Shown: one piece after another, positions 1 to 60,535 of the stretch
How positions within the stretch are numbered: the first letter of the stretch is position 1
Layout: every line of letters begins with the position of its first letter
Source of the DNA: Verrucomicrobiota bacterium
GTDB taxonomy: Bacteria; Verrucomicrobiota; Verrucomicrobiia; Limisphaerales; JAYTXL01
DNA length: 60,535 nt
Direction: 5' to 3'
Assembly: GCA_043742955.1 (NCBI GenBank)
Contig: JAYTXL010000446.1
Span: 1-60,535, forward strand
Translations under genes and position numbers: made by a program
Notes under the pieces: generated by a model
What the model saw: only the letters and a program-made list of their open reading frames with translations
What the model was told of the DNA's origin: nothing
Databases searched by the model: none

Positions 1-288
1 TGGCTGCCCCAGTCCGGCACCCACGTGTTCGTCGTTCCATGCCCCAACTCTCCCATCCCCGGCGCCGCCCGACTAGACGGGGTTAGTAACACGGATACAA
101 TCAAAGTGATGGCTCCACCCGTGGAAGCGGCGGCAAATGAAGCCTTGCTCCGCTTGCTCGCGGAGCGATTGAATTGTTCACGCGGGGCGGTGCAGCTCGT
201 GCGTGGATCTACTTCGCGACACAAAACCATCCTGATTCAGGGCTTGTCCGTGGAAATCATTCTGGCGCGCCTGGCCAACGCTTCGTAG
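1..288 (+). CDS. DUF167/YggU-family small protein, probably 5'-truncated by the window edge
   Basis: The frame is open from nt 1. The C-terminal pattern KVMAPPVEAAANEALLRLLAERL...VQLVRGSTSRHKTILIQG fits the conserved (A/P)P..G.AN..L...LA......V.I..G..SR.K signature of DUF167 proteins. Confidence 0.55.
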   Translation, partial: WLPQSGTHVFVVPCPNSPIPGAARLDGVSNTDTIKVMAPPVEAAANEALLRLLAERLNCSRGAVQLVRGSTSRHKTILIQGLSVEIILARLANAS

Positions 289-346
289 CCGCCCGGTCGC
301 TGCCTCCTTCAGGCTGCGCCTGCGTTTGGGTCCCACGCCCCAGCCG

Positions 347-374
347 CGCAACCTGCAGGTTGCGGATACAAGGG
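347..374. repeat. REP-like unit: 18-bp perfect palindrome CGCAACCTGCAGGTTGCG plus tail GATACAAGGG
   Basis: Palindrome verified by eye. The same unit (CGCAACCTGAAGGTTGCGGCTACAAGAG) recurs twice at 56431-56504. Confidence 0.7.
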
Positions 375-439
375 AATTGCATTCGCCGCATCTTCCCCAT
401 CCGATTGCTCGAGTTTCGTTGAAACCGGTGGAAACGAAA

Positions 440-1255
440 TCAACCCGTGGCCAATTTTGGAAAAAACTTCTCCGCCGTCGCGCACGTGGCTGTGCCGAGT
501 GCTTCCACCGTGCAGCCCTTCACCTGCGCGACCACGGCGCCGATCTCCATTACATAGGCCGGCTCGCAACGCTTTCCGCGATGGGGCATCGGTGCAAGAT
601 AGGGACAATCGGTCTCCAGCATCAATTGATCGAGGGGGGTGGCGGCTACCGTATCGCGCACGCTTTGGGCATTTTTGAAGCTTACGATTCCCGTAAAACT
701 GACCAATGATCCGAGCGCCAAAACGCGCTGCATCGCTTCCGGAGAATCGACAAAGCAATGAAAGACGCCGCGTAACTGGCCGGCCCATGGTTGCATCTGC
801 GCCAGCACGTCCTCCAGTGCGAAACGCTGGTGGATGACGCAGTTCAATTTAAAATGCGCCGCTACTTCCAGCTGCTGTTGAAAAACCATCGCCTGTTTCC
901 GTTTGTAACGCTCGTCATCGGCCACAGTAAACTCTGGCTTTTCGCTCGGTAGATGATGGTAATCCAGCCCCGTCTCGCCAATGGCGACGACCTTGGGATG
1001 TCCGGCTAATCTCCGCAGCGCCGGCCGCAAATCCTCGGGCGCCTCGGATGCATTGCACGGATGCCAGCCGATGGCAGCGAAGACCGAGGGGAATCGCTCA
1101 CTCAGGGCCACCGCCCGCTCGCTGCTGGCCAGATCCGTCCCGATGGAAATCAGCTTGGTCACCCCCGCCGCGTGTGCCCGTTCGATCACCTCCGGCAAGT
1201 CGATGGCGAAATCGGGATAATCCAAGTGCGCGTGTGTTTCGTAAAATATGGACAT
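440..1255 (-). CDS. tatD: TatD-family metal-dependent hydrolase (DNase)
   Basis: 271-aa ORF with an ATG start. It has the N-terminal ETHAHLDYPDF (HxH) motif, WHPCNA and LMLETDCPYLAP motifs typical of TatD/YcfH. Confidence 0.85.
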   Translation of the reverse strand: MSIFYETHAHLDYPDFAIDLPEVIERAHAAGVTKLISIGTDLASSERAVALSERFPSVFAAIGWHPCNASEAPEDLRPALRRLAGHPKVVAIGETGLDYHHLPSEKPEFTVADDERYKRKQAMVFQQQLEVAAHFKLNCVIHQRFALEDVLAQMQPWAGQLRGVFHCFVDSPEAMQRVLALGSLVSFTGIVSFKNAQSVRDTVAATPLDQLMLETDCPYLAPMPHRGKRCEPAYVMEIGAVVAQVKGCTVEALGTATCATAEKFFPKLATG

Positions 1256-1534
1256 GCTGGATCGGCGATGGTCGTTGTCCGTTGCCGAAAACTTTTAAAC
1301 CGTCGCTGGGACGTTGGCGAGTAAAAGCGTGCGCGTCATGCGGGTGCCGCCACACCCTGGTGTAAAATCCGGCACGAGTGGGACGCAATGCGCCCGAGCG
1401 GATGAACTTGCCAAGGTGGGGTGAACGAGGAACTATTGAGTCATCCCGCGATTCCGCCGCGTCCGAATGTTGTTTGGATGTGTCCCTGGGCCCAGAAACA
1501 GTGACGGATCGGGCGAAACTAAAATCGTTGAACT

Positions 1535-3121
1535 ATGAACAACGCAAATTCCCGAAAACGGACCAAGACCACAACTCTGGGCGCGGACACCATTCAAAAC
1601 ACTCGCCGCCAATTTATCAAGGGCAGCGCCGTTCTGCTGGCGGGCGCTGTCGTCCAACCAACAGCCACCGGGGCGGCCGCCGGTGCCCGCCCCAAGTCCG
1701 TGATCCAGTTCGAAAATGAGAAACCGGGTGCCCGCGACTGGCAGTTGACGCGGGTGCGTCTCGACGCGGGCGGTTTTCGCTCCACCTGGATTGAAGGCTA
1801 TTGTTCGCGCCAAAGTGTGCGCACCGGGGAAACGCTGGATATTATGGTGTCGGCCACCCCCGCGCGAAAGTTTCAGTTGGAGATATTCCGCCTGGGCTAT
1901 TACGGCGGACGGGGAGCGCGGTTGATGACGGACCTGGGCGTGCTTCCGGCGCAGACCCAGCCGACGCCGAAGCCGGGCGAAAAGAACCTGCACGAATGCC
2001 GCTGGGAGCCCACCACCCAGCTCAAGATTCCTGCCGACTGGATCAGCGGCGTCTATGTGGGGCGCATGACGACAATCCCGGAAAGTGCGGCGGAGGCATA
2101 TTGGCAGAGCTACGTGGTTTTCATTGTTCGCGACGAACGTCCAGCGGATATTCTTTTCCAATGCTCGGACAACACGTGGCAGGCCTATAACCGCTGGCCC
2201 AACAACTACTCGGTTTACACGCACCCCAAAGGCGGGCAGGGTCCATGGGCCGATGTGAGTTTTGATCGTCCCTACGGTCGCGAGGCGCAGTACACCGGTA
2301 TCGTCAATGACCCGCTCACCGTTGGGGCGGGTGAGTTTCTGCCGTTTGAATTCCCTCTGGCTTACTGGCTGGAGGAGCACGGTTACGATGTCAGCTACTG
2401 CACCAACAGCGACCTGCTGACGCCGGAGCGCGGCCTCAAATGCAAGGCGTTCATCAGCGTCGGACATGACGAGTATTGGGATATCCGTCAGTTTCGCAGC
2501 GTGGAAAAAATGCGCGACGCTGGGGTGAACCTGCTCTTTCTTTCCGGCAATTCCGTCTGCTGGGTCACGCCGTTTCGGGCCAGTTCGGATGGACGGCCGA
2601 ATCGCATCATGTTTCGCGGTGGACCCTACGGCGCCGATAATGTTTATGCCATCGACCGCCAGAAAGATCATGGCCCGTTTCCCGAGCATGGACCGGACGA
2701 AGGGTTGCTCATGGGGGCACGCAACGTGGAACCGGTCAACGGGGGGGGCGATTGGATTTGCACCCAGCCGGACAACTGGATTTTCACGGGCACCGGCATG
2801 AAAAAAGGCGACCGCATTCCCGGTCTCATTGGTTGGGAGTATCATGGTCAGCCGGCGAATATTCCCGGCCTGGAAGTGGTGGGGGCGGGCACGGCCTGGG
2901 TGGGCGGGGACCGGCCGCAGCAATGGACGGCCACGGTTTATCCGGGACCAAAAGGCAATTTTGTGTTCAATGCCGCGACCATTTTTTGGGCTCAGGGATT
3001 ATCGCATCCGCCCGGCCACACGCTCCCCTGGTCGCACTGGAGCCGGCCCCACGGCCCAGATGAGCGGGTCCAGCGCATCACGCAGAATTTGTTGCGCCGG
3101 GCCCTCGGACAGAAGTTGTGA
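1535..3121 (+). CDS. Tat-secreted protein, N,N-dimethylformamidase beta-subunit-like (DUF6605-type) domain
   Basis: Twin-arginine signal NTRRQFIKGSAVLLAGAVV. Blocks CSDNTWQAYNRW and ISVGHDEYWD are as seen in this family. Family assignment is from memory only. Confidence 0.6.
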   Translation: MNNANSRKRTKTTTLGADTIQNTRRQFIKGSAVLLAGAVVQPTATGAAAGARPKSVIQFENEKPGARDWQLTRVRLDAGGFRSTWIEGYCSRQSVRTGETLDIMVSATPARKFQLEIFRLGYYGGRGARLMTDLGVLPAQTQPTPKPGEKNLHECRWEPTTQLKIPADWISGVYVGRMTTIPESAAEAYWQSYVVFIVRDERPADILFQCSDNTWQAYNRWPNNYSVYTHPKGGQGPWADVSFDRPYGREAQYTGIVNDPLTVGAGEFLPFEFPLAYWLEEHGYDVSYCTNSDLLTPERGLKCKAFISVGHDEYWDIRQFRSVEKMRDAGVNLLFLSGNSVCWVTPFRASSDGRPNRIMFRGGPYGADNVYAIDRQKDHGPFPEHGPDEGLLMGARNVEPVNGGGDWICTQPDNWIFTGTGMKKGDRIPGLIGWEYHGQPANIPGLEVVGAGTAWVGGDRPQQWTATVYPGPKGNFVFNAATIFWAQGLSHPPGHTLPWSHWSRPHGPDERVQRITQNLLRRALGQKL

Positions 3122-3143
3122 CCCGGCCGCTGCGGTGTGGCAA

Positions 3144-5057
3144 CTATGGGCTCCTGCCCGGAGCGGTCAAGCGCCGCGAAATGAGTTGTCGAACCTGCGG
3201 CATGGGACAGTGAGCCAGCAGTTTGAGGCCGCGCGCGTGGTCAGCGCCGACGGACGGCTCGAGGCCGTACCAAATCAGGAGTGGCAGATTGGCATCGCCC
3301 GCATCCTCCGGGTGCGCCAGCAGCGCTTCGGCCAAATCCCATCGCTCGCCCACGGGCATTCTTTGCAAGGCCGAGGCCAGCGCCAAGCGCACCATCGGAG
3401 AAGGGTCGGAGCTGGCGAGGCGCTCGTACTCGCGGATCAACCACGCGGGTGGCCGCTTGGATTCACAGCCTAATTCGATGGCCCAGCGGCGGAGGTTTTC
3501 ACTGGGGTGACGCAGCAGATCTTTAAGCACGGGTTCATCCACGCCGCCGGTGACATGCAGTGCCCAGAGCGCGCGTAACTGGCGGGGCACATCCTTTTCG
3601 TGGCGCAACAGGGAGAGCAAGGCTGGGCGCGTTGATTTTTTCAAGCGTCCGTCGGCAGCGCGTTCTTGCAAGAGGCGGCGGGCGTGGCGCACATACCAGT
3701 CGTTCGCCTGGAGTTGCAACTGGACCAGTCTGGCATCGTCCAGCGCGGCCAGATTTAACGGGCCGGGAGGGCGCGACTTGCCGTAAACGATTTTGTAAAT
3801 ACGCCCACTGGTGCGATGGACCCCGTCGTTGTCGTGGCATTCGCCGAGGTCGTTCCAATCGCTGACAAACACCCCGCCGTCGGGGCCGTAATTGATTTTT
3901 ATCCCACGAAACCAGTCATCATTGGCCAGTAAAAAATCATTGGTATGCCGCCCCACGTAACCGGAGCCGCGCCGTTCCAAACGGTCGTTATTGATCCGGT
4001 GGCCGTGGGTGTTGCACATGAAGATGCTGTTCCGGTAGCGCGCCGGCCAGTTGTCACCGAGATAAATCATGGCGCCGACATGCGAATGGCCGCCGCCCAG
4101 CCGGCCGTGTTCGCCCTGGCCGCCGCGCGACTCGACCCAACCGGCCCGCCAGTTCGCGCCCGCGAAATGAAGATGATCGGCGCAATAGCCCATTTCCTGG
4201 TAGGCGTACGGGGCGAACCCCACTCCGGCGGTGCGCTCATACACCGCACCCGGCACGAGATGCCAGAGATGGCCGTTGACGTTGTTCGAAAAGAACAGGT
4301 CGCCGACATCATTGTAGTCGAGTCCCCACGGGTTGACCGTGCCGCGGGCCACGACTTCGAAAATCTTTTTGCTGGGATGATAACGCCAGATCCCGGCATC
4401 CATCGGCGTGCGTTTGTTGGTGGGCGTGCCCGGCGCGCCGACGAAGGAAGGCGTGTGCATCCCGTGCCTTCCGTAGAGCCAGCCGTCCGGCCCCCAGGTC
4501 AGGCCATTGACCATGTTGTGCAGCGCGTTGGTGGTCCAGCCGTCGAGATGAACCACGGGGCGGCCATCCGGGACATCGTCGCCATTGGCGTCCGGAAAGA
4601 AAAGCAATTCGGGTGGTGACAGTGCCCAGACTCCGCCGGATCCATACGCGAGGCTCGTCAGCCGATGACCTTGATCGTAAAATACTTTACGCGTGTCGAA
4701 CTGGCCGTCGTTATCCGTGTCGGTCAAGATGGTAATGCGATCGCTGTTCTCCTTTTTCCAATCAGGATAGGAAAAATTCTCGACCACCCAGAGGCGGCCC
4801 CGGTCGTCGAAATCGAAGTCGATGGGTTGCAGCACGTGAGGTTCACCGGCGAACAGGGAGACGTGAAAACCTTCCGGCACCGTGATGGCCTGGCGCGATT
4901 GCTCCGGTGTCAACGGATGGTCCGTCTGGTTTTGGGTGTTTACCACGCCAGGTGGCAGGCCGGTGTCGGTGGCGTTCGCTTGCAATCCGAGTTGGTTGCT
5001 GGCCACGGTGAGCGCTAGGGCAACGGCAAGACGGAGGTGCATGAATTTTAATCTCAC
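3144..5057 (-). CDS. Secreted beta-propeller (membrane-bound dehydrogenase-like) protein with C-terminal HEAT repeats
   Basis: Signal peptide (M)RLKFMHLRLAVALALTVASN..ANA. The N-terminal block FHVSLFAGEPHVLQPIDFDFDDRGRLWVVE is typical of PVC membrane-bound dehydrogenase domain proteins. The C-terminal half is HEAT-like repeats. No CxxCH motif is present. GTG start at 5057; an ATG alternative lies at 5042. Confidence 0.6.
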   Translation of the reverse strand: MRLKFMHLRLAVALALTVASNQLGLQANATDTGLPPGVVNTQNQTDHPLTPEQSRQAITVPEGFHVSLFAGEPHVLQPIDFDFDDRGRLWVVENFSYPDWKKENSDRITILTDTDNDGQFDTRKVFYDQGHRLTSLAYGSGGVWALSPPELLFFPDANGDDVPDGRPVVHLDGWTTNALHNMVNGLTWGPDGWLYGRHGMHTPSFVGAPGTPTNKRTPMDAGIWRYHPSKKIFEVVARGTVNPWGLDYNDVGDLFFSNNVNGHLWHLVPGAVYERTAGVGFAPYAYQEMGYCADHLHFAGANWRAGWVESRGGQGEHGRLGGGHSHVGAMIYLGDNWPARYRNSIFMCNTHGHRINNDRLERRGSGYVGRHTNDFLLANDDWFRGIKINYGPDGGVFVSDWNDLGECHDNDGVHRTSGRIYKIVYGKSRPPGPLNLAALDDARLVQLQLQANDWYVRHARRLLQERAADGRLKKSTRPALLSLLRHEKDVPRQLRALWALHVTGGVDEPVLKDLLRHPSENLRRWAIELGCESKRPPAWLIREYERLASSDPSPMVRLALASALQRMPVGERWDLAEALLAHPEDAGDANLPLLIWYGLEPSVGADHARGLKLLAHCPMPQVRQLISRRLTAPGRSP

Positions 5058-5111
5058 GCCCCGAAGGCGAACGTCAATCGCTGATCGGGCGGGTACCGAG
5101 CTGGTCGGCTG

Positions 5112-5471
5112 CTACTGTTTAACTACTTTCACATCGCCGGTCTTCGCGTCGTATTCGATTTTCATGCCGGTCGGCGGGGCGGGAAGGGCCGGGATATACT
5201 TCAGGGTCACCAATTCGCCGAGGTCTTTGGGCAGCCGGCCTTCCTGCGCGCCAAAAAGCTGGACCGCACTGTTCAGCGCGGCGGTATCGATCACTTTATC
5301 TGCGAGCTTCTTGCTCTTGGCCAGCATGTTCAAATAGTCAGCGGGCGCGTTGAGCGGGTTCACACCCACAGTGGGTTGTGTCGGAGGAGGGGCGGGAGGG
5401 GCGGGTTTCTTGTCGTCGCACCCGACCAGGGCCAGGCCGGCAACCAAACCAAGTGAGAATTGCGTTTTCAT
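5112..5471 (-). CDS. Small lipoprotein, unknown function
   Basis: Lipobox in MKTQFSLGLVAGLALVGCDDKK, followed by a Pro-rich linker. ATG start. Confidence 0.5.
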   Translation of the reverse strand: MKTQFSLGLVAGLALVGCDDKKPAPPAPPPTQPTVGVNPLNAPADYLNMLAKSKKLADKVIDTAALNSAVQLFGAQEGRLPKDLGELVTLKYIPALPAPPTGMKIEYDAKTGDVKVVKQ

Positions 5472-5548
5472 GGACCGAAGCTAACCCAAAGGTTAAGAAA
5501 TCCAAGACAATATCCGGGCGGCATTGCCTGGCGGGCAGCGGGTTGGGA

Positions 5549-7582
5549 TTACTTCAAAATCGTATTCGCCAAGTCACGCGCGCGTTCGATCAATTCGCGA
5601 TCCCGGACCAAATCGCCAAAGCGAAACGAAGGGAGGCCGCTTTGTTCCTGGCCAAGCAATTCCCCGGGTCCGCGCAATTGCAAATCCGCTTCCGCGATCC
5701 GAAATCCGTCGGTGGTCTCCGCCAAGGCCCGCAAGCGTTGCTTCGCTTCGTCGGTCTTCGCGGCGGCCACCAGGATGCAATACGAATCATGCGCCCCGCG
5801 CCCGATGCGCCCACGGAGTTGGTGCAATTGCGCGAGGCCAAACTGCTCTGCGTTCTCGATGATCATCACGGTGGCGTTGGCCCAGTCGACGCCGACCTCG
5901 ATCACGGAGGTAGCCAGGAGCACCTGGATTTCGTGGGCGCGAAAGGCGGTCATGACGCGCTCCTTTTCCCCGGACTTCAAGCGGCCGTGCAACAAGCCGA
6001 CGCGATAGGGCGTCAATTCCGTTTGCAGCTTTTCCAATTCTTGCGTCACCGCCTTGACGCCGGACTTCAAATCCGCCTCCTCGACGCGCGGATAGACCAC
6101 GTAAGCCTGCCGGCCTTCCGCCAGTCGGTCGCGCAGGAACGCCCACACTTTGGGCAGCTTGTCCGAAGTGCGCACATAAGTTTGAATTCGGCCGCGACCC
6201 GCGGGCAGTTGGTCGATGGTGGAGATGTCCAGATCTCCGTAAAGCGTCAGTCCCAGCGTGCGTGGAATGGGCGTGGCAGTCATCACCAGCAAATGCGGAT
6301 AGTGGCCTTTCCGCACGAGCTTTTCCCGCTGCGACACGCCAAACTTATGTTGCTCGTCGATGATGACCAGACCGAGATTCTCGGGGGTGAAGCCGGACTC
6401 AAGGAGGGCGTGCGTGCCGATGGTGAGGGTAGGGGGCGGTGGAGATGAGTTTGGGTTGAGAGTTGAGCGGGCGGGCACGATTCTCCCCTCGACCGTTAAC
6501 TCGGGCTGACCTCCAACTTCCGTCCGGCGGCTGCCCGTGCGCAAGTCGACTGCGAGGCCGAGGGGTGTGAGCCACTGTTGGAAAAGGTGAAAATGTTGTT
6601 CGGCTAGAATTTCCGTCGGTGCCATGAGCGCAACCTGATAGCCGCTCTCCAGCGTCATCAACGCAGCACAGGCCGCCACCACGGTTTTTCCAGAACCGAC
6701 GTCGCCCTGAAGCAAGCGCCGCATCGGTTGGGCACCGCCGAGATCCTGGCGGAGTTCGCGCAACACCCGCGTTTGTGCTGCGGTGAGCTGGAAACCGAGC
6801 TGGCGCAGAAAGGGTCGGATGAGGTGATTGTCGCCCGCACAGGGCAGGGGACGCGCATTGGCTTGCAACTTGCGGCGGCGGGTTTGAATTTGCCGCTGCA
6901 ACTCGATGAACTCGTCCAGCGCCAGGCGTTGTCGGGCCAGTTCGACCTCGCTGAGCTCATCTGGAAAATGGAGCAGCTGAATCGCGCGGGCGCGGGTGGG
7001 TAAGCCCGTCAGGAGCGGGGCTGGGGGTAATTCAAGGCCCGGGGTTTTGAACTCCTCCAGCGTTCGCCAGATCAAGGCGCGCAGCCAGCGCTGGGGCAGG
7101 CCCTCGGTCAAGGGATAGACCGGCGCAATCCGGTTGAGATGGATGGAGGATTCATCGGTGGCGTGGATGACTTCGGTTTCGGGATGGTCGATGGTGCGCG
7201 GTTTCAACGAATTGGGCTTGCCGAACACAAACACCTCGTCACCCACGGAAAAATATTTCTCCATGAACGGCAGGTTCCACCAGCGGCAATGCAGCCGCGC
7301 CGTGCCGTCCTCGATAATGATTTCGAAAACCGACTTGTTTCCGCCGCGATAACGCTTGAGTCCCTGGGCGACGATCCGGCCCCGGGTGGTGGCGGGTTCG
7401 CCGAGCTTCAAGGCGGAGATGGCGAGAAAATGTCGTCGATCTTCGTAGCGCCGCGGCCGATGCAGCAGCAGGTCACCCACGGTGTGCAAGCGGAGCCGGG
7501 CGAGTTGGGTGGCACGCTCGGGCCCAATGCCGCGCCTGGCCGCCAGCGGTGCGTCCAGTAAGAGAGGAGACGGGTTCGCCAT
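5549..7582 (-). CDS. recG: ATP-dependent DNA helicase RecG
   Basis: Walker A GDVGSGKT, VIIDEQHKFG, MTATPIPRT and QLHQLRGRIGRG motifs, plus an N-terminal wedge-like region. The ORF-track start at 7900 is trimmed to ATG 7582 (alternative ATG at 7600). The upstream 100 codons are translated intergenic repeat and palindrome. Confidence 0.9.
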   Translation of the reverse strand: MANPSPLLLDAPLAARRGIGPERATQLARLRLHTVGDLLLHRPRRYEDRRHFLAISALKLGEPATTRGRIVAQGLKRYRGGNKSVFEIIIEDGTARLHCRWWNLPFMEKYFSVGDEVFVFGKPNSLKPRTIDHPETEVIHATDESSIHLNRIAPVYPLTEGLPQRWLRALIWRTLEEFKTPGLELPPAPLLTGLPTRARAIQLLHFPDELSEVELARQRLALDEFIELQRQIQTRRRKLQANARPLPCAGDNHLIRPFLRQLGFQLTAAQTRVLRELRQDLGGAQPMRRLLQGDVGSGKTVVAACAALMTLESGYQVALMAPTEILAEQHFHLFQQWLTPLGLAVDLRTGSRRTEVGGQPELTVEGRIVPARSTLNPNSSPPPPTLTIGTHALLESGFTPENLGLVIIDEQHKFGVSQREKLVRKGHYPHLLVMTATPIPRTLGLTLYGDLDISTIDQLPAGRGRIQTYVRTSDKLPKVWAFLRDRLAEGRQAYVVYPRVEEADLKSGVKAVTQELEKLQTELTPYRVGLLHGRLKSGEKERVMTAFRAHEIQVLLATSVIEVGVDWANATVMIIENAEQFGLAQLHQLRGRIGRGAHDSYCILVAAAKTDEAKQRLRALAETTDGFRIAEADLQLRGPGELLGQEQSGLPSFRFGDLVRDRELIERARDLANTILK

Positions 7583-7859
7583 GGCGGAATTATAAAGCAT
7601 GGGCGAAGAACAAGGAAGTCGAACCACTACGAATGGACACGAATGCGGTTGGTTTGGGGAATGGCTCGACCGTCCAGCCGCGCAGCCGCGCACGCAGTCC
7701 AAGACCTGAACATTACCCACATCGTTTCGAGATTTTTTGCGACGCGATTGGGCACCCCGTGCCGCCCCCCCGGTCCCGACGGAAGACTTCCCAGTCGCAA
7801 CCTGGTACCGGGCCAGCCACCCGGGCGAGTCCGCCCACACCAACGTCCGCTTTCGAACC

Positions 7860-7901
7860 TTTGACAACCTTTTGTTGCATATGCAACAAAAGGTTGTCAA
7901 A
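7860..7901. repeat. Perfect 42-bp palindrome (21+21, no spacer) in the recG / hypothetical-gene divergent intergenic region
   Basis: tTTGACAACCTTTTGTTGCAT|ATGCAACAAAAGGTTGTCAAa was checked base by base. TTGACA hexamers lie at both outer ends. Confidence 0.95.
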
Positions 7902-8303
7902 TATTCGGGGCAGTCGCGGTCCGCACGCTGCCGTGGGCGGTCGTTGGGCGAGTTGTTCCCCCAGGTTGACGGCTGGCTGGGGAATGTTAGTCAGAGGCCT
8001 TAGCCGAAACTCGAAGCAGGTGCGGCCAGGCCCACGCCCAGCGTCTGTTTTTTCACCCCGAAGTTGTCGGCAATGCCAGGTCCAAGACGCTACCGCGTGA
8101 TTGGAGAGCCTCATGATTCCGCCAGGTTTTGGAGGGCCTTGGGGCACCGGCGCTTTTCGGGTAAACCGGGTCTCCGCAGCGGGAAGATCTCATTCCGCCA
8201 CCCGTACCCCGTAACGCTGCGGATGCAACACCAATCGCGCTCGGTTGATTCGTGGTTTTCCCCGGGGAGTTTCGATCCCACATTGCCCCTTGAGTTTTCG
8301 GCG

Positions 8304-8933
8304 ATGCATCGCATGCTTGAGGTCATGGCTGAAGAATCTGATTCACCGCTGGACCAGCTCTGGCAGGAGTATGGAGCTGTCTTTCGCGATTTCGATGACT
8401 TGACGCTGGCGCGTTGGATGGCGCAAACGCTGGGACAATTGCACGGTCGCGCCTGGCGGTTCTCTCACCCGCTGTTCGGCGCCTACCGGCTTGCAGCGCA
8501 ACTGGCCCATGAGCGGCAGATCTGGCTGAAGCGGCTGGCCACGCCGCCGCGCGACTATTTGGAGGCTTCGTGCTGCCGCGCCCCGCTGTTGCCACTATTG
8601 ACCCGGGACGTGCTGGAATCGGGATTGGTCTGCCAGCATTGCTCGGCCACGGCGGTGCCGTTCGATGAAATTGCGTCGGAGACGCAAACCGCGATCAAAA
8701 AGTGGGCCGACGAATACGCGCCGGTCCATGCGGTCGCGCACTGGGAGGATCGTCGCCGCAAAAGCGTGGGTAATTACGACCGGGCCTTTGAAGCGGCCGC
8801 GGTGAGTGCGGAAAAGCTGCTTTCCTTCGCGGGCACGCAGTTGGCGGGGAATTTGCTGGAGCATTACCCGGCGGTCGTATGGGAAGATCAGGATGAATGT
8901 CTCGAAGTCCGACCCGAAGACATTGAACTCTAG
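8304..8933 (+). CDS. Hypothetical protein with a CC...CxxC cluster
   Basis: ORF 8064-8933 trimmed to ATG 8304 (MHRMLEVMAEESD...). The composition looks coding. No family recognised. Confidence 0.45.
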   Translation: MHRMLEVMAEESDSPLDQLWQEYGAVFRDFDDLTLARWMAQTLGQLHGRAWRFSHPLFGAYRLAAQLAHERQIWLKRLATPPRDYLEASCCRAPLLPLLTRDVLESGLVCQHCSATAVPFDEIASETQTAIKKWADEYAPVHAVAHWEDRRRKSVGNYDRAFEAAAVSAEKLLSFAGTQLAGNLLEHYPAVVWEDQDECLEVRPEDIEL

Positions 8934-8983
8934 CCGCGCGTGAACCGAGAAGCTTCCCGGCGGCGGGCAGCCGGCCAACGGCC

Positions 8984-9709
8984 ATGAAAACATTGTTCAA
9001 ATGGGGTTTTCGCCTCCTGATTTTACTGGTCGTGCTGCTGGTCGCCACGGTGCTTCTGTTTGACCCGGTGGTTACCTCGCTCGCCGAAAGCCGGATCCGC
9101 CGCGCCACCGGCTTGAACGTGAAGATCGGTAAATTGGACATCGGCCTGCTCCACCCCCAATTGACACTGGAAAATTTCAAGCTCTACAATACCGCGGAAT
9201 TCGGGGGTGCGCCGCTGATTGACCTGCCCGAACTCCATTTGGAATACGATCGGGACGCTCTGAGCGCCCGGAAGTTGCGCTTCAAGCTGGTACGGTTTAA
9301 TCTGGCCGAGCTCAATCTCGTGAAGAGCCAGGCGGGACGCACGAACATCATGGAGTTATTCACCCGGCTGCAAACGGCGCCGCTCCGAAAAACCAATGGC
9401 CTGCTGATGGAATTCCAGGGGGTGGATACATTGAATCTGACATTGGGAAAGATCACGCAGACCGATTTAGGGCAAACGAGTCCGCCGCGAGAATTTGATT
9501 TTCGGGTGAAGAATCAGATTTTTACCGGACTCAACACCGAACAGGATGTACAGAACAAACTGCTCCCGGTCTTCGTCCGCGCCGGGATTGCCCTCCTGAC
9601 GGATGGATTGTTCAAACCGCCGAAGGTGCCACTTAAACCAACCGCCGGGAATGGTCCGCGCACTGGTGGAAAAACTTTGGAAGGGGCCGATGCCCCGCTC
9701 AAAAAATAG
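8984..9709 (+). CDS. N-terminally membrane-anchored hypothetical protein
   Basis: ATG start and a single N-terminal TM segment (FRLLILLVVLLVATVLLF). The remainder is soluble-looking. No family assigned confidently. Confidence 0.5.
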   Translation: MKTLFKWGFRLLILLVVLLVATVLLFDPVVTSLAESRIRRATGLNVKIGKLDIGLLHPQLTLENFKLYNTAEFGGAPLIDLPELHLEYDRDALSARKLRFKLVRFNLAELNLVKSQAGRTNIMELFTRLQTAPLRKTNGLLMEFQGVDTLNLTLGKITQTDLGQTSPPREFDFRVKNQIFTGLNTEQDVQNKLLPVFVRAGIALLTDGLFKPPKVPLKPTAGNGPRTGGKTLEGADAPLKK

Positions 9710-9909
9710 CGCGGCTTAACCGGAACCAGGCAGTCAAAACGGAAGGGAACAAACGCCGAGATGCAAAGAACGCGGAGCGGCGCCGAATTATTATTCGCCA
9801 CCGGGTGCACTGAAAAGGGTGCACACGAGATCAGCCTTCAGTCGGCGATCCTCGGCGCTCTCCGCGCCTCTGCGTCGGTCGGGTTCGGTTGCATAGGCCT
9901 GGATTCGGT

Positions 9910-10980
9910 TCAAATCTTGACCTTGAATTCCTCACCTGTCTTGAGGGATAGCGCGAAACCGGCCATCAGTTCGGGAATTTTCTCCAGATCCTTCAAGCTC
10001 ACCAGTTCCACCGGCGAATGCATGTAACGGTTCGGCAGGCTAATCAGGGCGCTGGGAATGCCGCCCCGCGTCCAGAATATCACGTCGGTGTCCGTGCCGC
10101 TGGAGGATGACATCGCTTCGTGCTGCAACTGGATTTTCTTGGCCTTGGCGACGCTTTCGATCCGTTCCACCACCATGGGATGATTGCAGCCGCCGTGCGT
10201 GATGGTCGGCCCCTTGCCGATCTGCACGTCGCCGTGCTGCGCCTGGCTGACCGTGGGATAATCGGTGGCGTGGGTCACATCCACCACGAGCGCCACGTCC
10301 GGCTTGAGCGAATACGCGATCTGCCGGGCGCCCAAAAGGCCGACTTCCTCCATGATGTTGGAGACCGCGCAAATCTCCGCTTTGAGTTTGCCCTGGTGCG
10401 CGCCTAACAACCGCAGCGCCTCCGCCACCGCAAACGTCCCAATGCGGTTGTCAAAGGCCCGGGCAATCGCCAGGTCGCCGCGCAGCAATTCAAACTCATC
10501 CACCAGCGTAATCGGATCACCGATGCGCACCAGCCTCTCGGCCTTTTTCCGACTGCCGACCCCGATGTCGATGAACAGGTCTTCAATCTTGGGGATCTTG
10601 CGTTCGCCATCGGATTTGGTCAGGTGTGGCGCGACATTGCCGACGACACCCTTCACCGGGCCAGACTTGGTGTGGATGTTCACCCGCTGCGCCTTGGTGA
10701 TCGCGGCATCGACGCCGCCGAGCTTGCGGACGTAAATGAAGCCATTCTTGTCGATGAAATTCACGGTCATGGCGATTTCGTCCGCATGGGCGGCGAGCAT
10801 CAGGCGCGGGGAACCACCCTTGTTCAGCACGGCGACCGCGTTGCCGTAGGCGTCGGAAAAAGTTTCCTCGGCGAACGGGCTGACATAATCCAGCCACACG
10901 CGCTGGCCGCGGGCTTCGTGTCCGGAAGGGCTGGGGGTGTTGACCAGTTTTTGAAGAAAGTGCAGTGATTCATCGCGCAT
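9910..10980 (-). CDS. M42-family metallopeptidase (FrvX/glutamyl aminopeptidase-like)
   Basis: N-terminus LQKLVNTPSPSGHE, AHADEI, FDNRIG and EEVGLLGA blocks are characteristic of the M42 family. Confidence 0.85.
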   Translation of the reverse strand: MRDESLHFLQKLVNTPSPSGHEARGQRVWLDYVSPFAEETFSDAYGNAVAVLNKGGSPRLMLAAHADEIAMTVNFIDKNGFIYVRKLGGVDAAITKAQRVNIHTKSGPVKGVVGNVAPHLTKSDGERKIPKIEDLFIDIGVGSRKKAERLVRIGDPITLVDEFELLRGDLAIARAFDNRIGTFAVAEALRLLGAHQGKLKAEICAVSNIMEEVGLLGARQIAYSLKPDVALVVDVTHATDYPTVSQAQHGDVQIGKGPTITHGGCNHPMVVERIESVAKAKKIQLQHEAMSSSSGTDTDVIFWTRGGIPSALISLPNRYMHSPVELVSLKDLEKIPELMAGFALSLKTGEEFKVKI

Positions 10981-11082
10981 GGGATAAGTATGGCAGTCAC
11001 TCCGTGGGAGGCAAGCGGGAGATTCATGCGAAAGCTTCTGCTTGCCGCCTTCCGCCTCAAACCTCTAGCCTCCGGTCTGAAC

Positions 11083-12159
11083 ATGCGCTCTGAGTTGTTA
11101 AAAAATGTCAGCCGAATCGTGGTGAAGCTGGGCACCGGTGTCCTAACCGACAGCCGCAAGCAGTTGGACCCGGCCCAGGTGGAGCAACTGGTGGTGCAGG
11201 TCGCCGAGCAACGAAAGGCGGGGAAGGAGATCGTGATCGTCACCTCCGGTGCCGTCGGCGCGGGGATGGGGGCGCTCGGTTTTGAAAAGCGACCGGGCGA
11301 ACTGGCGGAATTGCAAGCGTGCGCCGCTATTGGCCAATCACGACTGATGGCGATTTACGAGCGACTGTTTGCAAAGTTTGAGCTGCAGGTGGCCCAGGTG
11401 TTGCTCACCCACGAGGACTTGGAGCATCATGAACGACATCTCAATGCCCGCAACACGCTCGTATCGCTGCTGAACCACGGGGTCATCCCCATCATCAATG
11501 AGAACGACGCCGTGTCGTTCACCGAGCTGAAGTTCGGCGACAACGACAAACTCTCGGCCCTCGTGGCTTCGCTGCTGCCGGCGGATCTGCTGGTCATTCT
11601 AACGACGGTGGATGGCGTGATTGAGAATTTTGGCAAGGATGATCCGCGCACCATTCCCACCATTGAGCGCGTGGACGAGACGGTGGAGAAAATTTCCGGC
11701 GGCACGACGAGCGCCACCGCGGTGGGCGGCATGGCCTCGAAGATCCAGGCCGCCAAGATTGTGATGCGTTCCGGCATCCCGCTGGTCATTGCCTCGGGCA
11801 AGAAGAAGTCCGTGCTGGCCCGTGTTCTGGCGGGAAGCGAAGAGGGGACGATCTTCGTTCCGCAGCCGAACAAACTGGCGGGTCGCAAGCGCTGGATCGC
11901 ATTTTTCCACCATCCCAAAGGCGCGCTATTCGTGGACAACGGTGCGAAGCAAGCGCTGCGTGAAGCCGGTAAAAGCCTCTTGCCGCCGGGCGTCGCGCGG
12001 TGCGAGGGGGAATTTTTGGCCGACGATGTCGTGCGGCTCTGCGACTTGGATGGCACCGAATTTGCCCGTGGCATTGCGAAGTTCAGCGCCGACGAAATCC
12101 GGGCTCGGAAGCTCGTCCGGGTTGAACTTGTGCATCGGGATGACCTAGTGATTTTATGA
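11083..12159 (+). CDS. proB: Glutamate 5-kinase with C-terminal PUA domain
   Basis: VVKLGTGVLT, IVTSGAVGAGM and IINENDAVS motifs. The C-terminal 90 aa are PUA-like. ORF trimmed to ATG 11083. Confidence 0.9.
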   Translation: MRSELLKNVSRIVVKLGTGVLTDSRKQLDPAQVEQLVVQVAEQRKAGKEIVIVTSGAVGAGMGALGFEKRPGELAELQACAAIGQSRLMAIYERLFAKFELQVAQVLLTHEDLEHHERHLNARNTLVSLLNHGVIPIINENDAVSFTELKFGDNDKLSALVASLLPADLLVILTTVDGVIENFGKDDPRTIPTIERVDETVEKISGGTTSATAVGGMASKIQAAKIVMRSGIPLVIASGKKKSVLARVLAGSEEGTIFVPQPNKLAGRKRWIAFFHHPKGALFVDNGAKQALREAGKSLLPPGVARCEGEFLADDVVRLCDLDGTEFARGIAKFSADEIRARKLVRVELVHRDDLVIL

Positions 12160-12273
12160 ATTCACAAACCCTCAACCTTCAATTTTGCTACGCCCAAGGC
12201 GGGAGCATGCGGGGGGCGAGGCTGGCTTCGATTGAAGTTCAGGCGTTGAGTGGTGGATGTTAAAGTGCCCGCA

Positions 12274-12951
12274 ATGAAAACGAACTCGGCCCTCCAGGAT
12301 TTGCTCACCATCATGGCGCAGCTTCGTTCCCCGGCGGGTTGCCCGTGGGACCGCGAACAAACGCATCGGACCCTGCGTTTCCACGCGGTGGAGGAGGTCT
12401 ATGAGTTGATGGACGCAATCGAGGCGGGGGACGACCATGAGCTGCGGGAGGAATTGGGCGATCTGTTATTGCAGGTCGTTTTCCATTGCCAACTCGCCCA
12501 GGAGCGCGGCGCCTTCGATTTCGGGCAGGTCGCCCGGCAGATTGCGGACAAACTGGTTCGCCGCCACCCGCATGTCTTCGGCGATGTGAAAGTGAAAGAC
12601 GTGGCCGAAGTCTGGGCGAATTGGGAGCAAATCAAGAAGGCCGAAAAGCACGGCACCCGGCAGGCGCGGCCTTCGGTTCTCGATGGCATCCCGAAACATT
12701 TACCGGCGTTGCTGCGCGCGGAGAAGCTGGTAAGGAAGGCGCGTAAAGGAAAACTGCTGGCCGACGGCAAAGCCGGGTCGCGTCGGACTAAACCGTCGGT
12801 GGCGGGGCAACTATTTGAGCTGACGGAGTACGCGCAGGGCCGTGGGTGGTCGGCGGAGGAATTATTGCGCGCCGAGACTCGGAAAAGGGAGGTTGCCTGG
12901 CGGCGATTGGAAAAATCACAAGCGCCTCGACAAACCTCCCCAATTCGTTAG
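12274..12951 (+). CDS. mazG: MazG nucleoside triphosphate pyrophosphohydrolase
   Basis: [23 protein letters not shown] and RRHPHVFG motifs. Trimmed to ATG 12274. Confidence 0.8.
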
Positions 12952-12968
12952 CTTTGCCGCACACAACT

Positions 12969-14078
12969 ATGACTGATCCCCGTTACCTCAAGCTGGCCCG
13001 ACTGTTGGTTGAATATTCCACCGCCATGAAAAAGGGCGAGCATATCCTGCTCGACATGATTGATGTGCCGGATGACTTTTCCGTCGAATTGATCCGCGCC
13101 GTGCGCGCGGCGGGAGCCACGCCGTTGATCGAGGTCCGGCACACCCGCGTCACGCGCGAAATGCTCCGGGGAACGAATGAGGAGCAGGCCCGGATGATTC
13201 GGGACGTCGAGATGTACCGGATGAAAAAAGTCCAGGCCTACATCGCCATCCGCGGCAGCCATAACGCCAGCGAAACCGCCGATGTGGCCAGCGACCGGAT
13301 GGCGCTGCACGCGCGCACCCTGCGGCCGGTCCTGGATTATCGGGTCAATAAAACCCGCTGGTGCGTGCTACGCTGGCCGACGCCGAGCATGGCCCAGGCG
13401 GCCGGCATGAGCACCGAGGCATTTGAGGATTTTTATTTTGCTGTCTGCACGATGGACTATCGCAAGATGGCCCGGGCCATGGTGCCGCTGGAAAACCGGA
13501 TGCAAAAGGCCGACCGGGTCCAGATCAAAGCGCCGGGCACGGACCTGACCTTTAGCATCAAAGGCATTGGCGCCCGGGCCTGCAACGGTCTGCGCAATAT
13601 TCCGGACGGCGAGGTCTTTTCCTGCCCGGTCAAGGACTCGGTCAACGGTCATATTCAATTCAACGCCCCGACCATTTATTCCGGCACCCGGTTTGAAAAT
13701 ATCCGGCTGGAATTTGCGGCGGGGAAAGTGGTGAAAGCCACCGGGAGCGACACCCGCCGGTTGAATGAAATTTTAGATACGGATGCCGGGGCACGGTTCA
13801 TCGGCGAATTTGCCATTGGGTTTAATCCGTACATTCAAACCCCGATGTGCGACATCCTGTTTGATGAGAAAATCGCCGGCTCTTTCCACTTCACCCCGGG
13901 GCAGGCGTATGAGGTGTGCGACAATGGCAATCGCTCGGCGGTCCATTGGGACATGGTGCAGATCCAGCGGCCCGATTGGGGCGGGGGAGAAATCCGGTTT
14001 GACGGCGAACTGATCCGCCAGGATGGCATGTTTGTGCCGAAAGACCTGAAGCCTTTGAATCCAGCGCGACTAAAATAG
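12969..14078 (+). CDS. M29-family aminopeptidase (AmpS/PepS-like)
   Basis: 370 aa from ATG 12969. Blocks [18 protein letters not shown] and HWDMV are typical of aminopeptidase T/II. Confidence 0.8.
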
Positions 14079-14163
14079 CAGCGCCTCCGCAGCGCGAGCA
14101 AGCCGCCGGGATTCCGGCCCAAGGTCCGGCCCGCCATCCGGGCGGGCAAAAAAACTCCGGCGG

Positions 14164-15042
14164 CTAACTTTCCTTGACGATATTCAGAAACTGTTTCATG
14201 GCCGGAGACAGCACTTTGTTCTTTTTGTAGATCGCGGCCAGTGGCCGGTAGAATTCGCTGTCCTCCAACTGCACTTGCGCCAGCGTTTGCTTGGAGATTT
14301 CCTGGGCGACGGTGCCCAGCGGCACGATGGAAATGCCGGCGTCAATTTCGACCGCCCGTTTGACGGTTTCCACGTTGTCGAACTCCATCACATGCAGCAC
14401 TTCGATGTTGCGGTCCTTCAAAATCTTGTCGATGGCCTTGCGCGTGGGGATGTCGGGTTCAAAGCCGATGAATTTCTGGCCGGCGAGGGCGCTGAGTTTG
14501 ATGCTTTTGGATTTCGCCAGCGGGTGTTGTGGATGGCAGATGAGCACCAGCTTGTCCTTGCGCAAGGCCACCACTTCGAGGCGCGGGTCCTTGTTCGGAT
14601 ACGCCACCAGCCCCATGTCCACCACATTGCTCAACACGTCATCATACACCTGGTTGGACCGGCGGTATTCCACGTGCACATTCACGGTGGGGTAGGTCTT
14701 CATGAACCGCTTGATGTAGGGCGGCAGGTCATGCAGACCAATGCTGTAAATGGTGGAGACGCGGATGGTTCCCGAGATGATGTCCTTGATTTCCTGAATC
14801 TTGCTGTGCAGCAGGTCGTACGTCTGAATGATCTGTTTGCTGTATTCGTACAGCACCTGGCCTTCGCGGGTCAGGCGGAACTTCTTCTTGCTGCGCTCGA
14901 TCAGCATCGATTTAAACTGGCGCTCCAGCGAACTGATCTGCTGGCTGACGGCGGACTGGGTGACGCCGTTGATCTGGGCGGCCTTGGTGAAACTCTCGGT
15001 TTCCGCGAGGTCACAATACACTTTTAGGCTTTCGATTTGCAT
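14164..15042 (-). CDS. LysR-family transcriptional regulator
   Basis: N-terminal HTH SFTKAAQINGVTQSAVSQQISSLE followed by a LysR substrate-binding fold of the expected length. Confidence 0.85.
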   Translation of the reverse strand: MQIESLKVYCDLAETESFTKAAQINGVTQSAVSQQISSLERQFKSMLIERSKKKFRLTREGQVLYEYSKQIIQTYDLLHSKIQEIKDIISGTIRVSTIYSIGLHDLPPYIKRFMKTYPTVNVHVEYRRSNQVYDDVLSNVVDMGLVAYPNKDPRLEVVALRKDKLVLICHPQHPLAKSKSIKLSALAGQKFIGFEPDIPTRKAIDKILKDRNIEVLHVMEFDNVETVKRAVEIDAGISIVPLGTVAQEISKQTLAQVQLEDSEFYRPLAAIYKKNKVLSPAMKQFLNIVKES

Positions 15043-15095
15043 GAAAAAAATTAAACACTGAAAACCGCAATCACGTCAACTAATGTCGGTCTGCC

Positions 15096-16583
15096 TCAGG
15101 CCAGCGTCTGTTTGACCTTCTTAAGCAATTCCTGGCTGGTGAACGGCTTTTGCAGGTAGCCTTCATCCCCCTTGTCTTTGCCGGAACGCACAAATCCGCT
15201 CGAGCAAAGGATGCGCAGGCCAGGCGCGAGAACCTTCAGGTGGTCGATCAGTTCGCGGCCGCTCATGTTGGGCATCACCTGGTCGGTGATCACCAGGTCG
15301 ATGGACTGCTTTTTCTGGGTGATGATTTCCAGGGCTTGGTGGCCGCTGCTGGCGGTCAACACCTGATAGCCGTAGGCGGAAAGGATCATCTGCCCCATCC
15401 TCAGCAGCATCTCCTCGTCGTCCACCATGAGGATGGTCTGATGCCCGCGGAGTTCCTCCTTGGTGAAACAACTGTCCTTGACCACACTCCCTGCGGCAGG
15501 CAGATAGACCCGAATAATCGTGCCCTGACGCAGTTCGCTGGTGACCTCCAGCGTGCCGCCGTGATTGGTGACAATGCCGTACACCCAGGTCAAACCCAGG
15601 CCGCGGTGGCCGGTCTTGCTCGTGAAAAACGGATCGAAGATCCGGGGCAAAAGCACCGCGTCGATCCCGCAGCCATTATCCACGACTTCCAGGCAAACAT
15701 AGCGTCCTGCGGTCAATGGCACGCCGGTGGGCCGGGACTTTTCGTCCATACTCAGGTTGCGGGATCGAACAATGATGCGGCCAGCCCCGCCCACCGCTTC
15801 CGCCGCATTTTCCAGAAGTTTGATCATCGCCTGATGCAGCTTGGCTTCATCAAAATGCGCCGCCAACAAATTGCCTTCCAGTTGTAGTTCCCACGTGATT
15901 CCAGCGAGGGTGGTGGGTTGGTAAACTGCCAGCGTGCGGCGGATCAATTCGTTGAGATTTCCCGGCGCCAGGACGCGCGTCTCCTTTTCCTGCTGGCTAA
16001 AGGTGGCCAGGTCATGGGCGATTTCGGCCGCTTTCCCCGCCGCCTTTTCCACCTCAATGAGCGAACTGCGCCAGGGATGCTCCGGTTCCATGGAACTGAG
16101 CAAAAGGGAGGTGTGTCCCAGAATGCCGGTGAGGGCGTTGTTGAAATCCAAAGCCATGGTCCGGGCCAGTTGCAGGGCGCAGTCCAGCTTTTGCTTGTGG
16201 GCCAGCGCGGTGTCGGCGTGCTCCGATTTTGCCGCCACCGCCAGGGTGGCGGCCGCGGCAAACATCTGGAAGAGATAATATTTCTGCCCGCCCAGGTTCA
16301 CCGGCGCAATGTAAGTGGAAAAAATCGAGGTGGAACCCCCTTTAACGCAGTATTTCAGCCGGTGCATCCGCGCCGTGGACGATTCCATCCGCCCGAGGAA
16401 AAATTCCGATTTCGCCTCGTTGTCCGTCGACCAAATGGCGCTGAGGTGCGTGAAATTCTCCTCCATGGTGGTTCCGAACATGGCCCGGGAGGCCTGATTT
16501 GCGCGGCGAACGACCCCGGAGCCGTCGATTAAAATTGCGGGCCAGGCGGCGTTTTCCAGTGCAAAAATGAGCTCGTCTTTCAT
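15096..16583 (-). CDS. Hybrid sensor histidine kinase / response regulator (PAS-HisKA-HATPase-REC)
   Basis: H-box FNNALTGILGHTSLL, N/G boxes DNGCGI and GLGLTWVYGIVTNHGG. C-terminal receiver with ILMVDDEE...ITDQVMPNMSG...KPF. Confidence 0.85.
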   Translation of the reverse strand: MKDELIFALENAAWPAILIDGSGVVRRANQASRAMFGTTMEENFTHLSAIWSTDNEAKSEFFLGRMESSTARMHRLKYCVKGGSTSIFSTYIAPVNLGGQKYYLFQMFAAAATLAVAAKSEHADTALAHKQKLDCALQLARTMALDFNNALTGILGHTSLLLSSMEPEHPWRSSLIEVEKAAGKAAEIAHDLATFSQQEKETRVLAPGNLNELIRRTLAVYQPTTLAGITWELQLEGNLLAAHFDEAKLHQAMIKLLENAAEAVGGAGRIIVRSRNLSMDEKSRPTGVPLTAGRYVCLEVVDNGCGIDAVLLPRIFDPFFTSKTGHRGLGLTWVYGIVTNHGGTLEVTSELRQGTIIRVYLPAAGSVVKDSCFTKEELRGHQTILMVDDEEMLLRMGQMILSAYGYQVLTASSGHQALEIITQKKQSIDLVITDQVMPNMSGRELIDHLKVLAPGLRILCSSGFVRSGKDKGDEGYLQKPFTSQELLKKVKQTLA

Positions 16584-16762
16584 TCGTATCTGCTCGAATT
16601 GATGTCGGATATTTGTCCTCTTGCTCCGCCAATGCGCAATCTAAATGTGGGGAACTTGCGTCAACACCTTCCGCAGTCAGCCCGGCCGCGCCCACCGCAA
16701 ACTACGAATGGTGGGCGACGGCGCTTTCCCTTGCCGCCCGCGCGGCGGATCTCCGGCGCGCT

Positions 16763-17590
16763 TTAGTGTAGAGCGGGATCCGGTTGGGCTTGGTCATAAA
16801 GTCCTAAAAAACGCAACAGCAACCGGGTTGCTTGCGCTCCTACCCGCCGCGACTGCCGCAGGATTTCGTCGTGGCTTAGCTTCCCCTGCTGCCGGCCTGC
16901 CGCCCGATTCGTGATGCAGGAAATCGCCGCGACGCGCAGGCCGTATTGGCGCGCGACCATCGCTTCTGGAACGGTGCTCATCCCCACGGCATCCGCACCG
17001 AGCCGGGCGAAGGCGCGAATTTCCGCCGGCGTTTCATAGCTCGGCCCGGAAACCGCCAGGTAAACCCCCCGATGCAATTTTACTTTCGCCGCCCTGGCCG
17101 CTCGGTTCAGCAGCGTGCCGAGGGCTTGGTCATACGTATCCGACATATCAACGAATGCTTCACCGCCGGGCGGCGCGCCGCCGCGCAGGGGATTGGCGCC
17201 CATGAAGTTGATATGGTCGGTCAACCGCATGAATTCACCGGGTTGGTAGCGCCGGTTGATCCCGCCGGCCGCGTTGGTGAGGAGCAGATCGCGCACCCCA
17301 ATTTCCGCCAGCACGCGCACCGGAAACGTCACCTGCGCCAGGGAATGGCCTTCATAATAATGCGCCCGCCCGCACAGGAGCGCCACCGGCGTTTCCCCCA
17401 GATGGCCCACTAGGAACCGGCCTTCGTGTCCGGCCACGTTCACAGGGGGGAAGCCTGGCAGACGGTCATAGGGCAGCTCCGCTGCCACGCGCACCTGGTC
17501 CACCACGTGCTGGAAGCCGCTGCCCAGAACAATCGCGAGCTGGGGGCGCAGGCGCGTAAGCTTTTTGATTTTGGCGGTCGCGGTTTCCAT
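16763..17590 (-). CDS. Purine nucleoside phosphorylase (trimeric PNP/MTAP family)
   Basis: IVLGSGF, GHEGRF, GRAHYYEG and VGMSTVPE motifs. Trimmed to ATG 17590. Confidence 0.85.
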   Translation of the reverse strand: METATAKIKKLTRLRPQLAIVLGSGFQHVVDQVRVAAELPYDRLPGFPPVNVAGHEGRFLVGHLGETPVALLCGRAHYYEGHSLAQVTFPVRVLAEIGVRDLLLTNAAGGINRRYQPGEFMRLTDHINFMGANPLRGGAPPGGEAFVDMSDTYDQALGTLLNRAARAAKVKLHRGVYLAVSGPSYETPAEIRAFARLGADAVGMSTVPEAMVARQYGLRVAAISCITNRAAGRQQGKLSHDEILRQSRRVGAQATRLLLRFLGLYDQAQPDPALH

Positions 17591-17764
17591 CGGCGCATTA
17601 AGCCACAGAGTGCACTCGAATGAAACCTTGATTCTTCTCAACGCCAAGGTGCCAGGATTTCCAACCGAAGAGGAACTCCACCCGCTTCTGTGAATGTTGT
17701 TGAATTCAAATGGCGAGACCATAGTATGCGTGCTGTTCCGTCGCCCTGACGGGACGCAATGGCT

Positions 17765-17841
17765 CGGGGCGTAGCGTAGCTTGGTAGCGCGTCTGAATGG
17801 GGTTCAGAAGGTCGTGAGTTCAAATCTCACCGCCCCGACCA
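17765..17841 (+). tRNA. tRNA-Pro (anticodon GGG), CCA encoded
   Basis: Cloverleaf folded by hand. Acceptor stem CGGGGCG/CGCCCCG, D stem GCGT/GCGC, anticodon stem TCTGA/TCAGA with loop A-U-GGG-G-U, T arm GTGAG-TTCAAAT-CTCAC, discriminator A, then CCA. Confidence 0.9.
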
Positions 17842-18130
17842 TTTTAATAAAAACTTCCACTTGCTGGCCTTCAGGATCGGCTGGGAAGTTGTCCACTGCC
17901 CAAGCAAGCCAGGCAGCTCGTGCTTTCCCCGCTGCTCGGCAATCAGAATCGAAGTCGAAGTGTCGAGGATCAGTCCCATTTGGACTTTGGTGCCGGCGGG
18001 CTCGCGTGGTCACGCTCCAGGTCATGGGCGAAGGCGCTGGCTACTTCTGGGTCCCGCCGCTCCAATTCTACCGGCACGGTGTTCATGGATATGCCCAGCC
18101 GCGCTGGGTCCGTCGATCCTTTTTCCAACC

Positions 18131-18160
18131 GCAGATGGACGCAGATAAACGCAGATGAAA
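18131..18160. repeat. Three tandem 10-bp units (GCAGATGGAC GCAGATAAAC GCAGATGAAA) of a decamer repeat family
   Basis: Read directly. An inverted single unit (CCCATCTGCGC) lies at 18229-18239. Related arrays are at 7630-7649 and 49799-49828. Confidence 0.7.
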
Positions 18161-18269
18161 ACAGCCGACGGAGCAGCAGAAATTGCCTCACCCTTCGGTG
18201 AATATTTACGGGCCCCACTTGCCGCTATCCCATCTGCGCGTTTCGCTTCGGTTTCGACTGCATGGTTGG

Positions 18270-18782
18270 CTAAGAATTGAGCGCCAACGCCGCTTGGATG
18301 GTCCTGCCCGGCAGGAACAGTTCAAGTTCATTGGACGGGAGGGAAACAAAACCGAATTGCTCGTAGTAACATTTGGCTTCAACGTCTTTCGCATCCACGA
18401 ACAAGCCAATCCCGCCCGCCCTGTTGAAAATCTCGATTAAATACCCCAGGGCCGCCACCAGCAATAACTTCCCCATCCCCTGACGTTGATATGGCTTGGC
18501 GACGGCCAACCGGCCCAGCCTCATCCCGAAAACATCACGCGGCAACTTTTTCGCTTCTGGGGGCGAAAGCGACTCCGACTTTATCTGCCAAAGATTGAGG
18601 GAAAAAAAGCCAAGAATGAGCTTCGGTTCGGTGGCGTCTTCCTCAACCAGTACGAAAGTCCGGGAGATTCCCCGCGCTGCGTGTTGCCACGCTGTTTGCT
18701 TGAGAAACACGTTGAGCGGTTCACTCCCGCAGTCGAATCCGTCCCGGTCGTGCGACTTTGCCAGTAGTTCGATTTTACGCAC
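18270..18782 (-). CDS. GNAT-family acetyltransferase toxin (TacT-like)
   Basis: 170 aa with a GTG start. FDCGSEPLNVFLK and the acetyl-CoA motif RLAVAKPYQRQGMGKLLL are present. It overlaps the upstream DUF1778 gene by 8 bp. Confidence 0.8.
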   Translation of the reverse strand: MRKIELLAKSHDRDGFDCGSEPLNVFLKQTAWQHAARGISRTFVLVEEDATEPKLILGFFSLNLWQIKSESLSPPEAKKLPRDVFGMRLGRLAVAKPYQRQGMGKLLLVAALGYLIEIFNRAGGIGLFVDAKDVEAKCYYEQFGFVSLPSNELELFLPGRTIQAALALNS

Positions 18783-19059
18783 GCACCGTGCCTTTGAACG
18801 CTTTTACCGCGTCCTTCAGCCGCTGGTTGGGCCTGGGCGGATGGTCGAGCAAGGCCAGAACCTTCCGCGCGTCCTTTTGGGAAAGACGGATGACGGATTC
18901 GCGTTCGATCACGCGCTGCGCCTCCTGATACGCCGTTTGCACGACGAACTGGTTGACCGTCGCGCCCAAAAGCTCCGCCGCCTGGGCCAGCGTCACGCGC
19001 ACTTTGTCCGAAACGCGGGCCGTAATCCGCTTGCGCGGCACTTCCATTACATGTGCCAT
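18775..19059 (-). CDS. DUF1778 (TacA-like, RHH) antitoxin
   Basis: The C-terminal 95 codons of ORF 18775-19539 read MAHVMEVPRKRITARVSDKVRVTLAQAAELLGATVNQFVVQTAYQEAQRVIE. Start is ATG 19059 or 19047. The rest of the long ORF is translated repeat DNA. Confidence 0.8.
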   Translation of the reverse strand: MAHVMEVPRKRITARVSDKVRVTLAQAAELLGATVNQFVVQTAYQEAQRVIERESVIRLSQKDARKVLALLDHPPRPNQRLKDAVKAFKGTVRA

Positions 19060-19162
19060 GACGAGACGGTGCCACTTTGCCACCGGACGGTCAAGGGTGT
19101 TCCTTGGCGGGTAGGGGCTGGGCTGGCCTCGGTGGAATGGACCGTTCTTCAGGCTGGCTCTC

Positions 19163-19294
19163 AGCGCCAAAGGCGCACCCCATACCAGCCTGGGGCGATT
19201 GACCGGGCCTACAGCCCTCGATCCCGGTTTGTTTTCCACCTGGGGCGACGCTCCCGCGTCTCCCCAGGCTGTTATGGGACGCGCCTTTGGCGCT
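19163..19294. repeat. MITE/REP-like inverted repeat: two 33-nt arms (30/33 complementary) with a 66-nt spacer
   Basis: Arm 1 (19163-19195) is AGCGCCAAAGGCGCACCCCATACCAGCCTGGGG. Arm 2 (19262-19294) is CCCCAGGCTGTTATGGGACGCGCCTTTGGCGCT. The loop holds a nested hairpin GGGGCGACGC/GCGTCTCCCC. Confidence 0.75.
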
Positions 19295-19525
19295 GCTCGA
19301 TCCACCGAAAACTTCTTGGTTGAACTTCGGCTTTTCGGATATTTTGTTTCTTTTTTTTGCAAGTACCGCCAACTCGTTCGTGTAGTGGGTAGAATGAACA
19401 ATTGGCCCGATTTGGACTTTGACAAACACCCTGATTTTAGGGTGAAATCACCATTAGATGAATTTCTTTGCTGGCTCCAGAACTGGGGCGCTGCTTCGCC
19501 GGTAGGGACTGGATTCCAAGGAACT

Positions 19526-19956
19526 ATGTTTTTATCCAAATTTCCGCAGGTAGAGCCACCCGCCAGAACTGCGGAGCAGAAGCCGGCTGTGGGCGGTTCT
19601 CGATGGATATTGGTAGTCGCGTTGGTGTTTTTCCAAGCCGTTCCCCTAGCTCGGGCCCAAGCGCCAGCTATTTCGGCTCAACCCGGAGGTGAGCGGGGCG
19701 GCGCAACTAGGGGTGAGCGAGCCAGTGCGCTTCACGGCGAAGCCGGTGTTCCAAGGCGGCCGCTTGGACCTGTTGCTGGTGGGCCCCGGCGCATGTGGCA
19801 CCCTTGACGCAACCGTTCTACATCGACGCCACGACGAACCTCATTCAATGGCAGACGATCCAAACCATCCTGAGCCCCAACGGCGTCGGGGTGTTCAGTG
19901 ACCCCGACGCCAGTTTATATCCCCGCCGCTTTTACCGGGGCCGAATCACGCCGTAA
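19526..19956 (+). pseudogene. Small secreted protein gene disrupted by two frameshifts
   Basis: Three frames each carry a plausible segment. One has ATG plus a signal peptide (...RWILVVALVFFQAVPLARA/QAP). A second has PVRFTAKPVFQGGRLDLLLVGPG. A third has PFYIDATTNLIQWQTIQTILSPNGVGVFSDPDASLYPRRFYRGRITP-stop, a C-terminal pattern common in PVC secreted proteins. Confidence 0.4.
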
Positions 19957-19962
19957 ATTTTC

Positions 19963-22641
<2,679 letters not shown>

Positions 22642-22680
22642 ACCACCGGGGCGGTTTGCAATCGGCGGTTTGCAATCGGC

Positions 22681-22708
22681 TTGCCCTGTCAGGGCCGGTT
22701 CCTATAAT
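22681..22708 (+). promoter_or_regulatory. Candidate sigma-70 promoter of serS (-35 TTGCCC, 16-nt spacer, -10 TATAAT) predicting a leaderless mRNA
   Basis: TATAAT lies at 22703-22708, 6 nt before the serS ATG (22715). No room remains for a Shine-Dalgarno sequence. Confidence 0.4.
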
Positions 22709-22714
22709 GGCTGA

Positions 22715-24025
22715 ATGTTGGATATCAAATGGATTCGGGAACAGCCGGATTGGGCGCGGCAGCGCCTCGCCACGCGCGGGGCAGGGGATGAGTCCAGGAT
22801 TGCCGAATTGCTTGCCCGCGATGAGCAGCGCCGCCTGCTGCTCGCGGAAGCCGAGACACTGAAGGCGCAACGCAATCGCGTCTCGAAGGAAATCGGCGCG
22901 TTGATGGGGCAAAAAAAGATCACCGAAGCCGAGGTCAAGAAGCTGGAAATGCGCGGGATCGGGGAACAAATAGCGGCGCTCGACCAGCAGGAAAAAGCGG
23001 TGGAAGCGGTGCGCGACGGATTGTTGCTGAGCCTGCCCAATCTTCCGCACGAAAAAGTAGTGATCGGCCGGAGCGCGGAAGACAATCCAGTGGTGCGCGT
23101 TTCGGCGGTGCCCAAAAGGGAATTTGATTTCAAGCCCCAGGCGCACACGCAGATCTGCGAAAAACTGGGGCTGGTTGATTTCGCGCGTGGCACCAAGCTT
23201 TCGGGCAGCGGTTTTCTGCTCTACACGAATTGGGGCGCGAAGCTGGAGCGGGCCTTGATACAATTTCTGCTCGACCTGCACACGGTTGAACACGGTTACA
23301 CCGAGGTGTCGCCGCCCTACGTCGTGAACGCCGATTGCATGACCGGTGTTGGCCAATTTCCAAAGTTCCGCGACCAAGCCTACGCGGTGCAGGCCGGTGA
23401 GGATGTCACGACCATGGGCAAACTCTACCTGGTGCCGACGGCGGAAGCGCCCGTGGCGAACATCCATCGCGAGGAGATTTTGAAGGAGAGCCAGTTGCCG
23501 ATAAAATATTGCGCCTACAGCCCTTGTTTTCGCGCGGAAGCGGGCGCGGCCGGGGTCGGCACGCGCGGCATGATCCGGGTGCACCAGTTTGACAAGGTGG
23601 AGTTGATCAAGATCGTCAAGCCCGAGCACGGCTACGCGGAATTGGAGCAATTGGTGTTGAACGCCGAAGAGGTTCTGAAACGGCTCGGGCTGCATTATCG
23701 AGTGATCCAGTTGTGCACGGGTGACATGGGGTTTGCCAGCGCGATGACGTATGACATCGAGGTGTGGGCACCGGGGCAGGGGGCCTATCTCGAGGTTTCA
23801 AGTTGCTCGAACTGCGAAGATTTTCAGTCGCGGAGAATGCAGCTTCGGTACAAGACCGAGGCGGGTGAAAACAGATTCCCACACTTGCTCAACGGCAGCG
23901 GGACGGCGCTGGCGCGCCTGTTCGTGGCCCTCATTGAAACGTGGCAGGAGGCGGACGGCAGTATTTCGATCCCGCTGCCGCTGCAGTCGTATTTAAAAAC
24001 GGCTCGGATCAAGGCGTGCCCGTGA
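22715..24025 (+). CDS. serS: Seryl-tRNA synthetase
   Basis: N-terminal coiled coil. Class II motifs FRAEAGAAGVGTRGMIRVHQFDKVE and NGSGTALARL. Confidence 0.95.
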   Translation: MLDIKWIREQPDWARQRLATRGAGDESRIAELLARDEQRRLLLAEAETLKAQRNRVSKEIGALMGQKKITEAEVKKLEMRGIGEQIAALDQQEKAVEAVRDGLLLSLPNLPHEKVVIGRSAEDNPVVRVSAVPKREFDFKPQAHTQICEKLGLVDFARGTKLSGSGFLLYTNWGAKLERALIQFLLDLHTVEHGYTEVSPPYVVNADCMTGVGQFPKFRDQAYAVQAGEDVTTMGKLYLVPTAEAPVANIHREEILKESQLPIKYCAYSPCFRAEAGAAGVGTRGMIRVHQFDKVELIKIVKPEHGYAELEQLVLNAEEVLKRLGLHYRVIQLCTGDMGFASAMTYDIEVWAPGQGAYLEVSSCSNCEDFQSRRMQLRYKTEAGENRFPHLLNGSGTALARLFVALIETWQEADGSISIPLPLQSYLKTARIKACP

Positions 24026-24047
24026 CGGAGCGATCCGGGATCAAACC

Positions 24048-25493
24048 ATGAGAATTCTGCTGGCCAGCAGTGAGGTGCATCCCTACTCGAAGACAGGCGG
24101 ACTGGCCGACATGGTCGGGGCGCTGGCCAAGTCCCTGGCGGAGGCCGGACATCAGGTCGGGGTAGTCACGCCGCTCTATCACGGGGTTCAGGAGCGTTTT
24201 CCCCATATCGAACCGATGGACTACCGCCTGTCGGTTCCGCTGGGTCCGGAACTAGTCCAGGCCCGGGTGCGCCGATTGGGGTTGGGCGAGCGACTGACGA
24301 TCTATTTTGTGGATCACCCGGGGTTTTACCACCGGGCCGGGCTCTACCAGGAAAACGGCTCGGATTGTAGCGACAATGCAGCGCGGTTCATCTTCTTCTC
24401 CAAGGCCGTGGCTCACCTGGCGCGTTACCTGCCCTGGCAACCGCAAGTGGTCCATGTGCATGACTGGCAGGCAGGACTGGTTCCATTGTTGATTCTACAC
24501 GAGCGTTTGAGCGGAGGGTGGGGGAATGCGCCGCAGAGTTGTCTGACCATCCATAACCTGGCGTTCCAGGGAAATTTTCCCCGGTCAGATTATGCGCTGA
24601 CCAATCTTCCGGCCGACTATCTGAATCTCCACGGCGTGGAGTTTTACCAGGGCATGAACTGTCTGAAGGCGGGAATTGTTTATGCCGATTCGATCACCAC
24701 CGTCAGCCCTCGCTATGCCCGGGAAATCACAACCGAAGCCTATGGTTGCGGCTTGGATGCGGTTTTGCGCCAGCGCCCGAAGGTGTTGCAGGGAATATTA
24801 AACGGCGTCGATTATGACGAATGGAAGACGACAGATAATCCCTGCCTGCCGCATTCATATTCCGCGCGAAATCTAAAAGGCAAAGCCGAAGCCAAGCGGG
24901 ATTTACAACGCGAGTCTGGGCTGACGGTGGACGCGAACATCCCGTTGTTCGGGAGCGTCACGCGTTTGGCGGATCAAAAAGGGGTGGATATTCAACTGGG
25001 AGCCTTGGAAGAAATGCTGGCGACCGACATGCAGTTTGTGCTCCTGGGCAGCGGTTCGCCCGTTTTTGAGAAAGCTTACCAGGCCATGGCCCAGCGCTTT
25101 CCAGGGAAGGCGGCGGCAAATATTGGCTATGATCACCCGTTGGCGCACCGCATTGAGGCCGGCGCGGATTTCTTTCTGATGCCATCGCGGTTCGAGCCGT
25201 GTGGTTTGAATCAAATGTACAGCCTGCGCTACGGCACCATTCCCATTGTGCGCGCCACGGGCGGGCTGGATGATTCAGTCGTGGATCTGAACGAAGATCC
25301 GGTTCACGCCAACGGGATAAAATTCAACCGGTATTCGGTCGGCGCGTTGGCGAAGGCAATCCGGAAATCGCTGGTGCTCTATGACACTCCAGCGTTGCTG
25401 CGACAGTTTCGCCAGAATGGGATGAAGGTGGATTTTTCCTGGAAGCGCACCTGTGATCAATACCTGCGGGTTTACCAGCCGGCGGCGATTTAA
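24048..25493 (+). CDS. glgA: Glycogen synthase (ADP-glucose type)
   Basis: SEVHPYSKTGGLADMVGAL (KTGGL) and PSRFEPCGLNQMY motifs. Confidence 0.9.
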   Translation: MRILLASSEVHPYSKTGGLADMVGALAKSLAEAGHQVGVVTPLYHGVQERFPHIEPMDYRLSVPLGPELVQARVRRLGLGERLTIYFVDHPGFYHRAGLYQENGSDCSDNAARFIFFSKAVAHLARYLPWQPQVVHVHDWQAGLVPLLILHERLSGGWGNAPQSCLTIHNLAFQGNFPRSDYALTNLPADYLNLHGVEFYQGMNCLKAGIVYADSITTVSPRYAREITTEAYGCGLDAVLRQRPKVLQGILNGVDYDEWKTTDNPCLPHSYSARNLKGKAEAKRDLQRESGLTVDANIPLFGSVTRLADQKGVDIQLGALEEMLATDMQFVLLGSGSPVFEKAYQAMAQRFPGKAAANIGYDHPLAHRIEAGADFFLMPSRFEPCGLNQMYSLRYGTIPIVRATGGLDDSVVDLNEDPVHANGIKFNRYSVGALAKAIRKSLVLYDTPALLRQFRQNGMKVDFSWKRTCDQYLRVYQPAAI

Positions 25494-25629
25494 GGCGCGC
25501 GTGTACTGCGGTATCCTGCGGCCCCTTTTAAATTGAAAATCAAACCACTCCAATCAGCTCTTTAGTGAATATAACAAACATTGTGCGAATAGTATTAATC
25601 GATGCCTTTTGAATTGCGGATGCGGGCTG

Positions 25630-26811
25630 TTAATGGCTCGTCAGCCCGAAGCGGCCGCCGCCCTTTTTCTGATTGGCCAAAAATGGCCAATAAACAAAGC
25701 ACGCCTTCCCGATGACATTTTGGTTGGGAACGTCACCCCAATAGCGCGAATCAAGACTGCTCCGGGTGTTATCGCCCATCACCAAATAGCCATTTTTGGC
25801 CACGGAGTAATCCCGGTTCGGATCACTAAACAACTCGGTGGGCACATGTCCGAAATACTGGTTTTCACCGGCGTGGGGTTCGAAGCTGTAGAGATTCTCA
25901 AACTGCGGCGTCGAGGCGTCGAGGCGCTGGCCATTGATGATGAGGTGTTGATCCCGACCAATCCGAATCTGTTCGCCACCCAGGCCGACCAGTCGTTTGA
26001 TGTAAAACTGATCCTCCGGAACATTTGGATGTTTGATCCCTTTGGTTTCAAACACTACAATTTCTCCGCGGGTTGGTCGTCGGAAATTATAAGTGAGCCG
26101 ATCCACGAAAAGGTGGTCTCCGGTCACCACTTTCAATTTGAGCATGTCTTCACCTTGCCGGAAGGAGTGCGGCACCGGCTCACCGCTGCCGCGCAGGCGC
26201 AAGCCGGCGCGCTCCAGGACGTCGACGTCTGCGGAAAACCAAACAGTGTACCACTTGCTCCCGACGAGAAATCGCTGCTTCTTGACAAACGGCATGACGG
26301 TCTTCGGGGCCTCCACGGCCTCGAGATTTCCGTCCGCTTCGGCGATGACATGAAAGTAGGAAATACCCCGGAACCAGGAATCGACGAATTTATCCAGGCC
26401 AGTCGGCGGGGTGAAGCTGGCATCGTTCGGATGGTTTTCATGCGTGATCCCAAAGAGCGTCGGCTGCATGGATCCCGTGGGTATTTTGAAAGGCTGCAGA
26501 AAAAAAGTACGGATCGCCAGAGCCACGGCCACGGCCACCAGAATCACCTCCACATTTTCGCGCATCGACGCGTGGGGATACGGTTTCAACCATTGGTTGG
26601 CCACCGTTTCCAACTGCTTCATCCGTTCGAGCAAAACGCTCTTTTCATTCTTTTCGCGCAAGGCGATTTTCAGTGCGCCCGTCGACTGGCTGATGGCGGC
26701 GATGGCGGGCGGCGACAAGATATCGCGCTGCGCGTTGAGAATCTTGTTTACCTGGCTGCACAAATCCGTCGCCTGCCGAACCGTGCTGGATAGAAACCAT
26801 CTCAGTATCAT
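25630..26811 (-). CDS. lepB: Signal peptidase I
   Basis: IPTGSMQPTL (catalytic Ser), GDHLFVDR and GDNTRSSLDSRYWG boxes. Trimmed to ATG 26811. Lies directly downstream of lepA. Confidence 0.85.
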   Translation of the reverse strand: MILRWFLSSTVRQATDLCSQVNKILNAQRDILSPPAIAAISQSTGALKIALREKNEKSVLLERMKQLETVANQWLKPYPHASMRENVEVILVAVAVALAIRTFFLQPFKIPTGSMQPTLFGITHENHPNDASFTPPTGLDKFVDSWFRGISYFHVIAEADGNLEAVEAPKTVMPFVKKQRFLVGSKWYTVWFSADVDVLERAGLRLRGSGEPVPHSFRQGEDMLKLKVVTGDHLFVDRLTYNFRRPTRGEIVVFETKGIKHPNVPEDQFYIKRLVGLGGEQIRIGRDQHLIINGQRLDASTPQFENLYSFEPHAGENQYFGHVPTELFSDPNRDYSVAKNGYLVMGDNTRSSLDSRYWGDVPNQNVIGKACFVYWPFLANQKKGGGRFGLTSH

Positions 26812-26854
26812 AACGTAACCCCGCCCCCGGCCTGCGGAATTGAGCCTGGCTGCC

Positions 26855-28645
26855 TCATGCCTTGAGCACCTCAATGAATGCTTCTTGTGGAATGTTCACG
26901 GAGCCGAACGCCTTCATGCGTTTCTTTCCTTCCTTCTGTTTTTCAAGAAGTTTGCGCTTGCGGCTGATGTCACCGCCATAACATTTCGCAGTCACATCTT
27001 TCCGCATGGCGCTCACGGTTTCCCGCGCCACAATCTTGCCACCGATGGCCGCCTGGATGGCGACCTGAAATTGCTGGGTGGGAATGACCTCCTTCAACTT
27101 CGCGGCCAGCGCCCGGCCCCTGCCCTCCGCCTTGTCGCGATGGACGATGCACGAAAAGGCGTCCACCGACTCCCCGTTCACCAGCATGTCCAACTTCACC
27201 ATTTCCGACTCCAGATAGTCGGCATATTCATAATCCATCGACCCAAATCCGCGCGTGGTGCTTTTGATGCGATCATGAAAATCAATCAGGATCTCGTTCA
27301 GGGGGGTCAGGCTGGTCAGCATTACGCGTCGCGAGTCCAGCGTTTCCGTGTGATCCACCACGCCGCGTTTCTCGGAGATCAAAGCCATCATGTCGCCAAT
27401 GTATTCGTTCGGGCAAATCACGAAGGTTTTCACCATCGGCTCCTCGATCTTCAGAATGAAATTCGCCTCCGGCAAATAGGCTGGGTTATCGATCTCCTTG
27501 ACCGAGCCATCCGTCATCGTGACGCGATACACCACGCTCGGATACGTGGCGATGATGTCCATATTGTACTCGCGCCGCAGCCGTTCCTGGACGATTTCCA
27601 AATGGAGCAGGCCCAGGAATCCGCAACGGAAACCGAAGCCCAGGGCCACGGAGCTTTCCGGTTGATACACGAACGCCGAGTCATTCAATTGCAGCTTGCC
27701 CAGGTTTGCTTTGAGATGTTCGTAATCCGAAGTGTTAATCGGGTAAATCCCGCTGAACACCATTGGATGAATTTCCTTGAAACCCGGCAGCACCGGCGAT
27801 GGCGTCCGCGCATCGGTCACTGTGTCACCCATCTTAACCTCTTTCGGGCTTTTAATGTTCGCGGTGAAATAGCCGGTCTCACCGACCTGCAACCGGTCGC
27901 GGACATAAGGTTTGGGATTAAAGCTGCCGACTTCTTTCACCTCCACATTCTTGCCCGAATGCAGCAGCTTGACGGTCATGCCCGCCTTCAATTCGCCATT
28001 GAAAATCCGCACGTGCGTCACCACCCCTTTGTACGTGTCGAAATAGGAATCAAACGCGAGTGCCTGCAAGGACTTTTCTCCCGTCGGTTTCGGGGCTGGA
28101 ATGCGCGCCACGATCGCCTCCAGGATATCCTCGATCCCGATCCCCTCTTTGGCGCTGGCGGAAATTGCGGTCTCGCCCGGGATTGCCAAGATGTCTTCCA
28201 TCTGGGTTTTGGTCAGCGGAACATTGGCGTGCGGAAGATCAATCTTGTTGATGACCGGAATGATCGTCAGCTCCTGTTTCATCGCCAGGTGCACGTTTGC
28301 CACGGTCTGCGCTTCCACTCCTTGCGCCGCGTCAATGATGAGCAATGCCCCCTCACAGGCCGCCAGACTGCGCGACACTTCATAGGAAAAATCCACATGT
28401 CCCGGTGTATCGATCAGGTTCAGCTCGTAGGTCTCTCCGTTCCTTGCCTGATAAAGCATCGTGACCGGATGGGCCTTGATCGTGATGCCACGCTCCCGTT
28501 CCAAGTCCATGGAGTCAAGCAACTGCGCTTCCATATCCCGCGTGGCGATGGTGCCAGTGCGGTGGAGGAGCCGGTCGGAAAGCGTCGTCTTTCCGTGGTC
28601 AATGTGGGCAATGATGCTGAAATTTCTAATATGCGCTGCGTCCAT
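26855..28645 (-). CDS. lepA: Translation elongation factor 4 (LepA)
   Basis: IIAHIDHGKTTL, DTPGHVDF and NKID G-motifs, plus the LepA C-terminal YGGDISRKRKLLEKQKEGKKRMK. Trimmed to ATG 28645. Confidence 0.95.
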   Translation of the reverse strand: MDAAHIRNFSIIAHIDHGKTTLSDRLLHRTGTIATRDMEAQLLDSMDLERERGITIKAHPVTMLYQARNGETYELNLIDTPGHVDFSYEVSRSLAACEGALLIIDAAQGVEAQTVANVHLAMKQELTIIPVINKIDLPHANVPLTKTQMEDILAIPGETAISASAKEGIGIEDILEAIVARIPAPKPTGEKSLQALAFDSYFDTYKGVVTHVRIFNGELKAGMTVKLLHSGKNVEVKEVGSFNPKPYVRDRLQVGETGYFTANIKSPKEVKMGDTVTDARTPSPVLPGFKEIHPMVFSGIYPINTSDYEHLKANLGKLQLNDSAFVYQPESSVALGFGFRCGFLGLLHLEIVQERLRREYNMDIIATYPSVVYRVTMTDGSVKEIDNPAYLPEANFILKIEEPMVKTFVICPNEYIGDMMALISEKRGVVDHTETLDSRRVMLTSLTPLNEILIDFHDRIKSTTRGFGSMDYEYADYLESEMVKLDMLVNGESVDAFSCIVHRDKAEGRGRALAAKLKEVIPTQQFQVAIQAAIGGKIVARETVSAMRKDVTAKCYGGDISRKRKLLEKQKEGKKRMKAFGSVNIPQEAFIEVLKA

Positions 28646-29014
28646 CGTACAAATACAATTCCGGATGCGGCGGAGGAATCTGGTTGTGATCCCTGCCCCG
28701 CATTCCAAGGCGACAGAAGATAGCGGCGTTCCCCATGAAGAAAAGGGGAAAGTTTTCTGCAGTTTTTGGCTTGTCCCAATTTGGAGCATTTCGGCTTGGC
28801 GCTGACTGCGTTCAGCGAGTAAGTGCCGCCGAGCGGGCATCGGGGCCGCCTGTGAATGTACAAGTTGGTGGCGCAGATGTCGCTGCATACCGGAACCGCC
28901 GTGGGTAGTTGCTTGGCGTCCACCGCCCATTGCTGCTTCGCTTGGTCAATTCCCTTTTGTTGAAGTCTTCGTTGTCATTGCTCCTGATTAATCCGTGCCA
29001 ACCAAGCTGCGTAA

Positions 29015-29263
29015 CTACGGATAAAGATCTCCGGGCCGTCTGGATCCGCGCCGTGCATCATCGAAAAACCCAAACGGCCAGCACCAGCTCTGCCGCAATT
29101 CGTCTCGGGTTGGCTGGTTCCACGGCCGCTCGGACACATGGGTCGTGTCCACCGTGGTGCATCCACCCAGCACGATCAATCCGCAGCCGGCCATCAATTT
29201 GGCCAGGCACACATGAATTCTCGACTTTCGGCGTCGGCGCAAAACTGTCTCAATCCTAGACAT
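29015..29263 (-). CDS. Possible small lipoprotein
   Basis: MSRIETVLRRRRKSRIHVCLAKLMAGCGLIVLGGCTT contains a lipobox-like LGGC. No family recognised. This could be a spurious ORF. Confidence 0.3.
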   Translation of the reverse strand: MSRIETVLRRRRKSRIHVCLAKLMAGCGLIVLGGCTTVDTTHVSERPWNQPTRDELRQSWCWPFGFFDDARRGSRRPGDLYP

Positions 29264-29539
29264 GGAGATCCGCCGATGATCAGGCCGGAACCTTGCGGGA
29301 TTCATCGGGCATGGCTTCGAATATAGGCCGCGAGGCCGGTTTTGTCGAGCCGCCTGGGTGCGAGTTGTGGAGCGGCATTTCCCGTGGACGGAGCGCCGAG
29401 TACCAGCTCGGCATGGATTCCCTCGTCGCGCGAACTGCCACGCTGGTGAGCGGTGCTCCGTTCACGCCACAAAGCGTGCTGGTTATCTGGCTGCGGTTTG
29501 CGGTGGTCAGAAGTCAGTCGCCGGGATTAAATCAACTCC

Positions 29540-30061
29540 ATGAGCGAAGAAATCTTCGATATCGTCAACGATCTGGACGAAGTCATCGGCCAGCAACCGC
29601 GCCGGGAGGTGCATCGACTGGGCTTGCGACATCGGGCGGTGCATGTGCTGGTGTTTAACGCACGCGGTGAGCTTTTCCTCCAAAAACGATCGATGAGCAA
29701 GGATACCTTTCCCGGCGCGTGGGATTCCTCCGCCTCCGGGCATTTGGACAGCGGGGAGACGTATGACGTGTGTGCGCTGCGGGAGCTGCGCGAAGAGATC
29801 GGGCTGACCTTGAGCGCACCGCTGGAGAAGTTGTTCAAAATCGATGCGTGCCCGGATACGGGCCAGGAATTTGTCTGGGTCTACCGCTGCCAATCCGAAG
29901 GTCCCTTCACGCTGCACCCGGAGGAAATTGAACGCGGCGGTTGGTTTACGCCCGGCGAAGTCACGCGCTGGATGTCCGAAAGCCCGCAGGATTTCGCCAC
30001 CGCGCTAATTTTGATTTGGTCTAGCATGATCCGACTTACGTCGGATGCTACTCCCGGCTGA
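29540..30061 (+). CDS. NUDIX hydrolase
   Basis: Nudix box GHLDSGETYDVCALRELREEIGL. Confidence 0.8.
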   Translation: MSEEIFDIVNDLDEVIGQQPRREVHRLGLRHRAVHVLVFNARGELFLQKRSMSKDTFPGAWDSSASGHLDSGETYDVCALRELREEIGLTLSAPLEKLFKIDACPDTGQEFVWVYRCQSEGPFTLHPEEIERGGWFTPGEVTRWMSESPQDFATALILIWSSMIRLTSDATPG

Positions 30062-30064
30062 CAA

Positions 30065-30832
30065 CTACGGCCGTCCCAGTGTTCGCACCGCTCCAGCGGG
30101 ATCCAAAGCCGCCAGCAGACCGAGGGTGTCGCGTCCCACACAGATGCGGACATCATCGCGCAGTTCGGGAATCGCCAGCAACCGGCGGGCATTGCGGGAA
30201 TATCGCATCGCCGCCAGCAGATCATCCTGCGCGGCACGATAAATCTGGCGTGCCATGGCGACCGCGTCACTCCCCTGCCCTGCACCAATGCCGGAAAAAA
30301 TCAATTCACAAAGCGCTCCCGCTGCCACTGTGTCCTCGTACGCCGCTTCCTCGTGGGTCCCGCTGCACACGATCCGCAGATCCGCCGGTTGCTCGCGTTG
30401 CAGCCAGCCGGCCAGGGCACCCATATTTAAAAAGCTACCGATCAACACTTTTTCCGCTCCGACACAAGCCCGCAAGGCGCGTGTGCCGTTCGTGGTGGTC
30501 ACCACAATGGTTCTGCCCCGCACCATTTCCGACGTGAATTCACGAGGCGAATTACCCAAATCAAAGTCCACGCCGCCACTCAAACGCGTCCGGATGCGCA
30601 GTCCGTCACGCTCGCCCGCCAGCAACAGGTCGGGCCGCTGCTGGCGCAGGGCCACGGCCTCCGCAATTTCACTCACGGGAATGATCGCCTCGGCGCCATT
30701 CGCGAGGGCGGTCACCATGGTTGTGGTGGCGCGCAGAATATCGAACACCACGCACACGGTGCCGCTGAGATCGCACTGCCGCAGCGCCGCGAACTCGGCC
30801 GGAGTGAAAAGCACATCAACATTTGTCGGCAT
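30065..30832 (-). CDS. comB: 2-phosphosulfolactate phosphatase (ComB) family protein
   Basis: VVFDILRATTTMV and LLAGERDGL blocks, with a length typical of the ComB family. Confidence 0.75.
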   Translation of the reverse strand: MPTNVDVLFTPAEFAALRQCDLSGTVCVVFDILRATTTMVTALANGAEAIIPVSEIAEAVALRQQRPDLLLAGERDGLRIRTRLSGGVDFDLGNSPREFTSEMVRGRTIVVTTTNGTRALRACVGAEKVLIGSFLNMGALAGWLQREQPADLRIVCSGTHEEAAYEDTVAAGALCELIFSGIGAGQGSDAVAMARQIYRAAQDDLLAAMRYSRNARRLLAIPELRDDVRICVGRDTLGLLAALDPAGAVRTLGRP

Positions 30833-30850
30833 GTCTGGAAGCGTTGGGGT

Positions 30851-31741
30851 TCAATTGGCTTTTGACGTTGCGCGCGCGGATCGGTTTTCCATCACGCGCA
30901 CATAGTGAAACAAATACTGCTGGGCGTAGCCCGCTTGCGAACCAAAATACGTGGCGGCGAAATGTTGCAGCCGCTTCAAACTCGGACGGCGGCGGGAAAA
31001 ATAGAGCTGGCGCAACGCTTTCATCACCCAGACATCCACCGGAAACGCCTCGGGGAAACCGTAGGCGAAGAGGAGGACGCAATCCGCGATCTTCCGCCCC
31101 ACGCCAGGAAATTTCAAAAGTTCGGCGCGCGCCTGATCGCACCTCAGGTCGTGGAGGGAATTCAGTTTTGCTTCGCCGCGCACGAGCATTTGCGCAGTCG
31201 CGCGAAGATACGGCGCGCGAAAACCCATTTTGCAGGCGCGCAACTCGGCTTCGCTGCAAGCGGCAATTCGTTCGATACGGGGAAATGCGCGGACCGCTTC
31301 CGTGGCCGTCGGCGTAGCGACCGGTTCTCCAAAGCGTTCACAAAGCAGCGTAATGATTTGCCGGATTTGCACGATTTGCTTGGTCGAGGAAAGGATGAAC
31401 GAAGCCAGGCATTCCCATGGCTCCTGGCGCAGCAGCCGCAGCCCGCGGCAGGCCGTCGTGGCGGCCCGCAGCGGGGCATCGTCCGGAAAGGCCGCCAGCA
31501 CCCGGGACAAATCGACCTCCAATTGCAGATAATCCAGGAGCCACCGCCAGTCTCCGGCGGGCGCGCAGGTGTCCGCCTCGATCTGGTCCCCGACGGAACG
31601 CAGGCGAACCCAGCGGTTGCCGATGACGCCCTCCCATCCCCGGCCCGACGGACGCCACCGAAAAGCCTGGCCAGAAGCGAGCGTGGTCGCGAGGTCGTAG
31701 TCGCGCACCGGGAAAATCCGCTGACTAGGGGTGTCGGACAT
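30851..31741 (-). CDS. 8-oxoguanine DNA glycosylase / AP lyase (OGG1-type, HhH-GPD)
   Basis: N-terminal LASGQAFRW, and HhH-GPD LLKFPGVGRKIADCVLLF...PVDVWV with the catalytic Lys and Asp. Confidence 0.8.
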   Translation of the reverse strand: MSDTPSQRIFPVRDYDLATTLASGQAFRWRPSGRGWEGVIGNRWVRLRSVGDQIEADTCAPAGDWRWLLDYLQLEVDLSRVLAAFPDDAPLRAATTACRGLRLLRQEPWECLASFILSSTKQIVQIRQIITLLCERFGEPVATPTATEAVRAFPRIERIAACSEAELRACKMGFRAPYLRATAQMLVRGEAKLNSLHDLRCDQARAELLKFPGVGRKIADCVLLFAYGFPEAFPVDVWVMKALRQLYFSRRRPSLKRLQHFAATYFGSQAGYAQQYLFHYVRVMENRSARATSKAN

Positions 31742-31742
31742 G

Positions 31743-33902
31743 TTAGCGCAAACCTCGGCAGGCGAACATCCGGAGCGTGTGAATCACCCGCCCGCGGCGA
31801 TCCAGCACCTCGCGGATTCCCAGATCGATTACCGACGTGAATTCAGCAGTCAGTCGGGGAGGCGGTGGTCCAAGTTGGATGCCGCGTTTGAACTCCTGGA
31901 CATAGAGGGCATTTTGGCCTCGCCGGTCAGCCTGGTAGCCCCGCCAGAAATAGAATTGGTTTTCCGGCTTGTCGGCCGATTGATAATAGACCAGTGGGTG
32001 ATCGGGCACCCCGGCCTTGGCCGTGGGAATATAAAAGGAAAGCAACCCCGTAATGCCGTAATGCTCGCCGATGATAAACACGGGTTTACCTTCCGCGAGA
32101 AACAGTTGGCGCTCCCTTTCCACCACTTCGGCGGCGGCGCTCCAACCGCGAACGCGCGTCAACGGGTCCTGGTTGGTCGGCGCGTAATGGCCGGTCAATT
32201 TGCCGAGCAGATGCGTGTCATGCAACACGATCACCACCGCGAAGCCCAGCAGCAAGCCAGCCACCAGCCACCGCTGAACCAGGCGCGCTCCGGCACGCCA
32301 ACGTGCTTCCCAGTAAATCACCATCACGCAAAACATGGGGACAATGGCCGGGGCGATCCAATTCGGCTGCACGCGCGCGCGCAAAGTGAACAGGAGGTAA
32401 AATAAAAATAACGGTGTGCCCATGCTGAAGAGATAAAGCTGCAGCGGACAATCCCGTCCGCGCCGCCAAAAAGCAGTGGCGGCCCACAGGGCGGCGATCA
32501 AGAAAACCGGATTCAAGAGGCCGGTTTCTGCCAGCGTAAAATCGAGGAAAAAGTTGGGCTTAAACTGCCACGATTCTTCCAAGCCAGCGCGGCTATGGAG
32601 ATGGGTGAGGGTAATCCAATCATGCTGCTGGTTCCACATCAGCACGGGGAGGGTGCAGGCAATTAGAAGCAGCAACGCCAGCCAGGGGCCGGGGCGACGC
32701 AGTTGTCGGACTGCGGGCGGCCAGACCAGGAAAAAGGCCCCCCAAGAAAGCAATTGAAAGAGCGCAGTGTATTTGCTGAGAAACCCCAGTCCCATCCAAA
32801 GTCCAGTCCAGACCCAATGCTTCGTGGAATCCTGCTGCACGGCCCGCCAGCCGGAAATCATGGCGGCCGTCCAGAACAAGACGGAGAGCGGATCAATGGT
32901 CATCAAGATGGAACCGACGGAGAGCAAGGGCGTTGCGGTGACCACCATCACCAACCAGAAACCGGCGCGAATATTCACCTCACGTGCCAGAAAACGGAGC
33001 AATAAAAACGAGAGTATCGCCGCGATCAAAGGTGAAAAGAAACGGACTCCAAATGCGTTGTCTCCCCATAGAGCCGTGCCAAGCCACTGCGTGTACGCAA
33101 TGAGCGGGGGTTTGCTGTAATAGGAAAGCGCCAGATGCTTGGACCACTGCCATTGATAGGCTTCGTCTTCGCTGAGTTCGATTTTGTCACTGGCCAGGTA
33201 AGCCCAGCGGGCGCAGAGCAAAACCAGAATCAACAGATAGCCCAGACGCAGCCAGTGTTGGTCCAAAGCGGCTGGAGCGGACGGCGGAAACGAGGTGGAA
33301 CGCGGCCGGTCTGGTTCGAACAAATTAGGCAGGCGGGGCCACCACAAAGGAAACCATTTCGGTCCCAGCCACTGCCAGAAGGCATTGGCAACCCAGACCC
33401 CGCCGGCGGCATAACCGGCACCGAGAATCGCGCCAGCGAGGACATCGCTCGGGTAATGGACGCCATTGTAAATGCGGGAAAAGCCGACCGCCGCTGCCAG
33501 TGGGAACATGAAGCGCGCGCTGCGGCGAAAAAAGAGGCAGGCCACCATGGCTCCGCCGAACCAATTCGCCGAGTGCGAAGAGGGCATGCTGAAAGTCTCC
33601 GTCAATCCAACCCGCAGAATCACGTCCGGCAAATCAACGGGTGGGCGTGGACGCTCGACGGCGTGTTTGATCAGGTTCGAAACCAGCGGGTCACCCAGGG
33701 CCACCGAGAGCAGCAGGAAGGCAACACAGAGAATTCCGCGGGTTCGCCCTTTCCAGATCAAAACCGTGGCCGTGAGGACCAAAGCCGGCACAAACAGCTG
33801 GTTGCCGCTTAGAAATGGCATCAGCCAGTCGAACACCGGATTGCTCAACGTCTGGTTGATGAATCGGAACAGCGCGACGTCGAGTGATTGTAGCCAGGCC
33901 AT
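31743..33902 (-). CDS. Fusion protein: N-terminal PAP2 lipid phosphatase plus C-terminal GT39/ArnT-like (GT-C) glycosyltransferase
   Basis: PAP2 motifs KHAVERPRP, PSSHS and SRIYNGVHYPSDV lie in the first ~190 aa. A >10-TM ArnT/PMT-like body follows, beginning DEAYQWQWSKHLALSYYSKPPL. ATG 33902 is preferred over TTG 33935. Confidence 0.8.
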   Translation of the reverse strand: MAWLQSLDVALFRFINQTLSNPVFDWLMPFLSGNQLFVPALVLTATVLIWKGRTRGILCVAFLLLSVALGDPLVSNLIKHAVERPRPPVDLPDVILRVGLTETFSMPSSHSANWFGGAMVACLFFRRSARFMFPLAAAVGFSRIYNGVHYPSDVLAGAILGAGYAAGGVWVANAFWQWLGPKWFPLWWPRLPNLFEPDRPRSTSFPPSAPAALDQHWLRLGYLLILVLLCARWAYLASDKIELSEDEAYQWQWSKHLALSYYSKPPLIAYTQWLGTALWGDNAFGVRFFSPLIAAILSFLLLRFLAREVNIRAGFWLVMVVTATPLLSVGSILMTIDPLSVLFWTAAMISGWRAVQQDSTKHWVWTGLWMGLGFLSKYTALFQLLSWGAFFLVWPPAVRQLRRPGPWLALLLLIACTLPVLMWNQQHDWITLTHLHSRAGLEESWQFKPNFFLDFTLAETGLLNPVFLIAALWAATAFWRRGRDCPLQLYLFSMGTPLFLFYLLFTLRARVQPNWIAPAIVPMFCVMVIYWEARWRAGARLVQRWLVAGLLLGFAVVIVLHDTHLLGKLTGHYAPTNQDPLTRVRGWSAAAEVVERERQLFLAEGKPVFIIGEHYGITGLLSFYIPTAKAGVPDHPLVYYQSADKPENQFYFWRGYQADRRGQNALYVQEFKRGIQLGPPPPRLTAEFTSVIDLGIREVLDRRGRVIHTLRMFACRGLR

Positions 33903-33974
33903 GTCAGAAGTCCGGAGCTTGACCGGAGGCCGCAACCTAATTCAATCGGAAAATCCGGCGCAGAACATCCCAGT

Positions 33975-34511
33975 TCAGTAAACCACCAGCGATTTGATGG
34001 GCAGGTTCTGCAACTTGTCACGGCCATGGAGGAAGCCGAGTTCGATCAGGAAATGAATCTCAAGAATATTCGCGCCAATTTTTTGAAGCAGTTGCGTGGC
34101 CGCCGCCGCGGTACCGCCCGTGGCGAGCAAATCGTCCACCAGCAAGACACGGGCGCCGGCAGTCACGGCATCCGTGTGAATGGCGACGGTGCTGGAGCCG
34201 TATTCCAGCTCGTAACTTTGTTCGTGCGTATCGTACGGCAGTTTCCCCTTTTTGCGGATGGGAACAAAGCCCGTTCGTAGCCTGGCGGCCACGGCGGCCG
34301 CGAAGATAAAGCCCCGCGCGTCGATTCCCACGACGGCGTCCACCGAGCCTGCTTGGTAATTGGCGGCGAGCAAATCAATGCAGCCATTGAAGAGCCGCGC
34401 GTCGGCCAGCACCGGTGTGATGTCCTTGAACTGAATGCCCGGCTTGGGAAAATCGGGCACGTTGCGGATGGCGCGCCGGAGATCGGCGGCCGTAACAGCG
34501 GAGTGATTCAT
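33975..34511 (-). CDS. apt: Adenine phosphoribosyltransferase
   Basis: PRPP-binding VLLVDDLLATGGTA and FPKPGIQFKDITP motifs. Confidence 0.9.
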   Translation of the reverse strand: MNHSAVTAADLRRAIRNVPDFPKPGIQFKDITPVLADARLFNGCIDLLAANYQAGSVDAVVGIDARGFIFAAAVAARLRTGFVPIRKKGKLPYDTHEQSYELEYGSSTVAIHTDAVTAGARVLLVDDLLATGGTAAAATQLLQKIGANILEIHFLIELGFLHGRDKLQNLPIKSLVVY

Positions 34512-34540
34512 AGATGCGGGAGGGCTTCAGCGCGAACAGC

Positions 34541-35572
34541 CTAGTGTTTGATGGATTCGAGCTTTTCGATCTTCTTGCGCAACTTGCGCAGGGCGATATT
34601 TTGAATTTGACGGACCCGCTCGCGGGTGACGCCGAATTTTTCACCCACTTCTTCGAGCGTGCGCTCGCTGCCGCCATCCAAACCGAAACGGAAAATGAGA
34701 ATGGTGGCCTCCCGTGGCGGCAAGGTTTTGACCATTTCCTGAAGCATGGAGCTGACGGTCTTGTCTTCCAGTCGTTCGTAAGGGGTATGGGCATTTTCGT
34801 CCTGCACCACCTCGGAAAAACTGTTGGAATCATCGTCATCGCCGATGGGTGCGTCGAGCGAGGCGGGGCGGATCGCCGCCGTGCGCATCTGGGCCACGCG
34901 CGAAGCGGTCATGCCCATCTCCTCCGCCAATTCCTCGTCGGTTGCCTCGCGCCCAAACAATTCCTGAAGCTTCATCGCCACGCGGCGCATCTTGGAGATT
35001 TTGTCCACCAGATGCACCGGGAGGCGAATGGTCTTGGACTGGTTGGCCAAGGCGCGTTTGATCGACTGTTTGATCCACCAGGAACCGTAGGTGGAGAGTT
35101 TACCCCCCTTCGCTGGATCGAACCGCTCCACGGCTTTCATCAAGCCAATGTTGCCTTCGTTGATGAGGTCGAGCAGTGGCAATCCCAGACCGTCGTAATC
35201 ATGGGCGATCTTGACGACCAGCCGCAGATTGGCCTTGATCATGTGTTCACGCGCCTTTTTGTCGCCCTTTTTGATGCGCGCGGCCAGTTCGATCTCTTCC
35301 TGCGGCGTGAGTAGTTTGACGAGGCCGATTTCCCGCAAATATAGTTTGATGGCCGTGTCGCCATCGTAGGTGGTGCGACTTTTCTCCTCCGGCCGCCGCA
35401 GCGAACTCGGTTCTTCCGGGGTGGGCGCCGGCTCGGCAAATTCGCCTGGAACAGCGACCTCCGCCAGCACGGCAGCCGCAGGTGCTTCCGGGGAGCAAAC
35501 GGCTGGTGCCGCTCTGCGGCGCGGGGCGTTCTGGCGCGTGACGGGGATTGGCTTTTTGGGTTTGGCGTCCAT
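34541..35572 (-). CDS. RpoD/SigA-family sigma-70 factor
   Basis: Region 2 DLINEGNIGLMKAVERFD, region 3 TIRLPVH, region 4.2 TLEEVGEKFGVTRERVRQIQNIALRKLR. Confidence 0.9.
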   Translation of the reverse strand: MDAKPKKPIPVTRQNAPRRRAAPAVCSPEAPAAAVLAEVAVPGEFAEPAPTPEEPSSLRRPEEKSRTTYDGDTAIKLYLREIGLVKLLTPQEEIELAARIKKGDKKAREHMIKANLRLVVKIAHDYDGLGLPLLDLINEGNIGLMKAVERFDPAKGGKLSTYGSWWIKQSIKRALANQSKTIRLPVHLVDKISKMRRVAMKLQELFGREATDEELAEEMGMTASRVAQMRTAAIRPASLDAPIGDDDDSNSFSEVVQDENAHTPYERLEDKTVSSMLQEMVKTLPPREATILIFRFGLDGGSERTLEEVGEKFGVTRERVRQIQNIALRKLRKKIEKLESIKH

Positions 35573-35642
35573 TCTAGATGGAAAGAATCAGCAGAAGTCT
35601 GGGTGTTCGCAAGAAAATTAGGTGCCGGCGCCGAAGAAAGTT

Positions 35643-36566
35643 TCACCCGACCGCGATTTGGAGCCGGGCGATGCGTTCCTCCAACGGTGGATGAGTGGCG
35701 AACCAGCGCATCATTCGACTTGGCGGACTGGAAATCTTCAGCGCTTGAAACGCTTGTCCGCCATCACTGCCCATGGATGGCGGCGGCTGGTCGTGGAGCC
35801 GGCCCAAGGCCGTCAAAGCACCGATCATTTGCTCCCGTCCCGCCAATTGGGCACCACCCGCGTCAGCGCGGAATTCGCGCCAGCGGGAAAACCAGCAGAC
35901 GACCACGGCACCAAGGAGGGAGAAGACCATTTGAAAAATCATGACGAGAAGGTATTGAATGAAACCACCTCCCCCGCGGTTTTCATCGCGGGAACGAATG
36001 GCCTGGGAAACCGCAAAAGCCAGGACGCGCGCCAGAAACATGACGAAGGCATTGATGACGCCTTGGATGAGGGTCATCGTCACCATGTCGCCATTCGCGA
36101 TGTGGGCGATCTCGTGCGCCAGGACTCCCTCCACTTCTCGCCGGCGCATCTGGTTGAGCAGTCCGCTGGAGACCGCCACCAGCGAACGGGAGCGGGATGG
36201 TCCGGTGGCGAAGGCGTTGACTTCGTCCGCCGAGTAAATGCCCACCTGTGGCATCGTTGTAAGCCCGGCCTTGCGGGCGAGGGAATGGACCGATTGAACC
36301 AGTTCGCGCTGCGCCGCGTCCTGCGTGTCCGGGGCAATGACCGCCACCCCCATGAACCACTTGGCCATCAAACGCGATAAGGCCAGCGAAATCAAGGCCC
36401 CGCCCATGCCCCAGATGAAACAAAAAGCCAGCAATGATGCGTAACTGGACTGGGGAAGGCGCGTCCCCACCCCAAAGAGCGACAACACCAACCCAATGGT
36501 TGTTACGATCAGAATGTTGACGAACAGGAACAACGCAACCCGTTTGCCGATTTGCCAGAGTTTCAT
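35643..36566 (-). CDS. htpX: M48 zinc protease HtpX
   Basis: HEIAHIANGD (HExxH), four TM segments, and C-terminal THPPLEERI. Confidence 0.9.
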   Translation of the reverse strand: MKLWQIGKRVALFLFVNILIVTTIGLVLSLFGVGTRLPQSSYASLLAFCFIWGMGGALISLALSRLMAKWFMGVAVIAPDTQDAAQRELVQSVHSLARKAGLTTMPQVGIYSADEVNAFATGPSRSRSLVAVSSGLLNQMRRREVEGVLAHEIAHIANGDMVTMTLIQGVINAFVMFLARVLAFAVSQAIRSRDENRGGGGFIQYLLVMIFQMVFSLLGAVVVCWFSRWREFRADAGGAQLAGREQMIGALTALGRLHDQPPPSMGSDGGQAFQALKISSPPSRMMRWFATHPPLEERIARLQIAVG

Positions 36567-36736
36567 TTAAAATCTCAAAATAGAGTCAGGAATGGGACAC
36601 TATTCAGCGCGCGCCGTTCAACCTTTCGCGAATCATCGGCCCGGCGTGAAGTCCGGGTGCCGACATGAATCCTTCGGGTCTCGAAGGCGCATGCGCGGCT
36701 AACTGGAAAAGACTGGCTCCTAGTGCCGTGCTTCAA

Positions 36737-37867
36737 TCACACCTCGAGAACTTTCTCAAACTTGGTCAGATTACGCGATCCATTCCGGGTGATCAGTAAC
36801 ACATCCTCCAAACGCACGCCACCCAGGCTGGAATAATACAGTCCAGGTTCAACCGTAACCACGTGTCCAACCCGTAACACCTCGTCCGAGGTAGGCCCAA
36901 TATTCGGGGCTTCGTGAATTTCCAAGCCCAAGCCGTGGCCGGTGCCGTGGAAGAAGCCTTCCTTTCGCCCCTTGTTTCTGCCGGTTTTGTAGCCCTGGCT
37001 TTCAAAAAACGATTGAATGGTCTGATGCACTGCCGCCGCCCGGGTGCCTGCCCGCATTTGTTCCGCCCCCAACTCCTGCCCGCGGACCACCGTGTGGTAC
37101 AACTTCCGCAAGGCTTCGCTGGCGCGCCCTTTGACCACCGTGCGAGTGATGTCACCGTAGTAACCGGTTTTTTGGGAGCGCGGAAAAATATCAAGGATGA
37201 TTGGCTCATTCAAGCGCAAGGGGCCGTAGCCGCGTTCGTGCGGGTCGCATCCCTGCCGGCCTCCGGCCACGATCGTGTGGCTGGCCAGGCCGCCCGCCTG
37301 GATGACCGCCACGTTTATAATAGCGCGTAGTTTATCCGCAGTCAGGGGCGCATTATGGTAGACCAACCGCCCGCCTTTGCCAGCCCGGGCGGATTTCAAT
37401 GCCTGTAACCCCTCCGCCATACCGACCTCGGCCATCATCAGCGCGGCGCTGATCTTCTTGACCTCATCGGCTGATTTGAATTCCCGTTCCGGAAAGCAAT
37501 GGCCTGGCTTTACTTTGAGTTTGATCTTTAGGTCGCGCAGTTTTTTCGCCAAACCAACGGGGAAGTGTTCAGGAACCTGGATCTTTTTTAACCGTCTTTC
37601 ACGCAGAATCGCCTGCACGACTTGGGGCAAGCCCGGATTCTTGGCTCCGTTCAGCCGCAATTTTTGAAGGTAACGGCTAAGCGAAAGCACCCGGCAATGC
37701 CGCGCCTGTTTGCGCGCCCGGTCAATCTCCAGGTCGTGCATGACGAGATGACACTTTCCTCGGAGACGCAGGTAGATAAACGGATCGGGCACGAACATTC
37801 CCGCAGCAAAAAGCATGTCGGCGGTGTGTTCGCTGTCCGCAATGATCAGCAGATTTCCACGATCCAT
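36737..37867 (-). CDS. M24-family Xaa-Pro aminopeptidase
   Basis: HGTGHGLGLEIHE, VEPGLY and LED metal-ligand blocks. Confidence 0.85.
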   Translation of the reverse strand: MDRGNLLIIADSEHTADMLFAAGMFVPDPFIYLRLRGKCHLVMHDLEIDRARKQARHCRVLSLSRYLQKLRLNGAKNPGLPQVVQAILRERRLKKIQVPEHFPVGLAKKLRDLKIKLKVKPGHCFPEREFKSADEVKKISAALMMAEVGMAEGLQALKSARAGKGGRLVYHNAPLTADKLRAIINVAVIQAGGLASHTIVAGGRQGCDPHERGYGPLRLNEPIILDIFPRSQKTGYYGDITRTVVKGRASEALRKLYHTVVRGQELGAEQMRAGTRAAAVHQTIQSFFESQGYKTGRNKGRKEGFFHGTGHGLGLEIHEAPNIGPTSDEVLRVGHVVTVEPGLYYSSLGGVRLEDVLLITRNGSRNLTKFEKVLEV

Positions 37868-37929
37868 GACGGAAACCCTAGTGGTGCGGGAAGGGAAATC
37901 AAGCCCGGGATTTGTTCAAGCGTCCTTCA

Positions 37930-39075
37930 TCAATTCAGAAACGTCGGCGTCATGAAGTACATCCGCCCCACCTGCAGCCGGGGCAGATCCATTCCCAAAT
38001 CGAGCTTGATGCTGCGCGCCTCGCTTTTGCCGAAGAGACGGAACAGGCTCGTAAAATCAAACGGCTGCTGGTATTGCACCAAATTGACCTCGGACAGCTT
38101 GGTAATGGTTTTTATGCGCTCCACGGCCGTTTGAAAAGTTCCCAGCTCATCGACAAACCCAAGTTCCTTCGCCTGATTGCCGGAGATAATGCGACCATCG
38201 GCATACTCTTCCCAATTGCTCACCAAGGTTTGCCCGTTCCCCTGGTTTTTTTCCGCCGCCTGCTTCCGACCCGCAGCGACCACACCTTTGAACTTGGCGA
38301 AGGTTTCGTCGATGAGCTTCTGCACCATTTGCCGCTCTTCGGGAAGTATGTCGTCCTCGCTCTTGGAGCTGCTCAGCATGTCTTTGAATTTGCCACTTTT
38401 ATAAACCTCCGGACGAACTCCGACTTTGTCCATCAAGCCGCGGAAGTTGTAACCACTCATGATCACTCCGATGCTGCCGGTGATGGTCATGTCGCTCGCC
38501 ACGATCCACTGGCACGGTGCGCTGACATAGTAGCCGCCCGAAGCGGCCACGCCACCCATGGTCGCCACGACGGGTTTCCCGGACTTCTTTTGGAACGTGC
38601 TGATCGCCCGGTAAATCTCATCGGAGGCCAGCACCTCGCCGCCGGGCGAGTCCACTTTTAACAAAACTCCCTTCACGGCGCGATCATTGGCCGCCAGCGC
38701 CAGTTGATCCTTGATCAGCGTGACCATGTTTTGTCCGTTCCCCTCCAGGGAAGCACTCGTGATAATGCCGGCCACATCCAAAACAGCAATCTTGTTGGCC
38801 GAGCCGCTGTCTTCGAGGATCTTTTCTTCGAAGTTGCGACCGTCAGCGTGCGCTGACCGGCTGGAACCGCCGAGGCCGCGAAAAACATGGTTGAGATTGC
38901 TCGCCAAACTAACCCCGAGCAGGGCCAGGGCGATTAACGCCACCGCCATCCAGCCCCGGCTTTTGCGGGACGCCGGCGTTGGGCGGGGCGCCGGGCCGAT
39001 CAAGGGCGGCAGCAGCGGCGGTGGCAGACTCGCCGGTGGCGGCTGATTAAAAATGGGCGGCTCGTTGTTATCCAT
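37930..39075 (-). CDS. sppA: Signal peptide peptidase SppA (36K type)
   Basis: DSPGGEV and GVAASGGYYVS blocks. N-terminal Pro-rich region plus a TM segment. Trimmed to ATG 39075. Confidence 0.85.
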   Translation of the reverse strand: MDNNEPPIFNQPPPASLPPPLLPPLIGPAPRPTPASRKSRGWMAVALIALALLGVSLASNLNHVFRGLGGSSRSAHADGRNFEEKILEDSGSANKIAVLDVAGIITSASLEGNGQNMVTLIKDQLALAANDRAVKGVLLKVDSPGGEVLASDEIYRAISTFQKKSGKPVVATMGGVAASGGYYVSAPCQWIVASDMTITGSIGVIMSGYNFRGLMDKVGVRPEVYKSGKFKDMLSSSKSEDDILPEERQMVQKLIDETFAKFKGVVAAGRKQAAEKNQGNGQTLVSNWEEYADGRIISGNQAKELGFVDELGTFQTAVERIKTITKLSEVNLVQYQQPFDFTSLFRLFGKSEARSIKLDLGMDLPRLQVGRMYFMTPTFLN

Positions 39076-39246
39076 AGCGTCGAAAACTACTGGAAGGCAC
39101 GGGTGCGGGCAAGGGAGATTCCCGGCACCTGCCGAAGCTGCAAACCACAATGACCCAAAACACCCGAAGTAAGACGGAAACACATGGTGATATCTTCTGC
39201 GCCGGCTTTGTGTTCTTTGTGACCTTGTGGTAAATACTTGGTCCGA

Positions 39247-39888
39247 ATGATCCGCCTCAATCTGAAAACCATCGCGGCCATCGCCGTTATCGGTTTGGCG
39301 CTCGTTTGGTGGCGCTCAGGCCGCGCACCGAACTATATCAACTATCCTCCACCCGCGCGCGGGCCGTGGGTCGCTTTCGGAGACAGCCTGACGGAAGGCC
39401 ACGGGGCGACTGAAGGGCATAGTTACCCGGCGCTCCTGGCGCAGAAGCTGGGCGTGACGATTCAGAATCACGGCGTCAGCGGCGAAGCGACACGCGATGG
39501 GTTGAATCGTCTGGAAGCAATCGTCCAGTTAAAGCCCCGCGTGGTGCTGCTTTGTTTTGGCGGCAACGACGGTCTGCAACAACTGCCGCGCGAAGAAACT
39601 CTGGCCAACCTGTCCCGCATGATCGACCGTTTTCACCAAAGCGGATCGTTCGTGGTGCTCATCGGCATTCGCAGCGTTGGATTGCGCGACCACAATGAAA
39701 AGCCGTTTAAGAAAATGGCCGAGGACAAACGTGTGCTGTACGTGCCGGATTTTCTGAAAGGGATCATGTTTCGCCCCGTGCTGATGTCGGATGCCCTGCA
39801 TCCGAACGATGCGGGCTATGAGGTTTTTGCGGACCGGATGGGAAAGACTCTCCAACCGTGGATGTCCCAACTAAGGTCGCCACCCTGA
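39247..39888 (+). CDS. SGNH/GDSL hydrolase (TesA/arylesterase-like)
   Basis: Block I VAFGDSLTEG, block III FGGNDG, block V DALHPN. N-terminal signal/anchor. Confidence 0.8.
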   Translation: MIRLNLKTIAAIAVIGLALVWWRSGRAPNYINYPPPARGPWVAFGDSLTEGHGATEGHSYPALLAQKLGVTIQNHGVSGEATRDGLNRLEAIVQLKPRVVLLCFGGNDGLQQLPREETLANLSRMIDRFHQSGSFVVLIGIRSVGLRDHNEKPFKKMAEDKRVLYVPDFLKGIMFRPVLMSDALHPNDAGYEVFADRMGKTLQPWMSQLRSPP

Positions 39889-39891
39889 CCT

Positions 39892-40908
39892 TTATTTGGT
39901 CGCGAGCAGCTCTTCGGGTTCCGCCAGATTCACCGAGCGATTCAACATTCTCTGCCGGTAAAAATCCTCCAGGCTTTGCCGGGACACGGCTAACCGCTCC
40001 GCGTCGATCGCCGCGAGGATTCGTTCCTCCGTCATGATGAAGCGGTCGCGCTTGTAGAGCAGGTAATCTCCGCGCACGTCATCCGGCGTCAAATTAATGG
40101 TGACGAGATTGGCTCCCGTGCGCAAGCCACGCCGGTAGCCCGCGCCCGGTTCCGCCAGGTTCAGTGCGCTCACCGAGGGAATCACCCAACCCGGCTTTAT
40201 TAAACGGAGGGCGGCCATGCAATTGAGGGTCAGATCGATGGCCGCCGCAGGCGCGGTTGCCAGCGGAGTTTCATCGCCCGGAATAAACGGGCTGACGCTG
40301 CAACCAGCCAGGGGCAGTTCGCGGGCGAGCCGGAAGTTGGCGAGCAATTCCGGCGCGGTCTGGCCAGGCAGTCCGCTGATGAACCCGGAACTGACTTGCC
40401 AGCCCAGCGCGGCGAGCCGGCGAATGTGCTCGATCCGCTCGTCGAGCGTCCCAGGCGCCTGCATGCGCCGATATTGCACGGCATCAGCGATTTCAAATTT
40501 GATGATGTAAATGCTCGCGCCGGCCGCGCGCAGTTCCCCGTACAAATTCGCGCTCAAGGTCCCCAGACAAACGCTGATGCCCAAAGGGGTTTCCCGCCGC
40601 AGCGTCCTGATCAGGGGCACCACGACTTCCCGCACCACCACCGGGTCTTCGCCAGCCTGAATGTTCAAATCGGTGATCGACGCCGGCCGATGGTGAATGA
40701 GCCGATCGGCCAGTTCATCGTGTCGGGCGCGAAACCGGGCCAGTTTTGGGTTGTCGCGGCGCATGCCACAATACTGGCAGTTCTCCCGGCAGAAATTAGA
40801 GACCTCCACCACTCCGCGCACAAATACGCGCCGACCAAACTGGGCTTCCGCAAGCGCCGCCGCCCGTTCATGCCAGGCTTCTTGCTCCGTACCCTGCGCG
40901 GTCAACAT
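39892..40908 (-). CDS. Radical SAM enzyme (BioB/HydE/PylB-like subgroup)
   Basis: CRENCQYCGMR (CxxxCxxC) about 40 aa from ATG 40908. The TIM-barrel length is as expected. A GTG at 41028 is an alternative start. Confidence 0.75.
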   Translation of the reverse strand: MLTAQGTEQEAWHERAAALAEAQFGRRVFVRGVVEVSNFCRENCQYCGMRRDNPKLARFRARHDELADRLIHHRPASITDLNIQAGEDPVVVREVVVPLIRTLRRETPLGISVCLGTLSANLYGELRAAGASIYIIKFEIADAVQYRRMQAPGTLDERIEHIRRLAALGWQVSSGFISGLPGQTAPELLANFRLARELPLAGCSVSPFIPGDETPLATAPAAAIDLTLNCMAALRLIKPGWVIPSVSALNLAEPGAGYRRGLRTGANLVTINLTPDDVRGDYLLYKRDRFIMTEERILAAIDAERLAVSRQSLEDFYRQRMLNRSVNLAEPEELLATK

Positions 40909-41053
40909 AGCTCTGTCGGGAAAAAATGCTTCGTCGCTCACCCCACCATAAAAGCCCGAAACAAGACCCCAGAGCAAACCAATTTCTTCCGATTGCTCCG
41001 GCTCCGCACCAGATTTTGCTTGGCGCACCCCCCCGATATTCTAGCGTCTGGCC

Positions 41054-41752
41054 ATGGACTGGCCGGCCCAATGCGCGGTGGTGATTCCTTGCTTGAATGA
41101 AGCGGGCAGCCTCGCCGCGCTCATCGCCGAGATCCGTCCGTGTCTGCCGAACGTGATCGTCGTGGATGACGGCTCCACCGACGCCACCGCGGCTTTGGCC
41201 AGGCAATCCGGAGCCCGGCTCGTCCAACACGGGCAAACCATGGGCAAAGGTGCCGCGTTGGGCAGTGGTTGTCGGTTCGCTCGCGAGCTGGGTTTTGATT
41301 GGGTGTTGACCCTCGACGGGGACGGGCAGCACGCAGCCAGCGACATCCCGCGCTTGCTCTCCGCTGCGGAGGTTACCCAGGCGGAGTTGGTCGTGGGAAA
41401 TCGCATGGCCAACCCCACCACCATGCCCTGGATCCGTTGGCAGGTGAATCGCTGGTTAAGCCGGCGGCTTTCCCGGCTGACGGGTCGTGACCTGCCCGAC
41501 ACGCAATGCGGCTTCCGTCTGTTTCGGCTGGATGCCTGGTCCGCGCTTCCGCTGCACACGGTCCATTTTGAAGTGGAATCTGAAATGCTCGTGGCCTTCA
41601 TCGCCGCTGGGCACAAGGTTGAATTCGTGCCTGTCCAGACGATTTACAAAAGAGAACAGAGCAAAATCCACCCCCTGCTGGACAGTCTGCGGTGGCTCCG
41701 CTGGTGGCGGGCCACCCGCCGGGAAAGACCCGAGCAGATCTCGCCGCCCTGA
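41054..41752 (+). CDS. Family 2 glycosyltransferase
   Basis: VVIPCLNE, VVDDGSTD and LDGDGQH motifs. Confidence 0.85.
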   Translation: MDWPAQCAVVIPCLNEAGSLAALIAEIRPCLPNVIVVDDGSTDATAALARQSGARLVQHGQTMGKGAALGSGCRFARELGFDWVLTLDGDGQHAASDIPRLLSAAEVTQAELVVGNRMANPTTMPWIRWQVNRWLSRRLSRLTGRDLPDTQCGFRLFRLDAWSALPLHTVHFEVESEMLVAFIAAGHKVEFVPVQTIYKREQSKIHPLLDSLRWLRWWRATRRERPEQISPP

Positions 41753-42442
41753 TTAAATTGCTTTGCGGGCCTGCAACAATATGCGGGCGCCGTGTTCCTG
41801 CCAAACCCGGACACCGCTGAGGCCGGCTTGGTCCGCCAATGCCAGCCACTCTGACACTCGCCACCCGCGACGCACAGACAACAGGCCATCCGATCGAAAG
41901 TGAGCGGGAAAACCGAAGACATGCAAGTAGAGCCAGATTACCACATACATGATCCAACTGCGGTGCAAGTCATATACCAGCACGCCGTGGCGCGACACGC
42001 GGTGCGCCTCGCTGAAATGTCGCGCGACTTGGGTATTGGACCCCAAGTGATGCGTCATCTGCGAAGCGATCACCACATCAAAACTCCGATCCCGAAAGGG
42101 GAGAGAGAGCGCGCTTCCGGCGACATTTGTGGGCACTCGATTTAACCGCAGTGCGAGCGGATTAAGGTCGAGGCTCGTGACGTGCCAGCGCCATCCCTGA
42201 CGAGCGGCCCAACCGGTAAGTTCGAAGCCCAGCGAACCGTCCCCGGCCCCGAGGTCCAGCAAGGTCAGGGAACGGCAACGCTCCGTCCCCAGCATCTGCG
42301 GGATCAAGCGTTGGAAGGGTTCGGCAAAGCGGAATACCCGGTTGACCCTGGCAAGCAAGCGGTAGCCCTCGCTTACTTCGGCGAAGGAGCGGTCGGGCGC
42401 GTCGAAATATTCTGCTTGCGTGGTACGGTGACTCAAAAACAT
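41753..42442 (-). CDS. Class I SAM-dependent methyltransferase
   Basis: Motif I TLLDLGAGDGSLG. Trimmed to ATG 42442. Its stop codon directly abuts the GT2 stop codon. Confidence 0.75.
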   Translation of the reverse strand: MFLSHRTTQAEYFDAPDRSFAEVSEGYRLLARVNRVFRFAEPFQRLIPQMLGTERCRSLTLLDLGAGDGSLGFELTGWAARQGWRWHVTSLDLNPLALRLNRVPTNVAGSALSLPFRDRSFDVVIASQMTHHLGSNTQVARHFSEAHRVSRHGVLVYDLHRSWIMYVVIWLYLHVFGFPAHFRSDGLLSVRRGWRVSEWLALADQAGLSGVRVWQEHGARILLQARKAI

Positions 42443-42842
42443 GCTCTTGCTTACGGAAACCATGACTGACACACAAGCCAAAGTCGCATCGCCTCTGAAA
42501 ACCGGCGTGAAGTTGCTGCAGCGCCTGCTGGTTTTGTTTGCGGTGGCGACGGCCTTCACTTGGGTTTTGAACCATTCCTCGACTACGGTCAAAAGCGACG
42601 CCCCGCCGGCGGGATTTGTCCAAGGCATGCTCCACGGGGCGCTGATGCCAGGCGCCTTGCCCCACTTATTGTTGGGCGACGACGTCTCGATTTACGCGCT
42701 TAACAACGTCGGCAGGCAATACAAGCTTGGCTATACCGTGGGGGTCAATGGCTGCGGTGCCATCTTTTTCGGCGTGTTCTTTTGGCGCGTCAGCCGCTGG
42801 CGGAAAGCGCGCAAGCTCAGTGGCCGGACCGCCGGTCAATAG
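42441..42842 (+). CDS. Small integral membrane protein, unknown function
   Basis: Three hydrophobic segments (LLVLFAVATAFTWVL, GMLHGALMPGALPHLLL, GCGAIFFGVFFWRV). Start is ATG 42441 or 42462. Confidence 0.4.
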   Translation: MLLLTETMTDTQAKVASPLKTGVKLLQRLLVLFAVATAFTWVLNHSSTTVKSDAPPAGFVQGMLHGALMPGALPHLLLGDDVSIYALNNVGRQYKLGYTVGVNGCGAIFFGVFFWRVSRWRKARKLSGRTAGQ

Positions 42843-43627
42843 AAAGCGCTCCGGTAGATTTCGTAAACGTCCACGCGCCCACCGGCAAAATAAAGATTAC
42901 GCGGGAACAAGAAAGTCCGGCTCGCCCGGTCGTAGGTCAGGGTGGTCGCCTTCGCCGGTTCATTCGGATCATAAGTCGAGAACACAATCTCCCGTTCGCT
43001 TTCCCGCCGGTCAAATAACAGCACGGCGTGGTTGATGGACAACTTCGGAAAGCGGACCACATGCACCACGGGCGGCCGGTTCTGTTGCAGGGCAGCCACT
43101 AATTGGCGCGCCATTCGCTCCTGATGCCCGCGGCTCAACGGCATGATCATGCGCCAGTGGCCGCGCTGGAGGTAGCTTTGCCAGGCGCCGCCGCATTCCG
43201 CCTTCAGCAGTTCCGACTGCCCGGCACTAAACGCGTGCAGATCCGCATAACCCGGGATCAACACGCGCGCCGCGTCCCGGCGATCGCGGCGCGGACTGCG
43301 TGCCACCACCGCGCGGATCAATCGCCGGTACTCGGCCGCCGACACCGCTGGTTGAGCCGCGTCAAACCGGGCGTGTTGGAAAAACTGCCGGGCGCAACGG
43401 GCGACCACAAAGCAATGGTGCGAATACTCCGCAGGCGGGTCCCGGCGGTGGGTGGTGCGCCCGCCCGTGGACGTGTCGAATTGGTATTCCCACACCAGCT
43501 CATTGGCGTAGGCGAAGGTGTCCCGCGAAAAATCGAACCGCTCCCGGATAATCGCCGACGACGGAGGCGTGACGCAACCTGCCAGGCACAGGGACAACAG
43601 CAAAATATGGACGCCACGCAATAACAT
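42836..43627 (-). CDS. Lipoprotein, unknown function
   Basis: Lipobox in MLLRGVHILLLSLCLAGCVTPP. Trimmed from ORF 42836-44086 to ATG 43627. Confidence 0.5.
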   Translation of the reverse strand: MLLRGVHILLLSLCLAGCVTPPSSAIIRERFDFSRDTFAYANELVWEYQFDTSTGGRTTHRRDPPAEYSHHCFVVARCARQFFQHARFDAAQPAVSAAEYRRLIRAVVARSPRRDRRDAARVLIPGYADLHAFSAGQSELLKAECGGAWQSYLQRGHWRMIMPLSRGHQERMARQLVAALQQNRPPVVHVVRFPKLSINHAVLLFDRRESEREIVFSTYDPNEPAKATTLTYDRASRTFLFPRNLYFAGGRVDVYEIYRSAFY

Positions 43628-43666
43628 GCTTGCGGCAAAACCTATCGACGCGTTAACAAACTGACA

Positions 43667-44926
43667 ATGCTTTACGAAGGCTGGCGGAGGATCGCCCGGG
43701 AACGGGGCGCTGAAATTGCCGTGCGCGATCATGCCCCGGCCCGTAGCTGGACGTTCGCCCAACTGGCGGCGGAAGCGGAGCAAGACGTTGGGCCCGTTCC
43801 CGCGATCACCTTTCCCCAGGGGCGTTCCGCGGACTTCGTGGTCGGCGTGCTCCGCGCCTGGCGACAGCACGCGGTGATTTGTCCGCTCGAACTTGGCCAG
43901 GCCGCACCCGTATTGGCCACCACCCCGCCGGAGTGTGTCCTTCTGAAAACCACCTCCGCCTCGACCGCCGGGCCGCGCTTGGTCGCTGTCACCGCCGCGC
44001 AACTCGCCGCCGACGCCGAAAACATCGTGGCCACCATGGGGCTGCGCCGGGACTGGCCGAACCTCGGCGTGATTTCGCTCGCGCATTCCTATGGCTTTTC
44101 AAATCTGGTTTTGCCGCTGGTGCTCCACGGCATTCCGTTGACCTTGGCCGCGTCGCCGTTGCCGGAATCGATCCGGCAGGCAGCAGCGGGCGAAAAGGCC
44201 ATCACCCTTCCAGCGGTGCCTGCGCTGTGGCGGGCGTGGCTGGAAGCGAACGCGATTCCGCCCAACGTCCAACTCGCAATTTCAGCCGGCGCTCCCCTGC
44301 CCTTGCCACTGGAGCAGGCGATCTTCGCCGCGGCCGGATTGAAGATTCACAATTTTCTGGGCGCCAGCGAATGCGGCGGCATTGCCTACGATGCCTCGGC
44401 CAACCCGCGCGCTGACGCGGCGTGCGTGGGCACAGCCTTGCGGAATGTCCGGCTGGCCCTGGGCGGCGATGGCTGCCTGGAGGTGCGCGGCCCCGCGGTG
44501 GCGCAGTCGTACTGGCCGGAAGCGGACGGGCGGTTGGGTGAAGGCTGTTTTCAAACCAGTGACCTGGTTGAATTCAAGGATGGCCTCGTCTTCTTGCGTG
44601 GGCGCACGGGCGACCAGATCAATGTCGCCGGCCGCAAGCTCTTGCCGGAGGTGGTTGAGCGCGCGTTGCTGACCCATCCTGGAGTGCGCGACTGCCTCGT
44701 TTTCGGCGCGCCCAGTCCGGATCGCGAACGCTCCGAGAGCATCGTCGCGTGCGTGGTGGGGAAGTCCGCCGCGACCGGCGAGGACTTGAAGCGGCATCTT
44801 CTCGATCGCCTCCCGGCCTGGCAAGTCCCGCGGGATTGGTGGTTCGTGGAGACGCTGGAAGTGAATCAACGCGGCAAATTGTCGCGCGCCGAGTGGCGAC
44901 GGAAATATGTGAGCCGGGCTGCGTGA
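43667..44926 (+). CDS. AMP-dependent synthetase/ligase (short adenylate-forming enzyme)
   Basis: KTTSASTAGPRLV (degenerate AMP P-loop), SHSYGF, QTSDLV, GRTGDQINVAGRKL and QRGKLSR blocks. Confidence 0.8.
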   Translation: MLYEGWRRIARERGAEIAVRDHAPARSWTFAQLAAEAEQDVGPVPAITFPQGRSADFVVGVLRAWRQHAVICPLELGQAAPVLATTPPECVLLKTTSASTAGPRLVAVTAAQLAADAENIVATMGLRRDWPNLGVISLAHSYGFSNLVLPLVLHGIPLTLAASPLPESIRQAAAGEKAITLPAVPALWRAWLEANAIPPNVQLAISAGAPLPLPLEQAIFAAAGLKIHNFLGASECGGIAYDASANPRADAACVGTALRNVRLALGGDGCLEVRGPAVAQSYWPEADGRLGEGCFQTSDLVEFKDGLVFLRGRTGDQINVAGRKLLPEVVERALLTHPGVRDCLVFGAPSPDRERSESIVACVVGKSAATGEDLKRHLLDRLPAWQVPRDWWFVETLEVNQRGKLSRAEWRRKYVSRAA

Positions 44927-45398
44927 CGGAGGTTCGATCAGCAAGCGAGGCGGAACCAGATTCGGCAATACCCGCATGGGCTGCGCATCTCAATTTCTTG
45001 CGGGGGCAGGGCAAACTGGAGGCTTGCCAGCGATTAGCCGGGGATGAGCGAGTTGGCGAGCGACATCCCCGGTCAAAACGCCGCTTTCCGACACCCTGGC
45101 GGGGTGGCAGACGAACGCACTACGGAGTGCTGTCACCGTAGGATTCTTCCTCCATGACTGGCACCGCTTTCAGGGTGCAATTCCTCGGACCGCTGATCCG
45201 GGGGTATCGCTGGGCTCAACCCCCGGCTAATGGCTGGCAACCTTTCAGGTTGGCCTGGAACAGTACCTGCAAGAAATTGAGATGCACCCGCCCGCCCGCA
45301 TGATTTGCGCGCGAAAAGATTCGTCAGCGGAAATTCCCCCCGCTAGAATCGTGCGTGGTCCCGATGCGAATATCATCAACAACCGAACGACTGAATTG

Positions 45399-48272
45399 AT
45401 GAATCTCACCGCGTACCACGCCAAGTATTTCGCCCACGAGCTGACCAAGCGATGCCCGTCCGATAGCATCCAGAAGCTCGCAGCCACCCTCGCCGATGCC
45501 CAAGTTGACCTCAATCCCCACCAGATTGATGCCGCGCTTTTCGCGTTCCGTTCGCCGTTGTCCAAGGGCGCAATCCTCGCCGATGAAGTCGGACTCGGTA
45601 AAACCATTGAGGCGGGGATTTTACTATCGCAGAAATGGGCCGAGCGGAAGCGGAAACTGCTGGTCATCGTTCCCGCCAATTTGCGCAAGCAGTGGAATCA
45701 GGAATTGTCCGACAAGTTTTTCCTGCCATCGGTCATCCTCGAAATGCGCACGTTCAACGAGCAAATCAAGCAGGGCAACTTGAACCCGTTTGAACGGGAT
45801 GAAATCGTCATCTGCTCCTACCACTTCGCCCGCAATAAGGACGCCTACATCCGCCAGGTGAACTGGCACCTTGTGGTGGTTGATGAAGCGCACCGCCTGC
45901 GAAATGTTTACAAGCCGGCCAACCGAATTGCCAACGCCATCAAGAGCGCCATTGCACCCTTCCCGAAAGTGTTGCTGACCGCAACGCCGCTGCAAAACTC
46001 GCTCTTGGAATTATTCGGGTTGGTCAGTGTCGTTGACGATTACACCTTCGGCGACCTCAAAAGTTTCAAGGCACAGTTCGCAAATCTCACGACGGAAAAG
46101 GATTTCGCAGAGTTGAAGGCGCGGTTGAAACCCGTTTGCCAGCGCACGCTGCGGCGGCAGGTGCTCGAATACGTCCCCTACACGAATCGCAAGGCCATCG
46201 TGCAGGAGTTCTTCCCCACGCCCGAAGAACAGACACTTTACGACCTCGTTTCCGATTATTTGCAGCGGCCCAATCTGTTTGCGTTGCCCGCCAGCCAGCG
46301 CCAACTGATGACGCTCATTTTGCGGAAACTGCTTGCGTCATCCACCTTCGCCATCTCTGCCACGCTAGGCGCGCTGTCCACGAAACTCGAAACGGTCGCC
46401 GCCGCGCAAGCCCCGGTGGAAATCGTCCCGGAAGAAATCGCGCCCGATTACGAAACGCTGAACGAAACCGAAGACGAGTGGACGAACGAAGACGCGCCGG
46501 AAAAGGAAGACCGGCGCTACACGCCCGAAGAATTGCAGCAGATGAGCGCGGAGGTTGCCGACCTAAAACAATTCCAGTCGCTCGCCCAATCCATCATCAA
46601 GAATTCCAAAGGCGAGGTGTTGCTCACCGCGTTGAAACGCGGCTTTGTCGCCGCGACCGAGAAGGGCGCGCAGAAGAAGGCCATCATTTTTACGGAGTCC
46701 AAGCGCACCCAGGAATACTTGCGCGGCCTCCTTGAGCAGACCGAATACGCCGGGAAAGTCGTGTTGTTCAACGGCTCGAACAGCGACGCGAAATCGAAAG
46801 AGATTTACCGCGAATGGCTCAAAAGGCACGAAGGCACTGACCGCGTGACCGGCTCGCCGAGCGCGGACATGCGGGCCGCGCTCGTCGATTATTTCCGCGA
46901 CGAAGCCATTGTGATGATTGCCACCGAAGCCGCCGCCGAAGGCATCAATCTTCAATTTTGCTCGCTCGTGTTGAACTACGATTTGCCGTGGAATCCGCAG
47001 CGCATCGAGCAACGCATCGGGCGCTGCCACCGTTACGGCCAGAAATGCGATGTGGTAGTGGTGAATTTTTTGAACAAGGCCAACGCCGCCGACGTTCGCA
47101 TTTACCAGTTGCTCGACGAGAAATTCAAACTGTTCAGCGGCGTCTTCGGCGCGAGCGATGAAGTGCTGGGCGCGATTGAATCCGGCGTCGATTTTGAAAA
47201 GCGCATCATTCAGATTTACCAGACCTGCCGGACACCGGAGCAAATCGAATTCAATTTCAACGCGCTGCAAAAGGAATTGGAAACGCAGATTGACGAGAAG
47301 ATTCAACAGACCCGGCAAAAACTTCTCGAAAACTTTGACGAAGAAGTTCAGGAAAAATTGCGAGTCAAAGACCGTGAGAGCAGCGATTACCTCAGCAAGT
47401 TTGAAAACTGGCTCTGGCAACTCACTCACTATTACTTGCAGGACTACGCCGAATTTGCAGATGACGGAAAAAGTTTCGTTCTGGCCCGCAATCCGTTCCC
47501 GCAGGAAAACATTCATCCCGGCCCCTACCGCAGCGGCAAGAACGTGGAGGACGCCAACCTTTACCGCATCGGCCACCCGCTGGCGAAACGCATCATCGAA
47601 AAGTGCAAGGCGCTCACGCCAGCACCCGCCGAACTGGTGTTCAAATACACAGGCGCGGGCAAAACTATTTCCATTCTTGAACCGCTGGTCGGCAAAAGCG
47701 GCTGGCTTCGCCTCGCGAACATGACCGTTTCCTCGTTCGACACGGAAGATTGGCTGCTCTTTGCGGGCGTCGCAGATGACAACCAGGCGCTTCATCCCGA
47801 TCAGTGCCAGCGGTTGTTTTCGCTAAACGCGAAAGAATCGCCGCAATTGAGCTTGGCCCCGGATGACAAGGTGCATGATCGAATGGATGCGCAGTGCGTG
47901 CAGCAGCGCCAAGACGTTCTCTTCCGCTTGAGCACGAAAAACGCCGAGTTCTTCGAGCTGGAGATGGAAAAGCTCGAAGGCTGGGCAGGCGACCTCAAGG
48001 AAAGCTTGGAGCATGAGTTGAAGGAGATTGACCGCGAAATCAAGGACACGAAACGCGAGGCGCAGCTTGCCGCCAGCCTCGAAACGAAAGTCGCGCACCA
48101 CAAACGTATCAAGGAATTGGAAGCCCGCCGCGCCGAGAAACGGCGCGGATTGTTTGAGGCGCAGGATGCCGTGGACACACGCAAAGACGGGCTTTTGACG
48201 GAAATCGAAGCGAGGTTGAAACAGGGCGTTCAAGAGGACGCCTTATTCACAATACGATGGCGGGTTGAATAA
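45399..48272 (+). CDS. SNF2-family helicase/translocase with ~380-aa uncharacterised C-terminal extension ending in a coiled coil
   Basis: Motif I LADEVGLGKTIEAG, II VVVDEAHRLRN, III LLTATPLQNS, V ATEAAAEGINLQ, VI NPQRIEQRIGRCHRYGQ. Trimmed to ATG 45399. Confidence 0.85.
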   Translation: MNLTAYHAKYFAHELTKRCPSDSIQKLAATLADAQVDLNPHQIDAALFAFRSPLSKGAILADEVGLGKTIEAGILLSQKWAERKRKLLVIVPANLRKQWNQELSDKFFLPSVILEMRTFNEQIKQGNLNPFERDEIVICSYHFARNKDAYIRQVNWHLVVVDEAHRLRNVYKPANRIANAIKSAIAPFPKVLLTATPLQNSLLELFGLVSVVDDYTFGDLKSFKAQFANLTTEKDFAELKARLKPVCQRTLRRQVLEYVPYTNRKAIVQEFFPTPEEQTLYDLVSDYLQRPNLFALPASQRQLMTLILRKLLASSTFAISATLGALSTKLETVAAAQAPVEIVPEEIAPDYETLNETEDEWTNEDAPEKEDRRYTPEELQQMSAEVADLKQFQSLAQSIIKNSKGEVLLTALKRGFVAATEKGAQKKAIIFTESKRTQEYLRGLLEQTEYAGKVVLFNGSNSDAKSKEIYREWLKRHEGTDRVTGSPSADMRAALVDYFRDEAIVMIATEAAAEGINLQFCSLVLNYDLPWNPQRIEQRIGRCHRYGQKCDVVVVNFLNKANAADVRIYQLLDEKFKLFSGVFGASDEVLGAIESGVDFEKRIIQIYQTCRTPEQIEFNFNALQKELETQIDEKIQQTRQKLLENFDEEVQEKLRVKDRESSDYLSKFENWLWQLTHYYLQDYAEFADDGKSFVLARNPFPQENIHPGPYRSGKNVEDANLYRIGHPLAKRIIEKCKALTPAPAELVFKYTGAGKTISILEPLVGKSGWLRLANMTVSSFDTEDWLLFAGVADDNQALHPDQCQRLFSLNAKESPQLSLAPDDKVHDRMDAQCVQQRQDVLFRLSTKNAEFFELEMEKLEGWAGDLKESLEHELKEIDREIKDTKREAQLAASLETKVAHHKRIKELEARRAEKRRGLFEAQDAVDTRKDGLLTEIEARLKQGVQEDALFTIRWRVE

Positions 48273-48347
48273 GCTGGAGCCGAGCTTTTGGAAGCTGGCA
48301 GGATTCACCCCGTTGCTTTAATCTGACGCACAAATCGAAATACCGAC

Positions 48348-49550
48348 ATGAAATTTCCACCCATCACCAAAGTTGTTATCAAGCGCTTTCGTAGTTTCCC
48401 GTCGGCAACACTCACTTTCGACAACCCGCTTTTCATTATCGGCCGCAACGGGTCTGGAAAAAGTAATCTTTCCGACGCGTTTAGCCTGGTCGCCGAAGCG
48501 ATGGTTTCGCCTTTGCAGGCGGTCTTTGACCGCCGGGGCGGACTTGCCTCGGTTCGCAATCGGAGTTCGGTACAAAGTGCGCCGCCCAACATGGGCATTG
48601 CCTTTGAGTTTGGTGAAATTAACGGGATCGAAGGCGGACGTTTTGCCTTTGAAGTCAAGGCTCTCCCCAACTACGGCTACCGCATTGTCCATGAGCAGTG
48701 TCTGGTTCGGAAAAGTGACGGCAGCCGCTGTTGGTTTGACCGCACCGATAAATGGAAGAGCAACGTCGAAGGTCTGACCCCCGCTTTGGAGCCGTCGGCA
48801 CTGGCGTTGCCACTGGTCGGCGGTGATGAGCGGTTTGCCCATGTCTTCAAAGTTCTGGGAGCCATGCGCGTCTATTCCATTGAACCTTCCAAACTTCGGG
48901 AGATGCAGGACCCGGACAGTGGCGTGTCCCTCAAACCCGATGGCAGCAACGCCGCCAGCGTGCTGCAGGAATTGTTTCGCGGCAATGCGGCCATCGCGAC
49001 CAAGACCGAGATCAATCGCATTCTCGAGTCCATTGTTCCCGCCACCAAAACCGTGACCCCGAAAAAACACGGCAACAAACTTTCCATGAGTTTTTCGCAG
49101 GAATGGGGTGAAAAAAAGCGACTGACCTTCGATGCCTTCAATATGTCCGACGGCACGCTCCGTTCACTCGGCCTGATTATGGCCGTGTTTCAGAAGCCCA
49201 GTCCCAGCATCCTCGTCATCGAGGAACCCGAGGCCACGATTCATCCCGGGGCGCTCGGCGCGGTACTTGACCTCATCCGTAAGGCGGCCAAAACCATGCA
49301 GGTCGTCGTCACCACCCACAGCCCGGAATTACTGGACGCGAAATGGATTACCGACGCCAATCTCCGCATTGTTTCCTGGCAGGAAGGCGCATCCCACCTT
49401 TTGCCGCCCTCCGAAGCCACCCGGCAGGCCATGCGTCAGCATCTCATGGGCGCAGGCGAATTGCTTCGTTCCAACGCCCTTCATGCCGACGAACTTTTCA
49501 CTGGCGCTGACGACCTGCGTAACGGGAACCTCTTTGAAAACCTCACATGA
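48348..49550 (+). CDS. ABC/SMC-type AAA ATPase (AAA_21/AAA_15-like)
   Basis: Walker A GRNGSGKSN, signature-like MSDGTLRSLG, Walker B ILVIEEPEATIHP, H-loop VVVTTHSPELL. Confidence 0.85.
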   Translation: MKFPPITKVVIKRFRSFPSATLTFDNPLFIIGRNGSGKSNLSDAFSLVAEAMVSPLQAVFDRRGGLASVRNRSSVQSAPPNMGIAFEFGEINGIEGGRFAFEVKALPNYGYRIVHEQCLVRKSDGSRCWFDRTDKWKSNVEGLTPALEPSALALPLVGGDERFAHVFKVLGAMRVYSIEPSKLREMQDPDSGVSLKPDGSNAASVLQELFRGNAAIATKTEINRILESIVPATKTVTPKKHGNKLSMSFSQEWGEKKRLTFDAFNMSDGTLRSLGLIMAVFQKPSPSILVIEEPEATIHPGALGAVLDLIRKAAKTMQVVVTTHSPELLDAKWITDANLRIVSWQEGASHLLPPSEATRQAMRQHLMGAGELLRSNALHADELFTGADDLRNGNLFENLT

Positions 49551-49702
49551 AGGTGTATCCGATTGTCGAAGGCCACGGCGAAGTTGAGGCCGCGCCCGTC
49601 CTGCTGCGGCGTCTGCTCGCGGAAGCGCGGTGCCAGCACATCGGCGTGGGGCGTCCAATCCGGCGCACCCAATCCCATGGCAGGCCGAATGATTTCCCAC
49701 GC

Positions 49703-49770
49703 ATGACGAAGAAACAAAAACTGGAACTGACCTGGATTGGGAAGGAGAACCGGCCGGGTCGTATCACGCG
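49703..49770 (+). repeat. Decayed direct duplicate of the mod gene 5' end
   Basis: 49703-49755 matches 49891-49943 at 51/53 nt. 49758-49770 matches 49983-49995 at 13/13 nt. Relative to mod, 37 nt are missing between the two blocks. Confidence 0.85.
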
Positions 49771-49795
49771 GCACACCGCGTTACCCGGAGAGACA

Positions 49796-49881
49796 ACCGC
49801 GAATGAACGCGAAGGGACGCGAATGAAGACGGGGGTGGGGCTGCTTTCGGAAATTCGCGTTCATTGGCGTCCATTCGCGGT
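49796..49881. repeat. REP-like long hairpin built from inverted triple decamer arrays (29-nt arms, 25/29 paired, 28-nt loop)
   Basis: Left arm is ACCGCGAATGAACGCGAAGGGACGCGAAT. Right arm is ATTCGCGTTCATTGGCGTCCATTCGCGGT. Aligned by eye. Confidence 0.75.
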
Positions 49882-49890
49882 TAAAATCCG

Positions 49891-51492
49891 ATGACGAAGA
49901 AACAAAAACTGGAATTGACGTGGATTGGGAAGGAGAACCGGCCCAAGCTGGAGCCGCGCATTTTGCTGGAAGACCCGGCGAAGTCGTATCACGCGCAGCA
50001 TCGCGTGACGGGGCAGGACATTTTCGACAACAAACTCATCTTTGGCGACAATTTGCTCGCGCTCAAGGCCCTCGAACAGGACTTCTTCGGCAAGATCAAG
50101 TGCATCTTCATTGACCCGCCGTACAACACCGGCAGCGCGTTCGAGCATTACGACGATGGAGTGGAACATTCATTGTGGCTTTCTTTGATGCGCGAGCGTT
50201 TGGAAATCCTCAACCGGCTGCTCTCTGCGGATGGTTCGCTCTGGATCACTATCGACGACAATGAGGCCCACTATCTGAAAGTCCTTTGTGACGAGGTAGT
50301 GGGTCGACCACAGTTCGTCGCCAATATCGTCTGGCAAAAACGCACCTCACGGGAGAATCGGGCGGCTATAGGATCTGCGCACGACCATGTCCTTCTCTAC
50401 GCAAAGCGCGGGGCAATTGGGTGGAAAGACTCTCGAAACCCACTTCCACCAAATGACAGTGGATACTCAAATCCTGATAAGGATACGCGCGGGCTTTGGC
50501 GGTCAATCCCTTTCAGCGCGCAAGGCTTTAGGAAGAATCAGATGTATAAAATCCAAACTCCGTCTGGCGGTGAAGTCGAGCCGCCCAAGGGCCGTTGTTG
50601 GGCGGCGACCGAGCCGGAGTATTTGAAGCTCCTCGCCGAAAAGCGGGTTTACTTTCCAAATGACGGCACGGGAAAGCCACGCATCAAACAGTTCAAAGGT
50701 GAAGAGAAGGGATTAGTGCCAATGACGTGGTGGGATGCTGCACTTGCGGGGGACAACGAAGAGGCCAAGAAAGAAATTCTGAACTTGTTTCCAAACGACG
50801 AAGCGTTTGGGACACCAAAACCAGAGCGACTTCTTAATCACATTATTCAGATTGCAACAAATCCTGGTGATTGGGTTCTCGATTCATTCGCCGGTTCTGG
50901 CACGACTGGCGCGGTGGCTCACAAGATGGGACGGCGCTGGATCATGGTGGAGTTGGGTGAGCACTGCCACACGCACATCATTCCACGCCTCAAGAAGGTG
51001 GTTGATGGTGCAGACCCCGGTGGCATCACAGGAGCAGTTGGCTGGAAAGGCGGCGGTGGTTTCCGCTACTACCGACTCGCGCCCTCGCTGCTGAAAACGG
51101 ACAAGTGGGGCAATCTCATTATCAACAAAGACTTCAATCCCGACATGCTGGCCGAGGCCGTCTGCAAGCTGGAAGGCTACACCTATGCGCCGAGCGACAC
51201 GCTCTACTGGCAGCACGGCCATTCGTCGGAAAAGAGCTTCATCTACGTCACCACGCAACATTTGACCCGTGAGCAGTTGACGCAGTTGAACGATGAAGTC
51301 GGGGCGGGGCGCTCTCTCCTGATTTGCTGCTCCGCCTTCCGGGGCAAGCCGGAGAACAACCCGCATCTTGAATTGAAAAAGATTCCCAAGGCCGTCCTCT
51401 CTAAATGCGAGTGGAGCCACGACGATTACAGCCTGAAAATTGAGAACCTGCCCAAAGCTCCGCCGCCAAAGGGTCAACAGCAACTTTTGTAA
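49891..51492 (+). CDS. mod: Type III restriction-modification methyltransferase (Mod, beta-class DPPY)
   Basis: Motif IV IFIDPPYNTG precedes motif I VLDSFAGSGTTGAVA. Size and domain order are typical of type III Mod. Confidence 0.9.
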   Translation: MTKKQKLELTWIGKENRPKLEPRILLEDPAKSYHAQHRVTGQDIFDNKLIFGDNLLALKALEQDFFGKIKCIFIDPPYNTGSAFEHYDDGVEHSLWLSLMRERLEILNRLLSADGSLWITIDDNEAHYLKVLCDEVVGRPQFVANIVWQKRTSRENRAAIGSAHDHVLLYAKRGAIGWKDSRNPLPPNDSGYSNPDKDTRGLWRSIPFSAQGFRKNQMYKIQTPSGGEVEPPKGRCWAATEPEYLKLLAEKRVYFPNDGTGKPRIKQFKGEEKGLVPMTWWDAALAGDNEEAKKEILNLFPNDEAFGTPKPERLLNHIIQIATNPGDWVLDSFAGSGTTGAVAHKMGRRWIMVELGEHCHTHIIPRLKKVVDGADPGGITGAVGWKGGGGFRYYRLAPSLLKTDKWGNLIINKDFNPDMLAEAVCKLEGYTYAPSDTLYWQHGHSSEKSFIYVTTQHLTREQLTQLNDEVGAGRSLLICCSAFRGKPENNPHLELKKIPKAVLSKCEWSHDDYSLKIENLPKAPPPKGQQQLL

Positions 51493-51503
51493 CGAGCAAA
51501 ATC

Positions 51504-52559
51504 ATGGAACAGCCGCCACAGCCAGGTTCAGAGATCGTCCTATACCAGACGGACGACGGGCGCACGCGCCTTGTGGTGAAGCTGGAAAACAATACCGTCT
51601 GGCTTTCGCTCAACCAGATCGCCGAGCTTTTCCAGCGGGACAAATCGGTCATTTCCAAGCACATCAAAAACGTCTTTGACGAACAGGAATTGAACGCGGA
51701 GGCAACTGTTGCAAAATTTGCAACAGTTCAAAAGGAAGGCCAGCGCGAGGTTTCCCGCGAAATTGAGTTTTACAACCTTGAGGTCATCATCGCCGTTGGC
51801 TACCGGGTAAAATCGCAGCGCGGCACGCAGTTCCGCCAGTGGGCGACGGCGCGGTTGAAGGAATATCTAGTCAAGGGCTTCGCGATGGATGACGAGCGCT
51901 TGAAAAATCCTCCGGGCAAAGGGCAGCAGGATTATTTTGATGAACTGCTGGAACGCATCCGGGACATCCGCTCTTCCGAACGGCGCTTTTACCAGAAGGT
52001 GCTGGATATTTACGCGACCAGCGTGGACTACGACCCGGGCGCAGAGGCGACGCAAAAATTCTTCGCCACGGTGCAGAACAAGATTCATTGGGCGACGCAC
52101 GGTCACACGGCGGCGGAGGTGATTCACCAGCGCGCCGATGCGACCAAGCCGTTCATGGGCCTGCAAACCACGCGTCCGGGCGGGATCGTGCGGCGGGACG
52201 ATGTGGCGGTCGCCAAGAACTACCTGACCGAGGACGAACTGCAGGTGCTCAACCGCATCGTCAACCTCTACATCGAGTATGCGGAATTGCAGGCGCTGGA
52301 GCGGCGGCCCATGACCATGTGGGACTGGATTGCGAAATTGGACGAGTTTCTAAAAATCTCCGGTCGCAGGTTGATGGATCACGCGGGCGAGGTTTCCGCT
52401 GAACTGGCCCGGGAGAAGGCGGGGCGGGAATACGAACGCTACCGCGCTTTTCTCGATACGCAGCCGCGGCTGGTGGATGAAGACTTCGAGAACGCGGCGA
52501 AGAAGTTGAAGAAACTGTCCGCACCCCGGTCGCCCAAACCGAGGAGACGTGATCCATGA
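51504..52559 (+). CDS. rhuM: RhuM-family protein
   Basis: IVLYQTDDGRTRLVVKLENNTVWLSLNQIAELFQRDKSVISKHIKNVF, AVGYRVKSQRGTQFRQWAT and YFDELLERIRDIRSSERRFYQKV are hallmark RhuM blocks. Confidence 0.85.
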   Translation: MEQPPQPGSEIVLYQTDDGRTRLVVKLENNTVWLSLNQIAELFQRDKSVISKHIKNVFDEQELNAEATVAKFATVQKEGQREVSREIEFYNLEVIIAVGYRVKSQRGTQFRQWATARLKEYLVKGFAMDDERLKNPPGKGQQDYFDELLERIRDIRSSERRFYQKVLDIYATSVDYDPGAEATQKFFATVQNKIHWATHGHTAAEVIHQRADATKPFMGLQTTRPGGIVRRDDVAVAKNYLTEDELQVLNRIVNLYIEYAELQALERRPMTMWDWIAKLDEFLKISGRRLMDHAGEVSAELAREKAGREYERYRAFLDTQPRLVDEDFENAAKKLKKLSAPRSPKPRRRDP

Positions 52560-55228
52560 ACCCGCACGTCAACGCCATTGCCGGACGCCTGAGCCTGCGG
52601 CAGCCGCAACGAGACTCCTTGGCAATCCTCGACCGGATTACGGAGATTGTGCCGCCGAGCAAATCGCCGGACGTAGCCGCTGCGCTCGCCATCATCAAAT
52701 CCGAATTCCCGAAGGTCACGGACTTCGAGCGCGAATTCCCCTCGATTTGCTTTGCGCTCGCCACGGGCGTCGGCAAGACGCGGCTCATGGGCGCGTTCAT
52801 CTCCTACCTGCATCTGGCGAAGGGCATAAACAACTTTTTCGTGCTCGCGCCGAACCTGACGATTTACAACAAGCTGATTGCGGACTTCACGCCGAACACG
52901 CCGAAATACGTCTTCAAGGGCATCGCGGAGTTCGCCACAGACGCACCCGAAATCATCACGGGCGACACCTACGACAAGCGCAGTTTGTTCGGCGACATTT
53001 ACCGCGTCCGCATCAACATTTTCAACATCTCGAAAATCAACTCGGAAGTGCGCGGCGGCAACATGCCACGCATCAAGCGGCTTTCGGAATACATCGGTCA
53101 GAGCTACTTCGATTACCTCGCCGGTTTGCCGGACTTGGTGTTGCTCATGGACGAATCGCACCGTTATCGGGCGTCCGCAGGCATCCGCGCCATCAATGAA
53201 TTGAAGCCCATGATTGGCTTGGAATTGACGGCCACGCCTTTTGTGGAAACCGCCCGAGGCGCAACGCCATTTAACAATGTTGTTTATGATTATCCGCTGG
53301 CTCGGGCAATGGCGGACGGTTTTGTAAAAGAGCCAGCCGTGGTGACGCAGAAGAATTTTGATGCAAGCCAGTTCACGCGGGAACAGTTGGAGCGGATAAA
53401 ATTGGAGGACGGCATCCGAATGCACGAAGCCACCAAAGTCGAATTGGAGACTTACGCCCGGCAGCACGAATGCCGCCAGGTGAAGCCGTTCGTGCTCGTA
53501 ATCGCGCGCGACACGACGCACGCCAAGGATTTGCTGGAATTGATTCAGTCCGAGAAGTTTTTCGCGGGCCGCTACAAAGACCGCGTTATCCAAGTGGATT
53601 CCAGTCAGACCGGCAAAGAGGAAGAATTGATGATTGAGAAGTTGCTCAAGGTGGAAGACCCCGCCGAGCCGACGGAAATCGTCATCCACGTCAACATGCT
53701 CAAGGAAGGCTGGGACGTGAACAATCTCTACACAATTGTTCCGCTCCGCGCGGCCAATGCGCGAATCCTGATTGAGCAATCCATCGGGCGCGGTTTGCGT
53801 CTTCCCTACGGCGTCCGCACCGGCGTTACGGCAGTGGACCGGCTGAACATCGTCGCGCACGACCGGTTTCAGGAAATCGTGGACGAAGCGAACAAGCCAG
53901 ATTCCGCCGTGCGGCTCACCCAGGTCATCCTTGACCCGGCCACCGATTTGCAGCCGACCAAGACCGTCATCGCGCAGCCGACCCTGATGGCGAAGCTGAC
54001 CGCCACAACCGAGACGGCGACTGCCGCCGCCACGCCCGGAAAAGCCGCCGAACCTTTGTTCGCGACGGAGCAGGAACGGCAGATTGCGGCCATCGCGGTC
54101 AAAGTGATTCAGCAGCACGAGACGTTGCCGCAGGTGAATTATTTGCAGAAGGCCGAGGTGCAGGCGGCCATCATCAAGGAAGTGGCGGCGACTTACACCG
54201 CGCCCGCGCAGACGGAACTGACCGGAATCATCGCCAAGCCGGACATTGCGGCGGTTGTCGCCAAGGCGACCAAGCTGGTTATTGACCAGACAATCAACAT
54301 TCCGCGCATTGTCGTTGTGCCCACCGGCGACGTGACGAGCGGGTTTAATGCGTTCACGCTCGATTGTGCGTCTGTTCGTTTGCAGCCTGTGAGCCGTGAA
54401 TTGCTGATTCAGCATTTGCGGACGGCCAAGCAGGAATTCTTGCAGAACGTGAACGAGCAGTCGAAAGAAGCACGACCAGAAGATTACTTGGTGCGGGCGC
54501 TGATTGACTTCGATGACATTTCCTACGACGACCACGCGGATTTGCTCTACGAGTTGTCCGGCCAATTGGTGAAACACCTGCGCAGCTACCTTTCCGAACC
54601 CGACACGGTGAACGTCCTGCAATACCACCAGCAACAACTTGCGGCGCTCATCCACTCGCAGATGCAGTTGCCGGAGCATCGTTGGGAAAAAGCGACCGGC
54701 TACAAGGCAACGGTGAGCAAAGGCTTTTCCGCCCTGAAAGACAACGCCTACACCGCCGCCGCCACGGACGACATCAGGCCGTTCCGCATGACGGTTTCTG
54801 ACCCGACGAACATCAAGCGTTACTTGTTTGGTGGTTTCGCCAAATGCCTTTACGACAAGCAACGCTTCGACGTGGACACGGAGCGGCGCTTCGCCGTGAT
54901 TTTGGAAGACGACGGCGAGGTTTTGAAATGGTTCAAACCGGCGCGCGGACAATTTCAGATTTATTACAACAAGGAGCAGGCTTACGAACCGGACTTTGTG
55001 GCTGAAACCAAGAACCAGCTTTTCCTGTGCGAACCGAAACGCGCCGACCAGATGCAGAATCCCGAAGTCATTGCAAAAAGGGCCGCGGCCTCCGAATGGT
55101 GCAAGCACGCCACCGACCACGCGCAACAGCATGGCGGCAAGAAGTGGAATTACCTGCTCATTCCGCACGACGCCGTCACCGGCAACATGACCCTGGAAGG
55201 GCTGGCTTCGCGTTTTGGGGTGGCGTGA
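52556..55228 (+). CDS. res: Type III restriction endonuclease (Res: DEAH helicase plus C-terminal PD-ExK nuclease)
   Basis: Walker A FALATGVGKTRLM, LLMDESHRY, HVNMLKEGWDVNNL, SIGRGLRL, and C-terminal YEPDFVAETKNQLFLCEPK. The start overlaps the rhuM stop (ATGA). Confidence 0.9.
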   Translation: MNPHVNAIAGRLSLRQPQRDSLAILDRITEIVPPSKSPDVAAALAIIKSEFPKVTDFEREFPSICFALATGVGKTRLMGAFISYLHLAKGINNFFVLAPNLTIYNKLIADFTPNTPKYVFKGIAEFATDAPEIITGDTYDKRSLFGDIYRVRINIFNISKINSEVRGGNMPRIKRLSEYIGQSYFDYLAGLPDLVLLMDESHRYRASAGIRAINELKPMIGLELTATPFVETARGATPFNNVVYDYPLARAMADGFVKEPAVVTQKNFDASQFTREQLERIKLEDGIRMHEATKVELETYARQHECRQVKPFVLVIARDTTHAKDLLELIQSEKFFAGRYKDRVIQVDSSQTGKEEELMIEKLLKVEDPAEPTEIVIHVNMLKEGWDVNNLYTIVPLRAANARILIEQSIGRGLRLPYGVRTGVTAVDRLNIVAHDRFQEIVDEANKPDSAVRLTQVILDPATDLQPTKTVIAQPTLMAKLTATTETATAAATPGKAAEPLFATEQERQIAAIAVKVIQQHETLPQVNYLQKAEVQAAIIKEVAATYTAPAQTELTGIIAKPDIAAVVAKATKLVIDQTINIPRIVVVPTGDVTSGFNAFTLDCASVRLQPVSRELLIQHLRTAKQEFLQNVNEQSKEARPEDYLVRALIDFDDISYDDHADLLYELSGQLVKHLRSYLSEPDTVNVLQYHQQQLAALIHSQMQLPEHRWEKATGYKATVSKGFSALKDNAYTAAATDDIRPFRMTVSDPTNIKRYLFGGFAKCLYDKQRFDVDTERRFAVILEDDGEVLKWFKPARGQFQIYYNKEQAYEPDFVAETKNQLFLCEPKRADQMQNPEVIAKRAAASEWCKHATDHAQQHGGKKWNYLLIPHDAVTGNMTLEGLASRFGVA

Positions 55229-55308
55229 AAAGTGCGAAGACTATCCGCCTGCAATTGTCGATTTGATCCCAGGCAATGAGCTATGCCATATGGCAAAGTC
55301 TCGTTATT

Positions 55309-55764
55309 TCAATCGCAAGGTATTGTGGTTTGGCTCACCTCCCCGCTCAACGTCAGTTCCGCCTGCAGCACCGTGCGCCCGTTCACCGCTGCCGTCGCGC
55401 TGGCTTGGATCAAGTTACCGAGCCGACCGGTCACGCGTGCCTCCAGCCGGATGACTTCGCCGGGTTGCGCAGTTCCGAGAATTTTTGCTCCGCGCAATGC
55501 GGTGAGTTTCAAGCCGGCCAGCGGAGCCAGGCCCGGATCGCTTTGGGCGACGACACCCGCGAGTTGCGCCGCCGCTTCCAGCAAGAGCACACCGGGAAAC
55601 AGGGGCTGGCCAGGAAAGTGGCCGGCCAGAAATATTTCATCCCCACGCACGAGGTACTCCCCCACCCCGGATTTGCCCGGCACCAATTCCACCAGGCGGT
55701 CAACAAACCGAAACTCCGGACCGTGTGGCAGGTGCTGGAGCGCGGACGCGAACGAGTCGCTCAT
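55309..55764 (-). CDS. Hotdog-fold 3-hydroxyacyl-ACP dehydratase (FabZ/FabA-like, ApeI-type)
   Basis: LPHGPEFRFVDR and HFPGQPLFPGVLLLEAAAQ motifs. Confidence 0.75.
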   Translation of the reverse strand: MSDSFASALQHLPHGPEFRFVDRLVELVPGKSGVGEYLVRGDEIFLAGHFPGQPLFPGVLLLEAAAQLAGVVAQSDPGLAPLAGLKLTALRGAKILGTAQPGEVIRLEARVTGRLGNLIQASATAAVNGRTVLQAELTLSGEVSQTTIPCD

Positions 55765-56558
55765 AACCCGCCTTTTTTCAGCGGCTCGACGATTTTGATC
55801 TCCGGACCCAGCTTCGGATTGAACACCTGCTCATCGAGTTTCAAATTGAATTGCGAATTCGTGAAATCATTTCGCATCGACGAGCCGTCGGCAAAGACGA
55901 GTTCCGTCGCGCGCAAGGACGAGTCATTGGCCATGAACGTAATCCTGATTTGTGGCATCAGGCGTCGCGCCGCGGCGGACTTGGGCTGGAGCGCCACTAC
56001 GTACCCTTCGTTTGCCTCATTCACGGAGAGGATTTTGAAGCGCGACTCCAGGTCGGCACGGCTGCGCGGAAATCCGGCTTCGAACAATGCCAGCGTGTCC
56101 TTCCATGGCCCCGCCGCATCGCCCGTGAGCGGATATCGTTCCGCGCGCTTAAGCCGCGGATAGATGACGAGCATTTGTTCGGGCTGCCGCACCGCGATGG
56201 TTTGCACCGGGTTGCCCAACTCCCAACGGAAACGGTTGGGCGCCGTGAACCAGACATGGCCCGGGGCGGTGAGCGGCTGGGCGAGCGCCTTGAGCGTGCG
56301 GGTCTGGGTGAACCCGGCGGACCAGGAATGCAAATTGGTTTGGGCATTCAGCCACGCTGTGAGCACCGCATTGGTATCGCTGGCGAGACCGGTCTCCAGC
56401 GCCCCAAACAACAGTGCGATCGCCGCAAAACTCTTGTAGCCGCAACCTTCAGGTTGCGCCGGGTGGAACCGCGGCTGTGAACGCAACCTGAAGGTTGCGG
56501 CTACGGTTGTGGCTACGGTTGCGGCGACTTCGGCCAGATGGGAACGAAATGATACCAT
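55761..56558 (-). CDS. LolA-like lipoprotein-carrier family protein (start uncertain)
   Basis: GFTQTRTLKALAQPLTAPGHVWFTAPNRFRWEL and the overall length resemble LolA-like proteins of aryl-polyene-type clusters. The signal-peptide-like KSFAAIALLFGALETGLA is preceded only by codons derived from REP DNA. Confidence 0.65.
   Translation of the reverse strand: MVSFRSHLAEVAATVATTVAATFRLRSQPRFHPAQPEGCGYKSFAAIALLFGALETGLASDTNAVLTAWLNAQTNLHSWSAGFTQTRTLKALAQPLTAPGHVWFTAPNRFRWELGNPVQTIAVRQPEQMLVIYPRLKRAERYPLTGDAAGPWKDTLALFEAGFPRSRADLESRFKILSVNEANEGYVVALQPKSAAARRLMPQIRITFMANDSSLRATELVFADGSSMRNDFTNSQFNLKLDEQVFNPKLGPEIKIVEPLKKGGL
56431..56522. repeat. REP cluster: two inverted copies of the CGCAACCTGAAGGTTGCGGCTAC unit (23/23 complementary) plus a 2 x 12-bp tandem GGCTACGGTTGY
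   Basis: Arm 56436-56458 is the exact reverse complement of 56482-56504. The tandem 12-mers are at 56499-56522. Same family as 347-374. Confidence 0.85.
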
Positions 56559-59500
56559 TGGTCGGGATGTTGCCGGATGGCGGGCTCAAACGCACGCATG
56601 ATTTGCTGGGTCAATTCCTGCCGGGCTTCGCGGGTGCCCAGCGCCATCCGGTCGTAGGTGATTTCCGGGAGTATTTGCGCCGCGTAGCCATGATCGCCGC
56701 GTGGCAAGACGACTGGAAGCAGAATGCAGCCCGAGGCGCGGGCCAGCTCCGCCGCGGCGATGGAGGCTAGGAACGGTTGGCGGAACAACTCAACTTCAAT
56801 CGCACTGCCCGCCGGCGGACGGTCCACGAGCAACGCCACCGTCGCCCCGGATTCCAAGCGCTTGATGATTTCGATGAACGCAAAGGCATCTTGTCCCACC
56901 ACCAACGTTTCAATCCCCCAGCGTGCGCGCGCGGCCTGACGCATTTCGGTAAAGCCATCCCCTGGTTCCGCCTGCGTCAACACCAGCAACTTCGCGCCGC
57001 GCGCCGCCAGCAACGGGGCGCCGAATTCCCAGTTACCCAGATGCGGAGTCACCAACAAGATCCCACGACCTTTCGTTTGAGCCGACTTAAAATGCTCCCA
57101 GCCATTGAATTCGGTGAACATCTCCGCCACAGACCGGCCCGCCTCGTAGCGCCAGAGATCGCCGAGCTTGCGGCCAAATTGGCGGAATAGTTTCCGCGTC
57201 ATCCGTTCGGCGGCGGCACGGTCACCGTTCAGGACCGGCAAAAGATTTTGCACCACGATCCCGCGGCGCCGGGAGCCAAAGCACCAATAGAGCAAGCCCA
57301 GCGCGCCGGAAATCTGCTCACACCAACCCGCCGGCAGCACGCGCGCCAGGGCGACGCCAATTTTCCAGAGGCCACCCCGGTAGAGCGCGGACGGTCGGCC
57401 GTCCGAACCAGTCGATCCTGAATGCGCCCGTGGCGGCGAGGCCACGGCCCGCCACCACATCGGCAGCAGGTAAATCGAAATTAACATGTTGAAGCCGACG
57501 CCGACCGCACAGACTTCACCCAGACTCGCCATGCCCGCGTTGCCCGAGAAATAGAGCGAACCAAAGCCGGCCATGGCGGTTCCGCCACAGAGGAGCAGCG
57601 CGCGTCCCACCGAACGATGTGCCGCCGCTTCATTGCCATGGTGTCGGCGCAAGGCGAGCTGCATGAAAATGCTATAATCGACACCGGTGCCGAGCATGAG
57701 CGGCAGCGCCATCAGGTTCATCAAATTCCACGACCAGCCGGCCATTCGCATCACCGCCAGGAGGCACAAGCCGCTGGCCAAAAGCACCGCGAGGCTCAGG
57801 AGAATTTCCGTCGGGCGCCGGAAAGCGAGCCAGAGGGAAAGCAAAACCAGAAACACCATCGGCAACACCACCCGCCACAAGTTGGCCTGAACTCGTTCGA
57901 GAATCGCGTCGCCCAGCAAGTCCCAGCCGGACACCAAAAATCCGGCGCGCGACAAATCGCCGGACCAGCGCGCGATGGTTTGCTGCGTCACCGGGGCGTT
58001 GGTGCCGGGATAAACAAAGCCGACCGCGAACAACTCGCCGCGCGGACGTGCCACCATCTTTTCCAGAATCCACTGGCTCATTTGGTTCGTGGGCCAATAG
58101 GTGTTCGTGGAGGCGAGGGCGTTTTCCCAGGCATCGAGCAGCCCCTGGGTGAGGCCGAACGCGTTGGTGTTGAATCCGCCTTGCTGCAAATCCACCAGGA
58201 AAGTTGAGCGTTGCTGGGTGAGTTGCCGGGCGGTGGCGCGGTTGGCGGTTTGAAAATCGGGCCGGGGCCAGAGCGCGGAAGGCAATGTGAAACCGGCAAT
58301 CCATTGGTGGGAGCGGGCGTTTTCGAGGATCTCGGCAGCCTGGTCCAGGCGGCGGGCAATCTCGGTTTCGTTGCTCCCCCGCGTGACCAGCCACAGGGGT
58401 TCGCGGTTTTGCGTGAGCTGCAATTTAATTTCATCCAGCGCGGCGTACGCCAGGCTGCCACGCGGCCGCAGTGCATTGGGCGACCGGTCGAGGCGCGGCG
58501 CTCCCTGGCAAAGGAGCAGCAGGCCGGCGAGGCCGAACGACAGGATCGAAATCATGGAAATTATCCTGCGGCGGCGGGCGTTCTTTGTTTCCGCAGCCGG
58601 CTCGACCGGTTCTTCCGGGATGGATCGCGGCCAGGTTCCGGCGGCGATCTGTTCTTGCCGGCGTTTCAGTCGGTCGCGAAACAGCGGTGGCAAAAACGCG
58701 AACAACATTACGAACGCAGACAGCGCCACCCCCAACGCCACCAGCGATCCCAGCTGGGCCAAGCCCGGCAGGCCGGCCAGATTGAGCACGAGAAAGGCGC
58801 TGATGGTGGTCACTGCCGCCCAAAAAATGCTGGGACCAATCGCCCCGCGAATTTCTGGAATGATCGCTTCGGGCGAGGCCAACGCCTCCTGATAATGCAC
58901 CACGCCATAATCCACTGCCAGGCCGAGCAGGATCGCGGCGAAACCAAGGCTCACCACATTGATCGAGTCGAAGACCAGCGCCCCGAGGGCCAGCGTGCCG
59001 GCCAGCACCAGCGCCAGCAGGGTCAACAGCCAAAGCATCGGTTTCCAACGACGATGCGCCAGCCAAAACAACACCGCGATGACCGCGGCGGTAAAAACCA
59101 CCGACTCGATCATGTCCCGTTCCATCCCCCCGGCAATTTCCGCGACAAAGAGCGGTCGACCCGTGTAATGAATTGCAATGGCGCGATGATCGCCACCCCA
59201 GCGATCCACGACGCCCTTCACCTCGCTCAACCACGCGACACATTCGCGGTAGCTCGACAGATCCGTCGCGGCTTGCACGAAAACAATCCGAAACCGCCCG
59301 TCCGCCGAGGCGAACAACTCCTGTCCCTGCCCCAGCGCCGGCGCTCCGGTGGCCGCCGAGTCGGGCAAACGCGTCAGGCCAAAGGGATCATAACTGAGAC
59401 GGGCGATGTCGGCCGGCGACATCGACGTGGTGAGTTGTTCGCGGGTGGACGCGAGGGTGGCCGGGAGATTCGCCGGGGCCAGGCGGTTGGTCAGTGCCCC

Positions 59501-59854
59501 AAAAACGGACGGGGGCTGATTCAGCCAGAGGTGCGCGATCAGTTCGGCGGCCTGACCGGGATGTTCGAGCCAAGGCGGCTGCCAGGTGACTTGTTTGATC
59601 AGCGACTTTCGCTCTGCCAAAGCCAGGGCAAGTTCGCGCGCCGCAGCCTCCGTGGTCTCCGCGTCTGGCCCGCGCACCGTGAGAATCAATTCGCCAGCGT
59701 TGGCGAAATTCTGTTGATAGAGTTTCAATCCCTGCACGGCGGGCACATCGCCGGGCAAAAGATTCAACACCTCGACGTCGAAACGAAGCCTTGCCAGTCC
59801 GGCAATCAGCGGCAGCAGCAACAACAGCCAGAGCCAGCGGCGGGAGAATCTCAT
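56513..59854 (-). CDS. Fusion protein: MMPL/RND-type exporter plus C-terminal LpxL/HtrB-family lipid acyltransferase
   Basis: The first ~800 aa have two 6-TM bundles with large periplasmic loops (predicted-exporter/MMPL architecture). The last ~300 aa carry LVTPHLGNWEFG (the HX4D/E acyltransferase motif) and LVDRPP. Confidence 0.8.
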   Translation of the reverse strand: MRFSRRWLWLLLLLPLIAGLARLRFDVEVLNLLPGDVPAVQGLKLYQQNFANAGELILTVRGPDAETTEAAARELALALAERKSLIKQVTWQPPWLEHPGQAAELIAHLWLNQPPSVFGALTNRLAPANLPATLASTREQLTTSMSPADIARLSYDPFGLTRLPDSAATGAPALGQGQELFASADGRFRIVFVQAATDLSSYRECVAWLSEVKGVVDRWGGDHRAIAIHYTGRPLFVAEIAGGMERDMIESVVFTAAVIAVLFWLAHRRWKPMLWLLTLLALVLAGTLALGALVFDSINVVSLGFAAILLGLAVDYGVVHYQEALASPEAIIPEIRGAIGPSIFWAAVTTISAFLVLNLAGLPGLAQLGSLVALGVALSAFVMLFAFLPPLFRDRLKRRQEQIAAGTWPRSIPEEPVEPAAETKNARRRRIISMISILSFGLAGLLLLCQGAPRLDRSPNALRPRGSLAYAALDEIKLQLTQNREPLWLVTRGSNETEIARRLDQAAEILENARSHQWIAGFTLPSALWPRPDFQTANRATARQLTQQRSTFLVDLQQGGFNTNAFGLTQGLLDAWENALASTNTYWPTNQMSQWILEKMVARPRGELFAVGFVYPGTNAPVTQQTIARWSGDLSRAGFLVSGWDLLGDAILERVQANLWRVVLPMVFLVLLSLWLAFRRPTEILLSLAVLLASGLCLLAVMRMAGWSWNLMNLMALPLMLGTGVDYSIFMQLALRRHHGNEAAAHRSVGRALLLCGGTAMAGFGSLYFSGNAGMASLGEVCAVGVGFNMLISIYLLPMWWRAVASPPRAHSGSTGSDGRPSALYRGGLWKIGVALARVLPAGWCEQISGALGLLYWCFGSRRRGIVVQNLLPVLNGDRAAAERMTRKLFRQFGRKLGDLWRYEAGRSVAEMFTEFNGWEHFKSAQTKGRGILLVTPHLGNWEFGAPLLAARGAKLLVLTQAEPGDGFTEMRQAARARWGIETLVVGQDAFAFIEIIKRLESGATVALLVDRPPAGSAIEVELFRQPFLASIAAAELARASGCILLPVVLPRGDHGYAAQILPEITYDRMALGTREARQELTQQIMRAFEPAIRQHPDQWYHFVPIWPKSPQP

Positions 59855-60408
59855 GGCGCGAAATAGCCCGCGATCACCTCACCAGAAGCCGCGTTCTCCA
59901 ATCGCCACGAGCCATCCGCCTGCTTTTGCCAAGACCAGCCTGGCGTCGGGGTTGCGCCGGAAACGGCGTGCGCGAGTTGCAGCCAGCCCAGTCGCGCGGG
60001 CGGCCGGCCCGGGCCGCTGAACGCGCGGTTTTGAGGCACGAATTGGATTTGCCAGTGATTTGATGAGACTTGCGCGACGACGAGCGGGATCGGTGATTTT
60101 GTGAACTGAAGCCAGACCCGGCCATCAGGGTGGGTCGCAAGCTGCAACTCGCCGGCAATTTCCGACGCCCGTTTTCCACTCCGCCAAACCGCCTGGCCTT
60201 CGCGCAATTTCCAGCCCGGCTCGGAAAGATTCACCGGCGGTAATGGCGCGGTGCGACAGCCAGCGAGGAACAGCACCAAAATTGAACCGCCAAGGCACCA
60301 AGACAAATAGCGAAGGCCAATAGATGGATTCTTCCCAATCTGAGTTTCCGGAGAAACCAAGAACTGGTCTGCCTTTGTGTCTTCGTGCCTGGGTGGTTTG
60401 AAATTCAT
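59851..60408 (-). CDS. Lipoprotein, possibly DUF3261/LolB-like
   Basis: Lipobox LFLAGC in ...YLSWCLGGSILVLFLAGCRTAP. Its stop overlaps the MMPL start (ATGA). ATG 60408 is preferred over TTG 60417. Confidence 0.5.
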   Translation of the reverse strand: MNFKPPRHEDTKADQFLVSPETQIGKNPSIGLRYLSWCLGGSILVLFLAGCRTAPLPPVNLSEPGWKLREGQAVWRSGKRASEIAGELQLATHPDGRVWLQFTKSPIPLVVAQVSSNHWQIQFVPQNRAFSGPGRPPARLGWLQLAHAVSGATPTPGWSWQKQADGSWRLENAASGEVIAGYFAP

Positions 60409-60409
60409 C

Positions 60410-60535
60410 CTACTCAAACGAGATTCGTGGCACGAGCGGCCAGCGGGCTTGCATTTTTACGATCCAGAAAAAGAGCCGCATCCGCCAACGCATCGGCCAG
60501 CCGCCGTCAAGTTCGCCCGCCAGCACGGCGTTCAC
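60410..60535 (-). CDS. 3' end of an unidentified gene continuing beyond the window
   Basis: Open frame from the window edge to TAG at 60410-60412 (…RMRLFFWIVKMQARWPLVPRISFE). It lies 1 nt upstream of the next gene start. Confidence 0.3.
   Translation of the reverse strand: MNAVLAGELDGGWPMRWRMRLFFWIVKMQARWPLVPRISFE

Follow-up and report, generated by a model that had tools for sequence, protein, structure and literature searches.

Genes and boundaries of the island

The window, that is, the whole stretch of 60,535 nt of verrucomicrobial DNA analysed here, contains six co-directional plus-strand ORFs with junctions of 75, –4, –4, 11 and –4 bp, exactly as reported in a preliminary description of the sequence (Table 1). 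On sequence comparison, these ORFs occupy a 10.4-kb island that is, as a whole, an insertion between two convergent housekeeping genes. In the related genomes L111 and L112, the orthologous flanking genes lie only 6–45 bp apart within a common synteny block, corresponding to an empty site; homology to these loci ends at 44926 or 44908 and picks up again at ~55336. The GC content is 0.53–0.58 in the island versus 0.60–0.65 outside. No integrase or transposase was found inside the island, and housekeeping functions were assigned to the ORFs on either side of it and to the ten largest of the remaining window ORFs. A foldback at the left edge, built of inverted repeats I1 and I4 (RNA fold –178.7 kcal/mol, z = –10.4), has no second copy in the window, no Rfam match and no match in related loci. 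Searching the island against Rfam returned no match, and scans for promoters (5 promoter-like sites vs 3.3 expected) and terminators (11 terminator-like sites vs 16.7 expected) remained at chance level.

Table 1. Features of the island and its flanks, in window coordinates
Feature	Position	Strand	Remark
AMP-dependent ligase	43667-44926	+	housekeeping, left flank of island
Inserted island	44927..55308	.	~10.4 kb, between stop codons of two convergent housekeeping genes
Foldback (nested inverted repeats), 300 nt	44985..45285	.	left island edge, upstream of SNF2
SNF2-family (RapA/DrmD-like) ATPase, 957 aa	45399..48272	+	first gene of conserved three-gene core
ABC/SMC-type ATPase (PADLOC HEC-01A)	48348..49550	+	embedded cargo, gene intact
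Short ORF, 115 codons	49547-49894	+	holds DUF4276 remnant, mod-start copy and hairpin
DUF4276 (TOPRIM-like, HEC-01B) remnant	49547..49702	+	codons 1-44 fused to last ~25 nt of gene
Extra copy of mod 5′ end	49703..49795	+	recombination scar, 3′ side of cassette
88-nt hairpin	49795..49882	+	directly upstream of mod start codon
Type III Mod, beta-class N6/N4 methyltransferase, 533 aa	49891..51492	+	second core gene
RhuM-family protein (PADLOC candidate PDC-S05)	51504..52559	+	cargo between Mod and Res
Type III Res, 890 aa, SF2 ATPase + C-terminal PD-(D/E)xK nuclease	52556..55228	+	third core gene
ApeI-like FabA dehydratase	55309-55764	-	housekeeping, right flank of island

SNF2, Mod and Res proteins

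The first gene encodes an SNF2-family ATPase (Pfam SNF2-rel_dom, 2e-34; Helicase_C, 4e-20) whose motifs I, II, III and VI hardly vary across 28 homologues. Its ORF, ending at 48272, may start at 45282 or 45399; the second start, and with it the length of 957 aa given in the preliminary description, is favoured because homologues of 956–960 aa open with an identical motif. The closest relatives of the protein in the PDB are RapA. The PADLOC DrmD model was matched at 1e-204, and both NCBIfam DrmD models scored below their cut-offs: DISARM_DrmD_b reached 683 bits (cut-off 950) over the helicase core only, at model positions 22–656 of 868, and DISARM_DrmD reached 247 (cut-off 610). The PADLOC HmaA model (7e-51) also covered the helicase core only. 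The C-terminal 358 aa are predicted to form a beta domain and a long coiled coil (pLDDT 82; the beta domain modelled alone reached a pLDDT of 63, too poor for use). This model had no fold match in the PDB at E ≤ 0.001, the region has no Pfam match, and neither search detected a nuclease or reader domain in it. Directly 3′ of the SNF2 stop codon of the window lies a 28-nt mod-like stretch, significant against shuffled sequence (0.1% of shuffles), with no counterpart in other loci.

The methyltransferase matches Pfam N6_N4_Mtase (9e-45) and, over its full length, PADLOC MTase_III (1e-205). Its motif order is that of the beta class, as previously noted, with IDPPYNTG near aa 75 preceding FAGSGTTG near aa 325. 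The central region (~aa 172–310) differs from locus to locus, as would be expected of a swappable target-recognition domain. Third-codon-position conservation at the 5′ end of mod is 0.65–0.73 vs ~0.6; as this signal is only slightly raised, conservation there appears to lie mostly at the protein level, and DNA-level selection on the segment was set aside.

The DEAH helicase and PD-ExK nuclease assigned to Res in the preliminary description were both recovered: the protein matches Pfam ResIII (2e-21) and PADLOC REase_III (1e-210), and helicase motifs I, II, III and VI (ATGVGKT, DE(S/A)H, TATP and GRGLRLP) and the C-terminal PD...ExK motif are kept in eight homologues from four phyla. The NCBIfam model PRK15483, which represents the classical enzyme, scored 36 bits against a cut-off of 564. 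Catalytic motifs are intact and conserved in SNF2, Mod and Res alike. A 909-aa antisense ORF over res was dismissed as an artefact; it is not conserved in homologues, and arises from the lack of TTA, CTA and TCA codons in this copy of res.

Conservation of the three-gene core

An SNF2-anchored search returned 95 loci, and linkage was counted in the 39 with at least 8 kb of sequence downstream of SNF2. A type III Mod lies downstream of SNF2 in all 39 and Res in 38, counts to be read with the knowledge that related loci include near-duplicates (L020/L031, L032/L085, L036/L037 and L014/L063) and are not all independent; the lack of a visible Res in the 39th is accounted for by 7.7 kb of cargo, with Res running off the contig end. 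The order SNF2, methyltransferase, DEAD/DEAH protein (Res) recurred in 10/10 plasmid loci inspected, which were found partly through SNF2 and partly through Res, in Alpha-, Beta- and Gammaproteobacteria and Planctomycetota; on a Deinococcus plasmid, the SNF2 and Res matches are 4.5 kb apart. Order and orientation are fixed across at least six phyla, and SNF2 identity correlates with Res identity (Spearman 0.82, n = 35). In one sub-clade, SNF2 is paired with a different family of Mod (641 aa) and of Res (979 aa). Genes in cargo-free loci are separated by 24-bp gaps (L015 and L021) or overlap at their stop and start codons (Ketogulonicigenium and Paracoccus). A conserved fourth gene was not found: gene clusters on the upstream side of SNF2 reach 6 of 46 loci at most, and none was seen downstream of Res. 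By gene neighbourhood, conservation is limited to SNF2, Mod and Res. The earlier suggestion that SNF2 and Res share a single Mod therefore holds, as these genes form a conserved co-directional unit; the expected linkage to Mod-type methylases was borne out for SNF2 and failed for the ABC ATPase, which has stand-alone relatives.

The genes upstream of the unit bear on a possible regulatory role of SNF2. A small HTH gene lies just upstream of SNF2 in the proteobacterial and planctomycete versions, the Aeromonas locus has a WYL regulator in this position, and one plasmid copy of SNF2 is annotated rapA. Together with the solved RapA structures being its best relatives, these features would fit a RapA-like factor that targets RNA polymerase or expression of the operon, for example in timing restriction against methylation after transfer, and the HTH and WYL genes suggest that control matters. 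We nevertheless regard this role as very improbable: the helicase core begins at about residue 30, so that the N-terminal domains of RapA are missing; the NCBIfam RapA model scored only 175 against a cut-off of 576; and in DISARM, BREX type 3 and ARMADA the SNF2 partner is counted as part of the system itself. Neither the window nor the Verrucomicrobiota and Bacteroidota loci have the small HTH gene found on the proteobacterial plasmids.

Cargo at the gene junctions

The gap between SNF2 and Mod ranges from 10 to 7686 bp and is at most 60 bp in 11/57 loci. At least ten kinds of cargo were seen in this slot, among them GmrSD, NYN, PLD, HNH, Schlafen/AlbA_2, Bro-N, HTH+M78, Abi_2, AbiJ, an AAA_13 ATPase, AAA_21+DUF4276 and RhuM. 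Judged by these contents, varied defence cargo is taken up at a hotspot between SNF2 and Mod and, less frequently, at the junction between Mod and Res. In the window, the latter holds the RhuM-family protein, recognized correctly in the preliminary description (Virulence_RhuM, 1e-114, full-length at model positions 1–246 of 252; PDC-S05, 1e-143), whose function in defence is that of a candidate. RhuM lies between Mod and Res only in L001, L079 and L084, and between SNF2 and Mod in L010; most loci are without it. RhuM genes have also been reported inside type I R-M systems, flanked there by core genes (PMC9881135).

The window cargo between SNF2 and Mod begins with the ABC/SMC-type ATPase. This earlier assignment agrees with matches to AAA_21 (1.5e-30), AAA_15 and SMC_N, with the Walker A, signature, Walker B and H-loop motifs, and with an essentially full-length match to HEC-01A, the PADLOC Hma-embedded candidate 01 (1.5e-104, residues 4–382 on model positions 7–384 of 399). 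The next ORF had been described as a DUF4276-like stub of ~50 codons. Its identity stood, although its length did not: HEC-01B was matched by aa 1–43 only (1.6e-10), in an ORF more than twice as long, and the Pfam DUF4276 profile found no match in it. The first 43–44 codons are ~93% identical to the N-terminus of an intact partner, and the stop/start overlap of 4 bp with the ATPase gene is that of intact pairs. By blastn, window positions 48348–49677 correspond to 7665–8994 of L101 and 49678–49755 to 9476–9554, placing an internal deletion of 481 bp in the DUF4276 gene at the junction 49677|49678. Whereas intact partners measure 184–216 aa, the window copy is truncated by ~160 codons, including the region of the acidic DxD-type motif; the partner is thus destroyed, as had been proposed. 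With its nuclease partner gone, the ABC ATPase is probably non-functional as a defence. Its dN/dS of 0.05 against a stand-alone copy in L096 indicates strong purifying selection, however, such that the ATPase may still act, or else the 481-bp loss may date from very recent times. In its sole published test, HEC-01 did not protect (Payne et al. 2024 preprint).

The distribution of ATPase and DUF4276 genes indicates that HEC-01 is an autonomous two-gene cassette. The nearest relatives of the ATPase (94% and 87% identity) form stand-alone pairs with DUF4276 in unrelated neighbourhoods; L097–L100 contain embedded tandem pairs, and Aeromonas pE31A has an intact pair in the equivalent SNF2-to-Mod slot. 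Behind the window cassette, the extra mod start reproduces mod nt 1–53 at 96% identity and then nt 81–130 at 72% (direct repeats D1 and D2). Such copies likewise follow the cassettes in L003, L020/L031, L032/L085 and L097/L098, and also the stand-alone cassettes in L101/L103. The adjoining 88-nt hairpin consists of inverted repeat I2, with 30-nt arms that are 87% complementary (–65.8 kcal/mol, z = –5.2), and has no second copy in the window.

These observations bear on the SNF2, ABC ATPase and methylase triad of the preliminary description, in which the three genes would constitute an Hma-like assembly that shares its methylase with Res, all parts acting together. The genes are co-directional and closely spaced, the set of SNF2, AAA_21 ATPase, DUF4276, Mod and Res recurs in L020/L031, L097–L100 and Aeromonas pE31A, and loading of the MANTIS methylase requires an ATPase. 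However, the ATPase is HEC-01 cargo whose nearest relatives stand alone without SNF2, Mod or Res, most SNF2-Mod-Res loci contain other cargo or none, and the ATPase partner is destroyed in the window. The helicase-methylase-ATPase triad of the PADLOC study is Hma, for which publications list a DUF499 AAA+ ATPase alongside a helicase and an m5C-type methylase, and none of these families is the one found here. An assembly of this kind is exceedingly improbable, and the ABC ATPase would take no part in the core.

Relationship to known systems

Hma, the DUF499-centred BREX-related systems and MANTIS (Gao_RL) resemble the locus in being methylation-based and in combining an SNF2-type motor with a second ATPase; MANTIS, like type III enzymes, methylates one strand of asymmetric sites and favours sites paired in inverted orientation. 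In contrast to the ABC-type cargo of the window, their DUF499 AAA+ ATPase, HmaC/MtsA, loads the methylase. Their helicase, HmaA/MtsD, also bears its own nuclease and their methylase, of the HmaB type, belongs to another family, neither of which occurs in the window. Membership in Hma was rejected on the published definitions and on the HMM matches, namely a HEC-01A ATPase, a type III Mod and no nuclease domain detected in SNF2.

Class 1 DISARM (DrmD, DrmMI and DrmABC) likewise has an SNF2 helicase and an adenine methylase heading the operon, and the window SNF2 is most similar to DrmD models. DISARM was rejected all the same, since SNF2 is under both DrmD cut-offs and DrmABC is absent: in agreement with the preliminary description, no DrmA, DrmB (DUF1998) or DrmC (PLD) was found among the six ORFs of the island, those next to it and the ten largest remaining ORFs of the window. 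In addition, the C-terminal region of SNF2 differs, the methylase is of the N6_N4_Mtase rather than the Pfam 13659 type, and the effector is a type III Res.

The strength of the DrmD matches could also be taken to mean that Mod and Res are an autonomous type III R-M system alongside which SNF2 travels as an orphan DISARM DrmD or a single-gene defence, the modules being simply stacked. Type III R-M is two-gene by definition, defence genes cluster and co-mobilise, and some SNF2 proteins defend alone, such as HmaA with its nuclease domain. We consider this improbable. The linkage in 39/39 and 10/10 loci, with fixed order and orientation while all else varies, argues against independent modules, as do the overlapping stop and start codons of cargo-free loci; moreover, SNF2 has no detectable nuclease domain, and the remaining DISARM genes are missing from the ORFs searched.

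With type III R-M of the EcoP15I/EcoP1I type, the locus shares a beta-class Mod (DPPY before FxGxG) with a variable target-recognition region, a Res composed of an SF2 ATPase and a C-terminal PD-(D/E)xK nuclease, and the mod-then-res order; the PADLOC models span both proteins end to end. Unlike classical type III systems, the window locus and every relative have an SNF2 ATPase gene upstream of mod, the junctions here hold defence cargo, and Res is distant from the classical enzyme. This cargo is akin to the embedded defence genes of Hma, BREX, DISARM and type I R-M, which are co-oriented, unrelated genes nested in a methylation-based host and of overlapping types (GmrSD, ABC ATPase + TOPRIM, NYN and RhuM-like), whereas in the present case they sit in a type III-like triad. 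The study that introduced ‘guilt by embedding’, in which Hma is the original host of HEC cargo, had such a host outside its scope and brings up type III in connection with DRT alone (Payne et al. 2024 preprint). The present loci would extend embedded-defence hotspots to type III-like hosts, and the slot offers a place to seek new defence genes.

Proposed roles of SNF2 and of the slot

The locus is quite probably a mobile SNF2-Mod-Res restriction-modification unit, type III with a RapA/DrmD-like SNF2 translocase, and with two embedded independent passengers. Of the two possibilities raised in the preliminary description, a four-part hybrid or three stacked modules, neither applies, since HEC-01 is self-contained and one cargo of many whereas SNF2-Mod-Res is conserved. 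In type III enzymes, Mod hemimethylates a short asymmetric site, and Mod2Res1 leaves its site with ATP, slides on DNA and, once two inversely oriented sites are in communication, cleaves DNA that is unmodified. We assume the same here, such that Mod would hemimethylate a site of this kind and Mod2Res1 would slide from it with ATP, cleavage of unmodified DNA occurring via two inversely oriented sites.

Within the SNF2-Mod-Res unit, the SNF2 motor may work together with Mod-Res instead of simply lying beside them, by analogy with the SNF2 and methylase pairs of class 1 DISARM, BREX type 3 and ARMADA. In our preferred reading it would be a dsDNA translocase aiding Mod-Res against invading DNA, possibly by removing proteins from the DNA, or by helping with loading and with communication over long distances. 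Conserved adjacency could instead reflect co-mobilisation of SNF2 and Mod-Res, and SNF2 may be dispensable, given that canonical type III works with two genes and that a type III review mentions no accessory gene (PMC3874151). In a literature search, with subscription papers such as the original DISARM paper outside its scope, a unit of SNF2 with type III Mod and Res was not described; SNF2 as an extra partner of type III restriction appears undescribed.

Less likely, if still worth entertaining, is that SNF2-Mod-Res is a distinct, unnamed class of ATP-dependent restriction in which SNF2 is obligatory and the SNF2-mod junction is a dedicated site of cassette acquisition. An obligatory SNF2 might serve methylation or Res loading, or might relax the strict two-site rule of type III, and cassettes would be swapped through recombination at the conserved 5′ end of mod, with the repeated mod-start copies of several loci left behind. 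Type III R-M is regarded as consisting of two genes, and a large, widely transferred clade that always includes SNF2 suggests an unrecognised third component or, alternatively, a novel means of linking two DNA motors to a single methylase. A similar motor-methylase theme is emerging for DISARM, BREX type 3, ARMADA and MANTIS. Among the plasmids with SNF2-Mod-Res are those of Salmonella, Klebsiella, Aeromonas, Paracoccus and Ketogulonicigenium, all of which can be cultured, and this makes the question of SNF2 directly testable.

Gene content and family assignments

The six co-directional ORFs of the preliminary description were confirmed at their coordinates, with junctions of 75, –4, –4, 11 and –4 bp, and the SNF2 start at position 45399 yields a protein (957 aa) that matches homologues of 956–960 aa. 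Profile searches upheld the assignments proposed there: SNF2 matches SNF2-rel_dom (2e-34) and Helicase_C (4e-20), the ABC ATPase matches AAA_21 (1.5e-30) as well as AAA_15 and SMC_N, and the remaining hits are N6_N4_Mtase for the methylase (9e-45), the RhuM profile (1e-114) and ResIII for Res (2e-21). With the PADLOC models, the proteins correspond to DrmD-like (SNF2, 1e-204), HEC-01A (ABC ATPase, 1.5e-104), HEC-01B (residues 1–43 of the short ORF, 1.6e-10), MTase_III (methylase, 1e-205), PDC-S05 (RhuM, 1e-143) and REase_III (model PDLC03648; Res, 1e-210). HMM libraries now existing would tag these parts separately, as RM type III, PDC-S05, a partial HEC-01 and an unassigned DrmD-like helicase. 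The reported absence of DISARM core genes also holds, with none near the island.

The helicase–methylase–ATPase triad of the PADLOC study, to which the locus had been likened, is a different system, namely Hma, composed of a helicase, an m5C-type methylase and an ATPase (PMC8565338) and subsequently placed among the BREX-related systems centred on DUF499 (PMC12839542). Its mechanism has been worked out as MANTIS, in which methylase loading is the task of the DUF499 AAA+ ATPase and cleavage that of a helicase-nuclease (bioRxiv 10.64898/2026.09.23.753747). HEC-01, in turn, is a candidate system embedded in Hma; it combines a TOPRIM-like protein with an ABC ATPase and was not protective when assayed in the published work (bioRxiv 10.1101/2024.01.29.577857). 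Because the Hma ATPase is a DUF499 AAA+ protein, whereas the window ATPase is of the ABC type found in HEC-01A, the latter and its adjoining stub are HEC-01 cargo, and identification as HmaC was rejected; likewise, the methylase is a type III Mod and not HmaB.

A 909-codon open frame also lies antisense to res (see table). TTA, CTA and TCA codons number 0 in the window res, against ~8 expected from neighbouring genes, and 1–15 in homologous res genes, so the antisense frame is not conserved; with no such open frame in homologues, it is best treated as an artefact.

Conserved linkage of SNF2, Mod and Res

The related loci establish a SNF2–Mod–Res architecture. SNF2 belongs to a large family with good conservation, the best 120 matches showing 66–90% full-length identity, and scans of species-representative genomes and metagenomes provided 95 loci. 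In 39 of these, the SNF2 3′ end is complete and 8 kb or more of downstream sequence is available; a Mod homologue follows SNF2 in every case and Res in 38, the 39th holding 7.7 kb of cargo with Res off the contig end. The proposed linkage to Mod-type methylases therefore stands for SNF2 and extends to Res, but it fails for the ATPase, the closest relatives of which stand alone without SNF2, Mod or Res. SNF2 identity is correlated with Res identity (Spearman 0.82, n = 35). A SNF2 sub-clade (67–74% identity; loci L017, L043–L045, L049, L050, L053, L057 and L073) is paired with Mod and Res proteins of another family (641 and 979 aa, respectively) in unchanged order, so the association of SNF2 extends beyond one Mod/Res lineage. 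The gap in sub-clade loci often holds an AAA_13-type ABC ATPase of ~795 aa. Outside the three genes, no conserved neighbour was found among related loci, either upstream (largest cluster in 6 of 46 loci) or downstream of Res.

Searches of plasmids by tblastn with SNF2 and with Res recovered both in the same plasmid records. Ten such loci were inspected (Salmonella, Klebsiella, Ketogulonicigenium, Sphingopyxis, Paracoccus, Roseomonas, Aeromonas, Rhizobium, Cupriavidus and a planctomycete); all ten show SNF2, then the methyltransferase, then Res. The three core genes abut or overlap on the Ketogulonicigenium and Paracoccus plasmids, and cargo-free triads are present in Ketogulonicigenium robustum (NZ_CP019939.1, 8524–15920) and Paracoccus marcusii pCP157_04. 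None of the ten carries a system name in its annotation. The literature searched, which included reviews of type III R-M and of defence systems, though some key papers were beyond reach, contained no description of the SNF2–Mod–Res triad, and as a unit it is apparently undescribed.

Two further observations concern the borders of the unit. Locus L001 has, ~1 kb past Res, the start of another SNF2 gene from this family (55% identity), which suggests two systems in tandem. On the plasmids of Proteobacteria and planctomycetes, the SNF2 start overlaps a small Xis/AlpA-like HTH gene, with a WYL-domain gene in its place in Aeromonas; the HTH gene is absent from the window and from the Verrucomicrobiota and Bacteroidota loci.

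Possible role of SNF2

The ATPase motifs of SNF2 are nearly invariant among homologues and its nearest solved structures are RapA, while the protein scores below the NCBIfam cut-offs of both DrmD models and of RapA. The C-terminal 358 residues are predicted to form a small beta domain and a long antiparallel coiled coil (pLDDT 82), a model without significant match in the PDB, and no nuclease was found in SNF2. Mod–Res would behave as a type III enzyme, judging from family membership and established enzymology. SNF2 may merely co-travel with this pair or regulate it; however, the linkage is invariable, and the pairing of SNF2 with a methylase recurs in DISARM class 1, BREX type 3 and ARMADA. 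We therefore favour a role by analogy, in which SNF2 would be a DNA-translocase partner assisting Mod–Res on invading DNA. In DISARM class 1, joint deletion of drmD and drmMI lowered protection against one phage.

A cargo slot between SNF2 and mod

Between the SNF2 stop and the mod start lie 10 to 7686 bp, with 11 of 57 loci at 60 bp or less. The ORFs within this gap are co-directional with the core and diverse in type, comprising GmrSD, NYN, PLD nuclease, HNH, Schlafen/AlbA_2, Bro-N, HTH+M78 peptidase, Abi_2, AbiJ, AAA_13-type ATPases with partners of unknown kind, AAA_21+DUF4276, DUF262 and RhuM. Embedded cargo of this sort has been described in Hma, BREX, DISARM and type I R-M (bioRxiv 10.1101/2024.01.29.577857), and the present host is type III-like. 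Of the scanned loci, only four have RhuM between Mod and Res, and one has it between SNF2 and Mod; RhuM genes also sit between core genes of type I R-M (PMC9881135).

The nearest relatives of the window ATPase (94% and 87% identity) belong to stand-alone ATPase+DUF4276 pairs with the same 4-bp overlap, which neighbour glycosidases and dehydrogenases, with SNF2, Mod and Res not nearby. An intact HEC-01 pair occupies exactly the window's slot in Aeromonas media pE31A, and two tandem pairs lie between SNF2 and Mod/Res at another locus. Compared with the stand-alone cassette of L101, homology in the window skips 481 bp and picks up again at the final 25 nt of the DUF4276 gene; the partner, already described as destroyed, was therefore disrupted by an internal deletion, with 44 codons left rather than ~50. 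The ABC ATPase retains its motifs (dN/dS 0.05), so that either the loss of DUF4276 is recent or the ATPase is still of some use.

The DUF4276 remnant is followed by an additional copy of the mod 5′ end (nt 1–53 at 96% identity, then nt 81–130 at 72%), and extra mod starts likewise follow cassettes in L003, L020/L031, L032/L085 and L097/L098, and the stand-alone cassettes of L101/L103. The mod 5′ end is conserved chiefly as protein sequence. The stand-alone cassette of L096 has the last 14 nt of the window SNF2 gene and the intergenic region in common. From sequence comparison, these scars suggest cassette exchange via recombination at conserved host-gene ends, specifically the mod 5′ end, and would fit a derivation of stand-alone copies from embedded ones.

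Several smaller features accompany the cassettes. The next cargo ORF in L020 and L003 seems to start at or inside the copied mod start. In the L097 locus, which has integrase genes on both flanks, the Mod call is shortened (241 aa). The T1RH-like_C ORF of L101/L103 is more R-M debris around the cassette. Directly upstream of the window mod start, between the extra copy and the true gene, is an 88-nt hairpin (30-nt arms, 87% complementary, z = –5.2) with no match elsewhere in the window or related loci. The 28 nt right after the SNF2 stop resemble mod nt 55–82, with a score reached by only 0.1% of shuffles, a resemblance not seen in other loci.

Coordinates of features in the window and in related loci (L handles)
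Feature	Sequence	Position
Open frame antisense to res	window	52439-55168 (–)
Homology to L101 before the jump	window	48348-49677
Copies of mod 5′ end (~50-130 nt)	window	49703-49795
	L003	16017-16064
	L020	14822-14875
	L032	16310-16348
	L097	7529-7583
	L101	9476-9655
88-nt hairpin	window	49795-49882
mod-like stretch	window	48271-48301
SNF2-Mod-Res locus; gap with two tandem HEC-01 pairs and group II intron reverse transcriptase	L097	2906-16390
83-aa ORF matching C-terminal helical domain of type I HsdR (T1RH-like_C), downstream of stand-alone HEC-01 pair and its mod 5′ remnant	L101	9717-9968
	L103	5510-5761
Second SNF2 gene	L001	15305-17131
HTH or WYL gene upstream of SNF2	L104	3233-3433
	L105	8769-9014
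	L113	7808-8035
	L114	7792-7992
	L115	7783-7992
	L110	243-1154
Interrupted gene block	window	43667-44926 and 55309-59854
300-nt foldback	window	44985-45285

Chromosomal setting of the island

In two related genomes with an empty insertion site (L111 and L112), within the same synteny block, the AMP-ligase and ApeI-like FabA genes are convergent and 6–45 bp apart; in the window 10.4 kb separates them, with homology breakpoints at 44926 and ~55336. The GC content of the island is below that of its flanks, it contains no recombinase gene, and the rest of the window is housekeeping, with RecG, LepA, SerRS, glycogen synthase and signal peptidase among the products. The interrupted block is conserved and lipid- or aryl-polyene-like (methyltransferase, DUF8321/8322, AMP-ligase, ApeI-like FabA, LolA and an MMPL+LpxL-like fusion). 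A near-perfect foldback of nested inverted repeats (RNA fold z = –10.4) occupies the left edge of the island, after the AMP-ligase stop codon and before SNF2. It is unique in the window, has neither an Rfam match nor a counterpart in related loci, and could be a MITE-like element or part of the mobile unit.
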